Shown: in pieces, positions 1-44,983 of the stretch | How positions within the stretch are numbered: the stretch's first letter is position 1 | Layout: every line of letters starts with the position of its first letter | NCBI GenBank assembly: GCA_964367445.1 | Contig: CAYIXS010000001.1 | Coordinates: forward strand, 19,054 to 64,036 | Reading direction: 5' to 3' | Length of the DNA stretch: 44,983 bases | Source of the DNA: Candidatus Woesearchaeota archaeon | GTDB taxonomy: Archaea; Nanobdellota; Nanobdellia; SCGC-AAA011-G17; JACPIM01 | The notes under the pieces: generated by a model | What the model was told of the DNA's origin: nothing | Seen by the model: the letters and a program-made list of their open reading frames with translations, nothing else | The model's database searches: none | Translations under genes and position numbers: made by a program

Positions 1-55
1 TAACATTACAGCCTAATTCAACTGCATTTTATGTAACTGTATTAGCTACCACTAC
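1..55 (+). repeat. Intragenic repeat copy 1 (identical to 337-391, offset 336 nt = 112 codons)
   Basis: Hand alignment: taacattacagcctaattcaactgcattttatgtaactgtattagctaccactac occurs at both positions in the same reading frame (..LTLQPNSTAFYVTVLATTT). Confidence 0.9.
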
Positions 56-1139
56 TACAAGTTCATCAACAAGTACACTACCAAGAGCTAATCTAACATT
101 ATATTTAACAAATTCATCATTCACAGGATTATATCGGAACATAACAGCATTCACAAATGACTCTGTTAACATAACATCAAAAGAACCTTATCCTGCTGAT
201 GTAAATATGACTTTGTATGTAACTAATTATGCTGGGGTAAATGCTAGTTTTAATTATTCCAAGTCATTCTTGCAGAACATAACTAATTTCTGGACAGAAG
301 GAAATTATTTGATTAATATAACTTGGGAAGGCAATTTAACATTACAGCCTAATTCAACTGCATTTTATGTAACTGTATTAGCTACCACTACAACTACGTC
401 AACAAGTTCATCAACTTCAAGCACAACCGCAAGTTCTGGAGAACCAGAAGTAATACCTAGTGCTGGTGGAGGTTCATCTGGTGGTTCTGGTGGTGGAACA
501 AGAATAAGCGAGATAGTACAAAAACCTGAAGAAACCTCTTATTCAATACCTTTATTAGCTCCCGGGGAACTAAATATAAAAATAGGAGATCCATATTCTA
601 ATATTATCTCTGTGTTATTGAACTTAAACCGTGGTTCTTATAATTCTGAGATTAAAGTGAAAAATATTGATATTCCTCCTGAAGGAGTTAGTTTATTTGG
701 AGAAAATGCATTAGATTATTATGAAATTTTAACAACCAACATACCTATAAGTGCAATTAGCGAAACTATGATTACTTTTAAATATAAAAAGACAGAAAAA
801 TCCGTTGGTCTATTTTATTATCTGGACGGAAAATGGAATGAATTAGCTTCAAGGGAGATCAAAGATGATGAGTATTACAATTATTATGAAGCAATAAGCT
901 ATAATTTAGGTTATTTTGTTATTGCAAGAAAAGAGACTACTGAAAAAATAAATATAGAATCTGAATCGGCTGAATCTGGTTTTATAAAAAACATCAGATT
1001 GGTAAAAAACAGGATAAATCACTTAAATTTTAATAACTACAAGTCCGCAATAATAGTCGCAATAAATCTGGTTTTATTAATTCTTATTAGTGTATTATAC
1101 TTGTTTGCATGGGTGATTAAGAAATTTAGAAAAAAATAA
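3..1139 (+). CDS. Surface glycoprotein-like protein, 5'-partial (runs off the left edge)
   Basis: The frame of the 207..1139 ORF stays open back to nt 3. More than 12 N-x-S/T sequons, a Thr/Ser-rich linker (TTTTTSTSSSTSSTTASSG), a Gly-rich stretch, and one C-terminal TM helix followed by KKFRKK. No enzyme motif recognised. Confidence 0.6.
   Translation, partial: TLQPNSTAFYVTVLATTTTSSSTSTLPRANLTLYLTNSSFTGLYRNITAFTNDSVNITSKEPYPADVNMTLYVTNYAGVNASFNYSKSFLQNITNFWTEGNYLINITWEGNLTLQPNSTAFYVTVLATTTTTSTSSSTSSTTASSGEPEVIPSAGGGSSGGSGGGTRISEIVQKPEETSYSIPLLAPGELNIKIGDPYSNIISVLLNLNRGSYNSEIKVKNIDIPPEGVSLFGENALDYYEILTTNIPISAISETMITFKYKKTEKSVGLFYYLDGKWNELASREIKDDEYYNYYEAISYNLGYFVIARKETTEKINIESESAESGFIKNIRLVKNRINHLNFNNYKSAIIVAINLVLLILISVLYLFAWVIKKFRKK
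337..391 (+). repeat. Intragenic repeat copy 2 (domain-plus-linker repeat of the surface protein)
   Basis: 55/55 identity to nt 1-55. Similarity resumes after a 9-nt indel in the Ser/Thr linker. Confidence 0.9.
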
Positions 1140-1193
1140 TTATTTTTTTAAGTTTTGTATTTCTTCTTGTAGCTCTAAAATTCTCGAAATTGC
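1131..1193. repeat. Left copy of a 63-nt imperfect direct repeat flanking the ATPase gene
   Basis: Ungapped alignment to 2639-2701 (offset 1508 nt) gives 58/63 identities by hand count. The core ttttgtatttcttcttgtagctctaaaattct is identical. Confidence 0.9.
1140..1193 (-). pseudogene. Orphan duplicate of the last 17 codons plus stop of prefoldin alpha
   Basis: The reverse complement reads AISRILELQEEIQNLKK*, versus the genuine pfdA C-terminus AISRILELQEEIQNLKD* at 2648-2701. No upstream coding continuation. Confidence 0.75.
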
Positions 1194-2638
1194 TTTTTCC
1201 TATTTTTCTTGTTTTGATAGGTGGTTTTGATTATTATCTGTTAATAACCATCTCCATAAAGGAATAAATTTAATCTTTTTATCTTTAATTTTATCTTCTG
1301 CTTCATAATCCCCGGTTATAATAAACCCTTCCTTTATTTTAAACACTTCTAAAAACTTTATCATTCCTTTGATGTCTTTTAATTTTACTTTTAAAACATA
1401 TTTTACTTCAATAGGTATAATTTGGTTTTCTTTTATAATCACGAAGTCTACTTCTTTATTCCTTTCTCTCCAAAAATAAGGGGCATTAGTAATAAATTGT
1501 ACAAGATTTTCTATTATTTTACCTTCTTCAGCATTAGATAATGACAAGGCAAGGCATGGGTGAATTAAATAATACCTCTTTAATTTTCTTGAAGAAACTC
1601 TAAACGAACCTCTAAAATTTTTTAAACTCTTCAGAATAAAACAGCATTCTAAATAATAAAGATAATTACTGATTACCTGTCTACTTCTGCCAAAATCTTT
1701 TGATAGATCATCCAAATTGATGATTATTCCTGGATTAGATGCTATAACATTAATAAGCTTCTCGATAAGTTCTATGTCTTTGACATCAAATAAAGCGCTT
1801 AAATCTCTAAATATTGCTTTTTCAATTACGCTTTCTTTAATATATTTTTTTCCTATTTCGTCATTAACATTAATAATTTCTGGAAATGGTTTGATTAAAT
1901 ATTCCTTTAATTCTATTTTTATTTCTCTTTTCCATAAACTTATATTTTCTTTAATTTTTTTAATATTTTTATCTTTTAACTCTAAGAATTCTTCAAATGA
2001 GAGTATATTAAGATTAAAATGAAAGATTCTGCCAGCAAGGCTTTCTTTTGCATCAAGCAAAATATTAAGAGAGGCAGAACCAGAGATAAAAAATTTAATA
2101 TTTGGATAGAGATCATAATAAATCTTAATCTTATCTTGCCAATTTTTTAACTTTTGTATTTCATCTAAGAAAATATAAATTTTTTCTCCACTAAGGTCTT
2201 TTTTTAATATCTCTTCTTGGTAAATGTCCATCACTTCCCTTATCTCTTCTATGCTTTCATCAAAAGAGAAGTATAAGATGTTTTTCGGGCTAATATTCTC
2301 TTTGATAAATTGATCTATTAACTGATAAAGTAATGTTGTTTTTCCGACTCTTCTTAAGCCGACAATTGCTATTATCTGCCTTAGTTTGAGATATTTTTTA
2401 ATCTCAAAAAATAATTTTCTCTTGTAATCGGGAGAAAGTTCCTTTTTTATACCTCCCAATTTCCACCAGTGATTCATTTCAGACAGTTTTTCTATTGTAA
2501 CCATATTCGTTATCTACGATTAACTAATATTTAAACTTTTCGTTTCCAATTAGAAACCAATAGATGATAGAATTGTTGAGAGATGATATAAACTGTTATG
2601 AAAAGACAAATGATTGGAACAAGCCAGTGATCGGAGGT
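1194..2638 (-). mobile_element. Candidate inserted cassette (AAA_14/DUF4143 ATPase gene plus its 143-nt upstream region) between the direct repeats
   Basis: The segment sits between the 63-nt direct repeats and separates the convergent surface-protein and pfdA genes. No integrase or transposase is present, so mobility is inferred only from the duplication. Confidence 0.3.
1200..2504 (-). CDS. AAA+ ATPase of the AAA_14 / DUF4143 type
   Basis: Walker A GLRRVGKTTLL, Walker B IFLDEIQ, ~430 aa. The C-terminal part (EVDFVI...IPIEVKY) is typical of the DUF4143 restriction-endonuclease-like module. Confidence 0.8.
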   Translation of the reverse strand: MVTIEKLSEMNHWWKLGGIKKELSPDYKRKLFFEIKKYLKLRQIIAIVGLRRVGKTTLLYQLIDQFIKENISPKNILYFSFDESIEEIREVMDIYQEEILKKDLSGEKIYIFLDEIQKLKNWQDKIKIYYDLYPNIKFFISGSASLNILLDAKESLAGRIFHFNLNILSFEEFLELKDKNIKKIKENISLWKREIKIELKEYLIKPFPEIINVNDEIGKKYIKESVIEKAIFRDLSALFDVKDIELIEKLINVIASNPGIIINLDDLSKDFGRSRQVISNYLYYLECCFILKSLKNFRGSFRVSSRKLKRYYLIHPCLALSLSNAEEGKIIENLVQFITNAPYFWRERNKEVDFVIIKENQIIPIEVKYVLKVKLKDIKGMIKFLEVFKIKEGFIITGDYEAEDKIKDKKIKFIPLWRWLLTDNNQNHLSKQEK

Positions 2639-2701
2639 AAAAAATAATCAATCTTTTAAATTTTGTATTTCTTCTTGTAGCTCTAAAATTCTTGAAATTG
2701 C
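2639..2701. repeat. Right copy of the 63-nt direct repeat (contains the functional pfdA 3' end)
   Basis: See 1131-1193. Confidence 0.9.
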
Positions 2702-3055
2702 CCTTTTTAGCTGTTCTTCTAATTTCATTAATGATTCTGAAATTTCTTTTTGCTGATTTTCAATGATTAAATTTGCGTCTTTAATTTTTTTATTTATAAA
2801 AATATCAGAACCTATATTAAATAATACTTCTTTTGTATCTTTTAATACTGCTTTAGCAAATATTCCTTGGCCTATTTGTGAAAAAATATCTTTATCTTGT
2901 TTTGAATTCTCTAAATTCATAAGAGCCTCATTAAGTTTTGATAATTCTGAATTTTGCTGACTTAGCATGCTGCCTTGTTGTTGTAGGTTTTCTATATGTT
3001 GTTGAAGAAGCTGATATTCAATTAATTTTTGTTGAATCTCTTTTTTATCTTTCAT
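2648..3055 (-). CDS. pfdA: Prefoldin alpha subunit
   Basis: 135-aa coiled-coil protein. The central GQGIFAKAVLKDTKEVLFNIGSDIFINKKIKDA double beta-hairpin region is typical of the alpha (not beta) subunit. Confidence 0.8.
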   Translation of the reverse strand: MKDKKEIQQKLIEYQLLQQHIENLQQQGSMLSQQNSELSKLNEALMNLENSKQDKDIFSQIGQGIFAKAVLKDTKEVLFNIGSDIFINKKIKDANLIIENQQKEISESLMKLEEQLKRAISRILELQEEIQNLKD

Positions 3056-3672
3056 TTTTTCTTTTCTGCTTTTTCTTTAACTTTTTTTGATTTAGTAACT
3101 TCTCCAGTTTGCATTTTTCCTTCTCTTTTGTGCTTTGGTTTTTCCTTTTCTGGCTTTGATTTGGGTTTTTTTACTTCTATACCTAATTCTTTTAACTCTT
3201 TGATCACTACTTCTGTTGAAGCTTTTGGCTTAATTTTAATTTTTTTATCTAAAGTTTCAATATGTTTTATATTTGCCTTTTTTCTTCTCACTTGGCCATC
3301 TAACAAAACATAATTATTATCTATTATATCAACTATAACCCCTATTTTTCCAGCATCTCTGCCCTGTGTTTTGATTATTAATCTTCCTGTTTCTATTTTT
3401 TCATTTACTACATTAAACTTCTTGCTTATTGCTTCTGCTGTACAAGAATGGCATAAGAAACCGCCAAACATCCTCTCTGGTCTTCGCTGTACTTTTGGCA
3501 TTCTCCTCAAGTTAACTGCCCTCTCCCTTGGTACACCATGCAAGATATTTCCGCAATGGGCACAATGAGCTTGATTTGGTTTTCTTTTTCTATAGTGTAT
3601 AGCTAATTTACCACCAGGTAGCTTTACTTTAATTCTCTTAAAACTCCTTGTTCTGTGTGGTTGTAGTGGCAT
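3052..3672 (-). CDS. Ribosomal protein L34e fused in frame to ribosomal protein L14e, with a Lys-rich tail
   Basis: N-terminal ~95 aa: L34e (MPLQPHRTRSFKR..CAHCGN..CHSC Zn ribbon). Residues ~97-170: L14e KOW domain (GRLIIKTQGRDAGKIGVIVDIIDNNYVLLDG). No stop codon between them. Confidence 0.85.
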   Translation of the reverse strand: MPLQPHRTRSFKRIKVKLPGGKLAIHYRKRKPNQAHCAHCGNILHGVPRERAVNLRRMPKVQRRPERMFGGFLCHSCTAEAISKKFNVVNEKIETGRLIIKTQGRDAGKIGVIVDIIDNNYVLLDGQVRRKKANIKHIETLDKKIKIKPKASTEVVIKELKELGIEVKKPKSKPEKEKPKHKREGKMQTGEVTKSKKVKEKAEKKK

Positions 3673-3687
3673 TTTATTTTTTGTTTA

Positions 3688-4137
3688 TTAGTAAACTTTT
3701 AAAACCTTTCTAATTATGATACTGAAGATTACTGAAAATAGAATATAGCTCCAAAGCCAGCTTAAACCAAATATGATTTTAATATCTTCTCCATTGGTTG
3801 TAAAGGTTTCTCTTAACCATCCCAATATCAAAATAAGCGGTAAAAAGGTTATTAACATCGGTTTAAATATGTGTTTATAAGATTCCATCATTAGTGGGCT
3901 TAACTGTTTTTGTTTTTCAAGCATCTTTTCTGGACTGCTTTTTAAACCCTTAATTTCATTTTGTATATTTTTCATTTCCTCTCTAATAGATTTTAATCTT
4001 TCTTGATTCGTGGTAAATTTATAAATCAATGTTGTAAAAAGAGTTATTATAAAAGTTATTATCATCAAATTATATGGTGCACCTAGATTGATCGCCCAAC
4101 CAAAGATTAAATCAAAAAAACCACTTAAAAATGCCAT
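3688..4137 (-). CDS. DUF106 membrane protein (archaeal YidC/Oxa1/EMC3-like insertase)
   Basis: Three TM segments with a charged coiled-coil insert (ERLKSIREEMKNIQNEIKGLK). Conserved position directly downstream of secY in archaea. Confidence 0.75.
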   Translation of the reverse strand: MAFLSGFFDLIFGWAINLGAPYNLMIITFIITLFTTLIYKFTTNQERLKSIREEMKNIQNEIKGLKSSPEKMLEKQKQLSPLMMESYKHIFKPMLITFLPLILILGWLRETFTTNGEDIKIIFGLSWLWSYILFSVIFSIIIRKVLKVY

Positions 4138-4138
4138 T

Positions 4139-5575
4139 TTATTTCTCCATAACTTTTCTTAATGAAGGATACATATCCATCATATGTTGTTGCGCTATAT
4201 CTTCATACAGCCTATAAATTATCATTACTGTTAGCAAAAGCCCAGTACCAGAAGTTAATGCTCCTAATAAGTCAGCTGATGCTGCCAAAAAACCTATTGA
4301 GATACCACCCATTATTGTTAATGGGGTTATATATCTTTTTAAAATTTGTTCTAAAACTCGTTGATCTCTTCTAAAACCTGGAATTTGTAATCCTGAAGCC
4401 ATCATTTGTTTGGCTTGAGATCCTGCATCCATTCCAGATGTTTGAACCCAGAAGTATGAAAATATTACTGAACCTATTACCATTATTAATAAATAAGAGA
4501 GAGCATGCCCTAAGTCGATTAATCTAAAAGATCCCGTTATAAGGTTTTGTATTATTGTCGGGCTTGAAGTCCAAGCCACTAACCCCCCTTGTGGCGTGTT
4601 GCCTACATACTGACCCAACACATTAGACGATATAAAAGTAATAACCTTATTTCCTGTATTTGTAGCTGCTGACTGTAATAATCTTGCTAGTAGCTGTGTA
4701 TTTGCTAAGAAGGCAGCGATCAATATAACTGGTATATTTGAGGTATATAAAAATTTTAACGGCCATCTAATACCATGGCCACGTATCCTACCAAAAGATA
4801 AAGGAATTTCTACTTTCATGGCTTGAGCATAAACAGAGAATGCAAAAACAATAACTGTTGCAAGAATTGCTGATAGAGCGATTAATGCCTGTGTTGGATG
4901 TCCGCTAGCTAAAGAGGTAAATAAAACCCATATTTGGCCTACTGCTGCTTCTCCTTTGCCTAGGGCCCAAGTACCTAATGAACTTAAGGGTGAAAGGGCT
5001 CTTACAAATAAACTAGAAGCTACTCCTGCAGCTATAAATAATGATACTCCTGAACCAAAACCCCATTTATTGATTACATCGTCCATGTACATTATTAGTA
5101 ATCCTCCAACAAATAATTGAAAGATTAGCATAAATTGAGCAAATCTAAATGTTGCTGGTGATAAATTTGGTGATGGTGATAAACCCCCCATCAACACATA
5201 TATCATTGCTTCGAATATTATGAAGAATAAAATCAATATTTTTTGTATGCCTTGGAAGAATGATCTTCCTTCTGGGCTGGTTGTATCTATCTTTAATAAT
5301 CCTGAACCAACCAAAAGCTGGATTACAATTGACGCTGTTACAATTGGGCCTATACCCAAAGAGGCGATGGTTCCAAATTTTGCACCTAAAATAACTGAAA
5401 GCTGCTCTAGAAACGATAGAGAATTGCTGCTTAAACCATATAGCGGTATTACACTAAGGATATAAAAAGCGACTAATATTAACAAAGACCATTTTAATTT
5501 TGTTTTAAACGGCAATCTTTTTTCAGTTGGTTTTCTAACTTCTGGCAGAAAATCTAGTATAGAAGTAAGTTTCAT
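4139..5575 (-). CDS. secY: Preprotein translocase subunit SecY
   Basis: 478 aa, 10 TM pattern, operon position after rpl15. Motifs such as GIGPIVTASIV and SNIPVILIAA. Confidence 0.95.
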   Translation of the reverse strand: MKLTSILDFLPEVRKPTEKRLPFKTKLKWSLLILVAFYILSVIPLYGLSSNSLSFLEQLSVILGAKFGTIASLGIGPIVTASIVIQLLVGSGLLKIDTTSPEGRSFFQGIQKILILFFIIFEAMIYVLMGGLSPSPNLSPATFRFAQFMLIFQLFVGGLLIMYMDDVINKWGFGSGVSLFIAAGVASSLFVRALSPLSSLGTWALGKGEAAVGQIWVLFTSLASGHPTQALIALSAILATVIVFAFSVYAQAMKVEIPLSFGRIRGHGIRWPLKFLYTSNIPVILIAAFLANTQLLARLLQSAATNTGNKVITFISSNVLGQYVGNTPQGGLVAWTSSPTIIQNLITGSFRLIDLGHALSYLLIMVIGSVIFSYFWVQTSGMDAGSQAKQMMASGLQIPGFRRDQRVLEQILKRYITPLTIMGGISIGFLAASADLLGALTSGTGLLLTVMIIYRLYEDIAQQHMMDMYPSLRKVMEK

Positions 5576-5991
5576 TTGGATGTAGCTATAGAGCCTCCTG
5601 CTTTTTCTATTTTTTCTTTTGCTAGTTCAGAACAAGATTCTACTTTTATGATATATTTTTTAGTTACTTTTCCATCTCCTAAAAGTTTGTTAAAACCTAA
5701 GTCTATTAAGTTTATTTCTGTTTTATTGAACTTTGCTAAATCGCCTACATTTAAGGTTTTTATTTTTTTATTGATAATTTTTTGTGGTCTTTTGAAACCT
5801 GACTTACCAAAATAGTTATTTAATCCAAATTTTTTTATTATGGTTGGTTTTAATTGATCTGATTTCTTACCTGATCCAGCTAGTCCACGACCACCACGAT
5901 TGCCTGCCCCTCTATGTTTTTTCATTGCGCCCCAACCGTGGGTTTTTGAACCGCGCTGTCTTGAATTTTTCCTTCTCTTATTAACCGCCAT
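5572..5991 (-). CDS. rpl15: 50S ribosomal protein L15 (uL15)
   Basis: N-terminal RKNSRQRGSKTHGWG..GAGNRGGRG motif; operon order. Confidence 0.95.
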   Translation of the reverse strand: MAVNKRRKNSRQRGSKTHGWGAMKKHRGAGNRGGRGLAGSGKKSDQLKPTIIKKFGLNNYFGKSGFKRPQKIINKKIKTLNVGDLAKFNKTEINLIDLGFNKLLGDGKVTKKYIIKVESCSELAKEKIEKAGGSIATSK

Positions 5992-5992
5992 A

Positions 5993-6469
5993 TTATATCA
6001 TCCTTTTGATTAAATCATTTATCTTGTCTTTTCTATAACCTAAAACCCCGCCTTTTGAGAATTGTTCTTTAATCCCGCCAGTTTCAAATCCCCCGCGCGG
6101 TGGTAGAAGTTTAAAGAATAATTTTAAACCTGGAACCTCTTTTAGTTCTCTTTTAAATTCAAATATCTCTTTAGCTAGAGTATCTATAGATATCTTTAAT
6201 TTTTCTTTTACATATTCTTCAGTTAAGCTTTTTTTTCTCGCTAGTTTTCCTCTTTTTTTAATTAATAGTGCTAATGTTTCTTGATCTATCTCTCCCCAAG
6301 TGATGTAATTGTTAATTTTCTTTATCATCCCCAGTATATCTTTTTCATTTTGAACTATGACACAACTATGTTTTTTATACAACCTTAACATATTTAATGT
6401 GTCTTTTATTCCTTTTCTAAGCCCTGATTTTCCTTGGATTCTTATTGCTACAAGTCTTTTCTTATCCAT
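5993..6469 (-). CDS. rpl30: 50S ribosomal protein L30 (uL30)
   Basis: LVAIRIQGKSGLRKGIKDTLNMLRL motif; operon order. Confidence 0.95.
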   Translation of the reverse strand: MDKKRLVAIRIQGKSGLRKGIKDTLNMLRLYKKHSCVIVQNEKDILGMIKKINNYITWGEIDQETLALLIKKRGKLARKKSLTEEYVKEKLKISIDTLAKEIFEFKRELKEVPGLKLFFKLLPPRGGFETGGIKEQFSKGGVLGYRKDKINDLIKRMI

Positions 6470-6470
6470 T

Positions 6471-7175
6471 TTACACCTTTATCTCTGATAACTGTTTTAG
6501 GGCATTAAAACAGGCTCTTATTAGATTTAGTTTTGTCTTTGTATTTCTTGATGTTCTTGAATATATATCTTGTATTCCTGCTAACTTTAACATTTTAGCA
6601 CATTCTTTTTCTATGACTAATGATGCTCCTCGCGGGGCGGGCATAAGTTTAATTTCTACTGAACCGCATTTTCCTCTTACTGTAAATGGAATTGAATTAT
6701 TGCCTTTTGGATCGCCTTCCCAAGAACCACAACCTAATTTTATCTTAATTAAATTTAGCTTGGCATTTCTAATAGCTTTTTCTCTTGCTGGTACGGTTTC
6801 CCTAGATTTACCAAATCCTAGACCAATAAGGCCATTTTTATTTCCAACAATTGCTGTGGCTGAGAATTTTGGTTTGTTTCCTTCTTGCGTCTTTTTCTGC
6901 GTCTGTCTCCATATGCTTCTCTTTCCGCCACCAAATTTACCCTTGCTTTGACCCACTGAGATAAGATCTGTCTCTAGTCCTGGTAGCAGAATATCAGTTA
7001 TTTCTGCCTCAAGTATCTTTAATCCCTTAGACAAAATTTCATCTATTGTTTTTATCTCGCCAGATTTTACTTTTCTACCTAGCTCTGTTTTGGGAGTCCA
7101 TTTTTCTTTATCAAATTCTTTAATCCTGCGTATTCCTGTTTCTTCTATCCGTTGATTTTTTCTTTTTTTCTTCAT
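6471..7175 (-). CDS. rps5: 30S ribosomal protein S5 (uS5)
   Basis: FSATAIVGNKNGLIGLGFGKSRETVPAREKA and the GSVEIKLMPAPRG region; operon order. Confidence 0.95.
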   Translation of the reverse strand: MKKKRKNQRIEETGIRRIKEFDKEKWTPKTELGRKVKSGEIKTIDEILSKGLKILEAEITDILLPGLETDLISVGQSKGKFGGGKRSIWRQTQKKTQEGNKPKFSATAIVGNKNGLIGLGFGKSRETVPAREKAIRNAKLNLIKIKLGCGSWEGDPKGNNSIPFTVRGKCGSVEIKLMPAPRGASLVIEKECAKMLKLAGIQDIYSRTSRNTKTKLNLIRACFNALKQLSEIKV

Positions 7176-7702
7176 TTTTTATTAGAGATATTTATTTTTA
7201 TTTCTTCAAAATGTTTAGGTAATTCCGCTGGGTTTATTTTATAACTTTTAAAAATATTATTATTTATTTTTGAATAATCTGCTATATGTTGTCCTTTAAT
7301 TCTTGATTCTCCTGGTAATATATTATCATTTAAGTTTATTTTTAAGCCTTTATCCTTGGCCCCTTTTAATAGCGCAAATATAACTGCCCCTTTATTTGGG
7401 GTATTGAAACCTATATCTGGTGTAACTTCTTTAATGCCTTTTTCAATGGCTTTTTTTCCTATTAAAATCCCTGTTAAATATGCCGCGGGTATATTTTTTA
7501 AACCTCCCTTCCAACCATATTCTTCTAATTCCTTAGAATTACATGATACCAGGGTATTATCTCCTTTTGGAGAATATTCTATTATCTGTGAATTGATCTT
7601 GGTTAATGATTTTCGTATAACTAGGCGGGGCTTATTTGATAACAGCAATTTAAGCCTTTTCCTATAATTTGTTCTACCTTCACTTTTTCTTTTTAGTTGC
7701 AT
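7172..7702 (-). CDS. rpl18: 50S ribosomal protein L18 (uL18)
   Basis: RKSEGRTNYRKRLKLL..PRLVIRKSL start; operon order. 23-nt overlap with rpl19e. Confidence 0.95.
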   Translation of the reverse strand: MQLKRKSEGRTNYRKRLKLLLSNKPRLVIRKSLTKINSQIIEYSPKGDNTLVSCNSKELEEYGWKGGLKNIPAAYLTGILIGKKAIEKGIKEVTPDIGFNTPNKGAVIFALLKGAKDKGLKINLNDNILPGESRIKGQHIADYSKINNNIFKSYKINPAELPKHFEEIKINISNKK

Positions 7703-8150
7703 TTTTGTTTGTAAGATTATTATCCTCCAAGTACAGCTTAATTAAACGGATACTTCTGAAACGATTACTTTTTGTTTTGTGATATATATCCCGATAAACC
7801 GGTTTTGTGATTACACCTTTGTTTTTTAAATGCTTTATAAACTTTCTTTGTGCTCTGATACCTGCCATCCAAAATTTTTTTTGCGGTAATCTTGAGGTTT
7901 TTTTGCCCTTTTTTGAGCCTATCCCTTTTCTTCTTCCTTTTGCTTTTTGTATTCTTATCTTTCTTGAACGTGCTTTAGAATGCCCTTTTTTCTTATTTAT
8001 AGAAATTGCTCCTGCGGATATTAATGATTTAAGATCCGCCTTTGTAATTGCTTCTTTAATTTCGGCTAGTTTACTTGGATCTAGTTTAACCCGATTAATT
8101 CCCACATTAAAAAGCCTTGCAACTATCCTTCTTTGGTTTCTTACATTCAT
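7680..8150 (-). CDS. rpl19e: 50S ribosomal protein L19e
   Basis: NQRRIVARLFNVGINRVKLDP..EIKEAITKADL start, typical of eL19. Confidence 0.95.
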   Translation of the reverse strand: MNVRNQRRIVARLFNVGINRVKLDPSKLAEIKEAITKADLKSLISAGAISINKKKGHSKARSRKIRIQKAKGRRKGIGSKKGKKTSRLPQKKFWMAGIRAQRKFIKHLKNKGVITKPVYRDIYHKTKSNRFRSIRLIKLYLEDNNLTNKNATKKKK

Positions 8151-8704
8151 CTTTGTTGCTCCAAAATTTTTCTTTTTTCTTCTTTTTCTCTCTTTTCTTT
8201 TTCTTCTTGGGTCTCTTCCTTTTGTTGCTTTTCTTGTGCCTGCTTTATTGATTGCTCTTTTGATTTTTTCTTTTTTTCTTCTTCCTTTTGCTTTTTTTCG
8301 TCTTTAATCTTTCTTTCTTCTTCTGTTGTTTTTATATAATTATCAATATGATGTATATTAATAACTTTTAATCCCATTTCTTTGATTTTTTTTAATAGCT
8401 CTAATCTTTTTTTAATACCTAGTGACCTAGATAAAATTATTCCGTGTTTTTTTGTTAAATTTTCTAATTGAGTTATTTTTGAAACAGACACTTGTATTAA
8501 ACCTTCTCTTGATAGTCCTCTAAATTTTCTCGATGTGGCATAACCTATTGATGGCAGAAGACCTTTGCCTTTTCTTTTTCTTCTTAGCTTGGAGTGCATT
8601 CCTTTTGGTGCTCTCCATCCGGTGTTGGCTATCTTTTTAAATATGCGAGCTTGTTGCCTAATGAATCTTGGCTTCTTCTTTCTTGGTTTAGTTAACTGTT
8701 CCAT
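8147..8704 (-). CDS. rpl32e: 50S ribosomal protein L32e with a ~55-aa Lys/Glu-rich C-terminal extension
   Basis: FIRQQARIFKKI..GWRAPKGMHSKLRRK core. The tail EEERKIKDEKKQKEEEKKKKSKEQ..EKEKREKEEKRK is low complexity. Confidence 0.9.
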   Translation of the reverse strand: MEQLTKPRKKKPRFIRQQARIFKKIANTGWRAPKGMHSKLRRKRKGKGLLPSIGYATSRKFRGLSREGLIQVSVSKITQLENLTKKHGIILSRSLGIKKRLELLKKIKEMGLKVINIHHIDNYIKTTEEERKIKDEKKQKEEEKKKKSKEQSIKQAQEKQQKEETQEEKEKREKEEKRKILEQQR

Positions 8705-8713
8705 TTTATTAAC

Positions 8714-9238
8714 CTAAATTTTGAATATTCCATCTTGAAAAACTCTCCTGTCTCTTTTAGTAATTTTTGTTGCTATTTCTATGTTTGCTGCTGACTGCGC
8801 GGTTGCTTCTTTATCCGCACCTGTTAGAGTAATAATATCTGAATCCAATTTAACTAAAACTCCCTGCAAGATTGTTGCTTTTCTTGGAATTTTTTCTCCT
8901 AGAAAATTTGAAATTATGACATTATCCTTATCTTGAGTTACTTTCATTGGAAAATGCCCAGAGCAGACCTTTAGTTTATAGATATATGGATTTTGAACTC
9001 CCAAAATCATATTTTTTATATGGGAATAAAAAGAGTTGACAATTTTTTTAAATTTTCTTGAATTCTTCTTTGATTTTATTACTATCTTGTTTTCACTCAG
9101 ATTCAAACTAACATTTTTAAAGGCAAATCTTCGCTCTATCTCCCCTTTAAGTCCTTTAACTTTTATTAGATCTCCATCTAAACTAATTGATACTGTGCTT
9201 GGTATTATTGCTGTTCTATCAATCGACTTTTTTTCCAT
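8714..9238 (-). CDS. rpl6: 50S ribosomal protein L6 (uL6)
   Basis: Two-domain L6 pattern (IKVKGLKGE..., VCSGHFPMKV); operon order. Confidence 0.95.
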   Translation of the reverse strand: MEKKSIDRTAIIPSTVSISLDGDLIKVKGLKGEIERRFAFKNVSLNLSENKIVIKSKKNSRKFKKIVNSFYSHIKNMILGVQNPYIYKLKVCSGHFPMKVTQDKDNVIISNFLGEKIPRKATILQGVLVKLDSDIITLTGADKEATAQSAANIEIATKITKRDRRVFQDGIFKI

Positions 9239-9239
9239 T

Positions 9240-9632
9240 TTAGTAACAATATGCTATTAGTCTCCCGCCAATTTTTTTCTCTTTTATTTCATGGTGTGTT
9301 AAAATCCCTTTGGATGTTGAAAGTATTAATACCCCGAAACCTTTTGCTGGTAAGAACCTTTTTTCAAATTTCTCTATGTCTTGCAACTTAACTTGATATC
9401 TTGGTTTTATTACACAGCAATCATTAATTTTGTTTGCTAATGTTATTTCTAAAACTGTCCCTTTTGTGGTATTGCTTTCCTTATAACCCAGTATATATCC
9501 TAACTTTTTCAAAATATCTAAAACTGTCTTTATAATCTTTGAACTAGGGTAAACTGTGCAGGATAGTTTGCCTACTTTTTGGGCATTATTTATTTTTGAT
9601 AATGCGTTTGATAATGGGTCGTTTAGAGTCAT
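9240..9632 (-). CDS. rps8: 30S ribosomal protein S8 (uS8)
   Basis: MTLNDPLSNALSKINNA start and GGRLIAYCY end. Confidence 0.95.
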   Translation of the reverse strand: MTLNDPLSNALSKINNAQKVGKLSCTVYPSSKIIKTVLDILKKLGYILGYKESNTTKGTVLEITLANKINDCCVIKPRYQVKLQDIEKFEKRFLPAKGFGVLILSTSKGILTHHEIKEKKIGGRLIAYCY

Positions 9633-9641
9633 TTTTTCTCC

Positions 9642-9872
9642 CTAATTATATTTTTTGAATCCTAAAGATGGAGCACATTCCCTGAAACAGGTTCTACATA
9701 AATTTAAACCGTATTTTTGTATGTGCGCATGCGTTCTGCCGCACCGGACACATTTTTTTAATGATGCCCCTGTTGTTCTTTTTTTAGGAGCGTTGTGTTT
9801 AATGAATTTTCTCCATTTGGTCTGTTTTACTTTTAATTGAGTATATGCTTTCTTATAGCTGCTTGTTGTCAT
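9642..9872 (-). CDS. rps14: 30S ribosomal protein S14 type Z (uS14), with an N-terminal extension
   Basis: Zn ribbon CVRCGR..CRTCFRE; operon order. Confidence 0.9.
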
Positions 9873-10381
9873 TCTTCACCTATACTTACTGAATATTTAT
9901 TTTTCATAAATCCTTTTGCTTCCTCTTTTGTTATTTTGTGTTTCTTTGATATTTTTCTCTTCATTATTTTTCTTTCTTTTATCCTAAACCCCGGCCTAGT
10001 GAGAGAAACTGCGGTTTCAAATCCTATTATTCCAATTGATGGATCATATTCCGCGCCTGGAACATCCAGATATTCTGCTATACCAAAAGAAAAATTACCT
10101 TGATCATCAAAATAGGACTCTTTTAGTTTATTTCCCTTTGCTTCAATTAATCTTTTGAGTAAAGCTTCTGCTTTTTTTCCTCTGAGCGTCACTTTACAGC
10201 CAATCTGTAAACCGGGCCTTATATCCCAGCCAGGAATTCTTTTTTTTGTTGTGGTTGTAACTGGTTTTTCTTTGGTTATGTTTTTTAAAAGTTTTAGTGC
10301 TTTGTCTAGTTTATCTCCTGGTCCACCAGTTCCTATATTCATTGTCAGTTTTTCCAACTTTATTTCTTTCATTGGGTTCAT
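9869..10381 (-). CDS. rpl5: 50S ribosomal protein L5 (uL5)
   Basis: [12 protein letters not shown]..., [13 protein letters not shown] motifs. Confidence 0.95.
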
Positions 10382-11058
10382 TTGAACTCCTTGTCTATAA
10401 CGAAAGCATAATCTTTTCTGGTAACTATTTTTTTAGAATCGACATTTAATATAACTCTGTCTTTACTTAAACCCTGAAAATGTTGCAGCTCTTGTAGTAT
10501 ACCAACGGTTCCTTGGTGTTTGCCTTGTGTTAGGTAAACTAGCGCTCCTTTTTCTAATTTTAGGTGTTTTTTAATTATTTTATTTGATAATACTATAGAA
10601 TCCCCAACCTGGCAGGTATTTTTGTCTACTAAAATATTTTTACCATCATATAAGTTTAATTGTAATCTGCCTTTCTTTAATATTTTCTTGCCAATTATTT
10701 TACAAATTTTTGAATCAGAGTCGCTTTTACTTATAGTAATTGCAGATAATTTTCCGTTTCTGTATAAAATTATGTAATATTCATTAAAATTAGGAATGGA
10801 AATTATATCCATCAACCCTATTGGGAATCGGTAATCTTTTCTTACTATGCCATCAACTAAAATTTTACCATCATTTAAAATGTTTTTAACCTCTTTTGTG
10901 GTTGTTGCATGGTTGATAACATCTTTCAAGAGGGTGTTTAGTGTTATTGAATTAAGTAATCTGTGCGGACCGGGCAATGGCCTAGCTATATATTTTCTTT
11001 CTTTCCTAATCTTTATGGGTAATGATCTAGGAATTCTTATTCTTTTCAGATGTGACAT
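10378..11058 (-). CDS. rps4e: 30S ribosomal protein S4e
   Basis: HLKRIRIPRS..PLPGPH start, plus S4 and KOW regions. Confidence 0.95.
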   Translation of the reverse strand: MSHLKRIRIPRSLPIKIRKERKYIARPLPGPHRLLNSITLNTLLKDVINHATTTKEVKNILNDGKILVDGIVRKDYRFPIGLMDIISIPNFNEYYIILYRNGKLSAITISKSDSDSKICKIIGKKILKKGRLQLNLYDGKNILVDKNTCQVGDSIVLSNKIIKKHLKLEKGALVYLTQGKHQGTVGILQELQHFQGLSKDRVILNVDSKKIVTRKDYAFVIDKEFK

Positions 11059-11449
11059 CTTTATTAGACCTCGTTAATGCTTTTACTCTCTCATTATCTT
11101 CTAGATTTAGATCTGTTATTATCAAGTTTGATGGGTGTAGTGGATAAAAAACCTTTGAACCATCTTTTTTAACTAATTGAACTGAATCTATGTACACTTT
11201 GGCTTTTTTTAGATTAACATCAACTACCTTGCCTTTTGTTTTCTTAAACTGCCCCTTTGATACAAGCACTTTATCATCTTTCCTAACTGGAAAGGCCCTT
11301 TTTTTATATTTTGCTCTTAACTCTTTTGATAAGTGTGCTGATAAAAATTTTCTTCTTATGTGCAAAGGAGCGTTAGCTAAATATTTTCTCTGCTTATTTG
11401 GCTTTTTACTGGATTTCCAACTTTTTGAAAATTCTTTCATTTTATACAA
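11027..11449 (-). CDS. rpl24: 50S ribosomal protein L24 (uL24)
   Basis: KQRKYLANAPLHIRRKFLSAHLSKELR plus KOW (VRKDDKVLVSKGQFKKTKGKV). 32-nt overlap with rps4e. Confidence 0.95.
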   Translation of the reverse strand: MYKMKEFSKSWKSSKKPNKQRKYLANAPLHIRRKFLSAHLSKELRAKYKKRAFPVRKDDKVLVSKGQFKKTKGKVVDVNLKKAKVYIDSVQLVKKDGSKVFYPLHPSNLIITDLNLEDNERVKALTRSNKDVTSEKNKNS

Positions 11450-11843
11450 CTATTCCTGCTAATTTAGCTATTCCTGGCCATCTTTCTGTGGCTTCTTTTG
11501 CTATTGGACCTTTAAAAATGGTTCCCTTTGGGTTGCCTTTATCATCTTTTAGAATTGCAACCGAGTTATCTGAGAATCTTATTCTTGTACCGTCTGGTCT
11601 TCTATATTCTCTTCTCTGTCTCACTATTACAGCGGGAACTACTTGTTTTCTCATTTCTTTATCTCCCTTTATGACTGAAACAAAAACTAAATCTCCAATA
11701 CCCGCTGTTGGTTTTCTTCTTTTTACTGTTTTTGAACCTTTTACGGATACTAGCCTAACTAGTTTAGCTCCTGAATTATCGCAGGTGTCCAAAACCGAGC
11801 CATGACATAGCCCTTTAGTTATTCTTGCTCTTAATGCTTTCAT
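11442..11843 (-). CDS. rpl14: 50S ribosomal protein L14 (uL14)
   Basis: GSVLDTCDNSGAKLVRLV motif. Confidence 0.95.
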   Translation of the reverse strand: MKALRARITKGLCHGSVLDTCDNSGAKLVRLVSVKGSKTVKRRKPTAGIGDLVFVSVIKGDKEMRKQVVPAVIVRQRREYRRPDGTRIRFSDNSVAILKDDKGNPKGTIFKGPIAKEATERWPGIAKLAGIVV

Positions 11844-12171
11844 TTTCTACCTTTTCGATTATAACAAAATTTTTTGTTTTTGAAATCGGTCTACATTCTA
11901 TTATCTTTACTTTATCCCCTACTTTGGCATTGATTGATTCTGGATTGTGTACTTGTAATCTTGTTCTTCTTTTTTCAAATCTTTCATATTTGGGAAGCGG
12001 ATAAAGTCTTGTGAACTCTACTCTTGCCGTCTTGGCTGAATTTGTTGATATAACCTTGGCCATGAAAACTCTTCCCCTTAAACTAAGTTTACTAAAGAAT
12101 GGATCGTGAATATCCTTACTTTGCGTTACTGTTGGTGCTTTTACTTTGATACCTATATTTCTTGATTTCAT
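11815..12171 (-). CDS. rps17: 30S ribosomal protein S17 (uS17)
   Basis: KYERFEKRRTRLQVHNP...GDKVKIIECRPISKTK. Confidence 0.95.
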   Translation of the reverse strand: MKSRNIGIKVKAPTVTQSKDIHDPFFSKLSLRGRVFMAKVISTNSAKTARVEFTRLYPLPKYERFEKRRTRLQVHNPESINAKVGDKVKIIECRPISKTKNFVIIEKVENESIKSKNN

Positions 12172-12410
12172 TTTTTGATCCTCTCTTCCGGTCTGCCAAC
12201 TAATTCTTTTCCATCGATTTCTATTTTTCTCCCTTTGAGATTTATTTCCATTTTTGCTTGGTTTTTTATTATTTTTTTAATTCCGTTTTTCGTATCTATT
12301 ATAATCATATTCCTTGTTTCGTCTATTACTTTGCCTTCTATATTTTCAAGGTTGTGATTTGTTGAACTTATTACTTTAATTTCGGATCCTATTAGCTCGT
12401 GTCTTATCAT
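12168..12410 (-). CDS. rnp1: RNase P protein component 1 (Rpp29/Pop4 homologue)
   Basis: 80-aa Sm-like protein (ELIGSEIKVISS..IEGKVIDETRNMIIIDT) in the conserved archaeal slot between rpl29/SUI1 and rps17. Confidence 0.85.
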   Translation of the reverse strand: MIRHELIGSEIKVISSTNHNLENIEGKVIDETRNMIIIDTKNGIKKIIKNQAKMEINLKGRKIEIDGKELVGRPEERIKK

Positions 12411-12719
12411 TTATCTTAATTCTATTGCGCTTGGATCGAAACCTAATTTTATAAGTTCTGTTTTAACCTTGGCCGCGTGGGTTCCTTGTAATTCAATAAC
12501 ATTACCTTTTACTGTGCCGCCACAAGCAAACTTTGATTTCAAGTTTTTTGCCACTTCTTTAATATCCACTTCCTTGCTGTTGATCCCTTCTATCACTGTT
12601 ATCATCTTACCGAATTTTCTTTTTTCTTCCTTAACCTTTATTCTTTGTTCACTCTTGGCTAAATTCTCCCATACGCCTAATTCCTTAGGTAAGCCTGTAA
12701 GTGGGTCTATTTCGCCCAT
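12411..12719 (-). CDS. Translation initiation factor SUI1 (aSUI1/eIF1)
   Basis: RKFGKMITVIEGI....LKSKFACGGTVKGNVIELQG motif. Confidence 0.9.
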   Translation of the reverse strand: MGEIDPLTGLPKELGVWENLAKSEQRIKVKEEKRKFGKMITVIEGINSKEVDIKEVAKNLKSKFACGGTVKGNVIELQGTHAAKVKTELIKLGFDPSAIELR

Positions 12720-12955
12720 TATTTGGTTTTGGCCTCCTTAGTATTTTTTTCGCTTATTTTTGATTTTATATTCTGAACAGTCAATAACCTTGCTATTGTT
12801 CTTTTCAGTAGTCTTATTCTGCCTGGGTTTTCTATTGCTGTGCCGACTGCTCTTTGAGTATTAAGCTTCATTAATTCTTTATTGAATTCAGATATTTTTT
12901 CATTGATAGCTAAAACATTTATATTTTTTAGTTCATTCTTCTTTATTAATGACAT
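12719..12955 (-). CDS. rpl29: 50S ribosomal protein L29 (uL29)
   Basis: ELMKLNTQRAVG..ENPGRIRLLKRTIARLLT. Confidence 0.9.
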   Translation of the reverse strand: MSLIKKNELKNINVLAINEKISEFNKELMKLNTQRAVGTAIENPGRIRLLKRTIARLLTVQNIKSKISEKNTKEAKTK

Positions 12956-13676
12956 TTTCCTTTTTTACCTCGGATCTTTTCTTTCTTTCTTTTTGTTTTT
13001 CCTTTGGCTTTTCTTCATTTTTTATCTCTGCCTTTACTTCTTCCAATTTTTCTTCTTTAATTTCTACTTTCTTTTGTTCTTGAACTTTAGGTTCTATATG
13101 ATCTGGTAATCTTGTATCTGGCAGCATTAAGCTAACTTTAACGCCTACAACTCCGGACTTAAGATTTGCCGCGCTCTCTGCTCTTTTTACTTTTGTAAGT
13201 GCTGTATCTCCGGATTTTTTTAAATACCCAGCCGAGAATCTCCATGATCTTGCTCTTGCGCTAGGAACTTTACCGGATATAACTATTTCAGCACCCATTG
13301 CTCCGGCATCCATCATCATTTGCAAGGTTTTATAACCAACAGATTTAAACCCTTTTGAACCAAACCTTTCTAAAGTAGATACAATTTTATCACAAACAAA
13401 ACTAACATCTAAATAAGGACTTTCAACTTCACCTATTTCTATCTGTGGATTCTCCATTCTAAATTTCTTCTTTAAAACCGAGGTTAGTTTTTGAATTGTC
13501 TCTCCTTTTTTACCTACTACCAAACCCGGGCGTGTAGTATAAACTATTACTTTTTCTCCTAGTGGTGTTCTTTTAACTTCGGTATGTGAATAACCGGTTT
13601 TAGCCAGTTTTGAGGCGATATACTCTTGTATTAAAAACTCCTTTAACTTCTGTTTTACAAATTGTCTTTCAATCAT
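12933..13676 (-). CDS. rps3: 30S ribosomal protein S3 (uS3) with a Lys/Glu-rich C-terminal tail
   Basis: KH domain (VIVYTTRPGLVVGKKGETIQKL). Tail QEQKKVEIKEEKLEEVKAEIKNEEKPKEKQKERKK. Confidence 0.95.
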   Translation of the reverse strand: MIERQFVKQKLKEFLIQEYIASKLAKTGYSHTEVKRTPLGEKVIVYTTRPGLVVGKKGETIQKLTSVLKKKFRMENPQIEIGEVESPYLDVSFVCDKIVSTLERFGSKGFKSVGYKTLQMMMDAGAMGAEIVISGKVPSARARSWRFSAGYLKKSGDTALTKVKRAESAANLKSGVVGVKVSLMLPDTRLPDHIEPKVQEQKKVEIKEEKLEEVKAEIKNEEKPKEKQKERKKRSEVKKENVINKEE

Positions 13677-14134
13677 TTTTTAATTTCCTTGCTTTCTGCT
13701 CTTAATTCAATATGTGTTCTTTTCGTTTTTAATCCTCTTTTCCTTCCATATTTGTGCGGTGTACTGGCTTTATTTGCCATGGCTTTACTTATAATCAAAT
13801 CATTTATACTTAATCCTTGATTCTTTGCGTTTGCTTCTAAACTATTTAACAATATTATGAATTCTTTTGTTGCTTTTTTTGGATAAAAACCCGGGCCCAT
13901 GTTGCCTTTTCTATGCCCTCGGTCTTTATGAAATCTTTTTAACGGTATTGCCTCTTTTTCTTCCATTACTAACTCTAAATATTTCTTTATCTTTGTAATG
14001 GACTTGTATCTAATATAATCACATATTTCGATTGAGTGCTTGGTTGAAATAGGTAAATCCATTCCCCTAACAACCGCTGTATTTTCCTTGTCCATTTTAC
14101 TTTTGTGATAATGCTGAACTTGATTTTGTGGCAC
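13673..14134 (-). CDS. rpl22: 50S ribosomal protein L22 (uL22)
   Basis: [19 protein letters not shown]... The true start may be the internal Met at 14095, which would remove the 38-nt overlap with rps19. Confidence 0.9.
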
Positions 14135-14486
14135 CTATACCTGGTGCAGAGTGTTGAACTTTCTTCCTTGTTAATGTGAACTCACCTAAATAACGACCCA
14201 ACATTTCTTCATTTATAAAAACAGGAGTCCAATCTTTTCCTGTATATACCAATAATTGTGAACCAATCATCTCTGGCAAGACGATCATATCTCTAACCTG
14301 GGTTTTGATTTGTTTTTTTGAATCCTTAAATTTCTTTATTTTTGCAAGTAACTTTTTTTGCTGGTCTGTTAATCCTCTTAATAATGATCTTCTCTGTCTT
14401 GAAGGAATTAATTTTGCAAATTCTTTTATATCCATTTTTTGTAAATCTGCTAATGTTTTCCCTTTGTAATTAAATTCTTTTGCCAT
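14097..14486 (-). CDS. rps19: 30S ribosomal protein S19 (uS19)
   Basis: [11 protein letters not shown]...[21 protein letters not shown]. Confidence 0.95.
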
Positions 14487-15211
14487 TAATTCTTCCTTCC
14501 TGATCTCTTAGGTCTTATCGAGCCAACATTTCTTCCTGGCGGAGCAAATCTTGGAGCTGGTTTGATCTTTGAGTGGTGTCTTCCTCTACCTGAACCATAT
14601 GGGTGATCAACTGCATTCATAGCTACACCAGATGTAATAGGGTAAAGTTTACCGCGCGCCCTCATCAAGAAATGTCTTTTACCTGCTTTAACAAATGGTT
14701 TATCTTTTCTTCCTGCTCCGCAAATTGTTCCTATTGTGGCCCTGCATTCTGACAATATCTTTTTTTGTTTTTTTGATGGCAATTCAACCAGAATTGATTC
14801 GCCTAAATTTGATATTATCCTTGCAGAATTTCCAGAGGTTCTACAAAGTTTTCCGCCATCTCCTGGCATTAGTTCTATGTTATAAATCAAAGTCCCCCCT
14901 GGTATATTTTTTAATGGCAGAGTATTGCCTGTTTTTACCTGTGCTTTTGAACCTGATTCTATGAATTCATTTACTTTTATGTTTTCAGGAGCGAATATAT
15001 ATCCTTGTTCGTTGTTTTCATATTTTATTAATGCTAGGGGAGCTGAATGCCCTGAACAATGGATTAAATCTAAAATTCTTCCCTTAATTAAAGAGGTTTT
15101 TTCTAATTCATCATAATTTCTGTGTTTAACAGCAGCAATCCACCTATGTGAATGAGCTCGGTAAGTAGTTGTTCCCCTTCCTCTACGTTGTTGGATTATT
15201 TGTTTTCCCAT
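14486..15211 (-). CDS. rpl2: 50S ribosomal protein L2 (uL2)
   Basis: [17 protein letters not shown]...[16 protein letters not shown]. Confidence 0.97.
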
Positions 15212-15212
15212 T

Positions 15213-15464
15213 TTACATTATACCTAACTTAGTTGCAATATCTATCGCGGGAGTATCTTGTGGTAATTTTATATATGCCTTTTTTAAACCTTTTTGAATT
15301 GAAGTATTGACATTTATTATTTTAACTTTAAACATCTCTTCAAAAGCAGTTTTTATTTCATTTTTTGAGGCTTTTTTGTCTACTATGAATATGATTTTAT
15401 TTTCAGATTCCATTAATTTAACTGATTTTTCAGTTGACAATGGATATTTTAATATTTGATTCAT
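15213..15464 (-). CDS. rpl23: 50S ribosomal protein L23 (uL23)
   Basis: LKYPLSTEKSVKLME..IIFIVDKKASKNEIK. Confidence 0.95.
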   Translation of the reverse strand: MNQILKYPLSTEKSVKLMESENKIIFIVDKKASKNEIKTAFEEMFKVKIINVNTSIQKGLKKAYIKLPQDTPAIDIATKLGIM

Positions 15465-16276
15465 TTTTTATTATTTAGGAATAATTTGTTTTTTTCTAGT
15501 GCTTTTATTGAATCTTCTGTATAAATTGTTAATCTGCCCGGAATTGAACCGGGAGCCAATAAATTTACATTTAATTCATTTATTTTTGAAACATCTAATC
15601 CTGGTAAGTTTGAAGCTGATTTCATTAATGGGCATTCTTTTGATACAACAAACAGTATACCTGATTTTGTTTTGTACTTTCTTCCTCTGGATTTTCCTCT
15701 TCCAGATCTGATTTGTTTTTCTTCTGTCCTTGCTAGTTCTTTGTCTAATCCCAATGAAATAAGTATTTTCTTTATGTCTTTCGTTTTATTTTTTGATTCT
15801 ATCTTTGAATCTATTACAATTGATGGTATATCAGTTTTATGGCCTCGTAATTTTATTAAATCTAAATTAAATGTTGCTGCCAGAGCTGATCTAATAGCTT
15901 TTCTTCTTTCTTTAATATTTATTTTTCTAGACCAAATCTTTTCTGATTTTGGGGGGTGGGCTCTTCTACCACCAACTGAAAAGGGGGTTGTTGCTGCCAC
16001 ATAATAAAACTGTGTACCTCTTCTTGTCATAACTTTTCTTGGAACTCTTGAAGCTCCCCTTCCATAGATACCTTTGTATTTCCTTCTTCTTTTAGAAACA
16101 TATGAAGAATATCTTTTACCTGCAAGTTCATAAGCGCCATATGGTGTTCTAGAAGATAATTGTAATGTAATAAATGCTCTTTTGATTAAATCTTGCCTTA
16201 TTGGCTCATCAAACTGAATAGGCAGGGCTATTTGTTTTATTTTTTTTCCTTCTAGATTATATAATTCTGCTTTCAT
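15461..16276 (-). CDS. rpl4: 50S ribosomal protein L4 (uL4)
   Basis: PIRQDLIKRA...GRGASRVPR...; operon order. Confidence 0.95.
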   Translation of the reverse strand: MKAELYNLEGKKIKQIALPIQFDEPIRQDLIKRAFITLQLSSRTPYGAYELAGKRYSSYVSKRRRKYKGIYGRGASRVPRKVMTRRGTQFYYVAATTPFSVGGRRAHPPKSEKIWSRKINIKERRKAIRSALAATFNLDLIKLRGHKTDIPSIVIDSKIESKNKTKDIKKILISLGLDKELARTEEKQIRSGRGKSRGRKYKTKSGILFVVSKECPLMKSASNLPGLDVSKINELNVNLLAPGSIPGRLTIYTEDSIKALEKNKLFLNNKK

Positions 16277-16277
16277 T

Positions 16278-16302
16278 ATAAGGATTCCATCCTTATCAAC
16301 CT
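16278..16302 (-). promoter_or_regulatory. Hairpin element in the rpl3-rpl4 spacer, ending 2 nt before the rpl4 AUG
   Basis: The mRNA sense reads AGGUUGA-UAAGGAU-GGA-AUCCUUA-UA-AUG (7-bp stem, 3-nt loop). This is the only spacer longer than 10 nt between rpl3 and secY. 24/25 identical to 23780-23804. Confidence 0.6.
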
Positions 16303-16316
16303 AAAAAATTGTTTTT

Positions 16317-17276
16317 TCATTGTTTACTGTCCAAGTTTATTGATTTTATTTCTAATTGATGTTGAGTTCTTGCTCTTATTGCCGGGGTAAGTATTATTGT
16401 CCTCTTTGCCGGGCCTGGAATTGAACCCTTAAGAACAATATAATGATTCTTTACTAAACCATAATGTAAAAAACCAGATTTTGGGTTTATCTTTTTTGGA
16501 TCTGAGTCTATCATTAAATTTTGCTTATTATACTCAGTTCTTTGATGGTAACCCATCTGCCCTGCGTGGGCAACTGAAAACAAGACCTTTTTAGGAGTCC
16601 AAGAACCTAGAGAAGCCGGGCCTCTTTTTGTTTTTTCTGCTTTGTGCTGCCTTATTGTAACACCAAATCTCTTAACGGGACCTTGGTAACCTTTGCCTTT
16701 TGTCACGGAGTGAATATCCAGCAACCTAATATCTTTTAAAACTTCTTCTAATCTTATTTCTTTATCTAATAGGGATTTAGCAAATTCTAGTTTTTGTTTA
16801 GTATCCTCTCCTGAAATTGCCACCTCTAATACTTCTGGCCTTTTCTTTCCCAGGCCTGAAAGTTTTGGTTGAGTATAAACTACTAGTTTTAGATCATCAT
16901 ATTCTTTTGGCTCTTCTTTTGTTTTTTTTGGAAGATCCATTTTTCTTTTTAGATCTTTATCAAGTTTTTGGGAGAAAACTTCAGAAATAAGCTTTAAACC
17001 ATCATGAGAATTTTTGTAGAAACGTAAAGAAAGAGGTTTTAATGGTGGACATTCAATAATTGTCACGGGAACTGATATCAGCTGGTTTTTATACATGGTA
17101 TTTGGTGAAAGGTCTCTAGCCATCACGTGAGTCATGCCTGCTTTGTAGCCTATAAAGGCTAATAGCCTAGTTCCATCTAATTTTGGCCAACTTCTTATTC
17201 TTGCATAACTTCTTTTTGCTCTTTTTCTTGGCCAAATCTGTAAACTTCCTCTTCTTGGTCTGTGTATATTTGGCAT
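16317..17276 (-). CDS. rpl3: 50S ribosomal protein L3 (uL3)
   Basis: HRPRRGSLQIWPRKRA start; first gene of the operon. Confidence 0.97.
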   Translation of the reverse strand: MPNIHRPRRGSLQIWPRKRAKRSYARIRSWPKLDGTRLLAFIGYKAGMTHVMARDLSPNTMYKNQLISVPVTIIECPPLKPLSLRFYKNSHDGLKLISEVFSQKLDKDLKRKMDLPKKTKEEPKEYDDLKLVVYTQPKLSGLGKKRPEVLEVAISGEDTKQKLEFAKSLLDKEIRLEEVLKDIRLLDIHSVTKGKGYQGPVKRFGVTIRQHKAEKTKRGPASLGSWTPKKVLFSVAHAGQMGYHQRTEYNKQNLMIDSDPKKINPKSGFLHYGLVKNHYIVLKGSIPGPAKRTIILTPAIRARTQHQLEIKSINLDSKQ

Positions 17277-17399
17277 TTTTTAGACTATGAACTAGAATCA
17301 GCGGCTGAATTTTAGGCTTTCATTTTTAAATAACCTTTTTTTATTAATCAGTAGGGTAAAGGTTTTGTTAGAATTAGCATTTATAAAGCTATCGAAAAA

Positions 17400-17465
17400 T
17401 TAATTTTTAAATTTTAGAGAAAAAAATAAAAGTTAGTTCTAAATTTTTTTAGGCGCCTACGGCGC
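17400..17465 (-). repeat. Conserved 3' module, copy A (AT-rich flank plus GGCGCC-TAC-GGCGC palindrome spanning the stop codon)
   Basis: Aligns with 40671-40735 at roughly 85-90% identity with 3 single-nt indels (hand alignment): ttaatttttaaa..agaaaaaa.taaaa.gttagt.ctaaat.ttttt.ggcgcct.cggcgc. Confidence 0.8.
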
Positions 17466-18201
17466 ACGGAAACACCCCGAGCCCCGCATACGAGTCCCGC
17501 GGATCCCAGCTGTAGCTAAGGCTGGCCCTATCAGAATCGGCAACGAACCTAGCGACAGAATCAAGCCTAGGATAGACAAAATAAACTGTTTTTCCTGGTT
17601 CATATTCTTGAACTTTTGCTTTCTTTGTTAGAAATCCTTGACTATTTGTTGATTCTAGCTCTGCAAAACAATCTTCTTCTAAACAATCTTCTAAATGCTC
17701 TCTTTTTAGTATTGGTCTTCCTTTTTTATCTAAACCTGTAATTGTTACTAAATCTAGTCCAAGAAATCCTTTTCCTTTTGGAAATCTAGCATTAAGAACA
17801 ACCCAACAATTATGATTTATAACATTAGCATAATCATTTAATCTTTTTCCTTCTATTAAATTTCCAGCAGCATCATATAAAACACTTTTTCCTTGTAAAG
17901 TATCATTAACATTTTTATAATGCGGCATAAAAATTGAAGGTGTGGGAACAAATAAACCAGATTGTAAAACTTTAACATTTGTAGGAATAAACTGAAAACT
18001 ATTAAATCCCCACATCATGGAAATAGCATAGTCTTCTTGATCTCCTTCTTGAACTAAAGCATAATTTTCCGGTTTTATTTTAGCTTTTGTTTGAAAATGA
18101 TCAATATGTTTAGGAAAAGAATAGATTCCATCTGGTTTTTCTACATAAACCCTATTTGGATTTGTTTCAACTTCTTTTCTTCCTATGATTTGAACTACCA
18201 T
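17449..18201 (-). CDS. Hypothetical protein with a GC-rich, adenine-poor C-terminal segment (cassette A)
   Basis: 250-aa ORF with no signal peptide or TM. TATA box ~23 nt upstream of the ATG. C-terminus ...RASLSYSWDPRDSYAGLGVFPCAVGA. No family recognised. Confidence 0.7.
   Translation of the reverse strand: MVVQIIGRKEVETNPNRVYVEKPDGIYSFPKHIDHFQTKAKIKPENYALVQEGDQEDYAISMMWGFNSFQFIPTNVKVLQSGLFVPTPSIFMPHYKNVNDTLQGKSVLYDAAGNLIEGKRLNDYANVINHNCWVVLNARFPKGKGFLGLDLVTITGLDKKGRPILKREHLEDCLEEDCFAELESTNSQGFLTKKAKVQEYEPGKTVYFVYPRLDSVARFVADSDRASLSYSWDPRDSYAGLGVFPCAVGA
17452..17573 (-). other. DGR-variable-region-like segment (compositional anomaly)
   Basis: Hand count gives ~62% G+C. On the coding strand A is ~12% and T ~26%. 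Run of NNC/NNG codons (AGC TAC AGC TGG GAT CCG CGG GAC TCG ... TGC GCC GTA GGC GCC), while the rest of the gene is AT-rich. Confidence 0.45.
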
Positions 18202-18216
18202 ACCATTTTTTTAAAA

Positions 18217-18248
18217 AATAGAATTTATAAATTTTTCTATTTGCTACT
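18217..18248 (-). promoter_or_regulatory. Conserved promoter block, copy A (TATA tttataaat at 18224-18232)
   Basis: aatagaatttataaatttttctatttgctact versus aatagattatttataaatctttctatttttact at 41488-41520. The TATA lies 23-26 nt from the ATG, implying a leaderless mRNA. Confidence 0.55.
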
Positions 18249-18268
18249 ACTTAGAAAAGATAAATATT

Positions 18269-18685
18269 TTATTTCATTTTTTTAGTAACATCTATGTCTT
18301 TATTACATTTTTGACATTTGAACCTTACTGCTTCTATTGTTTTCTTTTTTTGCCCTTCTTCATCAAAAATTTGAATTTTTTTTCTTTTGAAAGGAACTTG
18401 AATTTCTCCTTGATAATCACAATGAGGGCAAGTATATTGAACATTGATAGTTAGAGAATCTTCATATTCTTCCTTTTCAACCTGATAATGGCATTCTGGA
18501 CAAAGGTATTCTGTAGCCCTTATTCTTGGTTTGCCTGTTTTTGGATCTTTTGGCTTGCTCATTACTGCTTTATTGCATTTAGGACATAGTTCCTTGAAAA
18601 CCCAGGCTTTAATTTTGCCATTTTCTAAGGTTCTATTAGTAAAATAGACACATTCTTCCATACTAGTCAGCTGCTTTAGTGTCAT
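18269..18685 (-). CDS. Zinc-ribbon protein (four CxxC pairs)
   Basis: CPKC..CPEC and CPHC..CQKC; 138 aa; no other motif. Confidence 0.6.
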   Translation of the reverse strand: MTLKQLTSMEECVYFTNRTLENGKIKAWVFKELCPKCNKAVMSKPKDPKTGKPRIRATEYLCPECHYQVEKEEYEDSLTINVQYTCPHCDYQGEIQVPFKRKKIQIFDEEGQKKKTIEAVRFKCQKCNKDIDVTKKMK

Positions 18686-18902
18686 TTTTTTCTCCTGTTT
18701 TATTTATTGGCGACCAATCTTGTTTTAGTGTGTAGCCTATTGTTGATATGGTATTTTTAACTGCTTTATAAACCCATTTAGAAAAAATTGAAAAAAAGTG
18801 TTTTTGATCTTGTTTTTCTTTTAAATTTAAATTATAAGAATTTATTATTATATAACCAACCAGAATTATTGCTAAAAAAAGGAATAATTTTAATTTTACC
18901 AT
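18663..18902 (-). CDS. Small membrane protein (one N-terminal TM helix)
   Basis: LKLFLFLAIILVGYIIINS hydrophobic segment. Overlaps the downstream gene by 23 nt. Confidence 0.45.
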   Translation of the reverse strand: MVKLKLFLFLAIILVGYIIINSYNLNLKEKQDQKHFFSIFSKWVYKAVKNTISTIGYTLKQDWSPINKTGEKNDTKAAD

Positions 18903-18905
18903 ATT

Positions 18906-19745
18906 TTAACGAATAAACTTTATGTTTTTAATCTTTTTGTCTATAATTTCAATTATTGCTGCTTTTCCGTTAGAAACATCTCCTGGATTTATGATTGTGG
19001 TTTTTCCAAGTTTTTGTTTGCCTTGATATTCATGCATATGCCCGCAAATCATAATTAATGGAGCATATTTCTTTATAATTTGATTGTATGGCTCAAATCC
19101 TACATGTTTTCCATACATTGGGCTTGTTTTAAATTTAACTTTATCAAATACCCCATAAGGCGTATAATGGGTCAAAAAAACAAATCCTTCTGTTGGTTTG
19201 TTTTTTGAAAATAACTTAAGTAATTCCCTTTTAGTTTTGTTATATCGTTTTAATCTTTTATTCTGTTTTTTCTTTTCTTTATCAATTGGATGTTTGATAT
19301 ATTCTGTAACGTCAACGTAGCGACCATGACCTATAACATCTAAATCCTTGATTTTTATTTTTCTTCTATCTATTAATTTAATATTTTTTAATTCTTTTAT
19401 TTTGTCATTATAAAAACCTGGAAAAAGTTCTTTGGGCTCGTTTGTGTCTCTATAAAAATCAGAATTCCCCCAAACAATATACGCTTTTTTATTTATAGAA
19501 TTTAATTTTTTTAAAACATTTAATCCGGAATCAAAGCCATCTTTCTCTAGCTTTTTTGCTTTTTTTAATCCTATAACTTCAAACCATTTTTTACCTGTCC
19601 AGTGTTTGAATTGTAGATCCCTAATTTTCTCTGTGTTTGGAAAATCACCTGAACTTAAAATTATGTCTGTATTATTACTTTTTGCGATTTTTAAAATCTT
19701 TTCTGGCAGTTTTCCGTGAAAATCACCTATGGCAAGAATCTTCAT
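18906..19745 (-). CDS. Metallophosphoesterase (calcineurin-like)
   Basis: Motifs ILAIGDFHG, SGDF, WGNSDF, LTHY, CGHMH. Confidence 0.85.
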   Translation of the reverse strand: MKILAIGDFHGKLPEKILKIAKSNNTDIILSSGDFPNTEKIRDLQFKHWTGKKWFEVIGLKKAKKLEKDGFDSGLNVLKKLNSINKKAYIVWGNSDFYRDTNEPKELFPGFYNDKIKELKNIKLIDRRKIKIKDLDVIGHGRYVDVTEYIKHPIDKEKKKQNKRLKRYNKTKRELLKLFSKNKPTEGFVFLTHYTPYGVFDKVKFKTSPMYGKHVGFEPYNQIIKKYAPLIMICGHMHEYQGKQKLGKTTIINPGDVSNGKAAIIEIIDKKIKNIKFIR

Positions 19746-19832
19746 ATTATTTAAAAAAGAGTTAATATTTATAAATAATTGTTTTTTCGAACTTGGGTTA
19801 AATTTATATAGTTTAGAGTCTTATAATGCTGT

Positions 19833-20747
19833 ATGAATGAGCTTGATGGATTGAGTAGAACAGAGTTAAATAAACTTTTAGCTGTGTTATTGTTAACTGA
19901 TGGATCTGTTTTAAAAAAAGAATATGGTTATCATACTTTTAGGCTTTTAACTTCTGAAAATAGTAAGCCCTTGCACCTTATTTTTAGAGAACTGTGCCTT
20001 AAATTATATAATAAGCCCCCTTCTTTTAGGAGGGTTATAAGAACTGGTAATTATAAAAAACAACCCTTTCTATTCTCAGAACTATTTTATAGCCGAGCAT
20101 GGGAAGAAATGAAGAACCTATCCCCCGCATTTAAAACATCTCCGCGCTATAATCAAACTACTAGAGAATACTTGCAGGAACCACAACCAGATATCTCCTT
20201 TTTATTAAATTCCTCTAAGAAAATTCGTGGTTTGGCTTTGAGGTTGTGGTTTGATTTTGACGGTAGTTTGAGTCCAGCGGTCTCTTTAAAAAGAAAAGTA
20301 GAGAATAAGAATGGAAGAACTTATGAGTATTACCAAGTTCAAATCTCTTTTTCTTGGCAAATATCGGAAACAAATCCAATTTTGGTAAAACAACTTATAA
20401 AGCTATGTAACTCCCTCGGTCTTGATGCAAAATTAAAAAAGGATAAAAGAAAGTGGAGTGGTTTTGATGGTATCACTTTATCCTCTAAAAATAATATCTT
20501 GAAGTTTATAAATTTGGGTGGTCCTTTAACTAATGTTAGCATAACTAAGAACAGTAAAAATTTCTATGGTATTACCAAAAAGAATATGTGTCTTAGTGTT
20601 CTTAATTTAATAAAACATAAATATTCACTCTCCGCTCATTTTATTAAAAGAGATGATGCAGAAAAATATAGAGAAGATTTAAAAAAGAGGATCATTAATT
20701 TAATATTAAAGCCCCATAGTGTAGCGGCCAAATTAACAGATGGTTAG
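19833..20747 (+). CDS. Free-standing double-motif LAGLIDADG homing-endonuclease-like protein
   Basis: Motif 1 LLAVLLLTDGSV (aa ~15-26) and motif 2 LRLWFDFDGSL (aa ~136-146). The last 38 nt overlap the tRNA-Gln 5' exon and intron 1. Confidence 0.75.
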   Translation: MNELDGLSRTELNKLLAVLLLTDGSVLKKEYGYHTFRLLTSENSKPLHLIFRELCLKLYNKPPSFRRVIRTGNYKKQPFLFSELFYSRAWEEMKNLSPAFKTSPRYNQTTREYLQEPQPDISFLLNSSKKIRGLALRLWFDFDGSLSPAVSLKRKVENKNGRTYEYYQVQISFSWQISETNPILVKQLIKLCNSLGLDAKLKKDKRKWSGFDGITLSSKNNILKFINLGGPLTNVSITKNSKNFYGITKKNMCLSVLNLIKHKYSLSAHFIKRDDAEKYREDLKKRIINLILKPHSVAAKLTDG

Positions 20748-20844
20748 GGCTAAGCACGGCACCCTCTGGAATAGCCCTCTTGGAAAGAACCCAAGAAAGA
20801 AATTAAGAAAGGTGCAAACCCAGGTTCAAATCCTGGTGGGGCTA
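20710..20844 (+). tRNA. tRNA-Gln(CUG) with two predicted introns
   Basis: Acceptor AGCCCCA/TGGGGCT (A1:U72, typical of archaeal Gln). D arm GTGT-AGCGGCCAA-GCAC. Anticodon arm GCACC-CTCTGGA-GGTGC (CTG at 20766-20768). T arm CCAGG-TTCAAAT-CCTGG. The cloverleaf closes only if ~20732-20753 (D loop/stem junction) and ~20771-20810 (canonical 37/38 site) are removed. Confidence 0.75.
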
Positions 20845-20905
20845 ATAACTTTTCTTAAAAAGAAAATTTAGGAAAAGAGAATTCTTATAAAAGGTTTAAT
20901 ATCTT

Positions 20906-21050
20906 ATTATAATAGGCTCCCGTGGTCTAGCCCGGTCATAAGAACCAAGGTTCTTATCAATTCCTTGGAAAACTTACTGGAGAATGACGCGAGCTTCTCG
21001 AGCTTGCAACCCGAGAAGTGGCTTTAAAGCTACTAGGGAATTCAAATCTC
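20906..21050 (+). tRNA. tRNA-Glu(CUC) with two predicted non-canonical introns
   Basis: Acceptor GCTCCCG/CGGGAGC plus A73, then TTTTT. D arm GTCT-AGCCCGGTCATA-AGA|C. Anticodon arm CGAGC-TTCTCGA-GCTTG (CTC at 20987-20989). T arm CCGAG|TTCAAAT-CTCGG. Requires removal of ~20934-20977 (D stem, ~24/25) and ~21006-21030 (T arm, ~53/54). Confidence 0.65.
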
Positions 21051-21063
21051 GGCGGGAGCATTT

Positions 21064-22101
21064 TTACTTTTTCCTTTTTGTTTTCAATCTTTTAATGCTC
21101 TCAACATTAACATGTGTTTTTGCTAATCCCCAAGCAGTAAAAGCAGAAATAATTAAACCTACTGCTGTGCTTATTATAATAATATTATCTTTAATTCTAT
21201 CGCCCAATGTTTTTGCTGGTTGAGCTACATTTAATTTTAATCTTATATCCTCTATGTTTGATGTTATAAGGTTATAATTTAGATCAAAATCTTCCTGAGA
21301 ATAACGAACATATTCTAATTGTACTTTTTGTATTATGGTTTTTGTGTCTTCGATATCTGACTCTATGTTTTTTACATCGTAACCATCGGCTCTTTTATTG
21401 AACATTTCCTCTTCATAGTTTCTTAGATCTTCTCTTGCTTTAGATATCTTTAATGAAGCATCTGTTACATTAACAGATTTTTTCTCTTCTACTGGCTTTT
21501 TTGCCTCTGTCTTTATAGAAATTGTTTTAATCTCCTGCTTTATTAAATCTGATGCTGAAAATATCTTTATTATAACGTCTGCTTTGTCTTGAGCTGAGAC
21601 TTCTAGTAAAACATTTAGAAAATCTGCTTTCTTATATGCTAAAGACTCTAAAGAACTAAACTCTTTTGTTTTAATTCCCTCTCCTGAGACTGTTCCGTGC
21701 AAGTCTAATAATTCTTCTGAACCATCATTTTCAATTTGAATAACTAAATTGTTATTTCCTGGATATAACAAACTTGGAGCTATTGACAAGATTTTAACAG
21801 AAGTTTTTTCTATCAAAAGATATATTTTATCTTCACTGTTTGTTGTTGATTGTAAATCTGTAGATAAAAATTTAATTTCTTTTATTAAATCTGTGTTATA
21901 GTCTGAGATTGAATAGGAAGTTATGTTTTCTACTGTTGGCTGGGGCAAGGAAAACATGCATTCTAGATCACATTCTTTTGATTGCTGTATTACTTCTGAT
22001 GATGTGGAGTTTTCTACTTTTATAGAATAATCAACCTGGATTGCTTTTACGGCTGCAGTGAAAAGCAAAACAACTAAAAAATAAACAAATATATTCTTCA
22101 T
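21064..22101 (-). CDS. Secreted/type-I membrane protein, hypothetical
   Basis: N-terminal signal-like MKNIFVYFLVVLLFTAAVKA and C-terminal TM IIIISTAVGLIISAFTAWGLA plus a basic tail. Confidence 0.6.
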   Translation of the reverse strand: MKNIFVYFLVVLLFTAAVKAIQVDYSIKVENSTSSEVIQQSKECDLECMFSLPQPTVENITSYSISDYNTDLIKEIKFLSTDLQSTTNSEDKIYLLIEKTSVKILSIAPSLLYPGNNNLVIQIENDGSEELLDLHGTVSGEGIKTKEFSSLESLAYKKADFLNVLLEVSAQDKADVIIKIFSASDLIKQEIKTISIKTEAKKPVEEKKSVNVTDASLKISKAREDLRNYEEEMFNKRADGYDVKNIESDIEDTKTIIQKVQLEYVRYSQEDFDLNYNLITSNIEDIRLKLNVAQPAKTLGDRIKDNIIIISTAVGLIISAFTAWGLAKTHVNVESIKRLKTKRKK

Positions 22102-22136
22102 GTCACTTTACAGATACAAAAAGGCTTTTAAATCTT

Positions 22137-22643
22137 TTGAAAATTAATTTAAATACAAATAGAGTATATTTTAATATGGACTTTAAAAAACAATTTTTTG
22201 AGGATTGGGTGTGGACTAGGGGGCTTACTCTCAAATTTGTTGAAACTATACCTGAAGACAAATTTAATTTTTCTCCTGGTGGCAATTTTGGACATTTAGG
22301 AAAACAATTAAGACATATTGGGGCAGTTCAAGAATGTTACTTAGTTGGTTTTGAAACCGGCAAAATAGATTTTTCTAAAAAAATAAAAGATGTCAGTTTA
22401 GAGAAATCTAAGATTCAACTTGTTAAATATTTTACTAAATTAGATAATCGTTTTGAAAATTGGTTCAAAACACTAGATATTAAAGATTTAGATCGGGTGA
22501 TTAATTGGAAGGTGTGGGAAGACTTACCAAATCCAACAATTTCACAAGCACTGTATTATATGTTAGAACACGAGATTTTTCATCAAGGGATTTTACAACT
22601 TTATGCTGAACTTGCCGGATTTGAAACAATTCGTTTCTTTTAA
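22137..22643 (+). CDS. DinB-family (DinB_2-like) protein
   Basis: Four-helix-bundle His pattern (HLGKQLRHIG ... EHEIFHQG). A start at Met 22176 (MDFKKQ) is equally plausible. Confidence 0.7.
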   Translation: MKINLNTNRVYFNMDFKKQFFEDWVWTRGLTLKFVETIPEDKFNFSPGGNFGHLGKQLRHIGAVQECYLVGFETGKIDFSKKIKDVSLEKSKIQLVKYFTKLDNRFENWFKTLDIKDLDRVINWKVWEDLPNPTISQALYYMLEHEIFHQGILQLYAELAGFETIRFF

Positions 22644-22716
22644 AATTATTTAATATACTCTAATATTAAATTAAGCGTAGATTTATGATAAATTTAATTT
22701 ACTGACTTTTTTTATT

Positions 22717-23652
22717 TTAACGAAATGATTTCTTTATTCCTAAAATAATGCCAGGACCTACATTTTCTGATACTGGATCTGAATGTATTTTTTCATATCT
22801 ATACTCTACACCCATGAAAAGGGTTGTATCTTTAGGCAAAATTTCTATTTTTCCTGGTAATGTTTCTAAACCTACTTTAACGTAATAACCTAAACCACAA
22901 CCTTCGCTGTCAAAATCTTCAATTTTAAATAAACCGAGTCTTGGGTCTGCATCAACAACTAAATGCTTGTAATCTACTCCTGCTGCAAGTTTTAATAAAA
23001 AATGTTTTGATCTAATATCTGGATAATGATTTAAGTTTAAACCTAATCCCAATAATTCGTCTGTTATTGAAACATCTAATGGCGGCAGGATTGGATGTGT
23101 GAGGTGACTATTAACTGTGTCTTTTCCATAACTAAATTTCAATCCTAAAGAAGTTCTTCTTGCCCAATCTTCTTTTGTAAATCTTGAGAAAAAATATTCT
23201 CCTTCCAGTTCTAAGAAAGAATTTTCTACTGTTCTATCTGAAAAACTTTTTATTCTTCCTGGGTAACCTAGAGAGCTTACAATTTTATTCCAGAATTTCA
23301 CTTCTCTTTTTTCTGGATTTAAAGAGTAATGCGGGATGTTTAGTTGAATTGAAAAAGTATCTGGGATTAGGAAATCTGCCAAGGTGGTTTGATTTTTTCT
23401 AGTTCCAAATTCTTCATAACGGCCATCATCTTCCAAGAAATGTAAAATTATAGATGATCTTATTCTTTCTCTTTCCAGATTTCTTTCTTCTATTTGAGTT
23501 TTTGATTTTGATTCTACTTTTTGAGAATAAGTTTGAATGGCTCTGTCTAAAGCTGATTCTGATATAGTTGTTTTTAAATCGGAGCAGCTGGTTGTGATTG
23601 TGATTAAACCTGCTGTTACAAATCTTCTTAATCTTTTTAATAAACCTTGCAT
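22717..23652 (-). CDS. Hypothetical beta-rich protein with a lipoprotein-like N-terminus
   Basis: N-terminus RRFVTAGLITITTSCS. The C-terminal half has alternating hydrophobic/polar strands (GYYVKVGLETL, LFMGVEYRYEKI, GIILGIKKSFR). Confidence 0.5.
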   Translation of the reverse strand: MQGLLKRLRRFVTAGLITITTSCSDLKTTISESALDRAIQTYSQKVESKSKTQIEERNLERERIRSSIILHFLEDDGRYEEFGTRKNQTTLADFLIPDTFSIQLNIPHYSLNPEKREVKFWNKIVSSLGYPGRIKSFSDRTVENSFLELEGEYFFSRFTKEDWARRTSLGLKFSYGKDTVNSHLTHPILPPLDVSITDELLGLGLNLNHYPDIRSKHFLLKLAAGVDYKHLVVDADPRLGLFKIEDFDSEGCGLGYYVKVGLETLPGKIEILPKDTTLFMGVEYRYEKIHSDPVSENVGPGIILGIKKSFR

Positions 23653-23740
23653 TTTCTGGCTACGATAATGGGGGTATTTATAAATGTGGTGATGGGTTTT
23701 GGAGAAGGTTTTTATAGTTTATTCTTATAGAGAGAAATAT

Positions 23741-23871
23741 ACGCCAGTAGTATAACGGTTTAGTATCGAAGCTTCCCAAATAAGGATTGCATCCTTATCA
23801 ACCTGCAAGAAAACCTTAGAAAAGAAAATTGGAAAAAGCTTTGGATCCGGGTTCGATTCCCGGCTGGCGTA
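23741..23871 (+). tRNA. tRNA-Gly(CCC) with a ~58-nt intron at or near the canonical 37/38 site
   Basis: Acceptor ACGCCAG/CTGGCGT. D arm GTAT-AACGGTTTA-GTAT. Anticodon arm GAAGC-TTCCCAA-[intron ~23780-23837]-GCTTT (CCC at 23775-23777). T arm CCGGG-TTCGATT-CCCGG. Confidence 0.8.
23780..23804 (+). other. 25-nt hairpin motif inside the tRNA-Gly intron (copy of the rpl3-rpl4 spacer element)
   Basis: ataaggattGcatccttatcaacct versus ataaggattCcatccttatcaacct at 16278-16302. The only difference is the central loop nucleotide. Confidence 0.85.
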
Positions 23872-23873
23872 AT

Positions 23874-24401
23874 CTAATTTATTAATTCTGCTTTTATTAT
23901 TTTTACTTCTTTTATTGGCTTATCGTTAGTATCTGTTTTTACTTTTGCTATTTCATCAACTACTTCAATTCCTTCTACTACTTCACCAAAAACCGGATGT
24001 TTCTGATCTAGAAAATTATTATCCACTAAATTAATGAAGAATTGGCTTCCTCCTGTGTTTGGACCAGCATTAGCCATAGAGATAGTTCCTCTATTATTTT
24101 TATTTCCGCCTTTATGAGTAAATTCATCTTTAATCGTGTAACCTGGTCCACCGGTTCCTGTGCCGGTTGGATCTCCTCCCTGTATCATAAAATTATCAAT
24201 GATTCTGTGAAAAATAACCCCATTATAGAAGCCTTGTTTTACTAAAGTTTTGAAATTGTCGGCCGTGGTGGGCATATCATCATATAACCTTATACTTATG
24301 TTTCCTTCTGTTGTTTGTAATAAAACTTTATTACTTTCTGACATTTTGCATCCTCCTAGAATTATTAAGACTAGTATTACTGTTATTAATTTAAGTTTCA
24401 T
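23874..24401 (-). CDS. Cyclophilin-type peptidyl-prolyl cis-trans isomerase, secreted/lipoprotein-like
   Basis: FHRIIDNFMIQGGDP, SMANAGPNTGGSQFFI motifs. N-terminus LIILGGC. Confidence 0.9.
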   Translation of the reverse strand: MKLKLITVILVLIILGGCKMSESNKVLLQTTEGNISIRLYDDMPTTADNFKTLVKQGFYNGVIFHRIIDNFMIQGGDPTGTGTGGPGYTIKDEFTHKGGNKNNRGTISMANAGPNTGGSQFFINLVDNNFLDQKHPVFGEVVEGIEVVDEIAKVKTDTNDKPIKEVKIIKAELIN

Positions 24402-24546
24402 AATGATTTGGAAAAATAAAGAATATATAAATTAATCGAATATTACCGTAGCTCCGAAAAGAGTAAAAGATTTAAATAAGGTTAAGAAGCTATCAATAAT
24501 AAGATAAATTACCTAATAACTAATGGTGGTTTAAGAAGGTTAAAAG

Positions 24547-26004
24547 TTGACTAAGAAAAATTATTTTCAGGTAAGCACGGCTATAGATTATCCATCGTCA
24601 CGTTTTCACCTGGGCCATGGATATGAGAAAATTTGTACAGATGTAATAGCGAGATGGCGGAAATTGGAAGGTTTCAAAGTCCATTTTTCTACTGGCACGG
24701 ATTGTCACGGCTTAAAAATTCAAAGAGCTGCTGAAAAAGCAGGCAAAACGCCATTAGAATTTGTTACAGAAATTTCTGCGGGTTTTAAGGAATTGTGCAA
24801 GGTGTTAAACATTTTATATGATGATTTTATTATGACAATTGAAGAAAGACATAAGAAAGTAGCCCAATATATTATGGATCAATTATACAAAAAAGGAGAG
24901 ATATATAAAGGATATTATGAAGGACCTTATTGTGTTGATTGCGAGACTTATTATACAGAAAAAGATTTAATTGATGGAAATTGTCCTGTTCATAAAAAAC
25001 CTGTTGAAATTATAAAAGAAGAAAGTTACTTTTTTAAGTTAAATAAATACCAAGATTTTCTAATCAAATATATTAATGATAATCCCAATTGCATATGGCC
25101 CGATAATAAAAGAAAAGAAATACTGAATAAACTAAAACAACCTTTAAGAGATTTAAGTATAAGTAGAAAAGAAGTAAACTGGGGTATTCCTTTACCTTTT
25201 GATAAAAACTTGACCGAGTTTGTTTGGATAGAAGCATTAAATAATTACTTAACTACCATTAGTTATCCCGATAAAAAATATAAAGCTTTTTGGCCTGCTA
25301 CGCATTTAATTGGTGTTGACATAGTTTTCCATCATACCATAATTTGGTTTTCATTATTAAAAGCATTGAATTTAGAGATACCGAGAATAGTAGTTCATGG
25401 TTTTATAAATCTAAAGGGTCAGAAATTAAGTAAGGCTGCTGGAATAAGAATAGACCCCATAGAACTAGCAAAAACTTATGGAACAGATCCCTTAAGATAT
25501 TTCTTAATTAGAGAAATTCCTTTTGGCCAAGATGGAGATTTCTCTGAGGAAGCTTTGAAAGACAGATTAAATAATGAACTAGCAAACGATTTAGGAAATT
25601 TGGTTAGTAGAAGTTTAACCATGGTGGAAAAATATTTTGATGGAAAAATTCCAAATGGAAAAAATGAATTAAAATTTGATATTGATAAAATAGAAAAATT
25701 AATGGAAAATTATGAATTGACTACCGCTTTAGCCGAGATCTGGAAACTTGTTCAGGAAATTAATAGGTATATTAATAAAGAAAAACCATGGGAAAATGAA
25801 AAAAACAGGGAAACTGTTTTATATGGTGTTTTAGATAGTTTAAGAATAGTTTCTATTTTGTTATATAGTTTCATACCTGAATCTTGTAAAAAAATAAGCA
25901 AACAAATTGGTTTTAAGATTGAAAGTTTAAATGATTGTAAGGTCAATTTATTAAAAAAAGGAAAAATAAAAAAGGGGGAGATATTGTTTAAGAAGGTTGA
26001 ATAA
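24547..26004 (+). CDS. metG: Methionyl-tRNA synthetase catalytic body (no C-terminal tRNA-binding domain)
   Basis: TTG start. HIGH-type FHLGHGY, Zn knuckle CVDC..CPVH, KMSKS-type KLSKAAG. Stops before the anticodon-distal appendage. Confidence 0.9.
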   Translation: MTKKNYFQVSTAIDYPSSRFHLGHGYEKICTDVIARWRKLEGFKVHFSTGTDCHGLKIQRAAEKAGKTPLEFVTEISAGFKELCKVLNILYDDFIMTIEERHKKVAQYIMDQLYKKGEIYKGYYEGPYCVDCETYYTEKDLIDGNCPVHKKPVEIIKEESYFFKLNKYQDFLIKYINDNPNCIWPDNKRKEILNKLKQPLRDLSISRKEVNWGIPLPFDKNLTEFVWIEALNNYLTTISYPDKKYKAFWPATHLIGVDIVFHHTIIWFSLLKALNLEIPRIVVHGFINLKGQKLSKAAGIRIDPIELAKTYGTDPLRYFLIREIPFGQDGDFSEEALKDRLNNELANDLGNLVSRSLTMVEKYFDGKIPNGKNELKFDIDKIEKLMENYELTTALAEIWKLVQEINRYINKEKPWENEKNRETVLYGVLDSLRIVSILLYSFIPESCKKISKQIGFKIESLNDCKVNLLKKGKIKKGEILFKKVE

Positions 26005-26345
26005 TGTCTGTTGATGTTTCATTTGATGTTGATATAGAAACGTTAGAAAGAAATATTTATAGATTGATTGGTTCTTATGAAACTTATGGAAAAGTTCCAA
26101 ATATTCCTTGCCTTATTGGGTTAAAGAAGAAAAGAGATGACTTATTAGACAAGATTATGGCACAAGTAGAAGAGATGGGACTTACTCTCTTGGGTAATTT
26201 GGTGGCGGGGCTGGTAGAATTCTATGAAACCTTTGGAAATGGTTTTGATCTTCCTTGTTTGACAGGAATAAAAAGAAAGAGAGATAATTATATAAATAAT
26301 ATTGATGGTGTTATGATTGGTATAATTGAAAATGGACAAGATTAG
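26004..26345 (+). CDS. Hypothetical protein with an internal ~45-aa duplication
   Basis: SYETYGKVPNIPCLIGLKKKRDDLLDKI versus FYETFGNGFDLPCLTGIKRKRDNYINNI. The start overlaps the metG stop (TAATG). Confidence 0.5.
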   Translation: MSVDVSFDVDIETLERNIYRLIGSYETYGKVPNIPCLIGLKKKRDDLLDKIMAQVEEMGLTLLGNLVAGLVEFYETFGNGFDLPCLTGIKRKRDNYINNIDGVMIGIIENGQD

Positions 26346-26664
26346 TTTTGATGATTTCAAGAAAATAGACTTAAGAGTTGGAAAAATAAAAGCCATGAAA
26401 GAACATCCCAAAGCAGATAAATTATTAATTTTGGATATTAACTTAGGAAAAGGAGAACACGATATACAGTTGGTCGCTGGATTGAAAAACCATTATAAAG
26501 AAAACGAGTTAATAGGGAAAAAAGTTATTGTTGTGAGGAATTTAGAGCCAGCTGTTTTAAGAGGTGTTGAGAGCCAAGGCATGTTATTAGCTGGAGTTTT
26601 TGAAGGAAAGATTTCTTTATTAACTGTTGATAAGGATATTGAAGTTGGAGCTAAAGTAGAGTAA
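26326..26664 (+). CDS. tRNA-binding domain protein (Trbp111/CsaA/MetRS C-terminal domain type)
   Basis: FKKIDLRVGKI..HPKADKLLILDINLG...QLVAGL..VVVRNLEPAVLRGVESQGMLLA OB-fold signature. Confidence 0.85.
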   Translation: MKMDKISFDDFKKIDLRVGKIKAMKEHPKADKLLILDINLGKGEHDIQLVAGLKNHYKENELIGKKVIVVRNLEPAVLRGVESQGMLLAGVFEGKISLLTVDKDIEVGAKVE

Positions 26665-26667
26665 ATC

Positions 26668-27051
26668 ATGAAAAAAAGAAAATTTCTATTTGTTTGTTTT
26701 GCAAATGAAAATAGAAGTCCGACTGCTGAAAGAGTTTTTAGAGAATTACTAGAGAAAGGTGGCTATAAAGTTACTGATGATCTTTATTCTAAAAGAGGAA
26801 AAGTAGTTTTATCTGCTGGTTTTGAGCCTAGTGAAAAAGGAAGACGAGTAAGTAGAGAACTTTGCGATAGTGTTGATGAAATACTTGTAATGAATAGATG
26901 GATGATAGATGAGTTAGCTGAAAAATATGGGCAAGAGGCTGGAAAAGTTACTACCTTGGATATACCAGACGTTTATGGAAAAGATGATCCTGAATTAATG
27001 AGTTTATTAAGTTTAAAACTGAGAGAATATTTAGAGTTAAAAGGATATTAA
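26668..27051 (+). CDS. Low-molecular-weight protein-tyrosine phosphatase / ArsC-like
   Basis: P-loop VCFANENRSPTAE (C-x5-R-S). Confidence 0.75.
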   Translation: MKKRKFLFVCFANENRSPTAERVFRELLEKGGYKVTDDLYSKRGKVVLSAGFEPSEKGRRVSRELCDSVDEILVMNRWMIDELAEKYGQEAGKVTTLDIPDVYGKDDPELMSLLSLKLREYLELKGY

Positions 27052-27126
27052 GCCTGTAAAATAGTTAATTAATTCTGCTTTTTTATAATATAAATATATT
27101 TAAAGAAACTAATTTTCTTAAAGACG

Positions 27127-28077
27127 ATGCAAAGAATATGGACTGAAAAATTTAGGCCCTTATTATTTAAAGAAGTAATAGGGCAGGATAAGATAATTGA
27201 AAGAATAGAGGCTATGACTAAAAACAAGAATATTCCTAATTTATTATTTGCCGGGCCTGCCGGAATTGGTAAATCTACAGTTGCTTTAGTTGTTGCCAAA
27301 GAATTATTTGGTGATAAATGGAGAGAGAATTTTTTAGAATTAAACAGCTCTGATGAGAGGGGTATTGATATTATTCGTGGAGTAATAAAAGATTTTGCTA
27401 GAACAAGAGCAATTGGTGATGTTCCATTTAAATTAATTTTTTTAGATGAATGTGATTCGTTAACTAAAGAGGCTCAACAAGCATTAAGAAGAACTATGGA
27501 AAATTTTACTGATAATGTTAGATTTATCTTGAGCTGTAATTATTCATCTAAGTTAATAGATCCCATACAATCAAGATGCAGCGTTTTTAGATTTAGGCCT
27601 TTGGACAAAGAAGGAATAAAAAAAGTCATTGAAAAAATAAAGAAAGAAGAAGGGTTAACTATTAGTGAAAAAATAAGTGATGCACTTTATGATATTTCTG
27701 ATGGTGATGTTAGAAGGGTAATAAATATACTACAAAGCTGTGCTTCTTTGAATAAGATTATAACAGAAGATTTAGTTTTTAGTTTAGTTTCAGCTGCAAG
27801 ACCCAAAGAAGTAAAAGAAGTTTTAGAGTTTGCTGTTAGTGGTGATTTCATTAAGTCTAGGGATAAATTGTTAGATACTATGCTAAAACACGGGTTAAGC
27901 GGATTGGATGTAATCAAACAGATACAAAAAGAAATTTTAAATTTGGACATAAAAGACGAAAAAAAACTGACTTTGATTGAAAAATGTGGTGAAGTCGAGT
28001 TTAGAATGGTTGAGGGTTCAGATGAATATCTACAATTAGAGTCTTTATTAGCTGCTGTTGTTTTATATGGAAAATGA
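27127..28077 (+). CDS. rfcS: Replication factor C small subunit
   Basis: WTEKFRP, GPAGIGKST, FLDECD, QSRCSVFRF. Confidence 0.93.
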   Translation: MQRIWTEKFRPLLFKEVIGQDKIIERIEAMTKNKNIPNLLFAGPAGIGKSTVALVVAKELFGDKWRENFLELNSSDERGIDIIRGVIKDFARTRAIGDVPFKLIFLDECDSLTKEAQQALRRTMENFTDNVRFILSCNYSSKLIDPIQSRCSVFRFRPLDKEGIKKVIEKIKKEEGLTISEKISDALYDISDGDVRRVINILQSCASLNKIITEDLVFSLVSAARPKEVKEVLEFAVSGDFIKSRDKLLDTMLKHGLSGLDVIKQIQKEILNLDIKDEKKLTLIEKCGEVEFRMVEGSDEYLQLESLLAAVVLYGK

Positions 28078-29249
28078 GTTTTACTGAAAAATATAGGCCC
28101 AGAAAATTAGATGAGGTTTTTGTTAGCAAAGAAAAAATATTAATGCTGAAAAAATTAATTTTAGAGAAAAAACCCGTTATAATGAATGGTCCCACTGGTT
28201 CAGGTAAGACTAGTTTAGTTTATGCTTTAGCTGATGAATTAAACTATGATGTTTTTGAAATAAATGGATCTGATTATAGAAATAAAAATAATATTGATTT
28301 GATTGTTAAACCGAGCAGTTTAGAGGGAAGTTTATTTGGTAGGGGAAGGATAATCTTAATAGATGATATTGAAGGATTAAGTGGGACTAAAGACAGAGGG
28401 GGTGTTCAGGCCTTAGCTAATGTTTTAAATGAAAGCAAGTGGCCTATTGTTATAACTACTACTGATGCTTATAATCAAAAAATTTCTATTTTAAGAAAAA
28501 GAAGCGGTTTGATAGAAATTGACCCTTTTGATTCATTAACCATTTTTAATATTTTGAAAAAAATTTGCGATAATGAAGATATAATTTATGATGAAGCTGC
28601 TTTAAAAGAATTATCTAGAAGAGCTTCTGGTGATATACGAGCTGCTATAAATGACTTACAGAATCTAACCTCAAAAAATAAAGAACTCGGCAAGGAAAGT
28701 TTGGAAAGTTTGGATGACAGAGAGAAAAAAGAAGAAATTTTTACGGCGTTGAATCTAATCTTCAAAGGCAGAGAAATTGGCAAAGTCGTTAATAGTATAG
28801 AAAAAACTGATGTTGATCTTGATGAGGCTTTTTTATGGATAGATGAGAATTTGCCTTTGCAATACTTGAAAAACAAAGATTTGTTTAGCGCTTATGAAAG
28901 TTTATCTAAGGCAGACATTTTTAATGGGAGGATTATTAGATGGCAGTACTGGAGATTTTTGGTTTATAGGAATTTTTTTATGACTGCCGGGGTTGCTTTG
29001 TCTAAAGAGGATAAATATATTAATTTTAGTTCTTATAGGAGAAGTAGCAAACTATTGAAATTATTCTGGGCTAAACAGAAAAATTTGAAGAAAATTAGTA
29101 TTTGTGAAAAAATTTCTGAGAAAAATCACGTTTCTGTAAAAAGAGCTGTAAAAGATGTTTATCCCTATATTAAATTGATTTATAAATCTGGAAGAAAAAT
29201 AGATGAATTAGATTTGGATGAGGAAGAGATTGAATATTTGAGAAAATGA
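28074..29249 (+). CDS. rfcL: Replication factor C large subunit
   Basis: FTEKYRP, NGPTGSGKTS, ILIDDIEG, GDIRAAINDLQ. ATGA overlap with rfcS. Confidence 0.85.
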   Translation: MSFTEKYRPRKLDEVFVSKEKILMLKKLILEKKPVIMNGPTGSGKTSLVYALADELNYDVFEINGSDYRNKNNIDLIVKPSSLEGSLFGRGRIILIDDIEGLSGTKDRGGVQALANVLNESKWPIVITTTDAYNQKISILRKRSGLIEIDPFDSLTIFNILKKICDNEDIIYDEAALKELSRRASGDIRAAINDLQNLTSKNKELGKESLESLDDREKKEEIFTALNLIFKGREIGKVVNSIEKTDVDLDEAFLWIDENLPLQYLKNKDLFSAYESLSKADIFNGRIIRWQYWRFLVYRNFFMTAGVALSKEDKYINFSSYRRSSKLLKLFWAKQKNLKKISICEKISEKNHVSVKRAVKDVYPYIKLIYKSGRKIDELDLDEEEIEYLRK

Positions 29250-29254
29250 TATTT

Positions 29255-29479
29255 TTATTTTATTCTTCGTTTGTCAATCTTTAAACCTAAAGAACCAGTA
29301 TAATTACATTTTCTACAAACATAATTCTGTGGATATCCGCCTTCCGCTAAAAATATTTCATATAATTTTGAATTACACTTTGGGCATTTTAAATTTGTGA
29401 GATGGGAAAATGATTCTAAGTTTCCTATTCCAATAATTCCTTTTTTAAAAATGTTTGATGCCTTTTTAAGAGATTTCAT
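29255..29479 (-). CDS. Small zinc-ribbon protein
   Basis: CPKC...CRKC; 74 aa. Confidence 0.5.
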   Translation of the reverse strand: MKSLKKASNIFKKGIIGIGNLESFSHLTNLKCPKCNSKLYEIFLAEGGYPQNYVCRKCNYTGSLGLKIDKRRIK

Positions 29480-29495
29480 ATTGAGTTCTAACTTT

Positions 29496-30380
29496 TTACA
29501 TAGCTTCTAATCTAAGTATGCGTTCATTAATATCTGGGTGGGTTGAAAAAATATTAGAAGTGTGTTTTTTGAAATGTCTTAAAGGATTTTCTATAAATAG
29601 GTGTGCTGTAGCTCTGTTTGCTACCTCAACTACTGGTTCTTTGTCATCCCTTATTTTCTTCAAAGCATTAGCTAATCCTGGTGGATATCTAGTTAGTAGG
29701 GCTCCAGAAGCATCTGCTAAAAATTCTCTTTTACGTGAAACTGCAAATTTAATTAATTGAACAATTATTGGTGTTAATATTGCCAAAACTAAGCCAATAA
29801 CTATTATGAAGGTATTTGCTCTATTCTCTCTGTTTCCGGAAGACCAGAAAAAACTTCTTAACAACATATCAGAAATTAAAACTGTAATTCCTACTAAAGT
29901 TGCAACCAGCATCATAAATCTAACATCATAATTTTTAATATGAGAAATTTCGTGTGCTAATACTCCTTCAAGTTCTTCTCTATTCAATCTTCCTACTGCT
30001 CCACTTGTTACTGCAACAATAGAATGTTCGGGGCTTCTACCACTTGCAAAGGCATTAATTGCACTATCATTTATAACATAAATTTTTGGTGTTGGAATAC
30101 CTGCTGCTATAGATAATCCTTCTACTGTATTAATCAGATATGTGTGCTCTGGTTTTCTGGCTTCTTTTGCTCCAGTCATAGCTAAAATCATTTTGTCACC
30201 TGAATAATAACTTATAAGAGTGAATATTAGTGAGATAAAGAAAGCAAAGAATAATCCCAAATACGGATCAAAAAAGATATAACCAAAAACGAAACCTAAA
30301 AGAATTATTGCTACAAAGAATAATGAGACTAACAAAACCGAGTTTCTTTTATTTGTTGATATCTCATTGTATATATCCAT
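29496..30380 (-). CDS. htpX: HtpX-like M48 zinc metalloprotease
   Basis: HEISHIKNYD (HExxH) and four TM segments. Confidence 0.9.
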   Translation of the reverse strand: MDIYNEISTNKRNSVLLVSLFFVAIILLGFVFGYIFFDPYLGLFFAFFISLIFTLISYYSGDKMILAMTGAKEARKPEHTYLINTVEGLSIAAGIPTPKIYVINDSAINAFASGRSPEHSIVAVTSGAVGRLNREELEGVLAHEISHIKNYDVRFMMLVATLVGITVLISDMLLRSFFWSSGNRENRANTFIIVIGLVLAILTPIIVQLIKFAVSRKREFLADASGALLTRYPPGLANALKKIRDDKEPVVEVANRATAHLFIENPLRHFKKHTSNIFSTHPDINERILRLEAM

Positions 30381-30386
30381 TTTATA

Positions 30387-30938
30387 TTAGAATTGAACTT
30401 TAACTGGCTTTTTTGCTTCTTCTTCAATTTCAAAGTATTCTTTTCCATTAAAGCCAAAGATTGAAGCAATTATCTTAGATGGAAATGTTTGAACTTTCTG
30501 GTTTAAGGTTAAAACTGAATCATTGTAGAACTGCCTAGAGTATGCTATTTTGCTTTCTGTTCCTGATAGTTCTTCTTGCAGTTGTAAGAAGTTCTTACTT
30601 GCTTTTAATTTTGGATAGTTTTCAGCTACTGCAAAAATTGTTTTTAGCGCTTCTGAGATTTGATTTGAAGCTTGCGCTTTTTTAGCTAAAGATGGGTTCA
30701 TTAAAGATGTTCTTGCTCTTGTTAAACTTTCTAATGTTCCTCTTTCATGCTTCATATAACCTTTTACGGTTTCTACTAAATTTGGAATTAAATCATATCT
30801 TCTTTTTAATTGAACATCTATTTGAGCCCATGCATTTTCTGTTCTGTTTCTTATTCTAACCAAAGAATTATATGCTAGAATAACATACAAAACAACTATT
30901 ACTAAAATTACAATTATCGCCCATAATAATGCTGACAT
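30387..30938 (-). CDS. lemA: LemA family protein
   Basis: N-terminal TM, then [33 protein letters not shown]. Confidence 0.9.
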
Positions 30939-31056
30939 AGTGGATAAAAAGCTTTATATTAGTTTAAATATTTTATGTATCTAGAAAAGAGCATTTCTTA
31001 GGGCCCTTTTTGAAAAGGCGCTCGCGGAAAAAGCTCGGGAAAGAAAAAGAGGGAAA

Positions 31057-32385
31057 ATGGCTTATGATATTATTGTGGGAAGAACAGATGCTGATAGGAA
31101 AGCATTAGGTATTAAAGGAACTATTTTTTTAGGAAAACACTATGTAAGAATGGGTGAAACGGTTTCTTTGAGCAATAGGGTTTTATTAGATGTTGCTAGA
31201 ACGCATGTTATACTAGTTTCTGGTAAGAGGGGATCCGGGAAGTCCTATTCTCTTTCTGTAATAGCAGAAGAAATGGCAAAATTACCTGAAGATATTTCAA
31301 AAAATTTAGCAATATTGATGTTTGACACTATGGGTGTTTTCTGGACAATGAAATACCCTAACGAGAGAGATGAACATTTATTAGAGCAATGGAAGCTGAA
31401 ACCACAGAGTTTGAATATTAATTTATATGTTCCTGAAGGATATTATAATAAATATAAAGAAAGGGGTTTGCCTGCGGATTACTCTTTTTCTATAAAGACT
31501 AGCGAACTAGGTGCTAGTGATTGGTGTAATGTTTTTGATGTTAAGATAACAGACCCTATTGGTGTCTTAATTGAAAGAAGTATTGAAGAATTAAGAGAAG
31601 AAATGAGGGACAAGTACGATATTGACGATATTATTGACAAAATAAGAAAAAACAAGAAAGTTTTACAAACTGTGAAAGATGCAGCTGAAAACAGATTTGT
31701 AAATGCCAATAGTTGGGGTTTGTTTAGTATGGAGGGAACTGAAATAAGTGGTTTGATCAAAAGAGGAGAAATCTCTGTTTTGGATACTAGCGCTTATACC
31801 CAAGTTTCTGGTGCCTGGAGTATTAAGTCTTTAGTTTTGGGTATAATCGCCAGGAAACTATTAATTGAGAGAATTGTTTCCAGAAGATTAGAAGAATTAG
31901 AAAATATAGAAACTTCACAAAGGTATTTAATTGATGTTGAAAAAGAATTAGAAAAACCTTTGATATGGTTGATGATAGATGAAGCACACGAATTTCTACC
32001 AAAACATGGAACAACTCCTGCGACAGATGCATTAATACAATTACTACGAGAAGGTAGGCAGCCTGGAATTTCTTTAGTTATGGCAACACAACAACCAGGT
32101 GAGATTCATAAAGATGTTTTAACACAGTCAGATATAGTATTGAGTCATAGATTAACTGCAAAAGCAGATATTGAAGCGCTAAACTCAATGATGCAATCTT
32201 ATTTACTGGCTGAAATAGAGGATTATATGAATGGCCTGCCTAATTTGAAGGGCGCGGCAATTATATTAGATGATAATTCTGAAAGAATTTATCCTATTGG
32301 AGTAAGGCCTAAGCTAAGCTGGCATGGTGGTGAAGCTCCTAGTGCTGTTAAGTTTAGCAAGAAAGAAGAGCTTAAAGAACTTTAA
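31057..32385 (+). CDS. HerA/FtsK-like P-loop ATPase (DUF87-type)
   Basis: Walker A SGKRGSGKSYS, Walker B LIWLMIDEAHEF, ATQQPG. Confidence 0.75.
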   Translation: MAYDIIVGRTDADRKALGIKGTIFLGKHYVRMGETVSLSNRVLLDVARTHVILVSGKRGSGKSYSLSVIAEEMAKLPEDISKNLAILMFDTMGVFWTMKYPNERDEHLLEQWKLKPQSLNINLYVPEGYYNKYKERGLPADYSFSIKTSELGASDWCNVFDVKITDPIGVLIERSIEELREEMRDKYDIDDIIDKIRKNKKVLQTVKDAAENRFVNANSWGLFSMEGTEISGLIKRGEISVLDTSAYTQVSGAWSIKSLVLGIIARKLLIERIVSRRLEELENIETSQRYLIDVEKELEKPLIWLMIDEAHEFLPKHGTTPATDALIQLLREGRQPGISLVMATQQPGEIHKDVLTQSDIVLSHRLTAKADIEALNSMMQSYLLAEIEDYMNGLPNLKGAAIILDDNSERIYPIGVRPKLSWHGGEAPSAVKFSKKEELKEL

Positions 32386-32444
32386 AATTAATAGAAAAGT
32401 TTATATATAAGTAATAATTACTAATAATTATAAATACTTACTAG

Positions 32445-32657
32445 GTGTTTAATTTGAGGATAATAAAAACAAAACATGCTACTGAGAAAGCAAAATTATG
32501 GGCAGTAACTGATGAACAGATTAGAATAGCAATAAAAAGAGGATCAAAATATAAACAAACAGACGGTCTTTTGGTGGTCTATATGGAATATGAAATCGCT
32601 TATAAAATAATTGGAAATGATTTATATTTGATTAAAACTGTTAAGATGAGGAATTAA
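32445..32657 (+). CDS. Small DUF4258-like putative toxin
   Basis: GTG start, 70 aa. The pattern IKTKHATEKAKLWAVTDEQIRIAIKRG resembles DUF4258. Sits 5 nt upstream of an antitoxin-like gene. Confidence 0.45.
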   Translation: MFNLRIIKTKHATEKAKLWAVTDEQIRIAIKRGSKYKQTDGLLVVYMEYEIAYKIIGNDLYLIKTVKMRN

Positions 32658-32662
32658 GCAAA

Positions 32663-32992
32663 ATGAAAAAATGTTATATGTGTAATGAAGGAAGATTGGA
32701 AAAAAAGAGAACGGACTATTTTTTATTAGGTGAAGATTTAGGTAAATTCGAGGCAGAGGTTTGTGATAAATGCGGTGAGCAATTCTTTGATGAAAGTGAA
32801 GATGAAAAAATTACAAAAATAGCAAAAGAGAAGGGGTTGTGGGGTATAATGGCTAGAACTAAAATTGGCCAGGCAGGATCTACTTTAGATATAAGATTGC
32901 CTAAAAAGATTATAGAATTTTTAAACTTAAAAAAGGGTGAAGAGGTTATTGTTTATCCTGAAGGGAAAAAAAGACTGATTATTGAAATTTAA
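32663..32992 (+). CDS. Zn-finger (YgiT/MqsA-type) fused to an AbrB/SpoVT (MazE-like) domain; putative antitoxin
   Basis: CYMCNEG...CDKCGEQFFD, followed by RTKIGQAGSTLDIRLPKKIIEFLNLKKGEEVIVYPEG. Confidence 0.6.
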   Translation: MKKCYMCNEGRLEKKRTDYFLLGEDLGKFEAEVCDKCGEQFFDESEDEKITKIAKEKGLWGIMARTKIGQAGSTLDIRLPKKIIEFLNLKKGEEVIVYPEGKKRLIIEI

Positions 32993-33726
32993 AGAACTCT
33001 GAAATCTATACAAACCCTATAAGTAAACGGAGCATAAGCGCCGCATTTCACAATTTTCAAAATTTTTAATTTTTTAAAATAGGGTTTTATTTTTTTATTT
33101 AGATCTCTGAATTCTTTTTCTTGAGCAAAAGTATAAAAGTGAATTATTCCATTTTTTTTAATTACTTTTTTTGTTAAGTCTAAAAAATCCTCTGCTGATT
33201 TTGGCAACGGCATTAATACCCTATCAAATTTTATTTTTAATTTTGGAACTATTTTTCTAACATCACCCCTATACAATGTTACATTGTTTGTTTTATTCAT
33301 AATTAGATTTTCTTGGGCTAATCTGTGTGCTGTTGGATTCAACTCTATACCTATTATGCTCTTAGCTCTTGTATTTTTAGCTATTTCAATAGGCAGAACC
33401 CCTATACCTGAAAATAGTACTAAAATGTCTTCTCTTGGTTTTATTTGATTAATTATTCTCACTCTTTCATTTGCTGTTCTTGGAGAGAAATATGTTTTCT
33501 CTATGTCAACTTTCAACCGAACTTTGTTTTCTTTGTGAACAGTTATTTTTTTATTTTCACCTAAGATAATCTTTACCTTTTTTAATCTGTATTTTCCTTT
33601 ATGAATATCTGATTTATATGCTGCTGTTTTAATGTGTTTATTGTTTTTAATTAATTCTTGTGCTTCTTTTTTGGATATTTTTTTATTGAATAGAACAATA
33701 TCTCCAATAATTTCATAAGATGTCAT
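32989..33726 (-). CDS. Met-10+/Trm5/Taw2-family SAM-dependent tRNA methyltransferase
   Basis: ILVLFSGIGVLPIEIAK, IGIELNPTAHRLAQENL motifs. The short (245 aa) form fits Taw2/Trm5b. Confidence 0.75.
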   Translation of the reverse strand: MTSYEIIGDIVLFNKKISKKEAQELIKNNKHIKTAAYKSDIHKGKYRLKKVKIILGENKKITVHKENKVRLKVDIEKTYFSPRTANERVRIINQIKPREDILVLFSGIGVLPIEIAKNTRAKSIIGIELNPTAHRLAQENLIMNKTNNVTLYRGDVRKIVPKLKIKFDRVLMPLPKSAEDFLDLTKKVIKKNGIIHFYTFAQEKEFRDLNKKIKPYFKKLKILKIVKCGAYAPFTYRVCIDFRVL

Positions 33727-34324
33727 ATTTTTTCAACTCTTTTTTTAATTGAATAATGTTTTTATAATGTATTGCTTTTATACCTAATTTTCTTGCTGTT
33801 TCTAAATTTTCTTCTTGATCATCAATAAATATCGTTTCTTTTGGCTTAATTTTATACTTTTTTAGTAAGAATTTATAGATTTTTATACTTGGCTTTGCTA
33901 TCTTAGCATCAAATGATGTAACTACTCCATCAAATAGCTCATTAAAATGTATCTGCTTGTCTTGTGAATTATACCATTCTCTTGCATGATTTGTTAAAGA
34001 ATACATTTTATGGTTTTGTTTTAATTCCTTTATCAAATTTAATATTTCATAATCAACTTCATGCGCGGAATAGAGGTGTTTTTTTATAAAAAATATAGGA
34101 TATTTTAAATTTAGGGTTATTTTTACTCTTTCAAAAAACTCTTTTTCTGAAATTTTAGAAACTCTCCAATCGCGCCAGTATTTTTTTATTTTTGGCTGGA
34201 TGTTTGTTTCCCTTAAAACCTTATTTTGCTTGAAAATCAATTTTGAAATTGTTAAAGCCATTTTATTATATTTTGTTTTTGTAATTAAAACACCACCTAT
34301 GTCGAATATAATGTTTTTAATCAT
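33713..34324 (-). CDS. HAD-superfamily hydrolase
   Basis: Motif I IIFDIGGVL; motif IV IFIDDQEENL. Confidence 0.8.
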   Translation of the reverse strand: MIKNIIFDIGGVLITKTKYNKMALTISKLIFKQNKVLRETNIQPKIKKYWRDWRVSKISEKEFFERVKITLNLKYPIFFIKKHLYSAHEVDYEILNLIKELKQNHKMYSLTNHAREWYNSQDKQIHFNELFDGVVTSFDAKIAKPSIKIYKFLLKKYKIKPKETIFIDDQEENLETARKLGIKAIHYKNIIQLKKELKKYDIL

Positions 34325-34914
34325 TTTTGGATCATGCCTAGAAGGGAGTTTAATACTATGGGTAATTTAGTTATACCTTCTTCACCTGAAAAATGCCCTT
34401 TTTCTTTTTCGATGATAATTTTCGCATTTAACTTATTTTTAAATATTTCTACATTTGATAATGGAACATAAGGATCATTATTTGAGGATATTGCAATCAT
34501 ATTTTTTGATATTTTTTTTACCTTTTCAAAGTTTATTGGTGTTTCAATCCATGGTTTGGCTATCCTCTTCTCTTCGTTAGTTGGTGTGGCTTTTGATGTT
34601 AATGAAAACCAACCTGCTACAAATACAGCACCACCAACTTTAGAATCTACATTTAGTGATTCCAAATATCTTAAACTTGCTTGACAACCTATAGAATGAC
34701 CAACAAAAAATGTTTCCTTATCTGGTATCCTGACTTGTTCTCTTATAAAATCTACCCATTTGTTGATATCTGGTTTGCTAGAATTTGGCATTGATGGTAC
34801 AAAGACTTTAAAGTCTCTCTTTTCTAATTCTTTTTTTAACCAAGGAAACCACCCTTCTTCTGGATAACCATCCCAACCATGAATTATAAAAACTCTCTTT
34901 TTCATTTTGTCCAA
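34321..34914 (-). CDS. Alpha/beta serine hydrolase, RBBP9/YdeN family
   Basis: VFIIHGWDGYPEEGWFPWLKKELE; nucleophile elbow GHSIGC. Confidence 0.8.
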   Translation of the reverse strand: MDKMKKRVFIIHGWDGYPEEGWFPWLKKELEKRDFKVFVPSMPNSSKPDINKWVDFIREQVRIPDKETFFVGHSIGCQASLRYLESLNVDSKVGGAVFVAGWFSLTSKATPTNEEKRIAKPWIETPINFEKVKKISKNMIAISSNNDPYVPLSNVEIFKNKLNAKIIIEKEKGHFSGEEGITKLPIVLNSLLGMIQK

Positions 34915-35915
34915 GCATCAAGTCCTTTTTGCGATACTGGCTTTTTTGTGATTTGTTGTAATGTTTTATTTACCCTATCTTCTGAAAAATCATGTTTATC
35001 TACTAAGATTTTTTTTACTTTTTCTATATCTGGAGAGGTCCATTTCAATTGATAATTTTCCATGATGGGCATAGATTTAAAGATGGCATAAATTTGTTTC
35101 CAGTTAAAATCCGGTTTTAGTTCTTGAAATAGCTTGTCAAAATCTTTTACTGAATGAACTAATTTTAATGCTTTTTTGGGGCCTATCCCTTTAATGCCTT
35201 GCGGGGCGTAATCAGTGCCGCACATTATAGCAAGCACTATTAACTGATCTTGATTTATTTTCAAGCTTTTTAGAACTTCATCTAACTCTATCAATTCTGG
35301 AGTTATTTTTATTGTTTGACCAGATGGCGATTTTCTTCTTTGCGACAAGGTTAGGTTAGTAATTGTTCTTGGGCATCCGTATAATAAAGGATCCGCATCT
35401 GAAGTTGCTACAGCCCAAACATCTTTTTTCTTACAAATATAGCTTATTTGCGCATCTGCTTCGCTTGGTGATTGTATTACTGGTAAACCTAGCGATTTCA
35501 ATAATTCTTTTGAGTCTTCTATAATCTCTTTTGATAAACGAGAAGTCTGTTTGGCATACTTTTCCATTGAAGTAATATCTTCTTCTTCCTGGGCTTCTAA
35601 GAATCTTTCTTCAGCCATTCTTTTTCTGTGTTCTCTTTGCTCTTGAACATGTATCTTTAAAGCAGGAGGTTTTCCGTCAAATACAAAGCAAGGCAAGATA
35701 TTTTGAGATAATAAATTAGAAATTCTTGAGAATATGCCTACATAAACAGAAGTTACGTGTCCTTTTGAATCCATTAAAGGAGTTCCGTCTTTGGAACGAA
35801 TAGAAGAAAGGAATTGATAAGCCATATTTGAAAAATCTATAGCTATCTTTTTCCCTTTTAAATCGGAAAAGTCTATTGCTCTTTTGTTTATAATACCAGA
35901 TAATTTGACTCCCAT
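34902..35915 (-). CDS. fen: Flap endonuclease 1
   Basis: MGVKLSGII, FVFDGKPP, SPSEADAQ, TSDADPLLYG, GIKGIGPKKA. Confidence 0.95.
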   Translation of the reverse strand: MGVKLSGIINKRAIDFSDLKGKKIAIDFSNMAYQFLSSIRSKDGTPLMDSKGHVTSVYVGIFSRISNLLSQNILPCFVFDGKPPALKIHVQEQREHRKRMAEERFLEAQEEEDITSMEKYAKQTSRLSKEIIEDSKELLKSLGLPVIQSPSEADAQISYICKKKDVWAVATSDADPLLYGCPRTITNLTLSQRRKSPSGQTIKITPELIELDEVLKSLKINQDQLIVLAIMCGTDYAPQGIKGIGPKKALKLVHSVKDFDKLFQELKPDFNWKQIYAIFKSMPIMENYQLKWTSPDIEKVKKILVDKHDFSEDRVNKTLQQITKKPVSQKGLDAWTK

Positions 35916-35976
35916 TAGTATTTTTATATATTAAGAAAATTTATAAATATTACTCGGGTTTTATTAAGCACAAAAG

Positions 35977-36633
35977 ATGGTGATAAAGCAGTTATTCTTG
36001 AAACATAAAGGCGGATTATATACCTATCGGGTTCATGATAAAAAATTAGATAGTTACTGCAAGGAAAATGGGTTTAATTCTTTATATACTTATTTGCAAG
36101 GAATTTTTAATAAGTGCCCTAATGAGTATTTCAATACTGGGCCTAGAAGCTCAACTTTAAAATTCAAGCTTGTGGATGATTTAATAGAAGTTCAGGGTCA
36201 TGAAGTTTCTTTATTGGCTAAGTATGGATTAGAGAATAACCAATTTAGGTTTAATGATAATCATTCTAAGGTCCAGGTTTTCATGTTAGAAAATGATAAA
36301 AATACTGTTGCAATGGAAGTTCCAATATGGCTTTATCCTAATGAACTTGGTTGTTATGAGTCTGTTTTTAGAAGCAAAGAGGTTTTAACTGGGCATATTG
36401 ACTTGCTAAGAATAGATGATGATAAGATATGGATTTGGGATTATAAACCAAATGCAAACAAAGAAAAATATGCACCTACACAAATCTTTTTTTATGCTCT
36501 AATGTTGAGCAAGAGAACTGGATTAAGTTTGGATAAGTTTAGATGCGGGTATTTTGACAGTAATTATGCTTTTTTATTTAAGCCGCAGGATAAATTTTTA
36601 GAAAGATTAAGCAAACAAAGAAAATTATTTTGA
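35977..36633 (+). CDS. PD-(D/E)XK nuclease superfamily protein
   Basis: GHIDLLRIDDDKIWIWDYKPN...QIFFYALML (D...D-x-K...Q..Y core). Confidence 0.6.
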   Translation: MVIKQLFLKHKGGLYTYRVHDKKLDSYCKENGFNSLYTYLQGIFNKCPNEYFNTGPRSSTLKFKLVDDLIEVQGHEVSLLAKYGLENNQFRFNDNHSKVQVFMLENDKNTVAMEVPIWLYPNELGCYESVFRSKEVLTGHIDLLRIDDDKIWIWDYKPNANKEKYAPTQIFFYALMLSKRTGLSLDKFRCGYFDSNYAFLFKPQDKFLERLSKQRKLF

Positions 36634-36837
36634 TTTTTTCTTAATTCTATTTAAGATTTTATTGATGTAGTAATTTAAAATCTTTTTTTCCATACCGAGA
36701 CAAATTGCTCCCGCTATTATGAACAAGGGGCCTGGAACTATTGGGAGAAATATGCCTATAAAACCCAAAAGAAAAAAAATAATACCTAAAACTGTCCAGA
36801 ATATCTGAGTTATTTTGAATTTCATCTTAGTAACCAA
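36625..36837 (-). CDS. Small YbaN/DUF454-like membrane protein
   Basis: Two TM helices; IGIFLPIVPGPLFIIAGAICL. Confidence 0.55.
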   Translation of the reverse strand: MVTKMKFKITQIFWTVLGIIFFLLGFIGIFLPIVPGPLFIIAGAICLGMEKKILNYYINKILNRIKKKSK

Positions 36838-39130
36838 ATAACTTTGTTTGTTTTGAGCCTTTCAATAATTCTTCAAAGTTTAAATTAAAAAATACTAAAA
36901 CTGTATCGGCTATCGGTTTTATTTGTTTGTTTATATAATGATCATAATCTAATTTATGTTTGAGCAATTGTTTTGGCTCTGGTCCATTTGTTGTTATATA
37001 ATATTCAACAAGATTTCCTTCAAATTTATCTCCTAAAAGTCTGGCCGCGAAAACGTGTTGGGGTGTAATTTTCACATAACTACCTAATTCTTTTCTAATC
37101 TGTTTTCTATAAACTAGTTTATTGTCATATTTTCCTTCTCTTAAATCAGAAACAAATTTTTTGATAAATAAAGATGGCTCTTGCTTATGAAACACCTTAT
37201 TTAACAACTCTTTTTGAAATATTTGCGCCGCTTCTGTCCAATCTGATCTCGCGAACTCCAATCCTACAATCTCCATTTCTTCTTTTCCATCTTTTTTTAC
37301 TAAACCAGCATATCTTTTTTTTGCTCCTTTTTTTCCAGATCTTACCTTGGGCATTAAAAATCGGATATAATCTTTTTCGAATTCTAATTCTAAAAATGAA
37401 TCTCTTTTATACTCATTTTTTATGGATCTTTTATAAAAATCATTAATTTCTTTTTCAATTTTTTTACCTATTTCTTCTGCGCTTTTTTCTGATTTTGTGT
37501 TAGAATTTATAAAAACGCTGTCAGTATCAGAATAGATTACTTCATATCCCTTCTCATTTATTTTCTTAGCTGTTAATTTTATTATATACTGACCAAAGTG
37601 TGTAATTGCATTTGCAAAGTCCATATTAAAAAATCGGCAGGAAGGTGAAGCCATGATGCCAAACATACTGTTCATTAGAATTTTAATTGCATATCTTGCA
37701 AGCTCATTTTTTTCATTTCTTGCTTTTTCCCTTTCTTTCCATAAGGTTTCAATTATTTCAGGAACAATCCCTTGTTCGTTTCTAAAATAAACTCCGTTAG
37801 GCGATTTAATTGAATTTTTTTCTTTTTTCTTTCCTAAATAAGAAGCAGGATCCAGATTAAAAGTCCTCATTAAAGAGGGATATAGTGATTTAAAATCAAA
37901 AACTAAAACATTATCATAAATCCCGGGTTTTGACTCCATTACATAACCGCCAGTAATTGGGGAGGGTTTTTCTGAGAATTTTCCTGTTGGGCATACTAGT
38001 TTTCTTTCTCGCGCTTTTTTTAAATAAAGTGAATCAAATGAAGCTATTGAAGCTGAAACACGATCTAGCTGCATTCCTGTTAATAACGATCTTTGAATTG
38101 ATAATTCTAAGGTTCCAGATTTTTCTAATATTTCATAAACTAATTTTGCATCTTCTAAATTGTATTCTATTAATCTTTCAGGATCATCTTTATAGATCTG
38201 ATCTATTTTTGACTTATCTTTATGGGCAATTAATTTATTTTTCCCTAAAATATTATAAGCTACTGTATCTAACTTATAATCACGAACCTTAACAAATGAC
38301 GCCCTTAATAATGACAAACCATCTAGGACTTGTCTTCCTACTAAATCTGCTTTGCTGTCTCTAAAAAATCCTTTTTCTATTTTTATCTTAGAATTTGAAT
38401 TATCTCTTCCTAATTGAAAAGGTATTTCATACTGATTAAATTTTTCTTTTAAAAAATTCAAATCAAAATCTATAACATTCCAGCCCGTTATTATATCTGG
38501 GTCTTCCAAAGATAAAACTTTAGAGAAATTTTCCAATAAATTTTCTTCATCTGGACAAGAAATTGCATCTTTAATATTTTCTTTTGAGACTATAAACGAT
38601 TTTTTATAACTGTTAGAGTAAAGAGACAAACAGTATAGTTTTTTTCCATCTATTAATGTTTCTATATCTAATGATATTATTTTAAGATTGTTTGGTTTGT
38701 AATCTGCCTGTTTTAATTCTGGCTCTTTGTAGATCCTATCTATCTTTTCCCCTGTTTCATAATCGCCCTCAATTTCCAAAGAACCTTGTATTTTTTTGTC
38801 TATTAAGAACCTATAAGCAAATTTTATGTCTGCCTCGTAACACTCTATGCTATTCTTTTCAAATTTATTCCTTAATTCTGGAACTTCTGAAGGAATATCT
38901 AAAATTATTTTAGTAACTGCCTCTTTTTGAAAAGTTGTTAAATTTGTTTTTTTATAATCAAGTTTACTTAAGTTTAATGCTTTTTTTAGATCTTTGGCTT
39001 TTATGAAAAAATATGGCTTAAATTCGTTGATTGTTAAGAAAGATTGATTATTTTCCAGTCTACCAAATAAGTAAACGTAAGATTTATCTCCAATTATCCT
39101 GTAAGTTGGATAAATTATAAAACCTTTCAT
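36827..39130 (-). CDS. polB: Family B DNA polymerase
   Basis: Exo I SLDIET, Exo II GWNVIDFDLNFL, Exo III YNLEDAKLVYE. Pol A FKSLYPSLM, Pol B KILMNSMFG, Pol C YSDTDSVF. Confidence 0.95.
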   Translation of the reverse strand: MKGFIIYPTYRIIGDKSYVYLFGRLENNQSFLTINEFKPYFFIKAKDLKKALNLSKLDYKKTNLTTFQKEAVTKIILDIPSEVPELRNKFEKNSIECYEADIKFAYRFLIDKKIQGSLEIEGDYETGEKIDRIYKEPELKQADYKPNNLKIISLDIETLIDGKKLYCLSLYSNSYKKSFIVSKENIKDAISCPDEENLLENFSKVLSLEDPDIITGWNVIDFDLNFLKEKFNQYEIPFQLGRDNSNSKIKIEKGFFRDSKADLVGRQVLDGLSLLRASFVKVRDYKLDTVAYNILGKNKLIAHKDKSKIDQIYKDDPERLIEYNLEDAKLVYEILEKSGTLELSIQRSLLTGMQLDRVSASIASFDSLYLKKARERKLVCPTGKFSEKPSPITGGYVMESKPGIYDNVLVFDFKSLYPSLMRTFNLDPASYLGKKKEKNSIKSPNGVYFRNEQGIVPEIIETLWKEREKARNEKNELARYAIKILMNSMFGIMASPSCRFFNMDFANAITHFGQYIIKLTAKKINEKGYEVIYSDTDSVFINSNTKSEKSAEEIGKKIEKEINDFYKRSIKNEYKRDSFLELEFEKDYIRFLMPKVRSGKKGAKKRYAGLVKKDGKEEMEIVGLEFARSDWTEAAQIFQKELLNKVFHKQEPSLFIKKFVSDLREGKYDNKLVYRKQIRKELGSYVKITPQHVFAARLLGDKFEGNLVEYYITTNGPEPKQLLKHKLDYDHYINKQIKPIADTVLVFFNLNFEELLKGSKQTKLFGY

Positions 39131-39519
39131 GTTATCTTTAGTATTTTTAAATTATTTATTTTTTTAAAATGTTTATCGTTATTTGTTATTAATACTAGAT
39201 TATTTATGATGCAAATACATGCTATGAATAGATCAAAATTATCAATTAATTCTCCTTTATTTTTTAATTCTGATTTTAATTTTCCAAATAGCTTACAACT
39301 ATCTATATCAATATTTAAAATTGCCACATTTGATAAAAAATCTGCTAATTTTTGCGTGTTTTTTTCTTTTTTTGAAGACTGATAGATACCATAAAAGAGT
39401 TCAGCTAAAGAAATTGTTGTTGTATATAATTCATCATAAGACAGAGATATTAATTTATCTATTACTTTTTTATTGCCCCTCAAATACTCAATTATTGTAT
39501 CTGTATCCAATAAGTACAT
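39127..39519 (-). CDS. vapC: PIN-domain toxin VapC
   Basis: MYLLDTDTIIEYL, ...LITNNDKHF acidic PIN residues. ATGA overlap with polB. Confidence 0.85.
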   Translation of the reverse strand: MYLLDTDTIIEYLRGNKKVIDKLISLSYDELYTTTISLAELFYGIYQSSKKEKNTQKLADFLSNVAILNIDIDSCKLFGKLKSELKNKGELIDNFDLFIACICIINNLVLITNNDKHFKKINNLKILKIT

Positions 39520-39794
39520 TAGATTAACACTTCTTTTCTTTTGGATATTTTTCTACCAAAATATATATCTTCTTTAATCTTATCTAAATTTTCTATGTCT
39601 ACCCATCCCCCAGCAGAAGATATGAACTTTTTTCTTTTTCTCACGTTTTCTAACATTTTTGTTATTGCGTAACTAATTGCGGTAGATAAGTTTACATTGA
39701 AAACGCCTGCTATTGTTTTTGATTTTCCTAATTCTTCACTTAATAGCTTAGCTTCTTCATAGGCTTCTTCTGGTAGTTTTATTGTTTTATACAT
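39519..39794 (-). CDS. VapB-like antitoxin
   Basis: 91 aa. The N-terminal IKLPEEAYEEAKLLSEELGKS is typical of archaeal VapB-type antitoxins. 1-nt overlap with vapC. Confidence 0.6.
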   Translation of the reverse strand: MYKTIKLPEEAYEEAKLLSEELGKSKTIAGVFNVNLSTAISYAITKMLENVRKRKKFISSAGGWVDIENLDKIKEDIYFGRKISKRKEVLI

Positions 39795-39926
39795 TTTTCC
39801 TCCTAAATACTATTATTCTACTTTTAGTGGAATTTTATTCTTTAAATACTTTCTGATTTTATAGCTTTTGGAATAACAATCTTTTTAATAAGCTTCTTCT
39901 TTTAGGAAGATAAAAACGGAGAAAAT

Positions 39927-40652
39927 ATGTGGCACAAAAAATATGGGTGGAAACATAATCCCTTTTCTATAAGGGTTAATCCTGACATTTTTGTTGGTTT
40001 GGGCAATGAAAGGAAAAGATTAGCTAGCTATGTTGAGGGCGGGAATATTGTTTTAATTGTTGGCGGCAGGGGGGTTGGTAAAACCTCACTACTGAAATGG
40101 TTAGATAACAGATTAAAAAAACATACCTGTTTTTATTTAAATGCTGAAGAAGTGAAAGAAGGATTTAATATTGAAGAATTTTTAATTGCCAATAAATCAT
40201 TTTTAAGAAAATATCCTAAAAGGGCGGTTTTATTGGTTGATGAATCCCAGAGGATTGGGGATTGGTTCAGGGTTGAAGCACAAAGCTTATGGGAAAGAGG
40301 TATAATTAAAAGCCTAGTTTTGGTTCATGATGGGCTGGCTTCTGATGGTGAAAGTTTTGAGGGTTTTTCTCCTAATCTAAAAAATAGAATTGGCGATAGA
40401 ATAGTGCATCTTAAAAAATTAAATAAAGAAGATGCCTATGATCTAATAAGAATAAGATGCGGAAAGAAGAACCCATTTGATGAATTAGCAATGGATGAGA
40501 TAATCAAAAGATCTAATGGTAATCCTAGGAAGGTACTGGAGAATTGTGAGAAAGTTTGCATTGAATCTGATAAGGAAAAAATAAGCAAATATGAAGTTGA
40601 AAAAATACTTAAAGATAATCCTGCTGCGGAAGTTATTAAAAAGATAGGTTAA
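39927..40652 (+). CDS. Short Orc1/Cdc6-like AAA+ ATPase (no winged-helix domain)
   Basis: NPF..., Walker A GGRGVGKTSLL, Walker B LLVDESQ, lid-like GNPRKVLENCEKV. Only 241 aa. Confidence 0.6.
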   Translation: MWHKKYGWKHNPFSIRVNPDIFVGLGNERKRLASYVEGGNIVLIVGGRGVGKTSLLKWLDNRLKKHTCFYLNAEEVKEGFNIEEFLIANKSFLRKYPKRAVLLVDESQRIGDWFRVEAQSLWERGIIKSLVLVHDGLASDGESFEGFSPNLKNRIGDRIVHLKKLNKEDAYDLIRIRCGKKNPFDELAMDEIIKRSNGNPRKVLENCEKVCIESDKEKISKYEVEKILKDNPAAEVIKKIG

Positions 40653-40670
40653 ATTTAAAATGTAATCAAA

Positions 40671-40735
40671 TTAATTTTTAAAATTTATAGAAAAAATAAA
40701 AAGTTAGTCCTAAATCTTTTTGGCGCCTGCGGCGC
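40671..40735 (-). repeat. Conserved 3' module, copy B (AT-rich flank plus GGCGCC-TGC-GGCGC palindrome)
   Basis: See 17400-17465. In this copy the ORF reads 4 codons further (..GAKKI*). Confidence 0.8.
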
Positions 40736-41471
40736 TTTCGACGACTACCCGACCATCGGAAATCGAGTCAACAAGATTGTCCCTGTAGGAGTACAAATCC
40801 AAGTACCTGTCCAAGTACAACCAAGAAAGGCCTTCTTGTCTTGCATAAAAAGTTCTAAGTTTATTTCTTTCTTCTTTACTTAATTGAGATATTTCTTCAT
40901 CGCTAAGGAAAATAGGAACTCCTCTTTCATCTAATTTTATGAATCTTCTACCATTATTTTCATAAGCTAATTCTGGAGCATTGATAACTGTTGTTTGATC
41001 TGTTAGTTTGAGATTAAGGCCATAGTCATTATTTGCTTTTACTGGCTTCAATGGCCCTGATATTAGAACTGGGAATTTGGTTTTTTTAGCTTGATTTAAT
41101 AAACCAGCTATAATAGAATTATTTCTTTCATAAGAATCTTCAGGAGTTCTTAATACTAAAGCTAAATAATCTTCATAATGCTCTCTTAATGCTTCTGGAT
41201 TTGTTTCTACTAATGATTCTAAAGTTGCTATTGAAGCAGGAGTTATGCCTTGTCTGATTAATTCATAAAGAACAAATGGATTTGAACCTTGTGGTTCTTG
41301 TGTTTGCTCATTGAAACTTAGAACATTTAATGACCTTAAAGCATTATCTTTGTAATCTGCTCTTATTCTTTCTTGATAAGCTTGAACTTGTGCTTTTGAT
41401 AAATATCTTGCTTTAGGTAGGACTATTCCTTTTGGGATTACTGGAATTCCTACAATTAATGGATTTGTCAT
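40710..41471 (-). CDS. Hypothetical protein with a GC-rich, adenine-poor C-terminal segment (cassette B)
   Basis: 253-aa ORF with no TM or signal. C-terminus ...EGLSWLYLDRYLDLYSYRDNLVDSISDGRVVVESAAGAKKI. No family recognised. Confidence 0.7.
   Translation of the reverse strand: MTNPLIVGIPVIPKGIVLPKARYLSKAQVQAYQERIRADYKDNALRSLNVLSFNEQTQEPQGSNPFVLYELIRQGITPASIATLESLVETNPEALREHYEDYLALVLRTPEDSYERNNSIIAGLLNQAKKTKFPVLISGPLKPVKANNDYGLNLKLTDQTTVINAPELAYENNGRRFIKLDERGVPIFLSDEEISQLSKEERNKLRTFYARQEGLSWLYLDRYLDLYSYRDNLVDSISDGRVVVESAAGAKKI
40722..40834 (-). other. DGR-variable-region-like segment (compositional anomaly), copy B
   Basis: Hand count gives ~53% G+C. On the coding strand A is ~17% and T ~30%. 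Many NNC codons (TAC GAC TAC TAC TCC TAC GAC GAC TCC GTC GTC AGC GCC GGC GCC). Confidence 0.4.
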
Positions 41472-41487
41472 TATGGTATTTTTTAGG

Positions 41488-41520
41488 AATAGATTATTTA
41501 TAAATCTTTCTATTTTTACT
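41488..41520 (-). promoter_or_regulatory. Conserved promoter block, copy B (TATA tttataaat at 41497-41505)
   Basis: See 18217-18248. The TATA lies 26 nt from the ATG. Confidence 0.55.
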
Positions 41521-41579
41521 ATTTTTTAGTGGTTATTAATTATGATTAAATTTAAAAGCAAGATAAATTTTCTCTGATT

Positions 41580-42446
41580 ATGGAAGATTATATTAAATCT
41601 GGGGAAATCTGTAAAAAAGCCAGGGAATATGGAATTACTTTGGTTAAAGAAGGGACTAAATTATTAGACATCGCTGAGAAAGTAGAAGAAAAAATCAAAG
41701 AATTAGGCGGAGAGTGTGCTTTTCCTGTTGATGTCAGTTTAAATCATATTGCTGCACACGATACCCCAAGATTTAACGATGATAGGATATTAAAAAATGG
41801 GGATGTTGTAAAACTAGATATTGGAGTTCATGTAAACGGAAAAGTAAGTGATACTGCCGTTACAGTTGAAGTTGGAACTAAAAAATATGAAAATTTAATA
41901 AAGGCAAGCGAAGAAGCACTTGATGCTGCAATAAAAATAATAAAACCCGGAGTTAAACTTAGAGAAATCGGTTCAGCAATCCAAGAAACAATTCAAAAAT
42001 ATGGATATTCTCCTATAATTAATTTATCTGGCCATGGAGTAGATGAGTATGAAGTTCATTCTAAACCAACAATACCTAACTATGATAACAATGATGATAC
42101 TGAATTAAAGGAAAATATGGTAATTGCCATAGAACCTTTTGCAACAGATGGTGAAGGCAAGATTACTGAAGGAAAACCTAGTGGGATTTATGAATTAATA
42201 AATGAAAAAAACACTAGAAATAATAATGCAAGAAAAATTATCAATTTTGTTAAAGAGAGATATAAAACTCTTCCATTCTGTGAAAGATGGTTGATTAAAG
42301 AGTTTGGGGTTGGAGCAAAATTATCCTTGCTATTATTAGAAAGAGAAGGAATAATAAAACAATTTAATATCCTGCCTGAAATAAAAAAAGGGCAAGTGAG
42401 CCAAGCTGAGAGAACAGTTATTGTTGGTAAGGGCGTTATTAATTAA
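41580..42446 (+). CDS. map: Methionine aminopeptidase, type 2 (archaeal)
   Basis: [35 protein letters not shown] metal-ligand pattern. Confidence 0.92.
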
Positions 42447-43501
42447 AGGTTTTTATCTAGTTCTTTTAATAATTCTTTTTGTTTCTTATCAAGATCTTTA
42501 GGAACTTCAATTAGTACTCTTACATATTCATCTCCATAGCCATAACTATTTAATTTTTTAATGCCTTCCCCTTTTAATCTAAAAATTGTATGGCTCTGAG
42601 TTCCTGGCGGTATTTTTAAATTTGCTTTTCCATTTAAAGTTGGTACTTCTAAAATTCCTCCAAGAACAGCTGTACTAAATTTTAAAGGAACTTCTAGGTA
42701 AATATTATAACCTTCCCTGGTAAATAATTTATGCGGTAAAATGTGGGGAATAATGTATAAATCTCCAAAATTGCCTTCTTCGCCTATTTCACCTTCATCT
42801 TCTAACTTTATCTGATTACCATTATCTATTCCAGCGGGTATTTTGACTTCTAATATTTTGGTTTTTTTGATTAAACCTTTTCCATTACAGCTTTTGCATT
42901 TTTCTTTTATTACCTTGCCTGTTCCTTCACAATCATTACAACTGTATATTTGAGTTACAATTCCAAAGAAACTTCTAGCTATATTTTTAACTTGCCCGGT
43001 GCCTTTACAAGCTTTACAAGTTTCAAATTTATTTTTATAAGCTCCGGAACCATTACAAGAAGTACAAATTTCATGTTTTGGAATTTCAATTTCTTTTTTG
43101 CAGCCGAAAGCAGCTTCTTCAAAACTAAGCTCTAAATCATACCTTAAATCAATTCCTTTTCTTTTTGCCCTATTTCTACCGAAAAAAATATCAAAGAGGT
43201 TATCAAAATCACCAAAACCAGAATCTCTAAATATACCAAAATCAAAATCTCTAAATATATCTTCTTGTGTGAATCTCTGGTCAAATGCCTCATGTCCGAA
43301 TTGATCGTATTGTGCTCTTTTTTGGTCGTCACTTAAAACAGCATATGCTTCTGAAATTTCTTTAAATTTTTCTTCTGTACTGTTATCTTTTGTAATATCT
43401 GGATGATATTTTTTTGCCAGTTCTTTGTATGCTTTTTTTACCTCATCTTTTGAAGCATTTTTAGAAATATTTAATATTTCATAGTAGTCTTTCTTTGCCA
43501 T
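42443..43501 (-). CDS. dnaJ: Chaperone DnaJ
   Basis: J domain DYYEIL...YHPD and four CxxCxGxG repeats. Confidence 0.95.
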
Positions 43502-43503
43502 AT

Positions 43504-44934
43504 TTATTTCTTTTTGTTATTTTTAGTTTCATAGTCTGCATCAACTACATCTTCATCTTTTTTGTTTGTTGTTTGCTCTGCTGCTTTTTTATATAACTCT
43601 ATAGAAGCTTCTTGAACTATTTTATTTAGTTCTTCTATTTTTTGCTTTATTTTAGAGATATCTTTTTCTTGAATTACTTTTTTTAATTCTTCTGCATGTT
43701 TTTTAATTTCTTCTATTTTTTTGTTATCTACTTTATTTTCTAGTTCTTTCAATAGTTTTTCTGTTGTATAAACTAGATTATCTGCCTGATTAATTGTTTC
43801 TATTTCTTCTATTCTTTTTTTGTCTTGTTCTGCAAATTTTTCTGCTTCTTTTCTCATTTTTTCTACTTCTTCTTCACTTAATTTTGTTGGGGCTGTTATT
43901 CTAATTGATTGCTCTTTTTTTGTTCCTAGATCTTTAGCATTTACATTAACTATGCCGTTAGCATCAATGTCAAAAGTTACTTCTATTTGAGGTATTCCAC
44001 GCGGGGCCGGGGGAATTCCTATTAAATCAAATTGTCCAAGTAGTTTGTTATCTTCTGCCATTGCCCTTTCTCCTTGAAAGACTCTTATTGTTACTGCTGA
44101 TTGATTATCATCTGCTGTTGAGAATATTTTAGATTTTTTTGTTGGTATTGTTGTGTTTCTATCTATTAATTTTGTTAAAATACCACCAAGTGTTTCTATA
44201 CCTAGACTTAGAGGTGTAACATCTAATAGTAAAATATCTTTTACTTCTCCTGCCAGAACTCCTGCTTGTATTGCTGCTCCTTGAGCAACACACTCCATAG
44301 GATCGACACCGCGCTCTGCTTTTTTACCTACAAGATCTTCAACAAATTTTTGAACTATAGGCATCCTCGTTGGACCACCAACCAGGATTATTCTATCTAC
44401 TTCATTTTTACTTAGTTTTGCGTCTTTTAGTGCTTGTTCTACTGGATGTTTACATTTTTCGATTATTGGATCTATTAATCTTTCTAATAAAGATCTAGAA
44501 ATCTTCATAGTTAAATGTTTAGGGCCTTTATTTGTTGAACTAATGAAGGGGAGATTAATTTCTGTTTCTAATGTTGTTGATAGCTCTATTTTTGCTTTTT
44601 CTGATGCTTCTCTTATCCTCTGCAGTGCTGTTTCATCTTCATTTAAATCGATTCCAGTATCTTTTTTAAATTCCTTAATTACATAATTCATTAATATCTC
44701 ATCCATATCTGTTCCACCTAACTGAGTATCTCCTGAAGTAGATTTAACCTCGAAAACACCATCTCCGAATTCCATTATTGTAACATCTAAAGTTCCACCA
44801 CCAAAATCAAAAACTAGGATTTTTTGTTCCTTAGTAGATTTATCCAAACCATATGCTAAAGAAGCAGCAGTTGGCTCGTTAACCAATCTTATAACTTCTA
44901 AACCTGCAATTTGCCCTGCATCTTTTGTTGCCTG
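43504..44934 (-). CDS. dnaK: Chaperone DnaK, 5'-truncated by the contig end
   Basis: [14 protein letters not shown].., [30 protein letters not shown]. The tracked start MCSSDL is adapter-derived. Confidence 0.93.
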
Positions 44935-44935
44935 T

Positions 44936-44983
44936 AGATCGGAAGAGCACACGTCTGAACTACAGTCACGGCTACATCTCGTA
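44936..44983 (+). other. Illumina TruSeq indexed adapter (assembly/trim artefact)
   Basis: agatcggaagagcacacgtctgaactAcagtcac-ggctac-atctcgta matches AGATCGGAAGAGCACACGTCTGAACTCCAGTCAC plus a 6-nt index (GGCTAC) plus ATCTCGTA with one mismatch. Confidence 0.95.

Follow-up and report, generated by a model that had tools for sequence, protein, structure and literature searches.

A single-gene PDC-S01 ATPase-nuclease cassette bracketed by a 68-nucleotide direct repeat at the pfdA locus of a woesearchaeal genome, and its probable origin by insertion with long target duplication

CIMEs and satellite islands are integrase-less, att-flanked elements, which accrete in tandem at the 3' end of a target gene or tRNA and need both a fixed att core and the site-specific integrase that belongs to it. 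For restriction-modification (RM) units in bacteria, insertion with long target duplication has been described (Nobusato et al. 2000, as cited in PMC2853133). Membership criteria for such insertions are taken here from Furuta, Abe & Kobayashi 2010, NAR (PMC2853133), in whose screen no archaeal case passed. PMC12988326 ranks the PDC-S01 family fourth in frequency among the candidate defence systems of prokaryotes, notes its enrichment in Archaea and describes it as still awaiting validation. DUF4143 is classed as PD-(D/E)XK in PMC3424549. The portion of the literature on PDC-S01 and DUF4143 covered here treats the family as a defence-island gene, and an account of its mobility was not found in that portion.

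The window, the whole stretch of DNA that was analysed, comprises 44,983 nt (positions 19,054-64,036 of the forward strand of contig CAYIXS010000001.1, assembly GCA_964367445.1) from Candidatus Woesearchaeota archaeon, a groundwater archaeon. The host genome (G000), assembled from a metagenome, is 698 kb in size and 71% complete. A surface-protein gene and pfdA, the gene for prefoldin alpha, are convergent neighbours in the window. PfdA is the final gene of the L30-L15-secY-EMC3-L34e/L14e cluster, the order of which is kept in relatives, and orthologues of the surface-protein gene lie next to pfdA in two genomes of the same genus (G001 and G002) and in a sister species (G003). The features of the locus are as follows.

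3-1139, plus strand: surface-protein gene, 3' part (ORF call; Thr/Ser-rich repeats, C-terminal membrane anchor)
1137-1139, plus strand: stop codon of the surface-protein gene, the last 9 nt of which are within the repeat
1131-1198, minus strand: orphan left repeat copy, displaced pfdA 3' end encoding ...EKAISRILELQEEIQNLKK* (alignment with the G002 empty site)
1199-2638, minus strand: inserted single-gene cassette, 1.44 kb (absent in G001 and G002; other cargo in G003)
1200-2504, minus strand: AAA_14/DUF4143 ATPase-nuclease, 434 aa (Pfam and PADLOC)
2528-2541, minus strand: putative archaeal promoter of the cassette, read from the sequence, with TATA box TTTAAATA (2535 to 2528)
2542-2557, minus strand: short palindrome GTTTC-N6-GAAAC in the sequence immediately upstream of the promoter
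2639-2706, minus strand: functional right repeat copy, pfdA 3' end in use, encoding ...RAISRILELQEEIQNLKD* (stop codon 2648-2650)
2648-3055, minus strand: pfdA (prefoldin alpha), target gene of the insertion (Pfam Prefoldin, 4.2e-18)

An earlier note on this DNA had described a gapless repeat, 58/63 identical, at 1131-1193 and 2639-2701 with an offset of 1508 nt. This repeat was reproduced and extends to 61 identical positions out of 68 (1131-1198 and 2639-2706) at the same offset. The left and right flanks match in BLAST with 85.7 bits (E = 3.7e-20), as against a maximum of 30.2 bits in 80 mismatched-flank controls, and the sequence is present in the 698-kb genome in two copies plus one weak AT-rich match of 40 nt. 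The right copy had been described as the genuine 3' end of pfdA plus downstream nucleotides, and indeed includes the pfdA stop codon and 9 nt beyond it. These 9 nt (2639-2647) duplicate the surface-protein gene's final codons together with its stop. Of the 68 nt of the repeat, 59 thus come from the pfdA end and 9, AAAAAATAA, from the end of the convergent surface-protein gene, and because the repeat spans both gene ends, pfdA and the surface-protein gene each retain an intact 3' end. The left copy is an orphan, as had been noted, and lacks a gene body on its upstream side. Its start lies 1 nt past the ATPase stop codon, and the stop codon of its pfdA end (1140-1142) is directly next to that of the surface-protein gene. 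The orphan copy occupies the ancestral position, with the abutting-stops arrangement of G002. Each copy can be aligned to the junction, pfdA end included, of G002 and of G003. Pairwise comparison of the two repeat copies and the G003 orthologue gives about 7 differences in 68 positions, and neither copy looks foreign. The 10% divergence of the repeats shows that the insertion event is old and, in such AT-rich sequence, makes microhomology at the junctions unreadable.

The comparison with related genomes proposed in the earlier note revealed the empty site in both congeners. In G002 the pfdA stop abuts the surface-protein stop directly, and in G001 a gene-free spacer of 127 nt separates the two genes. 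The closest relative, G003, carries at this site an MNT/HEPN toxin-antitoxin pair with a local repeat of its own. The empty sites establish the insertion, and it is nearly certain that the pfdA/surface-gene site has received a real one. A genome of another family (G031) has an AAA_14 ATPase directly downstream of pfdA, with no bracketing repeat; this neighbourhood is put down to coincidence or to an old event whose repeats have decayed.

The repeat-to-repeat unit of the cassette is 1508 nt. The GC content of the cassette is 26.9% versus 30% for the genome, which is at the 10th percentile; base composition is thus uninformative here. ORFs, Pfam and the archaeal TATA box bear out the claim that the sole gene between the repeats is the ATPase with a promoter of its own. 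Pfam identifies AAA_14 (1.8e-34, 119 bits, cut-off 27) and DUF4143 (1.4e-21, 77.4 bits, cut-off 28.1), and the PADLOC PDC-S01 model PDLC04787 matches at full length (2.5e-61, residues 27-423). The protein contains Walker A (GLRRVGKT), Walker B (DE) and nuclease (KEVDFV...PIEVK) motifs, and residues G49, R51, R52, G54, K55, D114, E115, E351 and D353 are invariant in 25 homologous sequences. The C-terminus of the protein extends about 12 aa further than in its relatives. The gene is a candidate defence gene of the PDC-S01 kind. Its closest homologues, 64-70% identical, belong to other lineages, the best matches within the genus being 41-44% identical, and these relationships show that the gene is foreign in origin; it would have been acquired horizontally. 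A search of solved structures gave no informative match for the family (the best were a designed PPR protein, E = 2e-8 over about 60 residues, and 2fna, E = 3.5e-4).

The promoter is about 27 nt upstream of the ATPase ATG. Its TATA box is preceded by a purine-rich, BRE-like GAAAAG, and the transcript would be leaderless. The promoter block AACGAAAAGTTTAAATATTGGTTA..TA.ATAAC.AAT, followed by the ATG, is kept upstream of related cassettes elsewhere, and palindromes comparable to GTTTC-N6-GAAAC occur beside the TATA box of other cassettes. The GTTTC-N6-GAAAC palindrome is possibly an operator for the ATPase's own winged-helix domain. A GTTATC/GATAAC palindrome is present in the promoter as well. 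An 84-nt segment separates the conserved promoter from the right repeat and contains an open 35-codon frame with the look of a membrane anchor. The idea that this segment is the carried-over end of a former target is unsupported: the genome, the loci compared and 240 genomes of the order contain no homologue, only chance-level AT-rich matches. The gene content of the cassette includes no integrase and no transposase, and its ends have neither terminal inverted repeats nor an attC-like inverted repeat, in agreement with the earlier note on integrase, transposase and terminal inverted repeats.

The footprint recurs at many gene and tRNA ends. Bracketing repeats were found at 10-12 of 22 ATPase loci in the archaeal order, as compared with none of 80 mismatched-flank controls. 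Other DUF4143 ATPase copies, to which the earlier note had pointed as a check, do carry flanking duplications: 8-10 of the 18 ATPase loci in related genomes are bracketed by duplicated target ends, and so are two of the four closest homologues and a 44%-identical paralogue on contig C10 of the host genome. Neither of the two outcomes that the earlier note had named as refuting was observed. The repeated sequences are ends of tRNAs, of surface-protein genes and of genes resembling gyrA, map and kae1. Local duplications occur at no fewer than 12 different targets. The duplication is 68 nt long at pfdA and 19-380 nt at the other sites, and the units containing only the ATPase measure 1385-1508 nt. 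When related cassettes were compared, the common stretch ran only from about -50 to the stop codon, and neither conserved termini nor inverted repeats were found. Among size-matched ORFs of the host genome, 5 of 95 are bracketed, four of these five being defence or toxin-antitoxin cassettes; the base rate for non-defence genes is about 1%. HEPN/MNT, BrnT-like, ParE, AbiE and PIN/UPF0175 cassettes of the same genome have the same footprint. One bracketing pair, around the gene at C17:3447-5120, was rejected as a cassette, being a 27-nt AT-rich intergenic motif repeated 4.3 kb apart.

Contig C10 also contains an array of four different cassettes behind a single surface-protein gene, with five repeat copies. 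The copies are mosaics: the adjacent copies R4 and R5 are the least alike (85.6%) and the non-adjacent R1 and R3 the most alike (96.6%). Homologous recombination therefore acts on such repeats. An empty site for the array was not found in the two relatives compared, the G003 contig ending 340 nt from the conserved neighbour and the gene order in G001 being different.

These findings are best accommodated by a self-contained PDC-S01 gene that was probably inserted at the pfdA/surface-gene junction with a 68-nt target duplication, as one of a recombinase-free class of insertions. The assignment to this class is based on the lack of integrase, transposase and terminal repeats, on the variable length of the duplication and on the derivation of the repeats from local target sequence. 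By analogy, the footprint would be a recombinase-free variant of insertion with long target duplication. A one-step duplication of the target is a fairly likely origin of the repeat. The ATPase-nuclease gene with its own promoter would enter at the tail-to-tail junction of pfdA with the surface-protein gene, and 68 nt of this junction would be doubled, leaving the spare pfdA end as an orphan beside the surface-protein gene. This might proceed through a staggered double-strand break, to which foreign DNA is joined and the long overhangs of which are filled in. Equivalently, replication might switch template to the foreign DNA and then back to a point 68 nt upstream. In very compact genomes the only survivors would presumably be insertions whose duplication spans a gene boundary. 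The direct repeats may then let ordinary homologous recombination loop out, shuffle and stack the cassettes.

Several other origins of the arrangement were considered. The possibility that no foreign DNA was inserted, and that the arrangement is a local tandem duplication or a chimera of the assembly, has a negligible chance of being correct. Slippage can produce direct repeats and the genome is metagenome-assembled, but the 1.44-kb interior copies nothing nearby, the congeners G001 and G002 do not have it, and a collapsed repeat would not explain copies that differ at 7 positions. The two cassette junctions recur unchanged in L073 and L074, which are independent replicate assemblies for the same groundwater well and have no mismatches to the window from position 977 onward, and an assembly artefact is thereby ruled out. 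The empty sites and the independent assemblies together refute this origin, and the imprecise tandem duplication offered in the earlier note has to be given up since the repeats enclose 1.44 kb of DNA that is foreign to this locus. A Logan contig (L075; 1536 nt, equal to window 1155-2690, with a 28-nt terminal overlap) was rejected as a circular form; it looks circular because the k=31 de Bruijn graph breaks at the 32-nt identical core of the repeat. Self-mobilisation, in which the ATPase-driven PD-(D/E)xK nuclease of the cassette makes the breaks leading to its own insertion, is unlikely. It is consistent with the enrichment of bracketing in the ATPase family (10-12/22) over the base rate for non-defence genes and with the invariant nuclease and ATPase residues. 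Kobayashi's group, moreover, has proposed chromosomal double-strand breaks by restriction enzymes as an insertion route (PMC2853133), and this double-strand-break hypothesis lends the idea support. However, HEPN/MNT, ParE, BrnT-like, PIN and AbiE cassettes have no such DNA endonuclease and yet leave the same footprint in the host genome, and the cassettes have no conserved ends for a dedicated enzyme to recognize.

A more serious alternative, to which roughly half the weight of the target duplication is given, is Campbell-type integration: a circle bearing a copy of the pfdA/surface-gene junction, derived by loop-out from the same locus of a related cell, recombines with the chromosomal junction by host homologous recombination or by an integrase acting in trans. 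The repeats would then be two hybrid att-like sites, as in integrase-less att-flanked (CIME-like) elements. The topology of the product is identical, the mosaic copies of the C10 array are explained no less well by circles that arrived ready-made, and in the sister species this hotspot is occupied by other cargo. In some members of the ATPase family the flanking sequences are exact tRNA 3' ends, 39 and 60 nt long, and in L067 tandem ATPase genes have between them a conserved copy, 38 nt long, of the 3' end of the ATPase gene. Repeats made of tRNA 3' ends, as in L039 and L035, are also the classic signature of an integrase, and a trans-acting recombinase could have been missed because the host genome is only 71% complete. 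On the other hand, Campbell-type integration cannot create new target sites, and yet at least 12 different targets show local duplications. The cassette has no integrase, and a single tyrosine recombinase, the sole Phage_integrase-family gene of the 71%-complete genome, was found on contig C76 and is taken to be XerA-like. Moreover, the G003 orthologue is about as far from one repeat copy as from the other, and the 84 nt upstream of the conserved promoter have no homologue in the 240 genomes of the order. The earlier note had suggested an element that integrates into the 3' end of a gene and carries a replacement end, with duplication of an att site. The empty sites support the insertion of a cassette with a duplicated target end. 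A replacement end carried by an att-type element fits less well, since the repeat includes the last 9 nt of the neighbouring surface-protein gene, which is better explained by duplication of the target junction.

The pfdA locus is a clean natural experiment, with two empty congener sites, a different cassette in a third relative, a duplication that preserves two abutting genes, and a four-cassette array in the same genome. Few candidate immune genes of prokaryotes are as abundant as those for PDC-S01 ATPase-nucleases, which are especially common in Archaea. With this locus, long target duplication, described for bacterial RM systems, is extended to single-gene defence candidates and toxin-antitoxin modules of archaea. 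The locus also suggests a way in which genomes of about 1 Mb that have hardly any space between genes and no visible mobile-element machinery might still swap defence genes. More tentatively, DPANN archaea may have a general recombinase-free route for the uptake of small selfish or defence genes at gene boundaries, by which foreign units of one or two genes would enter with a long target duplication of variable length. The repeats could conceivably serve as handles for homologous recombination, which would loop out, exchange and stack the cassettes, and give rise to integron-like arrays without an integron integrase, the C10 array being such a platform. A sharper form of the idea of a general route is that the ATPase-nuclease itself cuts the staggered breaks.

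Among the described systems, the gene agrees with PDC-S01/COG1373 in having both domains above the Pfam cut-offs, a full-length PADLOC match and conserved catalytic residues, and it has the two-domain architecture and the Walker A/B and PD-(D/E)xK residues known for the family. In the part of the literature covered it figures as a defence-island gene, whereas here it behaves as a mobile unit of 1.4-1.5 kb with its own promoter. Integron, IS element, casposon and SSV-type integrase were considered and rejected. Like integron cassettes, the units comprise one or two genes, often toxin-antitoxin or defence genes, and are stacked in arrays. Unlike them, they have no attC-type imperfect palindromes and no IntI, their repeats copy the host target and they bring their own promoters; the cassette has no attC-like end, and a second tyrosine recombinase was not found in the 71%-complete genome. 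DDE transposition, as in IS elements, does not agree with the lack of a transposase and of terminal inverted repeats, nor with a duplication of no fixed length (19-380 nt). The resemblance to CIMEs is closer. It lies in the direct repeats of the target-gene 3' end, the intact target gene, the absence of a recombinase inside the cassette and, in the C10 array, several cassettes with repeat copies between them. Here, however, there are many unrelated targets, the repeats measure 19-380 nt and an integrase of this kind is not seen, the cassette having no recombinase and the 71%-complete genome only the C76 gene.

The closest match is the long target duplication of RM units. As required by Furuta et al., there is an empty site with similarity on both sides of the insert (G002 and G001), and a direct repeat longer than 30 bp (68 nt, 61/68) aligns with the single-copy target. 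The insert is smaller than 20 kb (1.44 kb), has the ATPase as its only gene and hence no mobility gene, and its repeat is not dispersed (2 copies). The cargo does not include both R and M genes, consisting of AAA_14 and DUF4143 with no methyltransferase, and the locus is for this reason placed as a variant and not as a member of the RM set. In both cases a small selfish defence-type unit carries a nuclease, integrase and transposase are absent in or beside the unit, the flanking direct repeats exceed 30 bp and vary in length, and the repeats match the single-copy empty-site sequence of a related genome and often overlap the 3' end of a gene. The differences are that the cargo here is a single ATPase/PD-(D/E)xK gene and not an RM pair, that the host is a DPANN archaeon, that the duplication covers two abutting gene ends, and that toxin-antitoxin modules share the footprint and cassettes stack into arrays.

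A cassette (1199-2638) with one AAA_14/DUF4143 ATPase gene stands between a surface-protein gene and pfdA, enclosed by a gap-free direct repeat, 1131-1198 and 2639-2706, with 61/68 identical positions and an offset of 1508 nt. The earlier note had drawn this repeat over 1131-1193 and 2639-2701 (58/63, same offset), and its alignment was reproduced. The genome (G000) is metagenome-assembled from Hainich groundwater well H51, the source of the contig assembly; it comprises 698 kb with 31% GC at 71% completeness, and its relatives carry the label Candidatus Woesearchaeota (DPANN archaea). In BLAST, the left and right flanks of the cassette match at 85.7 bits (E = 3.7e-20), against a maximum of 30.2 bits in 80 controls that combined left and right flanks from different loci. 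A search of G000 found two copies of the 68-nt sequence and no more, and both junctions show zero differences in two independent replicate assemblies. The note was also right that pfdA has its functional 3' end in the right copy, that the left copy is an orphan pfdA end (reading ...EKAISRILELQEEIQNLKK and a stop), and that the ATPase is the sole real gene between them.

Genes at the insertion site
3-1139, plus strand: 3' part of the surface-protein gene
1200-2504, minus strand: AAA_14 + DUF4143 protein, 434 aa (ORF and domain matches)
2648-3055, minus strand: pfdA, prefoldin (Prefoldin match, 4.2e-18)

The surface-protein gene has a tandem period of 336 nt (1-69 versus 337-405; 69 nt, 93% identity), and its tandem modules are common to paralogous genes on contig C10 and other contigs. 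Two replicate assemblies of the same well disagree at 25 positions in a 175-nt part of this gene (803-976), the rest of the compared 5.5 kb being identical; this part is a strain-level hypervariable or recombined patch.

The pfdA gene is the last of the conserved L30-L15-secY-EMC3-L34e/L14e cluster, and its junction was compared in three other species of the genus.

Junction between the surface-protein gene and pfdA in congeneric species
G002: no insert; the convergent stop codons touch (coordinates 773/774)
G001: 127-nt spacer without a gene
G003 (closest; pfdA 84% identical; orthologous hotspot L049, C15:893-2383): truncated Lrp-type (Lrp/HTH) gene fragment and MNT/HEPN toxin-antitoxin pair

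The empty junction of G002 and the gene-free spacer of G001 are the empty sites that the note had proposed to seek, and they support its reading of the cassette as an insertion. Around the toxin-antitoxin pair of G003 lies a separate locus-specific repeat (about 37-64 nt; GTTAAACTCTGCAAAAAT..GCAGTTA.GTGCTCCC), with only two copies in that genome. Since the cargo at the same spot differs in G003, the junction is a small hotspot that holds different defence-type cargo in sister species. The sequence GAAATTTAG, beside the pfdA stop of L049, may be left over from the end of the surface-protein gene. In G031, a genome of a different family, another AAA_14/DUF4143 gene (33% identical) stands directly downstream of pfdA (L052, C5:3434-5389), with no detectable flanking repeat around it. 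The nearest relatives of the window ATPase (64-70% identity) occur in other lineages, among them contigs labelled Pacearchaeota, Anstonellales and Methanosarcinales, and its best matches in G001 and G003 reach 41-44%; the ATPase is foreign to the genus. The composition of the cassette is unremarkable (26.9% GC versus 30%).

Of the 68 nt of the repeat, 59 come from the pfdA end and the other 9 (AAA AAA TAA) close the convergent surface-protein gene. Since the insertion, the left copy has served the surface-protein gene and the right copy pfdA, and thus both genes are intact. In the empty-site alignment, the stop codon of the orphan copy (1140-1142) abuts that of the surface-protein gene (1137-1139) as in G002, and the orphan copy keeps the ancestral layout. 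Pairwise comparison of the two copies and the G003 orthologue gives about 7 differences in 68 positions each time; neither copy appears to be imported, and the insertion event is old. Only 1 nt separates the ATPase stop codon from the orphan copy, and the C-terminus is about 12 aa longer than in its relatives. The original stop codon was probably lost, because the relatives end a few residues past the conserved ...PLWKWLL.

The invariant motifs of the ATPase are Walker A (GLRRVGKT), Walker B (DE) and the KEVDFV...PIEVK of PD-(D/E)xK nucleases, a superfamily in which PMC3424549 places DUF4143/COG1373. Along its whole length the protein fits the PADLOC candidate PDC-S01 (2.5e-61), a family given in PMC12988326 as the fourth commonest candidate defence system in prokaryotes, Archaea-enriched and still unvalidated. 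The promoter region ascribed to the gene in the note was located: a perfect archaeal TATA box (TTTAAATA, 2535 to 2528) with a BRE-like GAAAAG about 27 nt upstream of the ATG, and a palindrome, GTTTC-N6-GAAAC, just upstream of these elements. The promoter block AACGAAAAGTTTAAATATTGGTTA..TA.ATAAC.AAT, followed by ATG, is common to related cassettes at other sites, among which similarity is bounded by about -50 and the stop codon. Palindromes such as GTTAC/GTAAC, TGTACA and GTTTC/GAAAC flank the TATA box, on one side or on both, in the conserved promoters of cassette loci L034, L039, L040, L047 and L065-L068 and at window 2505-2560, which suggests autoregulation by the ATPase's own winged-helix domain. 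No integrase, transposase or terminal inverted repeat was found in the cassette, as the note had stated, and no conserved termini in the comparison of related cassettes. G000 (71% complete) has one tyrosine recombinase, which is XerA-like. Site-specific systems were rejected, as there is no recombinase, between-site att core, attC, terminal inverted repeat or fixed duplication length.

The 1.5-kb left and right flanks were compared at 22 ATPase loci, 4 in G000 and 18 in related genomes of the order. At 10-12 of them a direct repeat encloses the gene and scores higher than any of the 80 controls, so that the flanking duplications anticipated in the note around other DUF4143 copies do occur; two of the closest four homologues are bracketed.

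Repeats bracketing ATPase genes
L039 (G029): 39 nt, 100%; tRNA 3' end
L035 (G034): 60 nt, 100%; tRNA
L034 (G003): 52 nt; gyrA-like gene 3' end
L044 (G013): 47 nt; map-like gene 3' end
L040 (G019): 36 nt; kae1-like gene 3' end
L037 (G031): 35 nt; 3' end of 471-aa gene
L047 (G004): 177 nt; block with a gene end inside
L033 (G037): 135 nt; intergenic block
L065: 168 nt; end of giant surface-protein gene
L068: 40 nt, 100% identity

Units with the ATPase alone vary little in length (1385-1508 nt, made up of 76-134 nt before the ORF, the ORF and 1-63 nt after it), and the ATPase takes either orientation relative to the target gene. Three adjacent AAA_14/DUF4143 genes lie on a JGI 3300021357 contig (L067, 2808-7032); a conserved 38-nt ATPase 3' end (KIKFIPLWKWLL) is orphaned upstream of gene 1 and recurs at the ends of genes 1 and 2 (95-97% identity). 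Apparently these cassettes inserted into each other's ends or recombined via them.

Contig C10 of G000 carries an array (L055, 9900-15270) of five copies of a paralogous surface-protein gene 3' end, with four different cassettes between them.

Components of the C10 array
14903-17713, minus strand: surface-protein gene whose 3' end is repeated
~14890-15267, 13131-13558, 12285-12631, 11391-11535, 9916-10262: repeat copies
Cassette: AAA_14/DUF4143 ATPase paralogue, 44% identical to the window ATPase
Cassette: small untyped pair, 68 + 88 aa, no Pfam match
Cassette: BrnT-like pair (weak Pfam match)
Cassette: MNT/HEPN pair

The stop codon is the endpoint of each of the five copies; in the 5' direction they extend for about 145 to about 380 nt. 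Three of the orphan copies have in common a 25-nt indel with a stop codon, absent from the functional copy. The copies are mosaics of shared variants, with the adjacent R4-R5 least alike (85.6%) and R1-R3 most alike (96.6%); homologous recombination or gene conversion has thus acted on them.

Of 95 G000 ORFs comparable in size, only five have a bracketing repeat of >=38 bits, and four of these belong to defence or toxin-antitoxin cassettes; the fifth was rejected as a cassette, its repeat being a 27-nt promoter-like motif. Whole-genome self-comparison found such repeats around other small cassettes as well.

Other bracketed cassettes in G000 (loci L058, L061 and L062; on C19 at 2514-4358 and 7952-8918)
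C19: AbiEii toxin + partner; repeat of at least 69 nt, surface-protein membrane tail
C19: PIN(DUF3368)/UPF0175 pair; repeat of 33 nt spanning a two-gene overlap
C21:9770-10379: ParE-type pair; repeat of 46 nt, PCMT gene end
C34:660-2313: ATPase_2/DUF234 ATPase; repeat of 41 nt, 5' end of gene

On C14 (L056), the 3' end of a 158-aa gene is duplicated as a 242-nt direct repeat (5863-6104 and 9133-9374, 99% identity). Between the copies are 3.0 kb holding five genes for nucleotide repair or metabolism (methylpurine-DNA glycosylase, thymidylate kinase, cytidine-type deaminase, DUF7768 and Ham1); the arrangement resembles a recent event of this kind in which the cargo is not defence-related. A small defence island on C15 (L063, 850-6311) has two archaeal-type ATPase-like ORFs (410 and 465 aa, typed by eye) flanking two putative MNT/HEPN-like pairs, around which lies a 34-nt intergenic direct repeat (2246-2279 and 4848-4881).

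The most likely origin of these repeats, favoured with some reserve, is duplication of the target in one step. At a staggered break, or by a replication template switch, foreign DNA would be joined, and in the window 68 nt of target would be copied to both sides in the same step. In gene-dense genomes only events whose duplication spans a gene boundary would survive, which would account for repeats that always consist of gene ends, for their termination at stop codons and for the two abutting ends covered by the repeat at pfdA. The main rival is a Campbell-type arrival, in which a circle already carrying the junction recombines with the chromosome. The mosaic C10 array and the repeats built of tRNA ends speak for such an arrival, but alone it cannot generate many new target sites, and as the origin it is possible though doubtful. 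One-step duplication and Campbell-type arrival probably follow each other within a single life cycle. Self-mobilisation by the cassette's own nuclease is weakened by the toxin-antitoxin cassettes with the same footprint and is improbable.

As a single instance the locus is of moderate interest, which would rise if the process were a general route of defence-gene acquisition in DPANN and CPR organisms. [quoted passage not shown] Membership of the class calls for a relative with an empty site, target-aligned repeats of >30 bp, a small insert and no mobility genes, and no archaeal cases passed the Furuta screen (PMC2853133). When the Furuta criteria are applied to the window cassette, it fits this class, and the locus is a variant of a known but mechanistically unexplained form of gene mobility.

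Follow-up and report, generated by a model that had tools for sequence, protein, structure and literature searches.

The G+C-rich, adenine-poor 3' end of an open reading frame at 17449-18201 very probably represents the variable region (VR1) of a target gene belonging to a diversity-generating retroelement (DGR) of nanoarchaeal type, the other parts of the element being located on a different contig, probably of the same genome. We infer that VR1 is, or was, rewritten in trans. A sequence-only reading of the window (the whole 45-kb stretch of DNA analyzed) had proposed a DGR variable region at 17452-17573 from composition, and this is now supported by a cognate template repeat (TR) that differs from VR1 at adenines only. 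Further support comes from orthologues of this ORF and of a second one at 40710-41471, which are found in complete cassettes of target, TR, and RVT_1 reverse transcriptase (RT) where differences fall at TR adenines. The features concerned are the following.

17449-18201, minus strand: target gene 1, 250 aa, no Pfam domain, assigned to the nanoarchaeal 'group ii' DGR target family
17489-17557, minus strand: VR1 core, 69 nt, approximately residues 215-238, colinear with the mutagenic part of the template repeat
17473-17488, minus strand: 3' part of VR1 with the IMH-like motif TGCGGGGCTCGGGGTG, matching the TR segment 3' of the TR hairpin
17453-17465, minus strand: target-site hairpin GCGCC-GTA-GGCGC, a 5-bp GC stem with a GNA triloop in the last codons
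17397-17452, minus strand: conserved 3' flank, an A-tract followed by TTTAGAACTAACTTTTATTTTTTTCTCTAAAATTTAAAAATTAATTT, 88% identical to the flank of the second locus
40710-41471, minus strand: target gene 2, 253 aa, no Pfam domain, assigned to a second DGR target family
40760-40832, minus strand: VR2 core, 73 nt, colinear with the TR of L026-L028
40745-40759, minus strand: VR2 IMH-like segment CCGATGGTCGGGTAG, with the TR IMH* counterpart CCGATGGGCGAATAG
40723-40735, minus strand: target-site hairpin GCGCC-GCA-GGCGC of the VR2 locus
40668-40722, minus strand: second copy of the conserved 3' flank, resembling 17397-17452

The coding (minus) strand of 17452-17573 contains 12.3% A, 27.0% C, 34.4% G, and 26.2% T, that is, 61.5% G+C; the remainder of ORF 17449-18201 has 29% G+C and 39.5% A, and the mean for the whole window is 30.9% G+C. 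When G+C content was calculated for 120-nt windows over the 45 kb (mean 30.8%, SD 5.6%), the segment formed the highest peak, at 62.5% and more than 5 SD above the mean. The GC-rich, adenine-poor gene end first seen by eye was thus borne out, as was the reported shift of third codon positions to C or G, with GC3 rising from 0.09 in the body of the ORF (209 codons) to 0.63 in the last 41 codons. The similar anomaly claimed for the 3' end of ORF 40710-41471 was also found, in weaker form (a 51.7% G+C peak at 40713-40845; GC3 of 0.11 in the body vs. 0.58 in the tail). The sole further peak of at least 50% G+C, at 5869-5990, is unrelated: it encodes the N-terminus, rich in Arg and Gly, of ribosomal protein uL15. 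The composition of the target gene 1 tail is explained by that of its TR, since the TR is adenine-free and G+C-rich at its scaffold positions and half of the adenines at its other positions have given way to other bases in VR1, seven to G and three to T.

A TR-specific scan beyond the window located the cognate TR on contigs L052 and L071, which come from the same Hainich H51 series, with an RVT_1 RT adjoining it. VR1 differs from this TR at 10 of 21 adenines and at 0 of 48 other positions (p = 1e-6). Among 23 distinct TRs it is alone in having no non-adenine mismatch to VR1, the next-best having four, and it carries an unusual TAC where the family norm is TGC. The adjoining RT possesses an LGNLTSQ motif and YVDD; DGR RTs typically have the motif (I/L)GxxxSQ. 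In L003, L005, L025, L026, and L071, the TR is followed directly on its 3' side by an RVT_1 ORF. The interval between target and RT in L071 holds no obvious small basic ORF of the kind that encodes an accessory variability determinant (Avd), and the 145-aa ORF found there pairs with an NTP_transf_2 gene.

Target gene 1 is situated directly upstream of the rpl3 operon, a position it shares with its counterpart in L001, and has 34 homologues in DPANN archaea. Its orthologues in L003 and L005 belong to target-target-TR-RT cassettes in which VR and TR differ at 9/22 and 16/22 adenine sites vs. 0/50 non-adenine sites (L003), and at 14/19 and 11/21 vs. 0/48 and 1/53 (L005). Variation between orthologues was, as the sequence-only reading had anticipated, found mainly at AAC and AAT codons of the TR: column entropy was 1.48 bits at TR-adenine columns vs. 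0.65 bits elsewhere (p = 5e-9), and VR/TR mismatches in the cassettes were confined to adenines.

The DGR components of the window itself are targets only, in agreement with the earlier statement that neither an RT nor a TR lies in these 45 kb. With tblastn, no RT was detected in the window, in 10-kb extensions on either side of it, or in the RT-less loci; the best adenine-tolerant match to a TR in the window had at least 12 non-adenine mismatches in 80 nt; and the TR hallmark regex gave zero matches in the window and extensions. The closest homologues of target gene 1, P0004 and P0005, are on short contigs without a TR, and within the family of the L026 RT, which has more than 7,800 members, no homologue could be linked to the MAG of the window. 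The cassette contig and the window probably represent one genome. Coverage of the cassette contigs followed that of the window's contigs in each of the three replicates, with cassette vs. window values of 8 vs. 6 in R1, 8.88 vs. 8.97 and 8.33 in R2, and 5.45 vs. 5.68 and 5.13 in R3. The cassette contig is present in ENA records only and absent from the NCBI MAG that contains the genes of the window. Four further group-ii TR contigs occur in the same sample as L052/L071, and tetranucleotide composition fails to discriminate among these DPANN contigs.

According to the mechanism proposed here, a cassette with the order target, target, TR, RT would give rise to a transcript comprising the 69-nt template repeat and its 3' elements. 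The RT would copy the TR RNA with misincorporation opposite adenines, and the cDNA would replace the homologous stretch at the 3' end of a target gene, homing being guided by the IMH (…GCTCGGGGT…) and the GC hairpin with its GNA triloop. As a result of the misincorporation, TR codons AAT, AAC, AGG, and CAG would become NNT, NNC, NGG, and CNG, so that about a dozen residues would be recoded on a fixed scaffold. The tail of target gene 1 reads VA.F.A.S..A.L.Y...P..S...LGVF.CA.GA at its scaffold positions, and VR1 has GTT, AGC, AGC, AGC, GAT, and GAC in place of AAT/AAC codons of the TR. Together with the IMH-like part, VR1 covers approximately residues 215-244 of 250. The counterpart of that part in the TR (IMH*) is TGCGGAGCTCGGAATA, and the IMH core is GCTCGGGGT in VR1 vs. 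GCTCGGAAT in the TR; the contrast of GGGGT in the VR with GGAAT in the TR agrees with the IMH and IMH* of nanoarchaeal DGRs (PMC4372165).

The GC palindrome that had been described as overlapping the stop codon does exist, as a 5-bp stem with a triloop, but it lies beside the stop codon (17449-17451), without overlap. The hairpin pattern has two matches in the window vs. 0.09 expected, and the DNA fold of 17453-17465 has an energy of -5.7 kcal/mol (z = -2.4). Compensatory changes have kept the hairpin among homologues (GTGCC-GAA-GGCAC in L006), and L012 carries TTGCGC-GAA-GCGCAA together with a different peptide. The two tails had been said to align over their last ~15 nt only. This proved incorrect: a 69-nt block, 88% identical and running from the hairpin to ~55 nt of intergenic DNA, is common to 17397-17465 and 40668-40735. 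Similar flanks occur 3' of the hairpin in L001, L014, and L032, and the conserved flank may be a terminator or a further cis element. An integron attC or a MITE was considered for the block and set aside; it has only two copies in the window, and DGR cis elements explain the hairpin.

ORF 40710-41471 is a second DGR target of this kind, which would be fed by a different TR family. Two of its homologues (P0036-P0044), namely P0036, which is 77% identical to it, and P0040, are directly upstream of a TR and an RVT_1 RT. VR2 differs from the TR of L026, which belongs to another organism, at 9 of 22 adenine sites and 0 of 51 non-adenine sites (p = 5e-6), and outside VR2 target gene 2 and L026 share 80-97% identity per 60 nt. 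The target gene 2 of the window is without the extension of ~30 aa that its relatives possess 3' of the hairpin. The suggestion of two remote targets with different templates is upheld, VR2 matching another TR family than VR1.

Four other assemblies of the same well carry VR1 and its flanks without any change, even though they differ from the window by 7-11 SNPs elsewhere, so that there is no direct sign of present rewriting of VR1. Neither VR1 nor VR2 shows any difference among all assemblies compared, these being consensus assemblies at 5-9x coverage in which minority variants are undetectable. The segment-restricted variation that the sequence-only reading had predicted was thus absent from VR1 but present at the TR-adjacent target of the cassette. 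The tandem target copies of the L071 cassette are identical for 780 nt and then exhibit 19 differences, 19/19 of them in the VR. The R1 and R2 assemblies of the cassette differ at 22 sites in 4.5 kb, and the TR-adjacent target accounts for 17 of the 22 within its VR core of ~70 nt and for 3 just upstream of that core. The L052/L071 cassette looks active, with ongoing VR variation at its own target; VR1, being invariant, is accordingly a remote target whose rewriting is rare or has ceased.

It is plausible, though not the form of the DGR reading that we favor, that VR1 is a fossil or quiescent VR, formerly written by the DGR, since then never or very rarely a substrate, and now an ordinary fixed C-terminus. 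This sub-case is in keeping with the invariance of VR1 in the four other assemblies, set against a cassette-adjacent VR that differs between replicates, and with a hairpin loop of GTA instead of GAA/GRA; a like alternative was raised for RT-less fragments by Paul et al. (2015; PMC4372165). Decay does occur in the target gene 1 family, as the tail of the orthologue L011 is truly decayed, with 32% G+C and neither IMH nor hairpin. VR1, however, has 0/48 non-adenine mismatches to its TR, synonymous sites included, its IMH and hairpin are intact, and the tail is still at 61.5% G+C without drift toward genome composition; moreover, assemblies of the kind compared are blind to minority variants.

Explanations that dispense with reverse transcription were also weighed. 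The conservation across species of scaffold residues and of their synonymous positions could be taken to mean that the GC patch represents an invariant, conserved domain or a recently acquired GC-rich fragment. Such an origin is extremely improbable given that the variable columns coincide with TR adenines (p = 5e-9) and that cognate TRs with adenine-only differences contradict it; the patch, being present in 13 of 14 AT-rich species of the family, was not transferred recently. A GC island in an AT-rich archaeal genome is often the site of an RNA gene, and a repeated block with a hairpin at the 3' end of both loci would also suit a structured ncRNA gene on either strand, or a tRNA-derived att site, with the ORF merely reading through. 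No Rfam family was found there at gathering score and no tRNA by ARAGORN, the fold energies of both strands equal those of shuffled controls (z -0.7 to +0.1), 34 homologues conserve the reading frame and the scaffold residues, and modeling of the region gives a pLDDT of ~90-96, which leaves this account hardly credible. Very unlikely, too, is that frequent recombination or GC-biased gene conversion between paralogous C-terminal modules, with no RT involved, maintains the high G+C content of the shared tails. One module of ~45 aa does form the C-terminus of three or more distinct protein families, and the two loci of the window have 3' flanks with 88% identity, but this process would not limit differences to template adenines, so that it is contradicted for the VR cores, nor would it yield an A-rich non-coding copy next to an RT. 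The shared 3' flank might nevertheless be explained by gene conversion or recombination.

The AlphaFold2 model of target gene 1 has a pLDDT of 93.4. A C-type lectin or FGE fold had been proposed for it, and the structural comparison is weakly supportive: the best 50 Foldseek matches include many CTLDs (LOX-1, CD23, NKG2D, CLEC12A, SP-A) as well as the DGR proteins TaqVP and Mtd, with TM 0.2-0.5, but no match to the PDB had an E-value below 0.36, and none was thus significant. No Pfam match was obtained for target gene 1, and a family profile gave no meaningful sequence match in the PDB. No support was obtained for the likeness of the tail to FGE-type targets ending in 'GFRCA'. The target may be a ligand-binding, C-type-lectin-like protein.

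Two further observations concern the cassettes. A covarying hairpin of 18-45 nt lies between the mutagenic core of the TR and IMH* and is absent from the VRs. On reasoning only, a bulge-helix-bulge intron was rejected as an identity for this hairpin, because the AAA bulge 3' of a 4-bp helix on its strand has the wrong geometry for the archaeal splicing endonuclease. The RT gene contains a poly-G tract, which is G12 and intact in L071 and G10 and frameshifted in one assembly; an exact database look-up of intact RT products was empty, the recorded products being frameshifted only. One could speculate that in this DPANN lineage the TR RNA is not colinear with the VR and its hairpin is skipped or removed, that the RT is switched by its poly-G tract, and that remote targets are rewritten in rare bursts, but we regard this as doubtful. 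If true, poly-G slippage would make hypermutation phase-variable, and GC-rich, adenine-poor gene ends in AT-rich DPANN genomes would represent a large hidden set of remote targets missed by RT-centered surveys.

A compositional signature alone, namely a G+C-rich, adenine-poor, and GC3-shifted gene end in a very AT-rich genome, can flag a DGR target with no RT or template in view. Large surveys state that remote targets are missed (Roux et al., 2021). Through the present analysis, a gene neighboring the ribosomal-protein operon in a DPANN archaeon from groundwater is tied to a DGR that is apparently active elsewhere in the population, and a second, different orphan target is added within the same 45 kb. 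The cassette-adjacent VR that varies between replicates and the unvarying remote VR form a natural contrast that bears on the efficiency of DGRs in trans.

Nanoarchaeal DGRs, their remote targets, the IMH, and the triloop hairpin are already published biology, of which the window is a new example. The DUSEL4 Nanoarchaeota carry 'group ii' DGRs with 'remote fragments' VR2 and VR3, and nanoarchaeal target genes contain GRA triloop hairpins, GRA being constrained in DUSEL4 (Paul et al., 2015, Nat Commun 6:6585, PMC4372165). The target family is the same, the tail of L006 (SCGC AAA011-G17) being the 'OTU1 VR3 remote fragment' of Suppl. Fig. 4 (1/47 non-adenine mismatch), and so is the TR family, …GTCGCTAGGTTCAACGCCAAT…CCTCAGAACTC. 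Both systems also have IMH GGGGT vs. IMH* GGAAT, a trinucleotide-loop hairpin inside the target gene, and targets without an adjacent RT. VR1 aligns over its full length to the published group ii TR (with one A restored that was apparently dropped in the PDF text), differing at 10/19 adenines and 8/48 other positions, as expected across species. The present case differs in coming from a Hainich groundwater MAG (52% protein identity to L006), in having GTA and GCA loops rather than GRA, in the location of the target beside a ribosomal-protein operon, and in a cognate TR on a separate contig with population-level VR variation at the cassette.

The DGR of Treponema denticola, with seven remote tvpA-like targets, and the other non-adjacent targets of Wu et al. 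(2018; PMC5758913) similarly combine one TR and RT with several targets, some of them distant, that are identified by adenine-only differences to the TR. Those systems are bacterial, with FGE-type C-type-lectin targets and Avd present, whereas the window system, in which no Avd was identified, is archaeal and has orphan targets without a Pfam domain. Adenine-specific mutagenic reverse transcription, as established for the Bordetella phage BPP-1 (Mtd/TR/Avd/bRT), is the mechanism assumed here; BPP-1 likewise has its VR at the 3' end of the target, together with a GC-rich IMH and a hairpin farther downstream that homing requires. This hairpin, however, has a GRNA tetraloop and is situated beyond the coding sequence, and TR and VR of BPP-1 are colinear, in contrast to the triloop inside the ORF and the additional 18-45-nt hairpin that is carried by the TRs and not by the VRs of the window system. 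Finally, AvpA (archaeal variable protein A; Handa et al., 2016, PMC5006420) also belongs to a nanoarchaeal DGR: it is a target of ~250 aa whose short VR lies close to the C-terminus, whose hairpin is encoded within the ORF, and whose fold was unpredictable from sequence. The target of the window nevertheless has no sequence similarity to it by PDB profile search and does not show the AvpA motifs GxxVVVYAH, HPxxxPFxG, and RFxGV, and AvpA is not among the best 50 Foldseek matches.

The 3' end of ORF1 (minus strand, 250 residues), which carries the variable region VR1, had been described in the sequence-only reading as adenine-poor and G+C-rich, and this holds. On the coding strand, positions 17452-17573 are 61.5% G+C with 12.3% A and 26.2% T, against 29% G+C and 39.5% A in the rest of the ORF (17449-18201); GC3 is 0.09 over the body and 0.63 over its final 41 codons, and the segment is the top peak among 120-nt windows over the 45 kb (mean 30.8% G+C, SD 5.6%). 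The same anomaly, also claimed for ORF2 (40710-41471), is present more weakly (peak 51.7% G+C; GC3 0.11 for the body against 0.58 for the tail). The sole other peak of at least 50%, at 5869-5990 (51%), encodes the Arg- and Gly-rich N-terminal stretch of ribosomal protein uL15 and is therefore ordinary and unrelated to diversity-generating retroelements (DGRs).

G+C islands in AT-rich archaea are frequently RNA genes, and this explanation was therefore tested first. It was rejected: ARAGORN found no tRNA in the entire window, the only Rfam match in the window was a tRNA at 23741-23871, away from the G+C patches, and both strands of both patches folded no better than shuffled controls. The tRNA gene itself (plus strand, 131 nt, 43.2 bits), missed by ARAGORN, presumably contains an intron, given its length. 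Several other features were observed in passing. A 304-aa ORF at 19833-20747 (plus strand) matches LAGLIDADG_3 weakly and lies between the metallophosphoesterase gene and the genes that follow, and the CDC48 gene just past the right end of the window (L015 3892-7659) holds an intein with a LAGLIDADG domain. The left-end ORF (207-1139) encodes 310 aa in one replicate assembly (L018 11366-12298) and 772 aa in another (L019 11366-13684), and 55-nt stretches near the window start match at two places; either the gene contains repeats and varies in length, or the assembly has collapsed here.

The DGR reading of the ORF1 end is supported by a cognate template repeat (TR). The window contains no TR-like copy, and the reported lack of a reverse transcriptase (RT) or TR was borne out, including 10 kb past either end. 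A TR-specific pattern with intact adenines (AGGAATYCNCAGAACTCGAAA) was scanned against the metagenome collection and returned 36 loci, five of which are contigs of Hainich H51 0.1 µm R1, a sample series that is also the source of the window's contigs. The R1 contig L052 and its R2 counterpart L071, whose cassette includes an RT, carry the TR TGTCGCTAGGTTCAATGCCGATTCTGATAGGGCCAACCTTAACTACAACAGGAATCCGCAGAACTCGAA. In VR1 (17489-17557), 10 of the 21 TR adenines are replaced and all 48 other positions agree (p = 1e-6), a match that covers lineage-specific states such as TAC in place of the family's usual TGC. Among 23 distinct TRs it alone has no non-adenine mismatch to VR1 (the runner-up has 4), and homology resumes 3' of the TR hairpin (TR TGCGGAGCTCGGAATA, VR1 TGCGGGGCTCGGGGTG). 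The composition follows from this template: the TR core is 30% A with G+C-rich non-adenine scaffold positions, and replacement of the 10 adenines (7 by G, 3 by T) leaves the VR1 core with 16% A.

Coverage of the cassette contigs parallels that of the window contigs in all three replicates.

Coverage of cassette and window contigs in the replicate assemblies
R1: cassette contig 8; window contigs 6
R2: cassette contig 8.88; window contigs 8.97 and 8.33
R3: cassette contig 5.45; window contigs 5.68 and 5.13

The records of the NCBI MAG do not include the cassette contig and composition did not discriminate between these contigs, so that linkage of the cassette to the window's genome is likely, short of proof.

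The ORF1 protein has no Pfam domain; its 34 homologues come from Woesearchaeota, Pacearchaeota and Nanoarchaeota. The family body is conserved, while the last ~45 residues alternate between a fixed scaffold and highly variable positions (A..S..A.L.C...P.....LGVF.CAEG); tail G+C is 50-59% and body G+C 30-38% at 13 of 14 genomic loci drawn from different species, and conservation of the tail DNA reaches synonymous sites. The orthologues vary where a DGR predicts, mean column entropy across 19 VRs being 1.48 bits at TR-adenine columns and 0.65 bits elsewhere (p = 5e-9). In two relatives (L003 and L005) the ORF1 orthologue lies within a complete cassette ordered target, second target, TR and RVT_1 RT. 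VR/TR mismatches there are confined to adenines (L003, 9/22 and 16/22, with 0/50 non-adenine; L005, 14/19 and 11/21, with 0/48 and 1/53) but for that single L005 site. Near-cognate TRs for orphan VRs of other species occur on unrelated metagenome contigs (L001 10600-10759 with L040; L006 10640-10795 with L037; one non-adenine mismatch each), from which remote or unlinked targets seem common in the family.

The ORF1 tail ends in a palindrome, GCGCC-GTA-GGCGC (17453-17465), that forms a 5-bp stem and a triloop when folded; it adjoins the stop codon and does not overlap it as first described. The hairpin is conserved at the nucleotide level among homologues, always with a GNA loop: the L006 orthologue has a compensatory change (GTGCC-GAA-GGCAC), and L012 keeps a hairpin (TTGCGC-GAA-GCGCAA) although the encoded peptide differs. 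The two tails, said to align over their last ~15 nt only, in fact share a 69-nt block (17397-17465 and 40668-40735, 88% identical) that begins at the hairpin and reaches ~55 nt beyond the stop codons. Its order at both orphan targets is hairpin, A-tract, then TTTAGRACTAACTTTTTATTTTTTCTMTAAA…TTTAAAAATTAATTT; similar flanks lie 3' of the hairpin in L001, L014 and L032. ORF2 ends without the ~30-aa extension that its relatives have after the hairpin, and its 3' end could have been exchanged by recombination. The common flank may be a new observation.

ORF2 is a member of a distinct DGR target family, whose proteins P0036 (77% identical) and P0040 are encoded directly upstream of a TR and RT. VR2 (40760-40832) differs from the TR of one such cassette (L026) at 9 of 22 adenines and none of 51 other sites (p = 5e-6); outside VR2, DNA identity over the gene is only about 85%. 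The Hainich contigs retrieved yielded no TR for VR2. The two tails are thus targets of different templates, one of the options first proposed.

Variation confined to the segments was seen at the cassette and not at VR1. Two tandem copies of the adjacent target in L071 are identical over their first 780 nt and then show 19 differences, all in the VR; the R1 and R2 assemblies differ at 22 positions over 4.5 kb, 17 of them within the ~70-nt core of the VR of the TR-adjacent target and 3 immediately upstream of this core. With differences so concentrated, the DGR is active in this population now, or was very recently. No difference is seen in VR1 and the 1 kb around it in four other assemblies, nor in VR2 in two, although these assemblies carry 7-11 SNPs elsewhere. 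VR1 is thus a remote target that is rewritten seldom or, at present, not at all. Long abandonment of VR1 is argued against by its perfect non-adenine fit to the TR and by its intact cis elements. A natural control for the look of a long-abandoned target is provided by the Woesearchaeota MAG orthologue L011 (10600-10753), whose tail is AT-rich (32% G+C, 32% A), has neither IMH (homing motif) nor hairpin, and appears to be a decayed VR drifted to genome composition.

In L071 (11193-14008) the tandem 300-aa target copies lie on either side of a possible toxin-antitoxin-like pair, an NTP_transf_2 gene and a 145-aa ORF. The cassette RT holds a poly-G tract, G12 in R2 (L071 9751-10977; in frame, intact 408-aa ORF) and G10 in R1 (L052 around 3364-3390; frameshift, split ORFs), and the R3 contig L073 ends exactly at it. 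The length difference, which may be newly observed, reflects either an error in assembling the homopolymer or strand slippage that switches the DGR on and off. All TRs of both families also have an extra 18-45-nt hairpin between the mutagenic core (…AACTCGAA) and IMH*, the TR counterpart of IMH (…CTCGGAATA or GGCGAATAG), in regions that include:

L052 3957-4105, minus strand, cognate cassette
L071 around 10,830-10,980, minus strand, cognate cassette
L003 8276-8392, other cassette
L005 9755-9869, other cassette
L025 7087-7210, other cassette
L026 6212-6326, other cassette

Its outer stem is CTCG/CGAG, or has CGGG in place of CGAG, which gives a G·U pair and points to RNA; the hairpin also has an AAA bulge and an inner stem that covaries among 27 TRs, its sequence changing with complementarity kept. 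Apart from this hairpin, TR and VRs are colinear, and an adenine on its 3' side (TGCGGAGC) varies among VRs, so that the cDNA must span both sides, with the hairpin skipped or removed. No mention of it was found in the text of Paul et al. (2015), and it may be a new observation.

The confident AlphaFold2 model of the ORF1 protein (pLDDT 93.4) gave no significant Foldseek match in the PDB (best E = 0.36); much of the top 50 consists of C-type-lectin (CLec)-like domains together with TaqVP and Mtd, two variable proteins of DGRs. A divergent CLec fold is plausible; such a fold was found in AvpA (PMC5006420). Paul et al. (2015; PMC4372165) described nanoarchaeal DGRs that have an IMH with TGGGGT and an IMH* with TGGAAT, hairpins with a GRA triloop within target genes, and "partial DGRs" that lack an RT. 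The "group ii" TR in Supplementary Fig. 4 of that study aligns over its full length to the ORF1 tail, and the sequence listed there as "OTU1 VR3 remote fragment" is the L006 (SCGC AAA011-G17) tail, which supports ORF1 as a nanoarchaeal group ii DGR target of a kind already published, remote targets included.

Follow-up and report, generated by a model that had tools for sequence, protein, structure and literature searches.

Two Dissimilar Genes with Similar Ends

How do two genes of one archaeal chromosome, with no obvious similarity over most of their length, come to begin and end in nearly the same DNA? The question is raised by ORFs A and B of a Candidatus Woesearchaeota archaeon, both located in the 44,983-nt stretch analysed here (the window; positions are counted from its first nucleotide), for which a sequence-only reading had described conserved borders around divergent gene bodies.

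17449–18201, minus strand: ORF A, 250 aa, predicted variable (target) protein of a diversity-generating retroelement (DGR), family A; directly upstream of the rpl3 operon
40710–41471, minus strand: ORF B, 253 aa, predicted variable (target) protein of a DGR, family B

The coordinates and sequences of that reading agree with our recheck, and its 3′ module match is real: positions 17397–17465 and 40668–40735 share 88.4% identity over 69 nt, with a single gap, and in a blastn-short search within the window this match (E = 4.5e-14) has a 16-nt AT run as its runner-up (E = 6e-4). The bodies of A and B are indeed without obvious similarity (BLASTP E at least 0.77). The profile–profile comparison proposed as a check for remote paralogy aligns no more than the C-terminal ~45–57 columns (E = 0.11 and 0.041). 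We rejected A and B as whole-length paralogues, BLASTP and two hhalign runs having given only this weak C-terminal match; homology between them extends, weakly, into the GC-rich final ~40 codons. Of what the reading had named as speaking against itself, neither similarity throughout the proteins nor flanks of a generic kind was found.

DGRs are reverse-transcriptase (RT) systems that vary a protein by rewriting the end of its gene: an RNA copy of a template repeat (TR) is turned into cDNA with random misincorporation opposite adenines, and this cDNA takes the place of the 3′-terminal variable region (VR) of the target gene. Both unrelated-looking genes are very probably DGR targets, and their shared GC palindromic 3′ block is then VR plus homing signals; A and B would thus be two variable-protein genes of DGRs in a 31%-GC DPANN archaeon. 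That the ends appear better preserved than the bodies has its reason in the TRs, which are very conserved and which rewrite or constrain VR, IMH and hairpin; the N-terminal ~210 residues, in contrast, come from different protein families.

Probable Variable Regions and Homing Signals

The elements that we assign to the 3′ end of each gene are as follows:

17488–17559, minus strand: putative VR-A, adenine-mutagenised part (codons 215–238)
17466–17487, minus strand: putative IMH-A, the invariant 3′ end of the VR, GCGGGGCTCGGGGTGTTTCCGT, with the IMH-type CGGGGT
17453–17465, no strand assigned: hairpin/cruciform A, coding strand GCGCC-GTA-GGCGC, 5-bp GC stem with tri-loop, inside the ORF
40761–40832, minus strand: putative VR-B, adenine-mutagenised part (codons 214–237)
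40736–40760, minus strand: putative IMH-B, TCCGATGGTCGGGTAGTCGTCGAAA, with the IMH-type CGGGTAG (TR: CGAATAG)
40723–40735, no strand assigned: hairpin/cruciform B, coding strand GCGCC-GCA-GGCGC, inside the ORF

The final ~40 codons of both ORFs stand out by their composition: GC3 jumps from about 0.07 to 0.6–0.87 (0.73–0.80 in VR-A, up to 0.87 in VR-B), and the frequency of third-position A falls from 0.46 in the body to 0.03 in the VR of A and from 0.55 to 0.12 in that of B. The jump is present in 16 of the 16 family members examined, and the window, at 31% GC, has GC islands at 17428–17578 and 40721–40802. This GC-rich composition of the ~40-codon VR follows from adenine avoidance: since TR adenines are randomised, scaffold codons avoid A, chiefly at third positions, and variable codons are AAC or AAT. 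Read in frame, the TR of a related locus (L014; the other loci and contigs compared are likewise designated by L numbers) contains five AAC codons and one AAT codon.

The IMH motif (CGGGGT or CGGGTAG) is followed, 8–11 nt on, by a short GC tri-loop hairpin. A-type VRs carry CTCGGGGT where the TRs of L003 and L027 carry CTCGGAAT, and the B-type VR of the window carries GTCGGGTAG where family-B TRs carry G[GT]CGAATAG. The palindrome itself, seen from the letters alone as a 5-bp GC stem with a three-base loop, reads GCGCC-TAC-GGCGC (17453–17465) and GCGCC-TGC-GGCGC (40723–40735) on the plus strand; it had been placed outside the genes, but is coding in both ORFs (…A-V/A-G-A), A ending 4 residues and B 3 residues past it. 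The oligo-U stretch described after it corresponds to a T-rich tract, CTTTTATTTTTTT, on the coding strand, about 20–25 nt further on.

A hairpin occupies the same post-IMH position at 15 VR ends other than that of A; across these 16 VR ends, GC stems of 4–8 bp with tri-loops lie at a fixed distance after the IMH, and the covariation that had been suggested as a check is found in compensatory stem changes (GTGCC/GGCAC, GTGGC/GCCAC and TGTGCGC/GCGCACG, among others). The proposal of a shared regulatory, terminator or IMH-like element was, thus, essentially correct as far as the GC palindrome goes, which we read as the target-site hairpin after the IMH of a DGR VR. A sudden scarcity of A at third positions over the final ~40 codons, then CGGGGT/CGGGTAG, then a GC tri-loop hairpin constitute a simple sequence signature by which RT-less DGR targets, missed by RT-centred DGR finders, can be flagged.

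DGR Loci of Related Genomes

Homologues of both genes lie next to TRs and reverse transcriptases. In L003, the A homologue is followed by a second target, a TR and an RVT_1 gene, with TR/VR mismatches (A/non-A) of 10/0 and 17/0, and the A homologues of L003/L020 and L027 adjoin a TR and an RT. Downstream of each of the closest B homologues (75–77% identity; L014–L017), and of that of L005, come a TR and an RVT_1 reverse transcriptase, the mismatches being 8/0, 9/0 and 12/0 (A/non-A) for L005, L014–L016 and L017. In DGRs of the L003 or L014 type, a stem-loop of ~25 nt interrupts the TR. The RT of these relatives has the DGR motif LGNLTSQ together with YVDD, and [LIVM]GxxxSQ was present in 120 of the 120 homologues listed, out of 7807 matches.

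The VRs of the window can be set against these foreign TRs. VR-B differs from the TR of L014 by 9 mismatches, all at TR adenines, with 0 non-A differences out of 51 (P = 5e-6), while the B gene bodies of the window and L014 are ~14% different. VR-A can be aligned, codon by codon, to the validated VRs of L003 and L027; compared with its L001 orthologue, it differs more at codon positions 1 and 2 than at position 3, a pattern that is reversed in the gene body. Against the TR of L027, too distant for a close comparison, VR-A has 13 mismatches at A and 11 at non-A, an enrichment at A (P = 5e-3).

Both proteins fall into families that are conserved among DPANN archaea. ORF A has 34 homologues, in DPANN archaea, and no match in Pfam, NCBIfam or PHROG. 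Its AlphaFold model (pLDDT 93.7) gives weak fold matches to TaqVP, Mtd and C-type lectins/CTLDs (PDB E = 0.14–1, target-normalised TM up to 0.5) and a best BFVD match at E = 2.8e-3 (probability 0.96), with phage tail fibres and viral C-type lectins among the next. ORF B has 10 close homologues, and its AlphaFold model (pLDDT 58.6) is unreliable for fold assignment. Profile searches gave no sequence match of A or B to PDB chains, AvpA included. Two target families are added, neither matching a Pfam model; family B is large, comprising 817 clusters at 50% identity. In a DPANN archaeon from groundwater, two “hypothetical proteins” become recognisable as predicted hypervariable ligand-binding proteins.

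These relatives also bear on the idea of cassettes, either gene bodies swapped between constant promoter and terminator ends or a mobile promoter–gene–terminator unit, both of which had been put forward from the sequence alone and which we consider very improbable. Dissimilar N-terminal bodies flanked by similar ends are what cassettes would produce, and, within A-type cassettes, one VR type is joined to no fewer than three different protein families. Against cassettes of either kind, there are two copies only in 45 kb, both genes sit in an ordinary chromosomal setting, and neither the scanned ORFs nor the window revealed transposase, integrase/recombinase, att-like or terminal-repeat features. 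Moreover, A is syntenic, lying upstream of rpl3 in another species too (L001); TR-directed retrohoming, with mismatches at adenines only, accounts for the common 3′ coding block; and the VRs of A and B are of different TR types, with constancy limited to IMH, hairpin and tail.

Search for the Reverse Transcriptase and the TRs

Being of different types, A and B require two different TRs, the expected sequences being GGCCTTTCTNGGTTGTNCTTGNNCNGGNNCTTGGNTTTGNNCTCCNNCNGGNNCNNTCTTGNTGNCTCG for the B type and GTCGCTNGGTTCNTTGC…CTCG for the A type. An adenine-tolerant sliding comparison of both VRs on both strands detected no TR in the 45-kb window, the best candidate having 8 non-A mismatches per 60 nt and falling in A-rich low-complexity DNA. 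No RT was detected in the window either, by Pfam searches of the ten largest unassigned ORFs or by tblastn with a DGR RT. The flanks of the window, taken from the shorter overlapping contigs L009 and L012, yielded neither RT nor TR in the 10 kb past each window end, that is, as far as ~14 kb beyond B and ~27 kb beyond A, and no RT of the source genome appeared among the 120 matches listed of 7807 RT matches. Since neither element lies in the window or in the flanks examined, the cognate RT and two different TRs would be elsewhere in the genome, acting in trans; for the same reason, current DGR activity is unproven. The lack of a nearby RT is compatible with remote or partial DGR loci, a recognised category (PMC4372165; PMC5758913).

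The same results could mean that the VRs are fossils, i.e., that A and B are former DGR targets whose RT and TRs were lost and whose shared ends are decaying, with only a coding or termination function left. Raised explicitly as an option by Paul 2015 (PMC4372165), this reading is in our opinion possible, if rather doubtful. Besides the empty window and flanks, it would fit the lack of an RT in the examined flanks of 8 of the 10 A-family loci in species-representative genomes, the fact that no VR variants are on record for A or for B (each the sole member of its 90% cluster), the loops GTA and GCA instead of GRA, and a mismatch in the L001 hairpin. Yet neither ORF is disrupted, GG is retained in their IMH-type motifs, the 5-bp stems are perfect, and the avoidance of A at third positions remains extreme; the identity of VR-B to the L014 TR at every non-A position, in genes whose bodies have diverged as stated above, is hard to fit to a long neutral decay. 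A GCA loop also occurs beside the TR in L006, and a GTA loop beside the TR and RT in L027.

The 54-nt AT-Rich Tail

With A and B taken as DGR targets, the GC palindromic 3′ block is something already described in these tiny archaea; only the copied 54-base tail is left without explanation.

17397–17451, minus strand: AT-rich tail, 54-nt, copy A, with the stop codon, an A-run/T-run, the T-rich CTTTTATTTTTTT and an imperfect AT inverted repeat
40668–40721, minus strand: AT-rich tail, 54-nt, copy B, …AAAAAGATTTAG stop, then GACTAACTTTTTATTTTTTCTATAAATTTTAAAAATTAATTT

Copy A is likely the terminator of A, ahead of the rpl3 promoter. Copy B occupies the convergent spacer up to the Cdc6/ORC-like gene, just as had been described for the 3′ module of this locus. 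The two copies are 88% identical, and copy A is 87.5% identical to the orthologous spacer of L001; exceptional conservation of the tail across species was considered and rejected, as the window and L001 agree just as well over the whole A–rpl3 spacer (88%) and in the neighbouring genes (rpl3 itself 85%). Among the loci compared, the tail was found only at A and B of the window and at A of L001, and it is absent from the other RT-less A-family targets (L019, L021–L026); on this distribution, we take it that the tail is lineage-specific and not a general DGR feature.

A recent two-copy segmental duplication had been named as an alternative that would make the shared ends unremarkable. Duplication does apply to the AT-rich tail, but not its recency: B's copy is about equally far from A of the window and A of L001, and is therefore old. 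Hairpin B is the junction where B-family similarity stops and similarity to locus A starts, and ORF B is without the C-terminal extension present in its closest relatives. Judging from the sequences, the tail on B probably goes back to an old recombination event and serves as a terminator: recombination inside the shared 13-nt hairpin would have copied A's native 3′ UTR/terminator onto B, where it would have taken the place of B's usual C-terminal extension. This would make one concrete case of post-hairpin sequence exchanged between unrelated targets.

The hairpin and tail might instead form a portable functional target-site module, selected at both RT-less targets because, for example, it is required for homing in trans, or carried there by aberrant retrohoming or a template switch. 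We find this unlikely. The tail does occur at exactly the two RT-less targets of this window and at the RT-less L001 orthologue, the junction in B falls exactly at the hairpin, the site of DGR homing, and an A4-7 T2-4 tract lies 2–9 nt past the hairpin at 14 of 16 VR ends, whether coding or not. On the other side are its absence from the other RT-less A-family targets, a cross-species identity that does not exceed that of the surrounding spacer and rpl3, the lack of a significant fold in the tail, and the report that in the Bordetella phage BPP-1 the sequence immediately past the stem is dispensable (PMC3240598).

A further form of this idea, that the DGR machinery itself moved hairpin and tail from A to B, or that the tail is an unrecognised cis element for homing in trans, has in our judgement a slim chance of being right. 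A possible route would be reverse transcription or template switching begun on the transcript of A and resolved at the hairpin of B; if this were true, 3′ flanking sequence could be carried along in DGR homing, by which RT-less target sites would be created or re-equipped.

Comparison with Known DGRs

The nearest parallels to our reading of A and B as DGR targets are the Nanoarchaeota DGRs (Paul et al. 2015, Nat Commun 6:6585; PMC4372165), in which tri-loop hairpins lie within the target gene and RT-less “partial DGRs” occur. The DUSEL4 OTU1/OTU2 elements of that report share with A and B a DPANN groundwater/subsurface host, a VR near the 3′ end of a ~250-aa target gene, an IMH with GG against an IMH* with AA (TGGGGT versus TGGAAT there), a GC hairpin that has a loop of three bases and lies within the target ORF, several types of DGR in one genome, and targets that have VR and cis elements but no RT. 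They differ from ours by their loops (GRA, described there as invariant, versus GTA/GCA) and by the lack of any counterpart, in the published accounts consulted, to the 54-nt tail and the ~30-nt promoter block common to both targets here; moreover, families A and B have no sequence match to the solved AvpA chain, and no RT was located in our searches.

The hairpin has been shown experimentally to function in the Bordetella phage BPP-1, where target recognition depends on it (Guo et al. 2011, PMC3240598). The BPP-1 element (mtd) resembles A and B in its adenine-specific TR-to-VR transfer, its IMH at the VR 3′ end and a GC-rich inverted repeat just downstream, whose structure rather than sequence matters, which fits the compensatory changes found here. 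Its variable protein has a C-type-lectin-type fold, which for A is suggested by a model with weak matches. However, the BPP-1 stem is of 8 bp with a GRNA tetraloop and lies after the stop codon, whereas those described here are of 5–8 bp, with a tri-loop, inside the ORF; avd and a neighbouring TR and RT accompany the former, a phage element, and nothing of the kind is adjacent to A and B on their archaeal chromosome (PMC3240598).

AvpA (Handa et al. 2016, PMC5006420), whose C-type lectin fold is a divergent one, is likewise a single-domain nanoarchaeal DGR protein of about 250 aa that standard profiles do not classify, with a short VR followed by an IMH-encoded beta-strand and then by a post-VR extension whose DNA has a hairpin. 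Its motifs GxxVVVYAH, HPxxxPFxG and RFxGV are not evident in A or B, and the predicted fold of A comes from a model with weak Foldseek matches (PMC5006420).

Remote targets of Treponema denticola and Trichodesmium, whose RT and TR lie at a distance, have retained a VR, an IMH and a stem-loop and undergo diversification in trans (Wu et al. 2018, PMC5758913; Paul & Eren 2022, PMC8867640). Unlike the present case, in which two TR types are needed, a matching TR of the same genome is known there. The known DGR paradigm is unchanged by our findings.

Promoter Block and GC Islands

The similarity of A and B resumes upstream of the two genes:

18215–18251, minus strand: predicted promoter block A, AGTAGTAGCAAATAGAAAAATTTATAAAT, TATA box ~30 nt before the ATG
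41489–41515, minus strand: predicted promoter block B, AGTAAAAATAGAAAGATTTATAAAT

The ~32-nt matching block described from the sequence alone is shared, but strict identity covers only about 20 nt of it, AAATAGAAA[A/G]ATTTATAAAT. Its core, TTTATAAAT, is a generic TATA box found ~30 nt upstream of many genes of the window, and block B as a whole hardly differs from the promoters that the B homologues have in L014 and L017 (AGTAGTAACAAAATAGAAAGATTTATAAATAA). When the 45-kb window was searched with a profile built solely from target-gene promoters of other genomes, B came first (E = 0.0036) and A second (E = 0.037), the third match being at E = 0.87. On these comparisons, we consider that in both families the block serves the DGR target genes as a conserved promoter, and its conservation across target families is thus documented.

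The two ends could still have more ordinary explanations, the GC island being a structured ncRNA or an antisense sRNA expressed from the AT-rich block, or the flanks being generic promoter and terminator consensus. The GC islands are conspicuous in such an AT-rich window and the TATA box is widespread, as noted above; nevertheless, we give this reading hardly any credence. Rfam and tRNA searches are empty at both loci, and the 3′ module has no significant stable RNA fold on either strand (z-scores of −0.6 to −1.4). The island is translated, and is kept as protein in the 34 homologues of A and the 10 of B. As to generic consensus, the extended promoter and 3′ matches are far beyond chance and are missing at other genes of the window.

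A tRNA or split tRNA in the GC islands was also considered and discarded, with no ARAGORN prediction and only noise in Rfam ranked by E-value at both loci. Over the window as a whole, Rfam at the gathering score gives a sole match, an intron-bearing tRNA at 23741–23871.

Two Genes with Matching Ends

The window has a GC content of 30.9% and carries an archaeal ribosomal-protein operon together with genes for SecY, PolB, RFC, FEN1, DnaK/DnaJ and MetRS; its proteins bear the NCBI name of a "Nanoarchaeota archaeon" MAG, and contigs identical to it originate from Hainich H51 groundwater. Two of its genes are considered here:

17449-18201, minus strand: ORF A, 250 aa, immediately upstream of rpl3
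40710-41471, minus strand: ORF B, 253 aa, convergent with a Cdc6/ORC-like AAA gene

A sequence-only reading had described these ORFs as dissimilar genes bounded by conserved promoter and 3' blocks, between which gene bodies might be exchanged as cassettes. The matches themselves are real: the 3' blocks are 88.4% identical over 69 nt (blastn-short, E = 4.5e-14, with the next-best match in the window at E = 6e-4), both promoters contain AAATAGAAA[A/G]ATTTATAAAT, and no similarity between the two proteins is detectable by BLASTP (E ≥ 0.77). Cassette exchange is not supported; the loci are very probably targets of diversity-generating retroelements (DGRs). The palindrome does not lie 3' of the ORFs but encodes the last residues of both, …CAVGA* in ORF A and …SAAGAKKI* in ORF B. 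Each ORF closes with ~40 codons of foreign composition, in which GC3 jumps from ~0.07 to 0.6-0.87 because adenine is avoided (third-position A is 0.03 in ORF A, down from 0.46, and 0.12 in ORF B, down from 0.55), and these ends make up two of the three GC islands of the window. Neither locus has a tRNA or Rfam match.

Related Loci with a Template Repeat and a Reverse Transcriptase

At locus L003, in another genome, an A homologue (54% identity) precedes a second ORF; a spacer of 357 nt and then an RVT_1 gene come next, and a 110-nt repeat is found at the ends of both ORFs and again in the spacer. Mismatches between the spacer copy and the ORF copies are confined to adenines of the former, with A/non-A counts of 10/0 (P = 2e-6) and 17/0 (P = 6e-12). 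B homologues followed by a template repeat (TR) and a reverse transcriptase (RT) were compared in the same way.

Table. B homologues followed by TR and RT: locus, identity to B, mismatches between TR and variable region (VR; A/non-A)
L005: 49%, 8/0
L014-L016: 77%, 9/0
L017: 75%, 12/0

The RT of the DGR loci has LGNLTSQ and YVDD; [LIVM]GxxxSQ, the DGR signature in RT motif 4, is present in 120 of 120 RT homologues among the matches listed. The TR/RT context and the adenine-only mismatches show these related loci to be canonical DGRs, with families A and B as their variable-protein families.

Two side observations concern individual loci. The RT of L017 is split into two overlapping ORFs of 210 and 158 aa (L017:3798-4869), which suggests a frameshift or a pseudogene, and the TR of this locus has a non-A difference from that of L014. 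Locus L006 is an arrangement with a TR and without an RT: an adenine-rich TR (…aacaactacaacaacgacc…, L006:11060-11150) lies 3' of the B-family gene P0044, itself found on 22 contigs, and RFC subunit genes come next.

Variable Regions of the Window

40761-40832, minus strand: VR-B, compared with the L014 TR
17488-17559, minus strand: VR-A, in codon-for-codon alignment with validated VRs

VR-B differs from the L014 TR at 9 positions, every one a TR adenine, and at 0 of 51 non-A positions (P = 5e-6); ~14% of sites differ between the gene bodies of window B and L014. Compared with its syntenic orthologue at L001, VR-A diverges more at the first two codon positions (0.31 and 0.26) than at the third (0.15), the opposite of the gene body (0.25, 0.17 and 0.30).

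Both VRs are closed by the IMH, the motif at the VR 3' end (CTCGGGGT in A, GTCGGGTAG in B), whose TR counterpart is CTCGGAAT or G[GT]CGAATAG; 8-11 nt past it stands a GC hairpin whose loop has three bases. The "IMH-like element" that had been listed among the earlier alternatives is the correct one. Over 16 VR ends, the stems show compensatory changes (GCGCC/GGCGC, GTGCC/GGCAC, GTGGC/GCCAC, TTGGC/GCCAA, GCGAC/GTCGC, TGTGCGC/GCGCACG and others), and the loops are mostly GAA, with GCA at window B and L006 and GTA at window A and L027. In phage BPP-1, homing needs the hairpin structure and not the stem sequence (Guo et al. 2011, PMC3240598). For Nanoarchaeota DGRs, Paul et al. (2015, PMC4372165) describe an IMH of TGGGGT versus an IMH* of TGGAAT, tri-loop hairpins within the target gene, and "partial DGRs" reduced to target gene, VR and cis elements; the IMH, intragenic tri-loop hairpin and RT-less make-up of the window agree with that description.

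Searches of the window, and of the 10 kb past each of its ends as covered by the shorter overlapping contigs L009 and L012, revealed neither an RT nor a TR, and A and B require different TRs. That both VRs are recent fossils is the less probable reading; we favour, as fairly probable, that they are diversified in trans today, as both loci retain intact ORFs, IMH motifs and stems, VR-B equals a conserved TR at every non-A position, and the avoidance of adenine is extreme. The locus is a further example of a kind previously reported from DPANN archaea, the DGR target locus that lacks an RT; what it adds is two target families without a Pfam model, and the oddities that remain are a tail joined at the hairpin, a cross-family promoter and, in related loci, TRs broken by a stem-loop.

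Protein Families and Fold

Homologues of A (n = 34) and B (n = 10) come from Nanoarchaeota, Woesearchaeota and Pacearchaeota, and neither family has a match in Pfam, NCBIfam or PHROGs; in an exhaustive profile search, family B comprises 817 clusters at 50% identity. Both alignments have a short hypervariable C-terminal stretch set between invariant scaffold residues (A..S..A.L.C...P..S...LGVFPCAEG in A, GLS.L.L...L.L.S....L..S.S.GRVVV in B). As for remote paralogy, also considered beforehand, the deeper B profile matches A over the C-terminal 57 columns (E = 0.041) and not along the bodies, which argues that the latter are unrelated, or diverged beyond telling. The VR, IMH and hairpin, for their part, are clearly homologous as DNA. 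In A-type cassettes, two or more other protein families also bear the same VR, and the pattern of different bodies with the same end extends beyond A and B.

The AlphaFold model of ORF A is confident (pLDDT 93.7). Foldseek matches it weakly in the PDB to TaqVP, Mtd variants and C-type lectin domains (E = 0.14-1), and in BFVD with a best match at E = 2.8e-3 (probability 0.96), further matches including phage tail fibres and viral C-type lectins; these matches, weak yet one-sided, are suggestive only. The model of ORF B is unreliable (pLDDT 58.6).

Promoter Block

The generic TATA box of the genome, TTTATAAAT, stands ~30 nt 5' of the ATG, and the extended block AGTAGTAACAAAATAGAAAGATTTATAAATAA is common to A-family and B-family genes of several genomes. 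A promoter profile built without the window sequences ranks B first (E = 0.0036) and A second (0.037) in the window, the next match being at 0.87; the block is therefore a conserved target-gene promoter and not a chance match.

AT-Rich Tail beyond the Hairpin

The 54-nt AT-rich tail 3' of the hairpin is beyond what DGR biology explains. Of the A and B loci compared, only three have it, namely window A, window B and the A orthologue at L001; the others, RT-bearing and RT-less alike, do not. Window and L001 are 87.5% identical in the tail, a level matched by the A-rpl3 spacer as a whole (88%) and by rpl3 (85%), and there is therefore no evidence of special constraint.

In the closest B relatives, the hairpin is followed by a helical extension of ~30 aa (…EGAQENFRQQL…), whereas window B ends in …GAKKI*, as does the L001 A protein, with the tail coming next. 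It is within the 13-nt hairpin common to A and B that the sequence changes from B-like to A-like; the hairpin region ends in GGCGCC at L001 and at both window loci, versus GGCGCG at L014, L021 and L003. In the simplest reading, non-allelic recombination or gene conversion inside the hairpin would have joined the A-type tail to B, which would thereby have acquired the 3' UTR/terminator of A, T-tract CTTTTATTTTTTT included. The event is an old and not a recent one, the B copy being about equidistant from window A and L001 A. A short A-run/T-run right after the hairpin, present at 14 of 16 VR ends, may be part of the target site.

Stem-Loop Insert and Spacer Element of Related DGRs

Five of six distinct DPANN TRs are colinear with the VR as far as ACTCGAAAT and are then interrupted by an insert of 22-32 nt, missing in every cognate VR (e.g., ttattgtctcaaagacgaacgag), past which homology to the VR end and IMH resumes (L003:11831-11976; L014:5686-5810; L017:3660-3790; L005:11086-11215; L027 about 3620-3750). 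In every case the last bases of the insert are CGAG, and these pair with the CTCG before it to close a stem-loop; the L006 TR is without the insert. The RT would have to skip the insert, or the cDNA to start upstream of it. The parts of Paul et al. (2015, PMC4372165) and Wu et al. (2018, PMC5758913) drawn on here do not describe such an insert, the latter giving small indels only.

The spacer between target gene and TR contains a conserved GG(G/A)CTACA(A/C)G(C)…ATTAATA…GCATGGAC in A-type and B-type cassettes (L014:5540-5600; L006:10925-10960; L005:10965-11000; L003:11720-11745; L027 about 3480-3520), presumably part of the DGR RNA 5' of the TR.

Other Features of the Window and Its Relatives

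A 68-nt repeat (1131-1198 versus 2639-2706, 90% identity; also 2140-2166) has one non-coding copy, in the gap that separates ORF 207-1139 from the AAA_14/DUF4143 gene 1200-2504, and another with which ORF 2648-3055 ends at its 3' side; the repeat resembles a duplicated gene-end fragment. A 69-nt direct repeat (1-69 versus 337-405, 93% identity, 336-nt spacing) lies at the window start and inside ORF 207-1139, and the gene matching this ORF measures 772 aa in one Hainich replicate (L013) versus 310 aa in L012, which suggests a repeat-containing, assembly-variable surface-type gene. Positions 23741-23871 hold a tRNA that Rfam extends over 131 nt (43 bits) and ARAGORN does not report, presumably intron-containing. 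The 615 nt at 22102-22716, upstream of an unannotated 345-aa ORF (21064-22101), have no assigned ORF or Rfam match. Finally, inteins (Intein_splicing plus LAGLIDADG) are found in CDC48 just past the right end of the window (L009:3892-7659) and, on related DPANN contigs, in further housekeeping genes (L006:15914-18340; L014:3100-4581).
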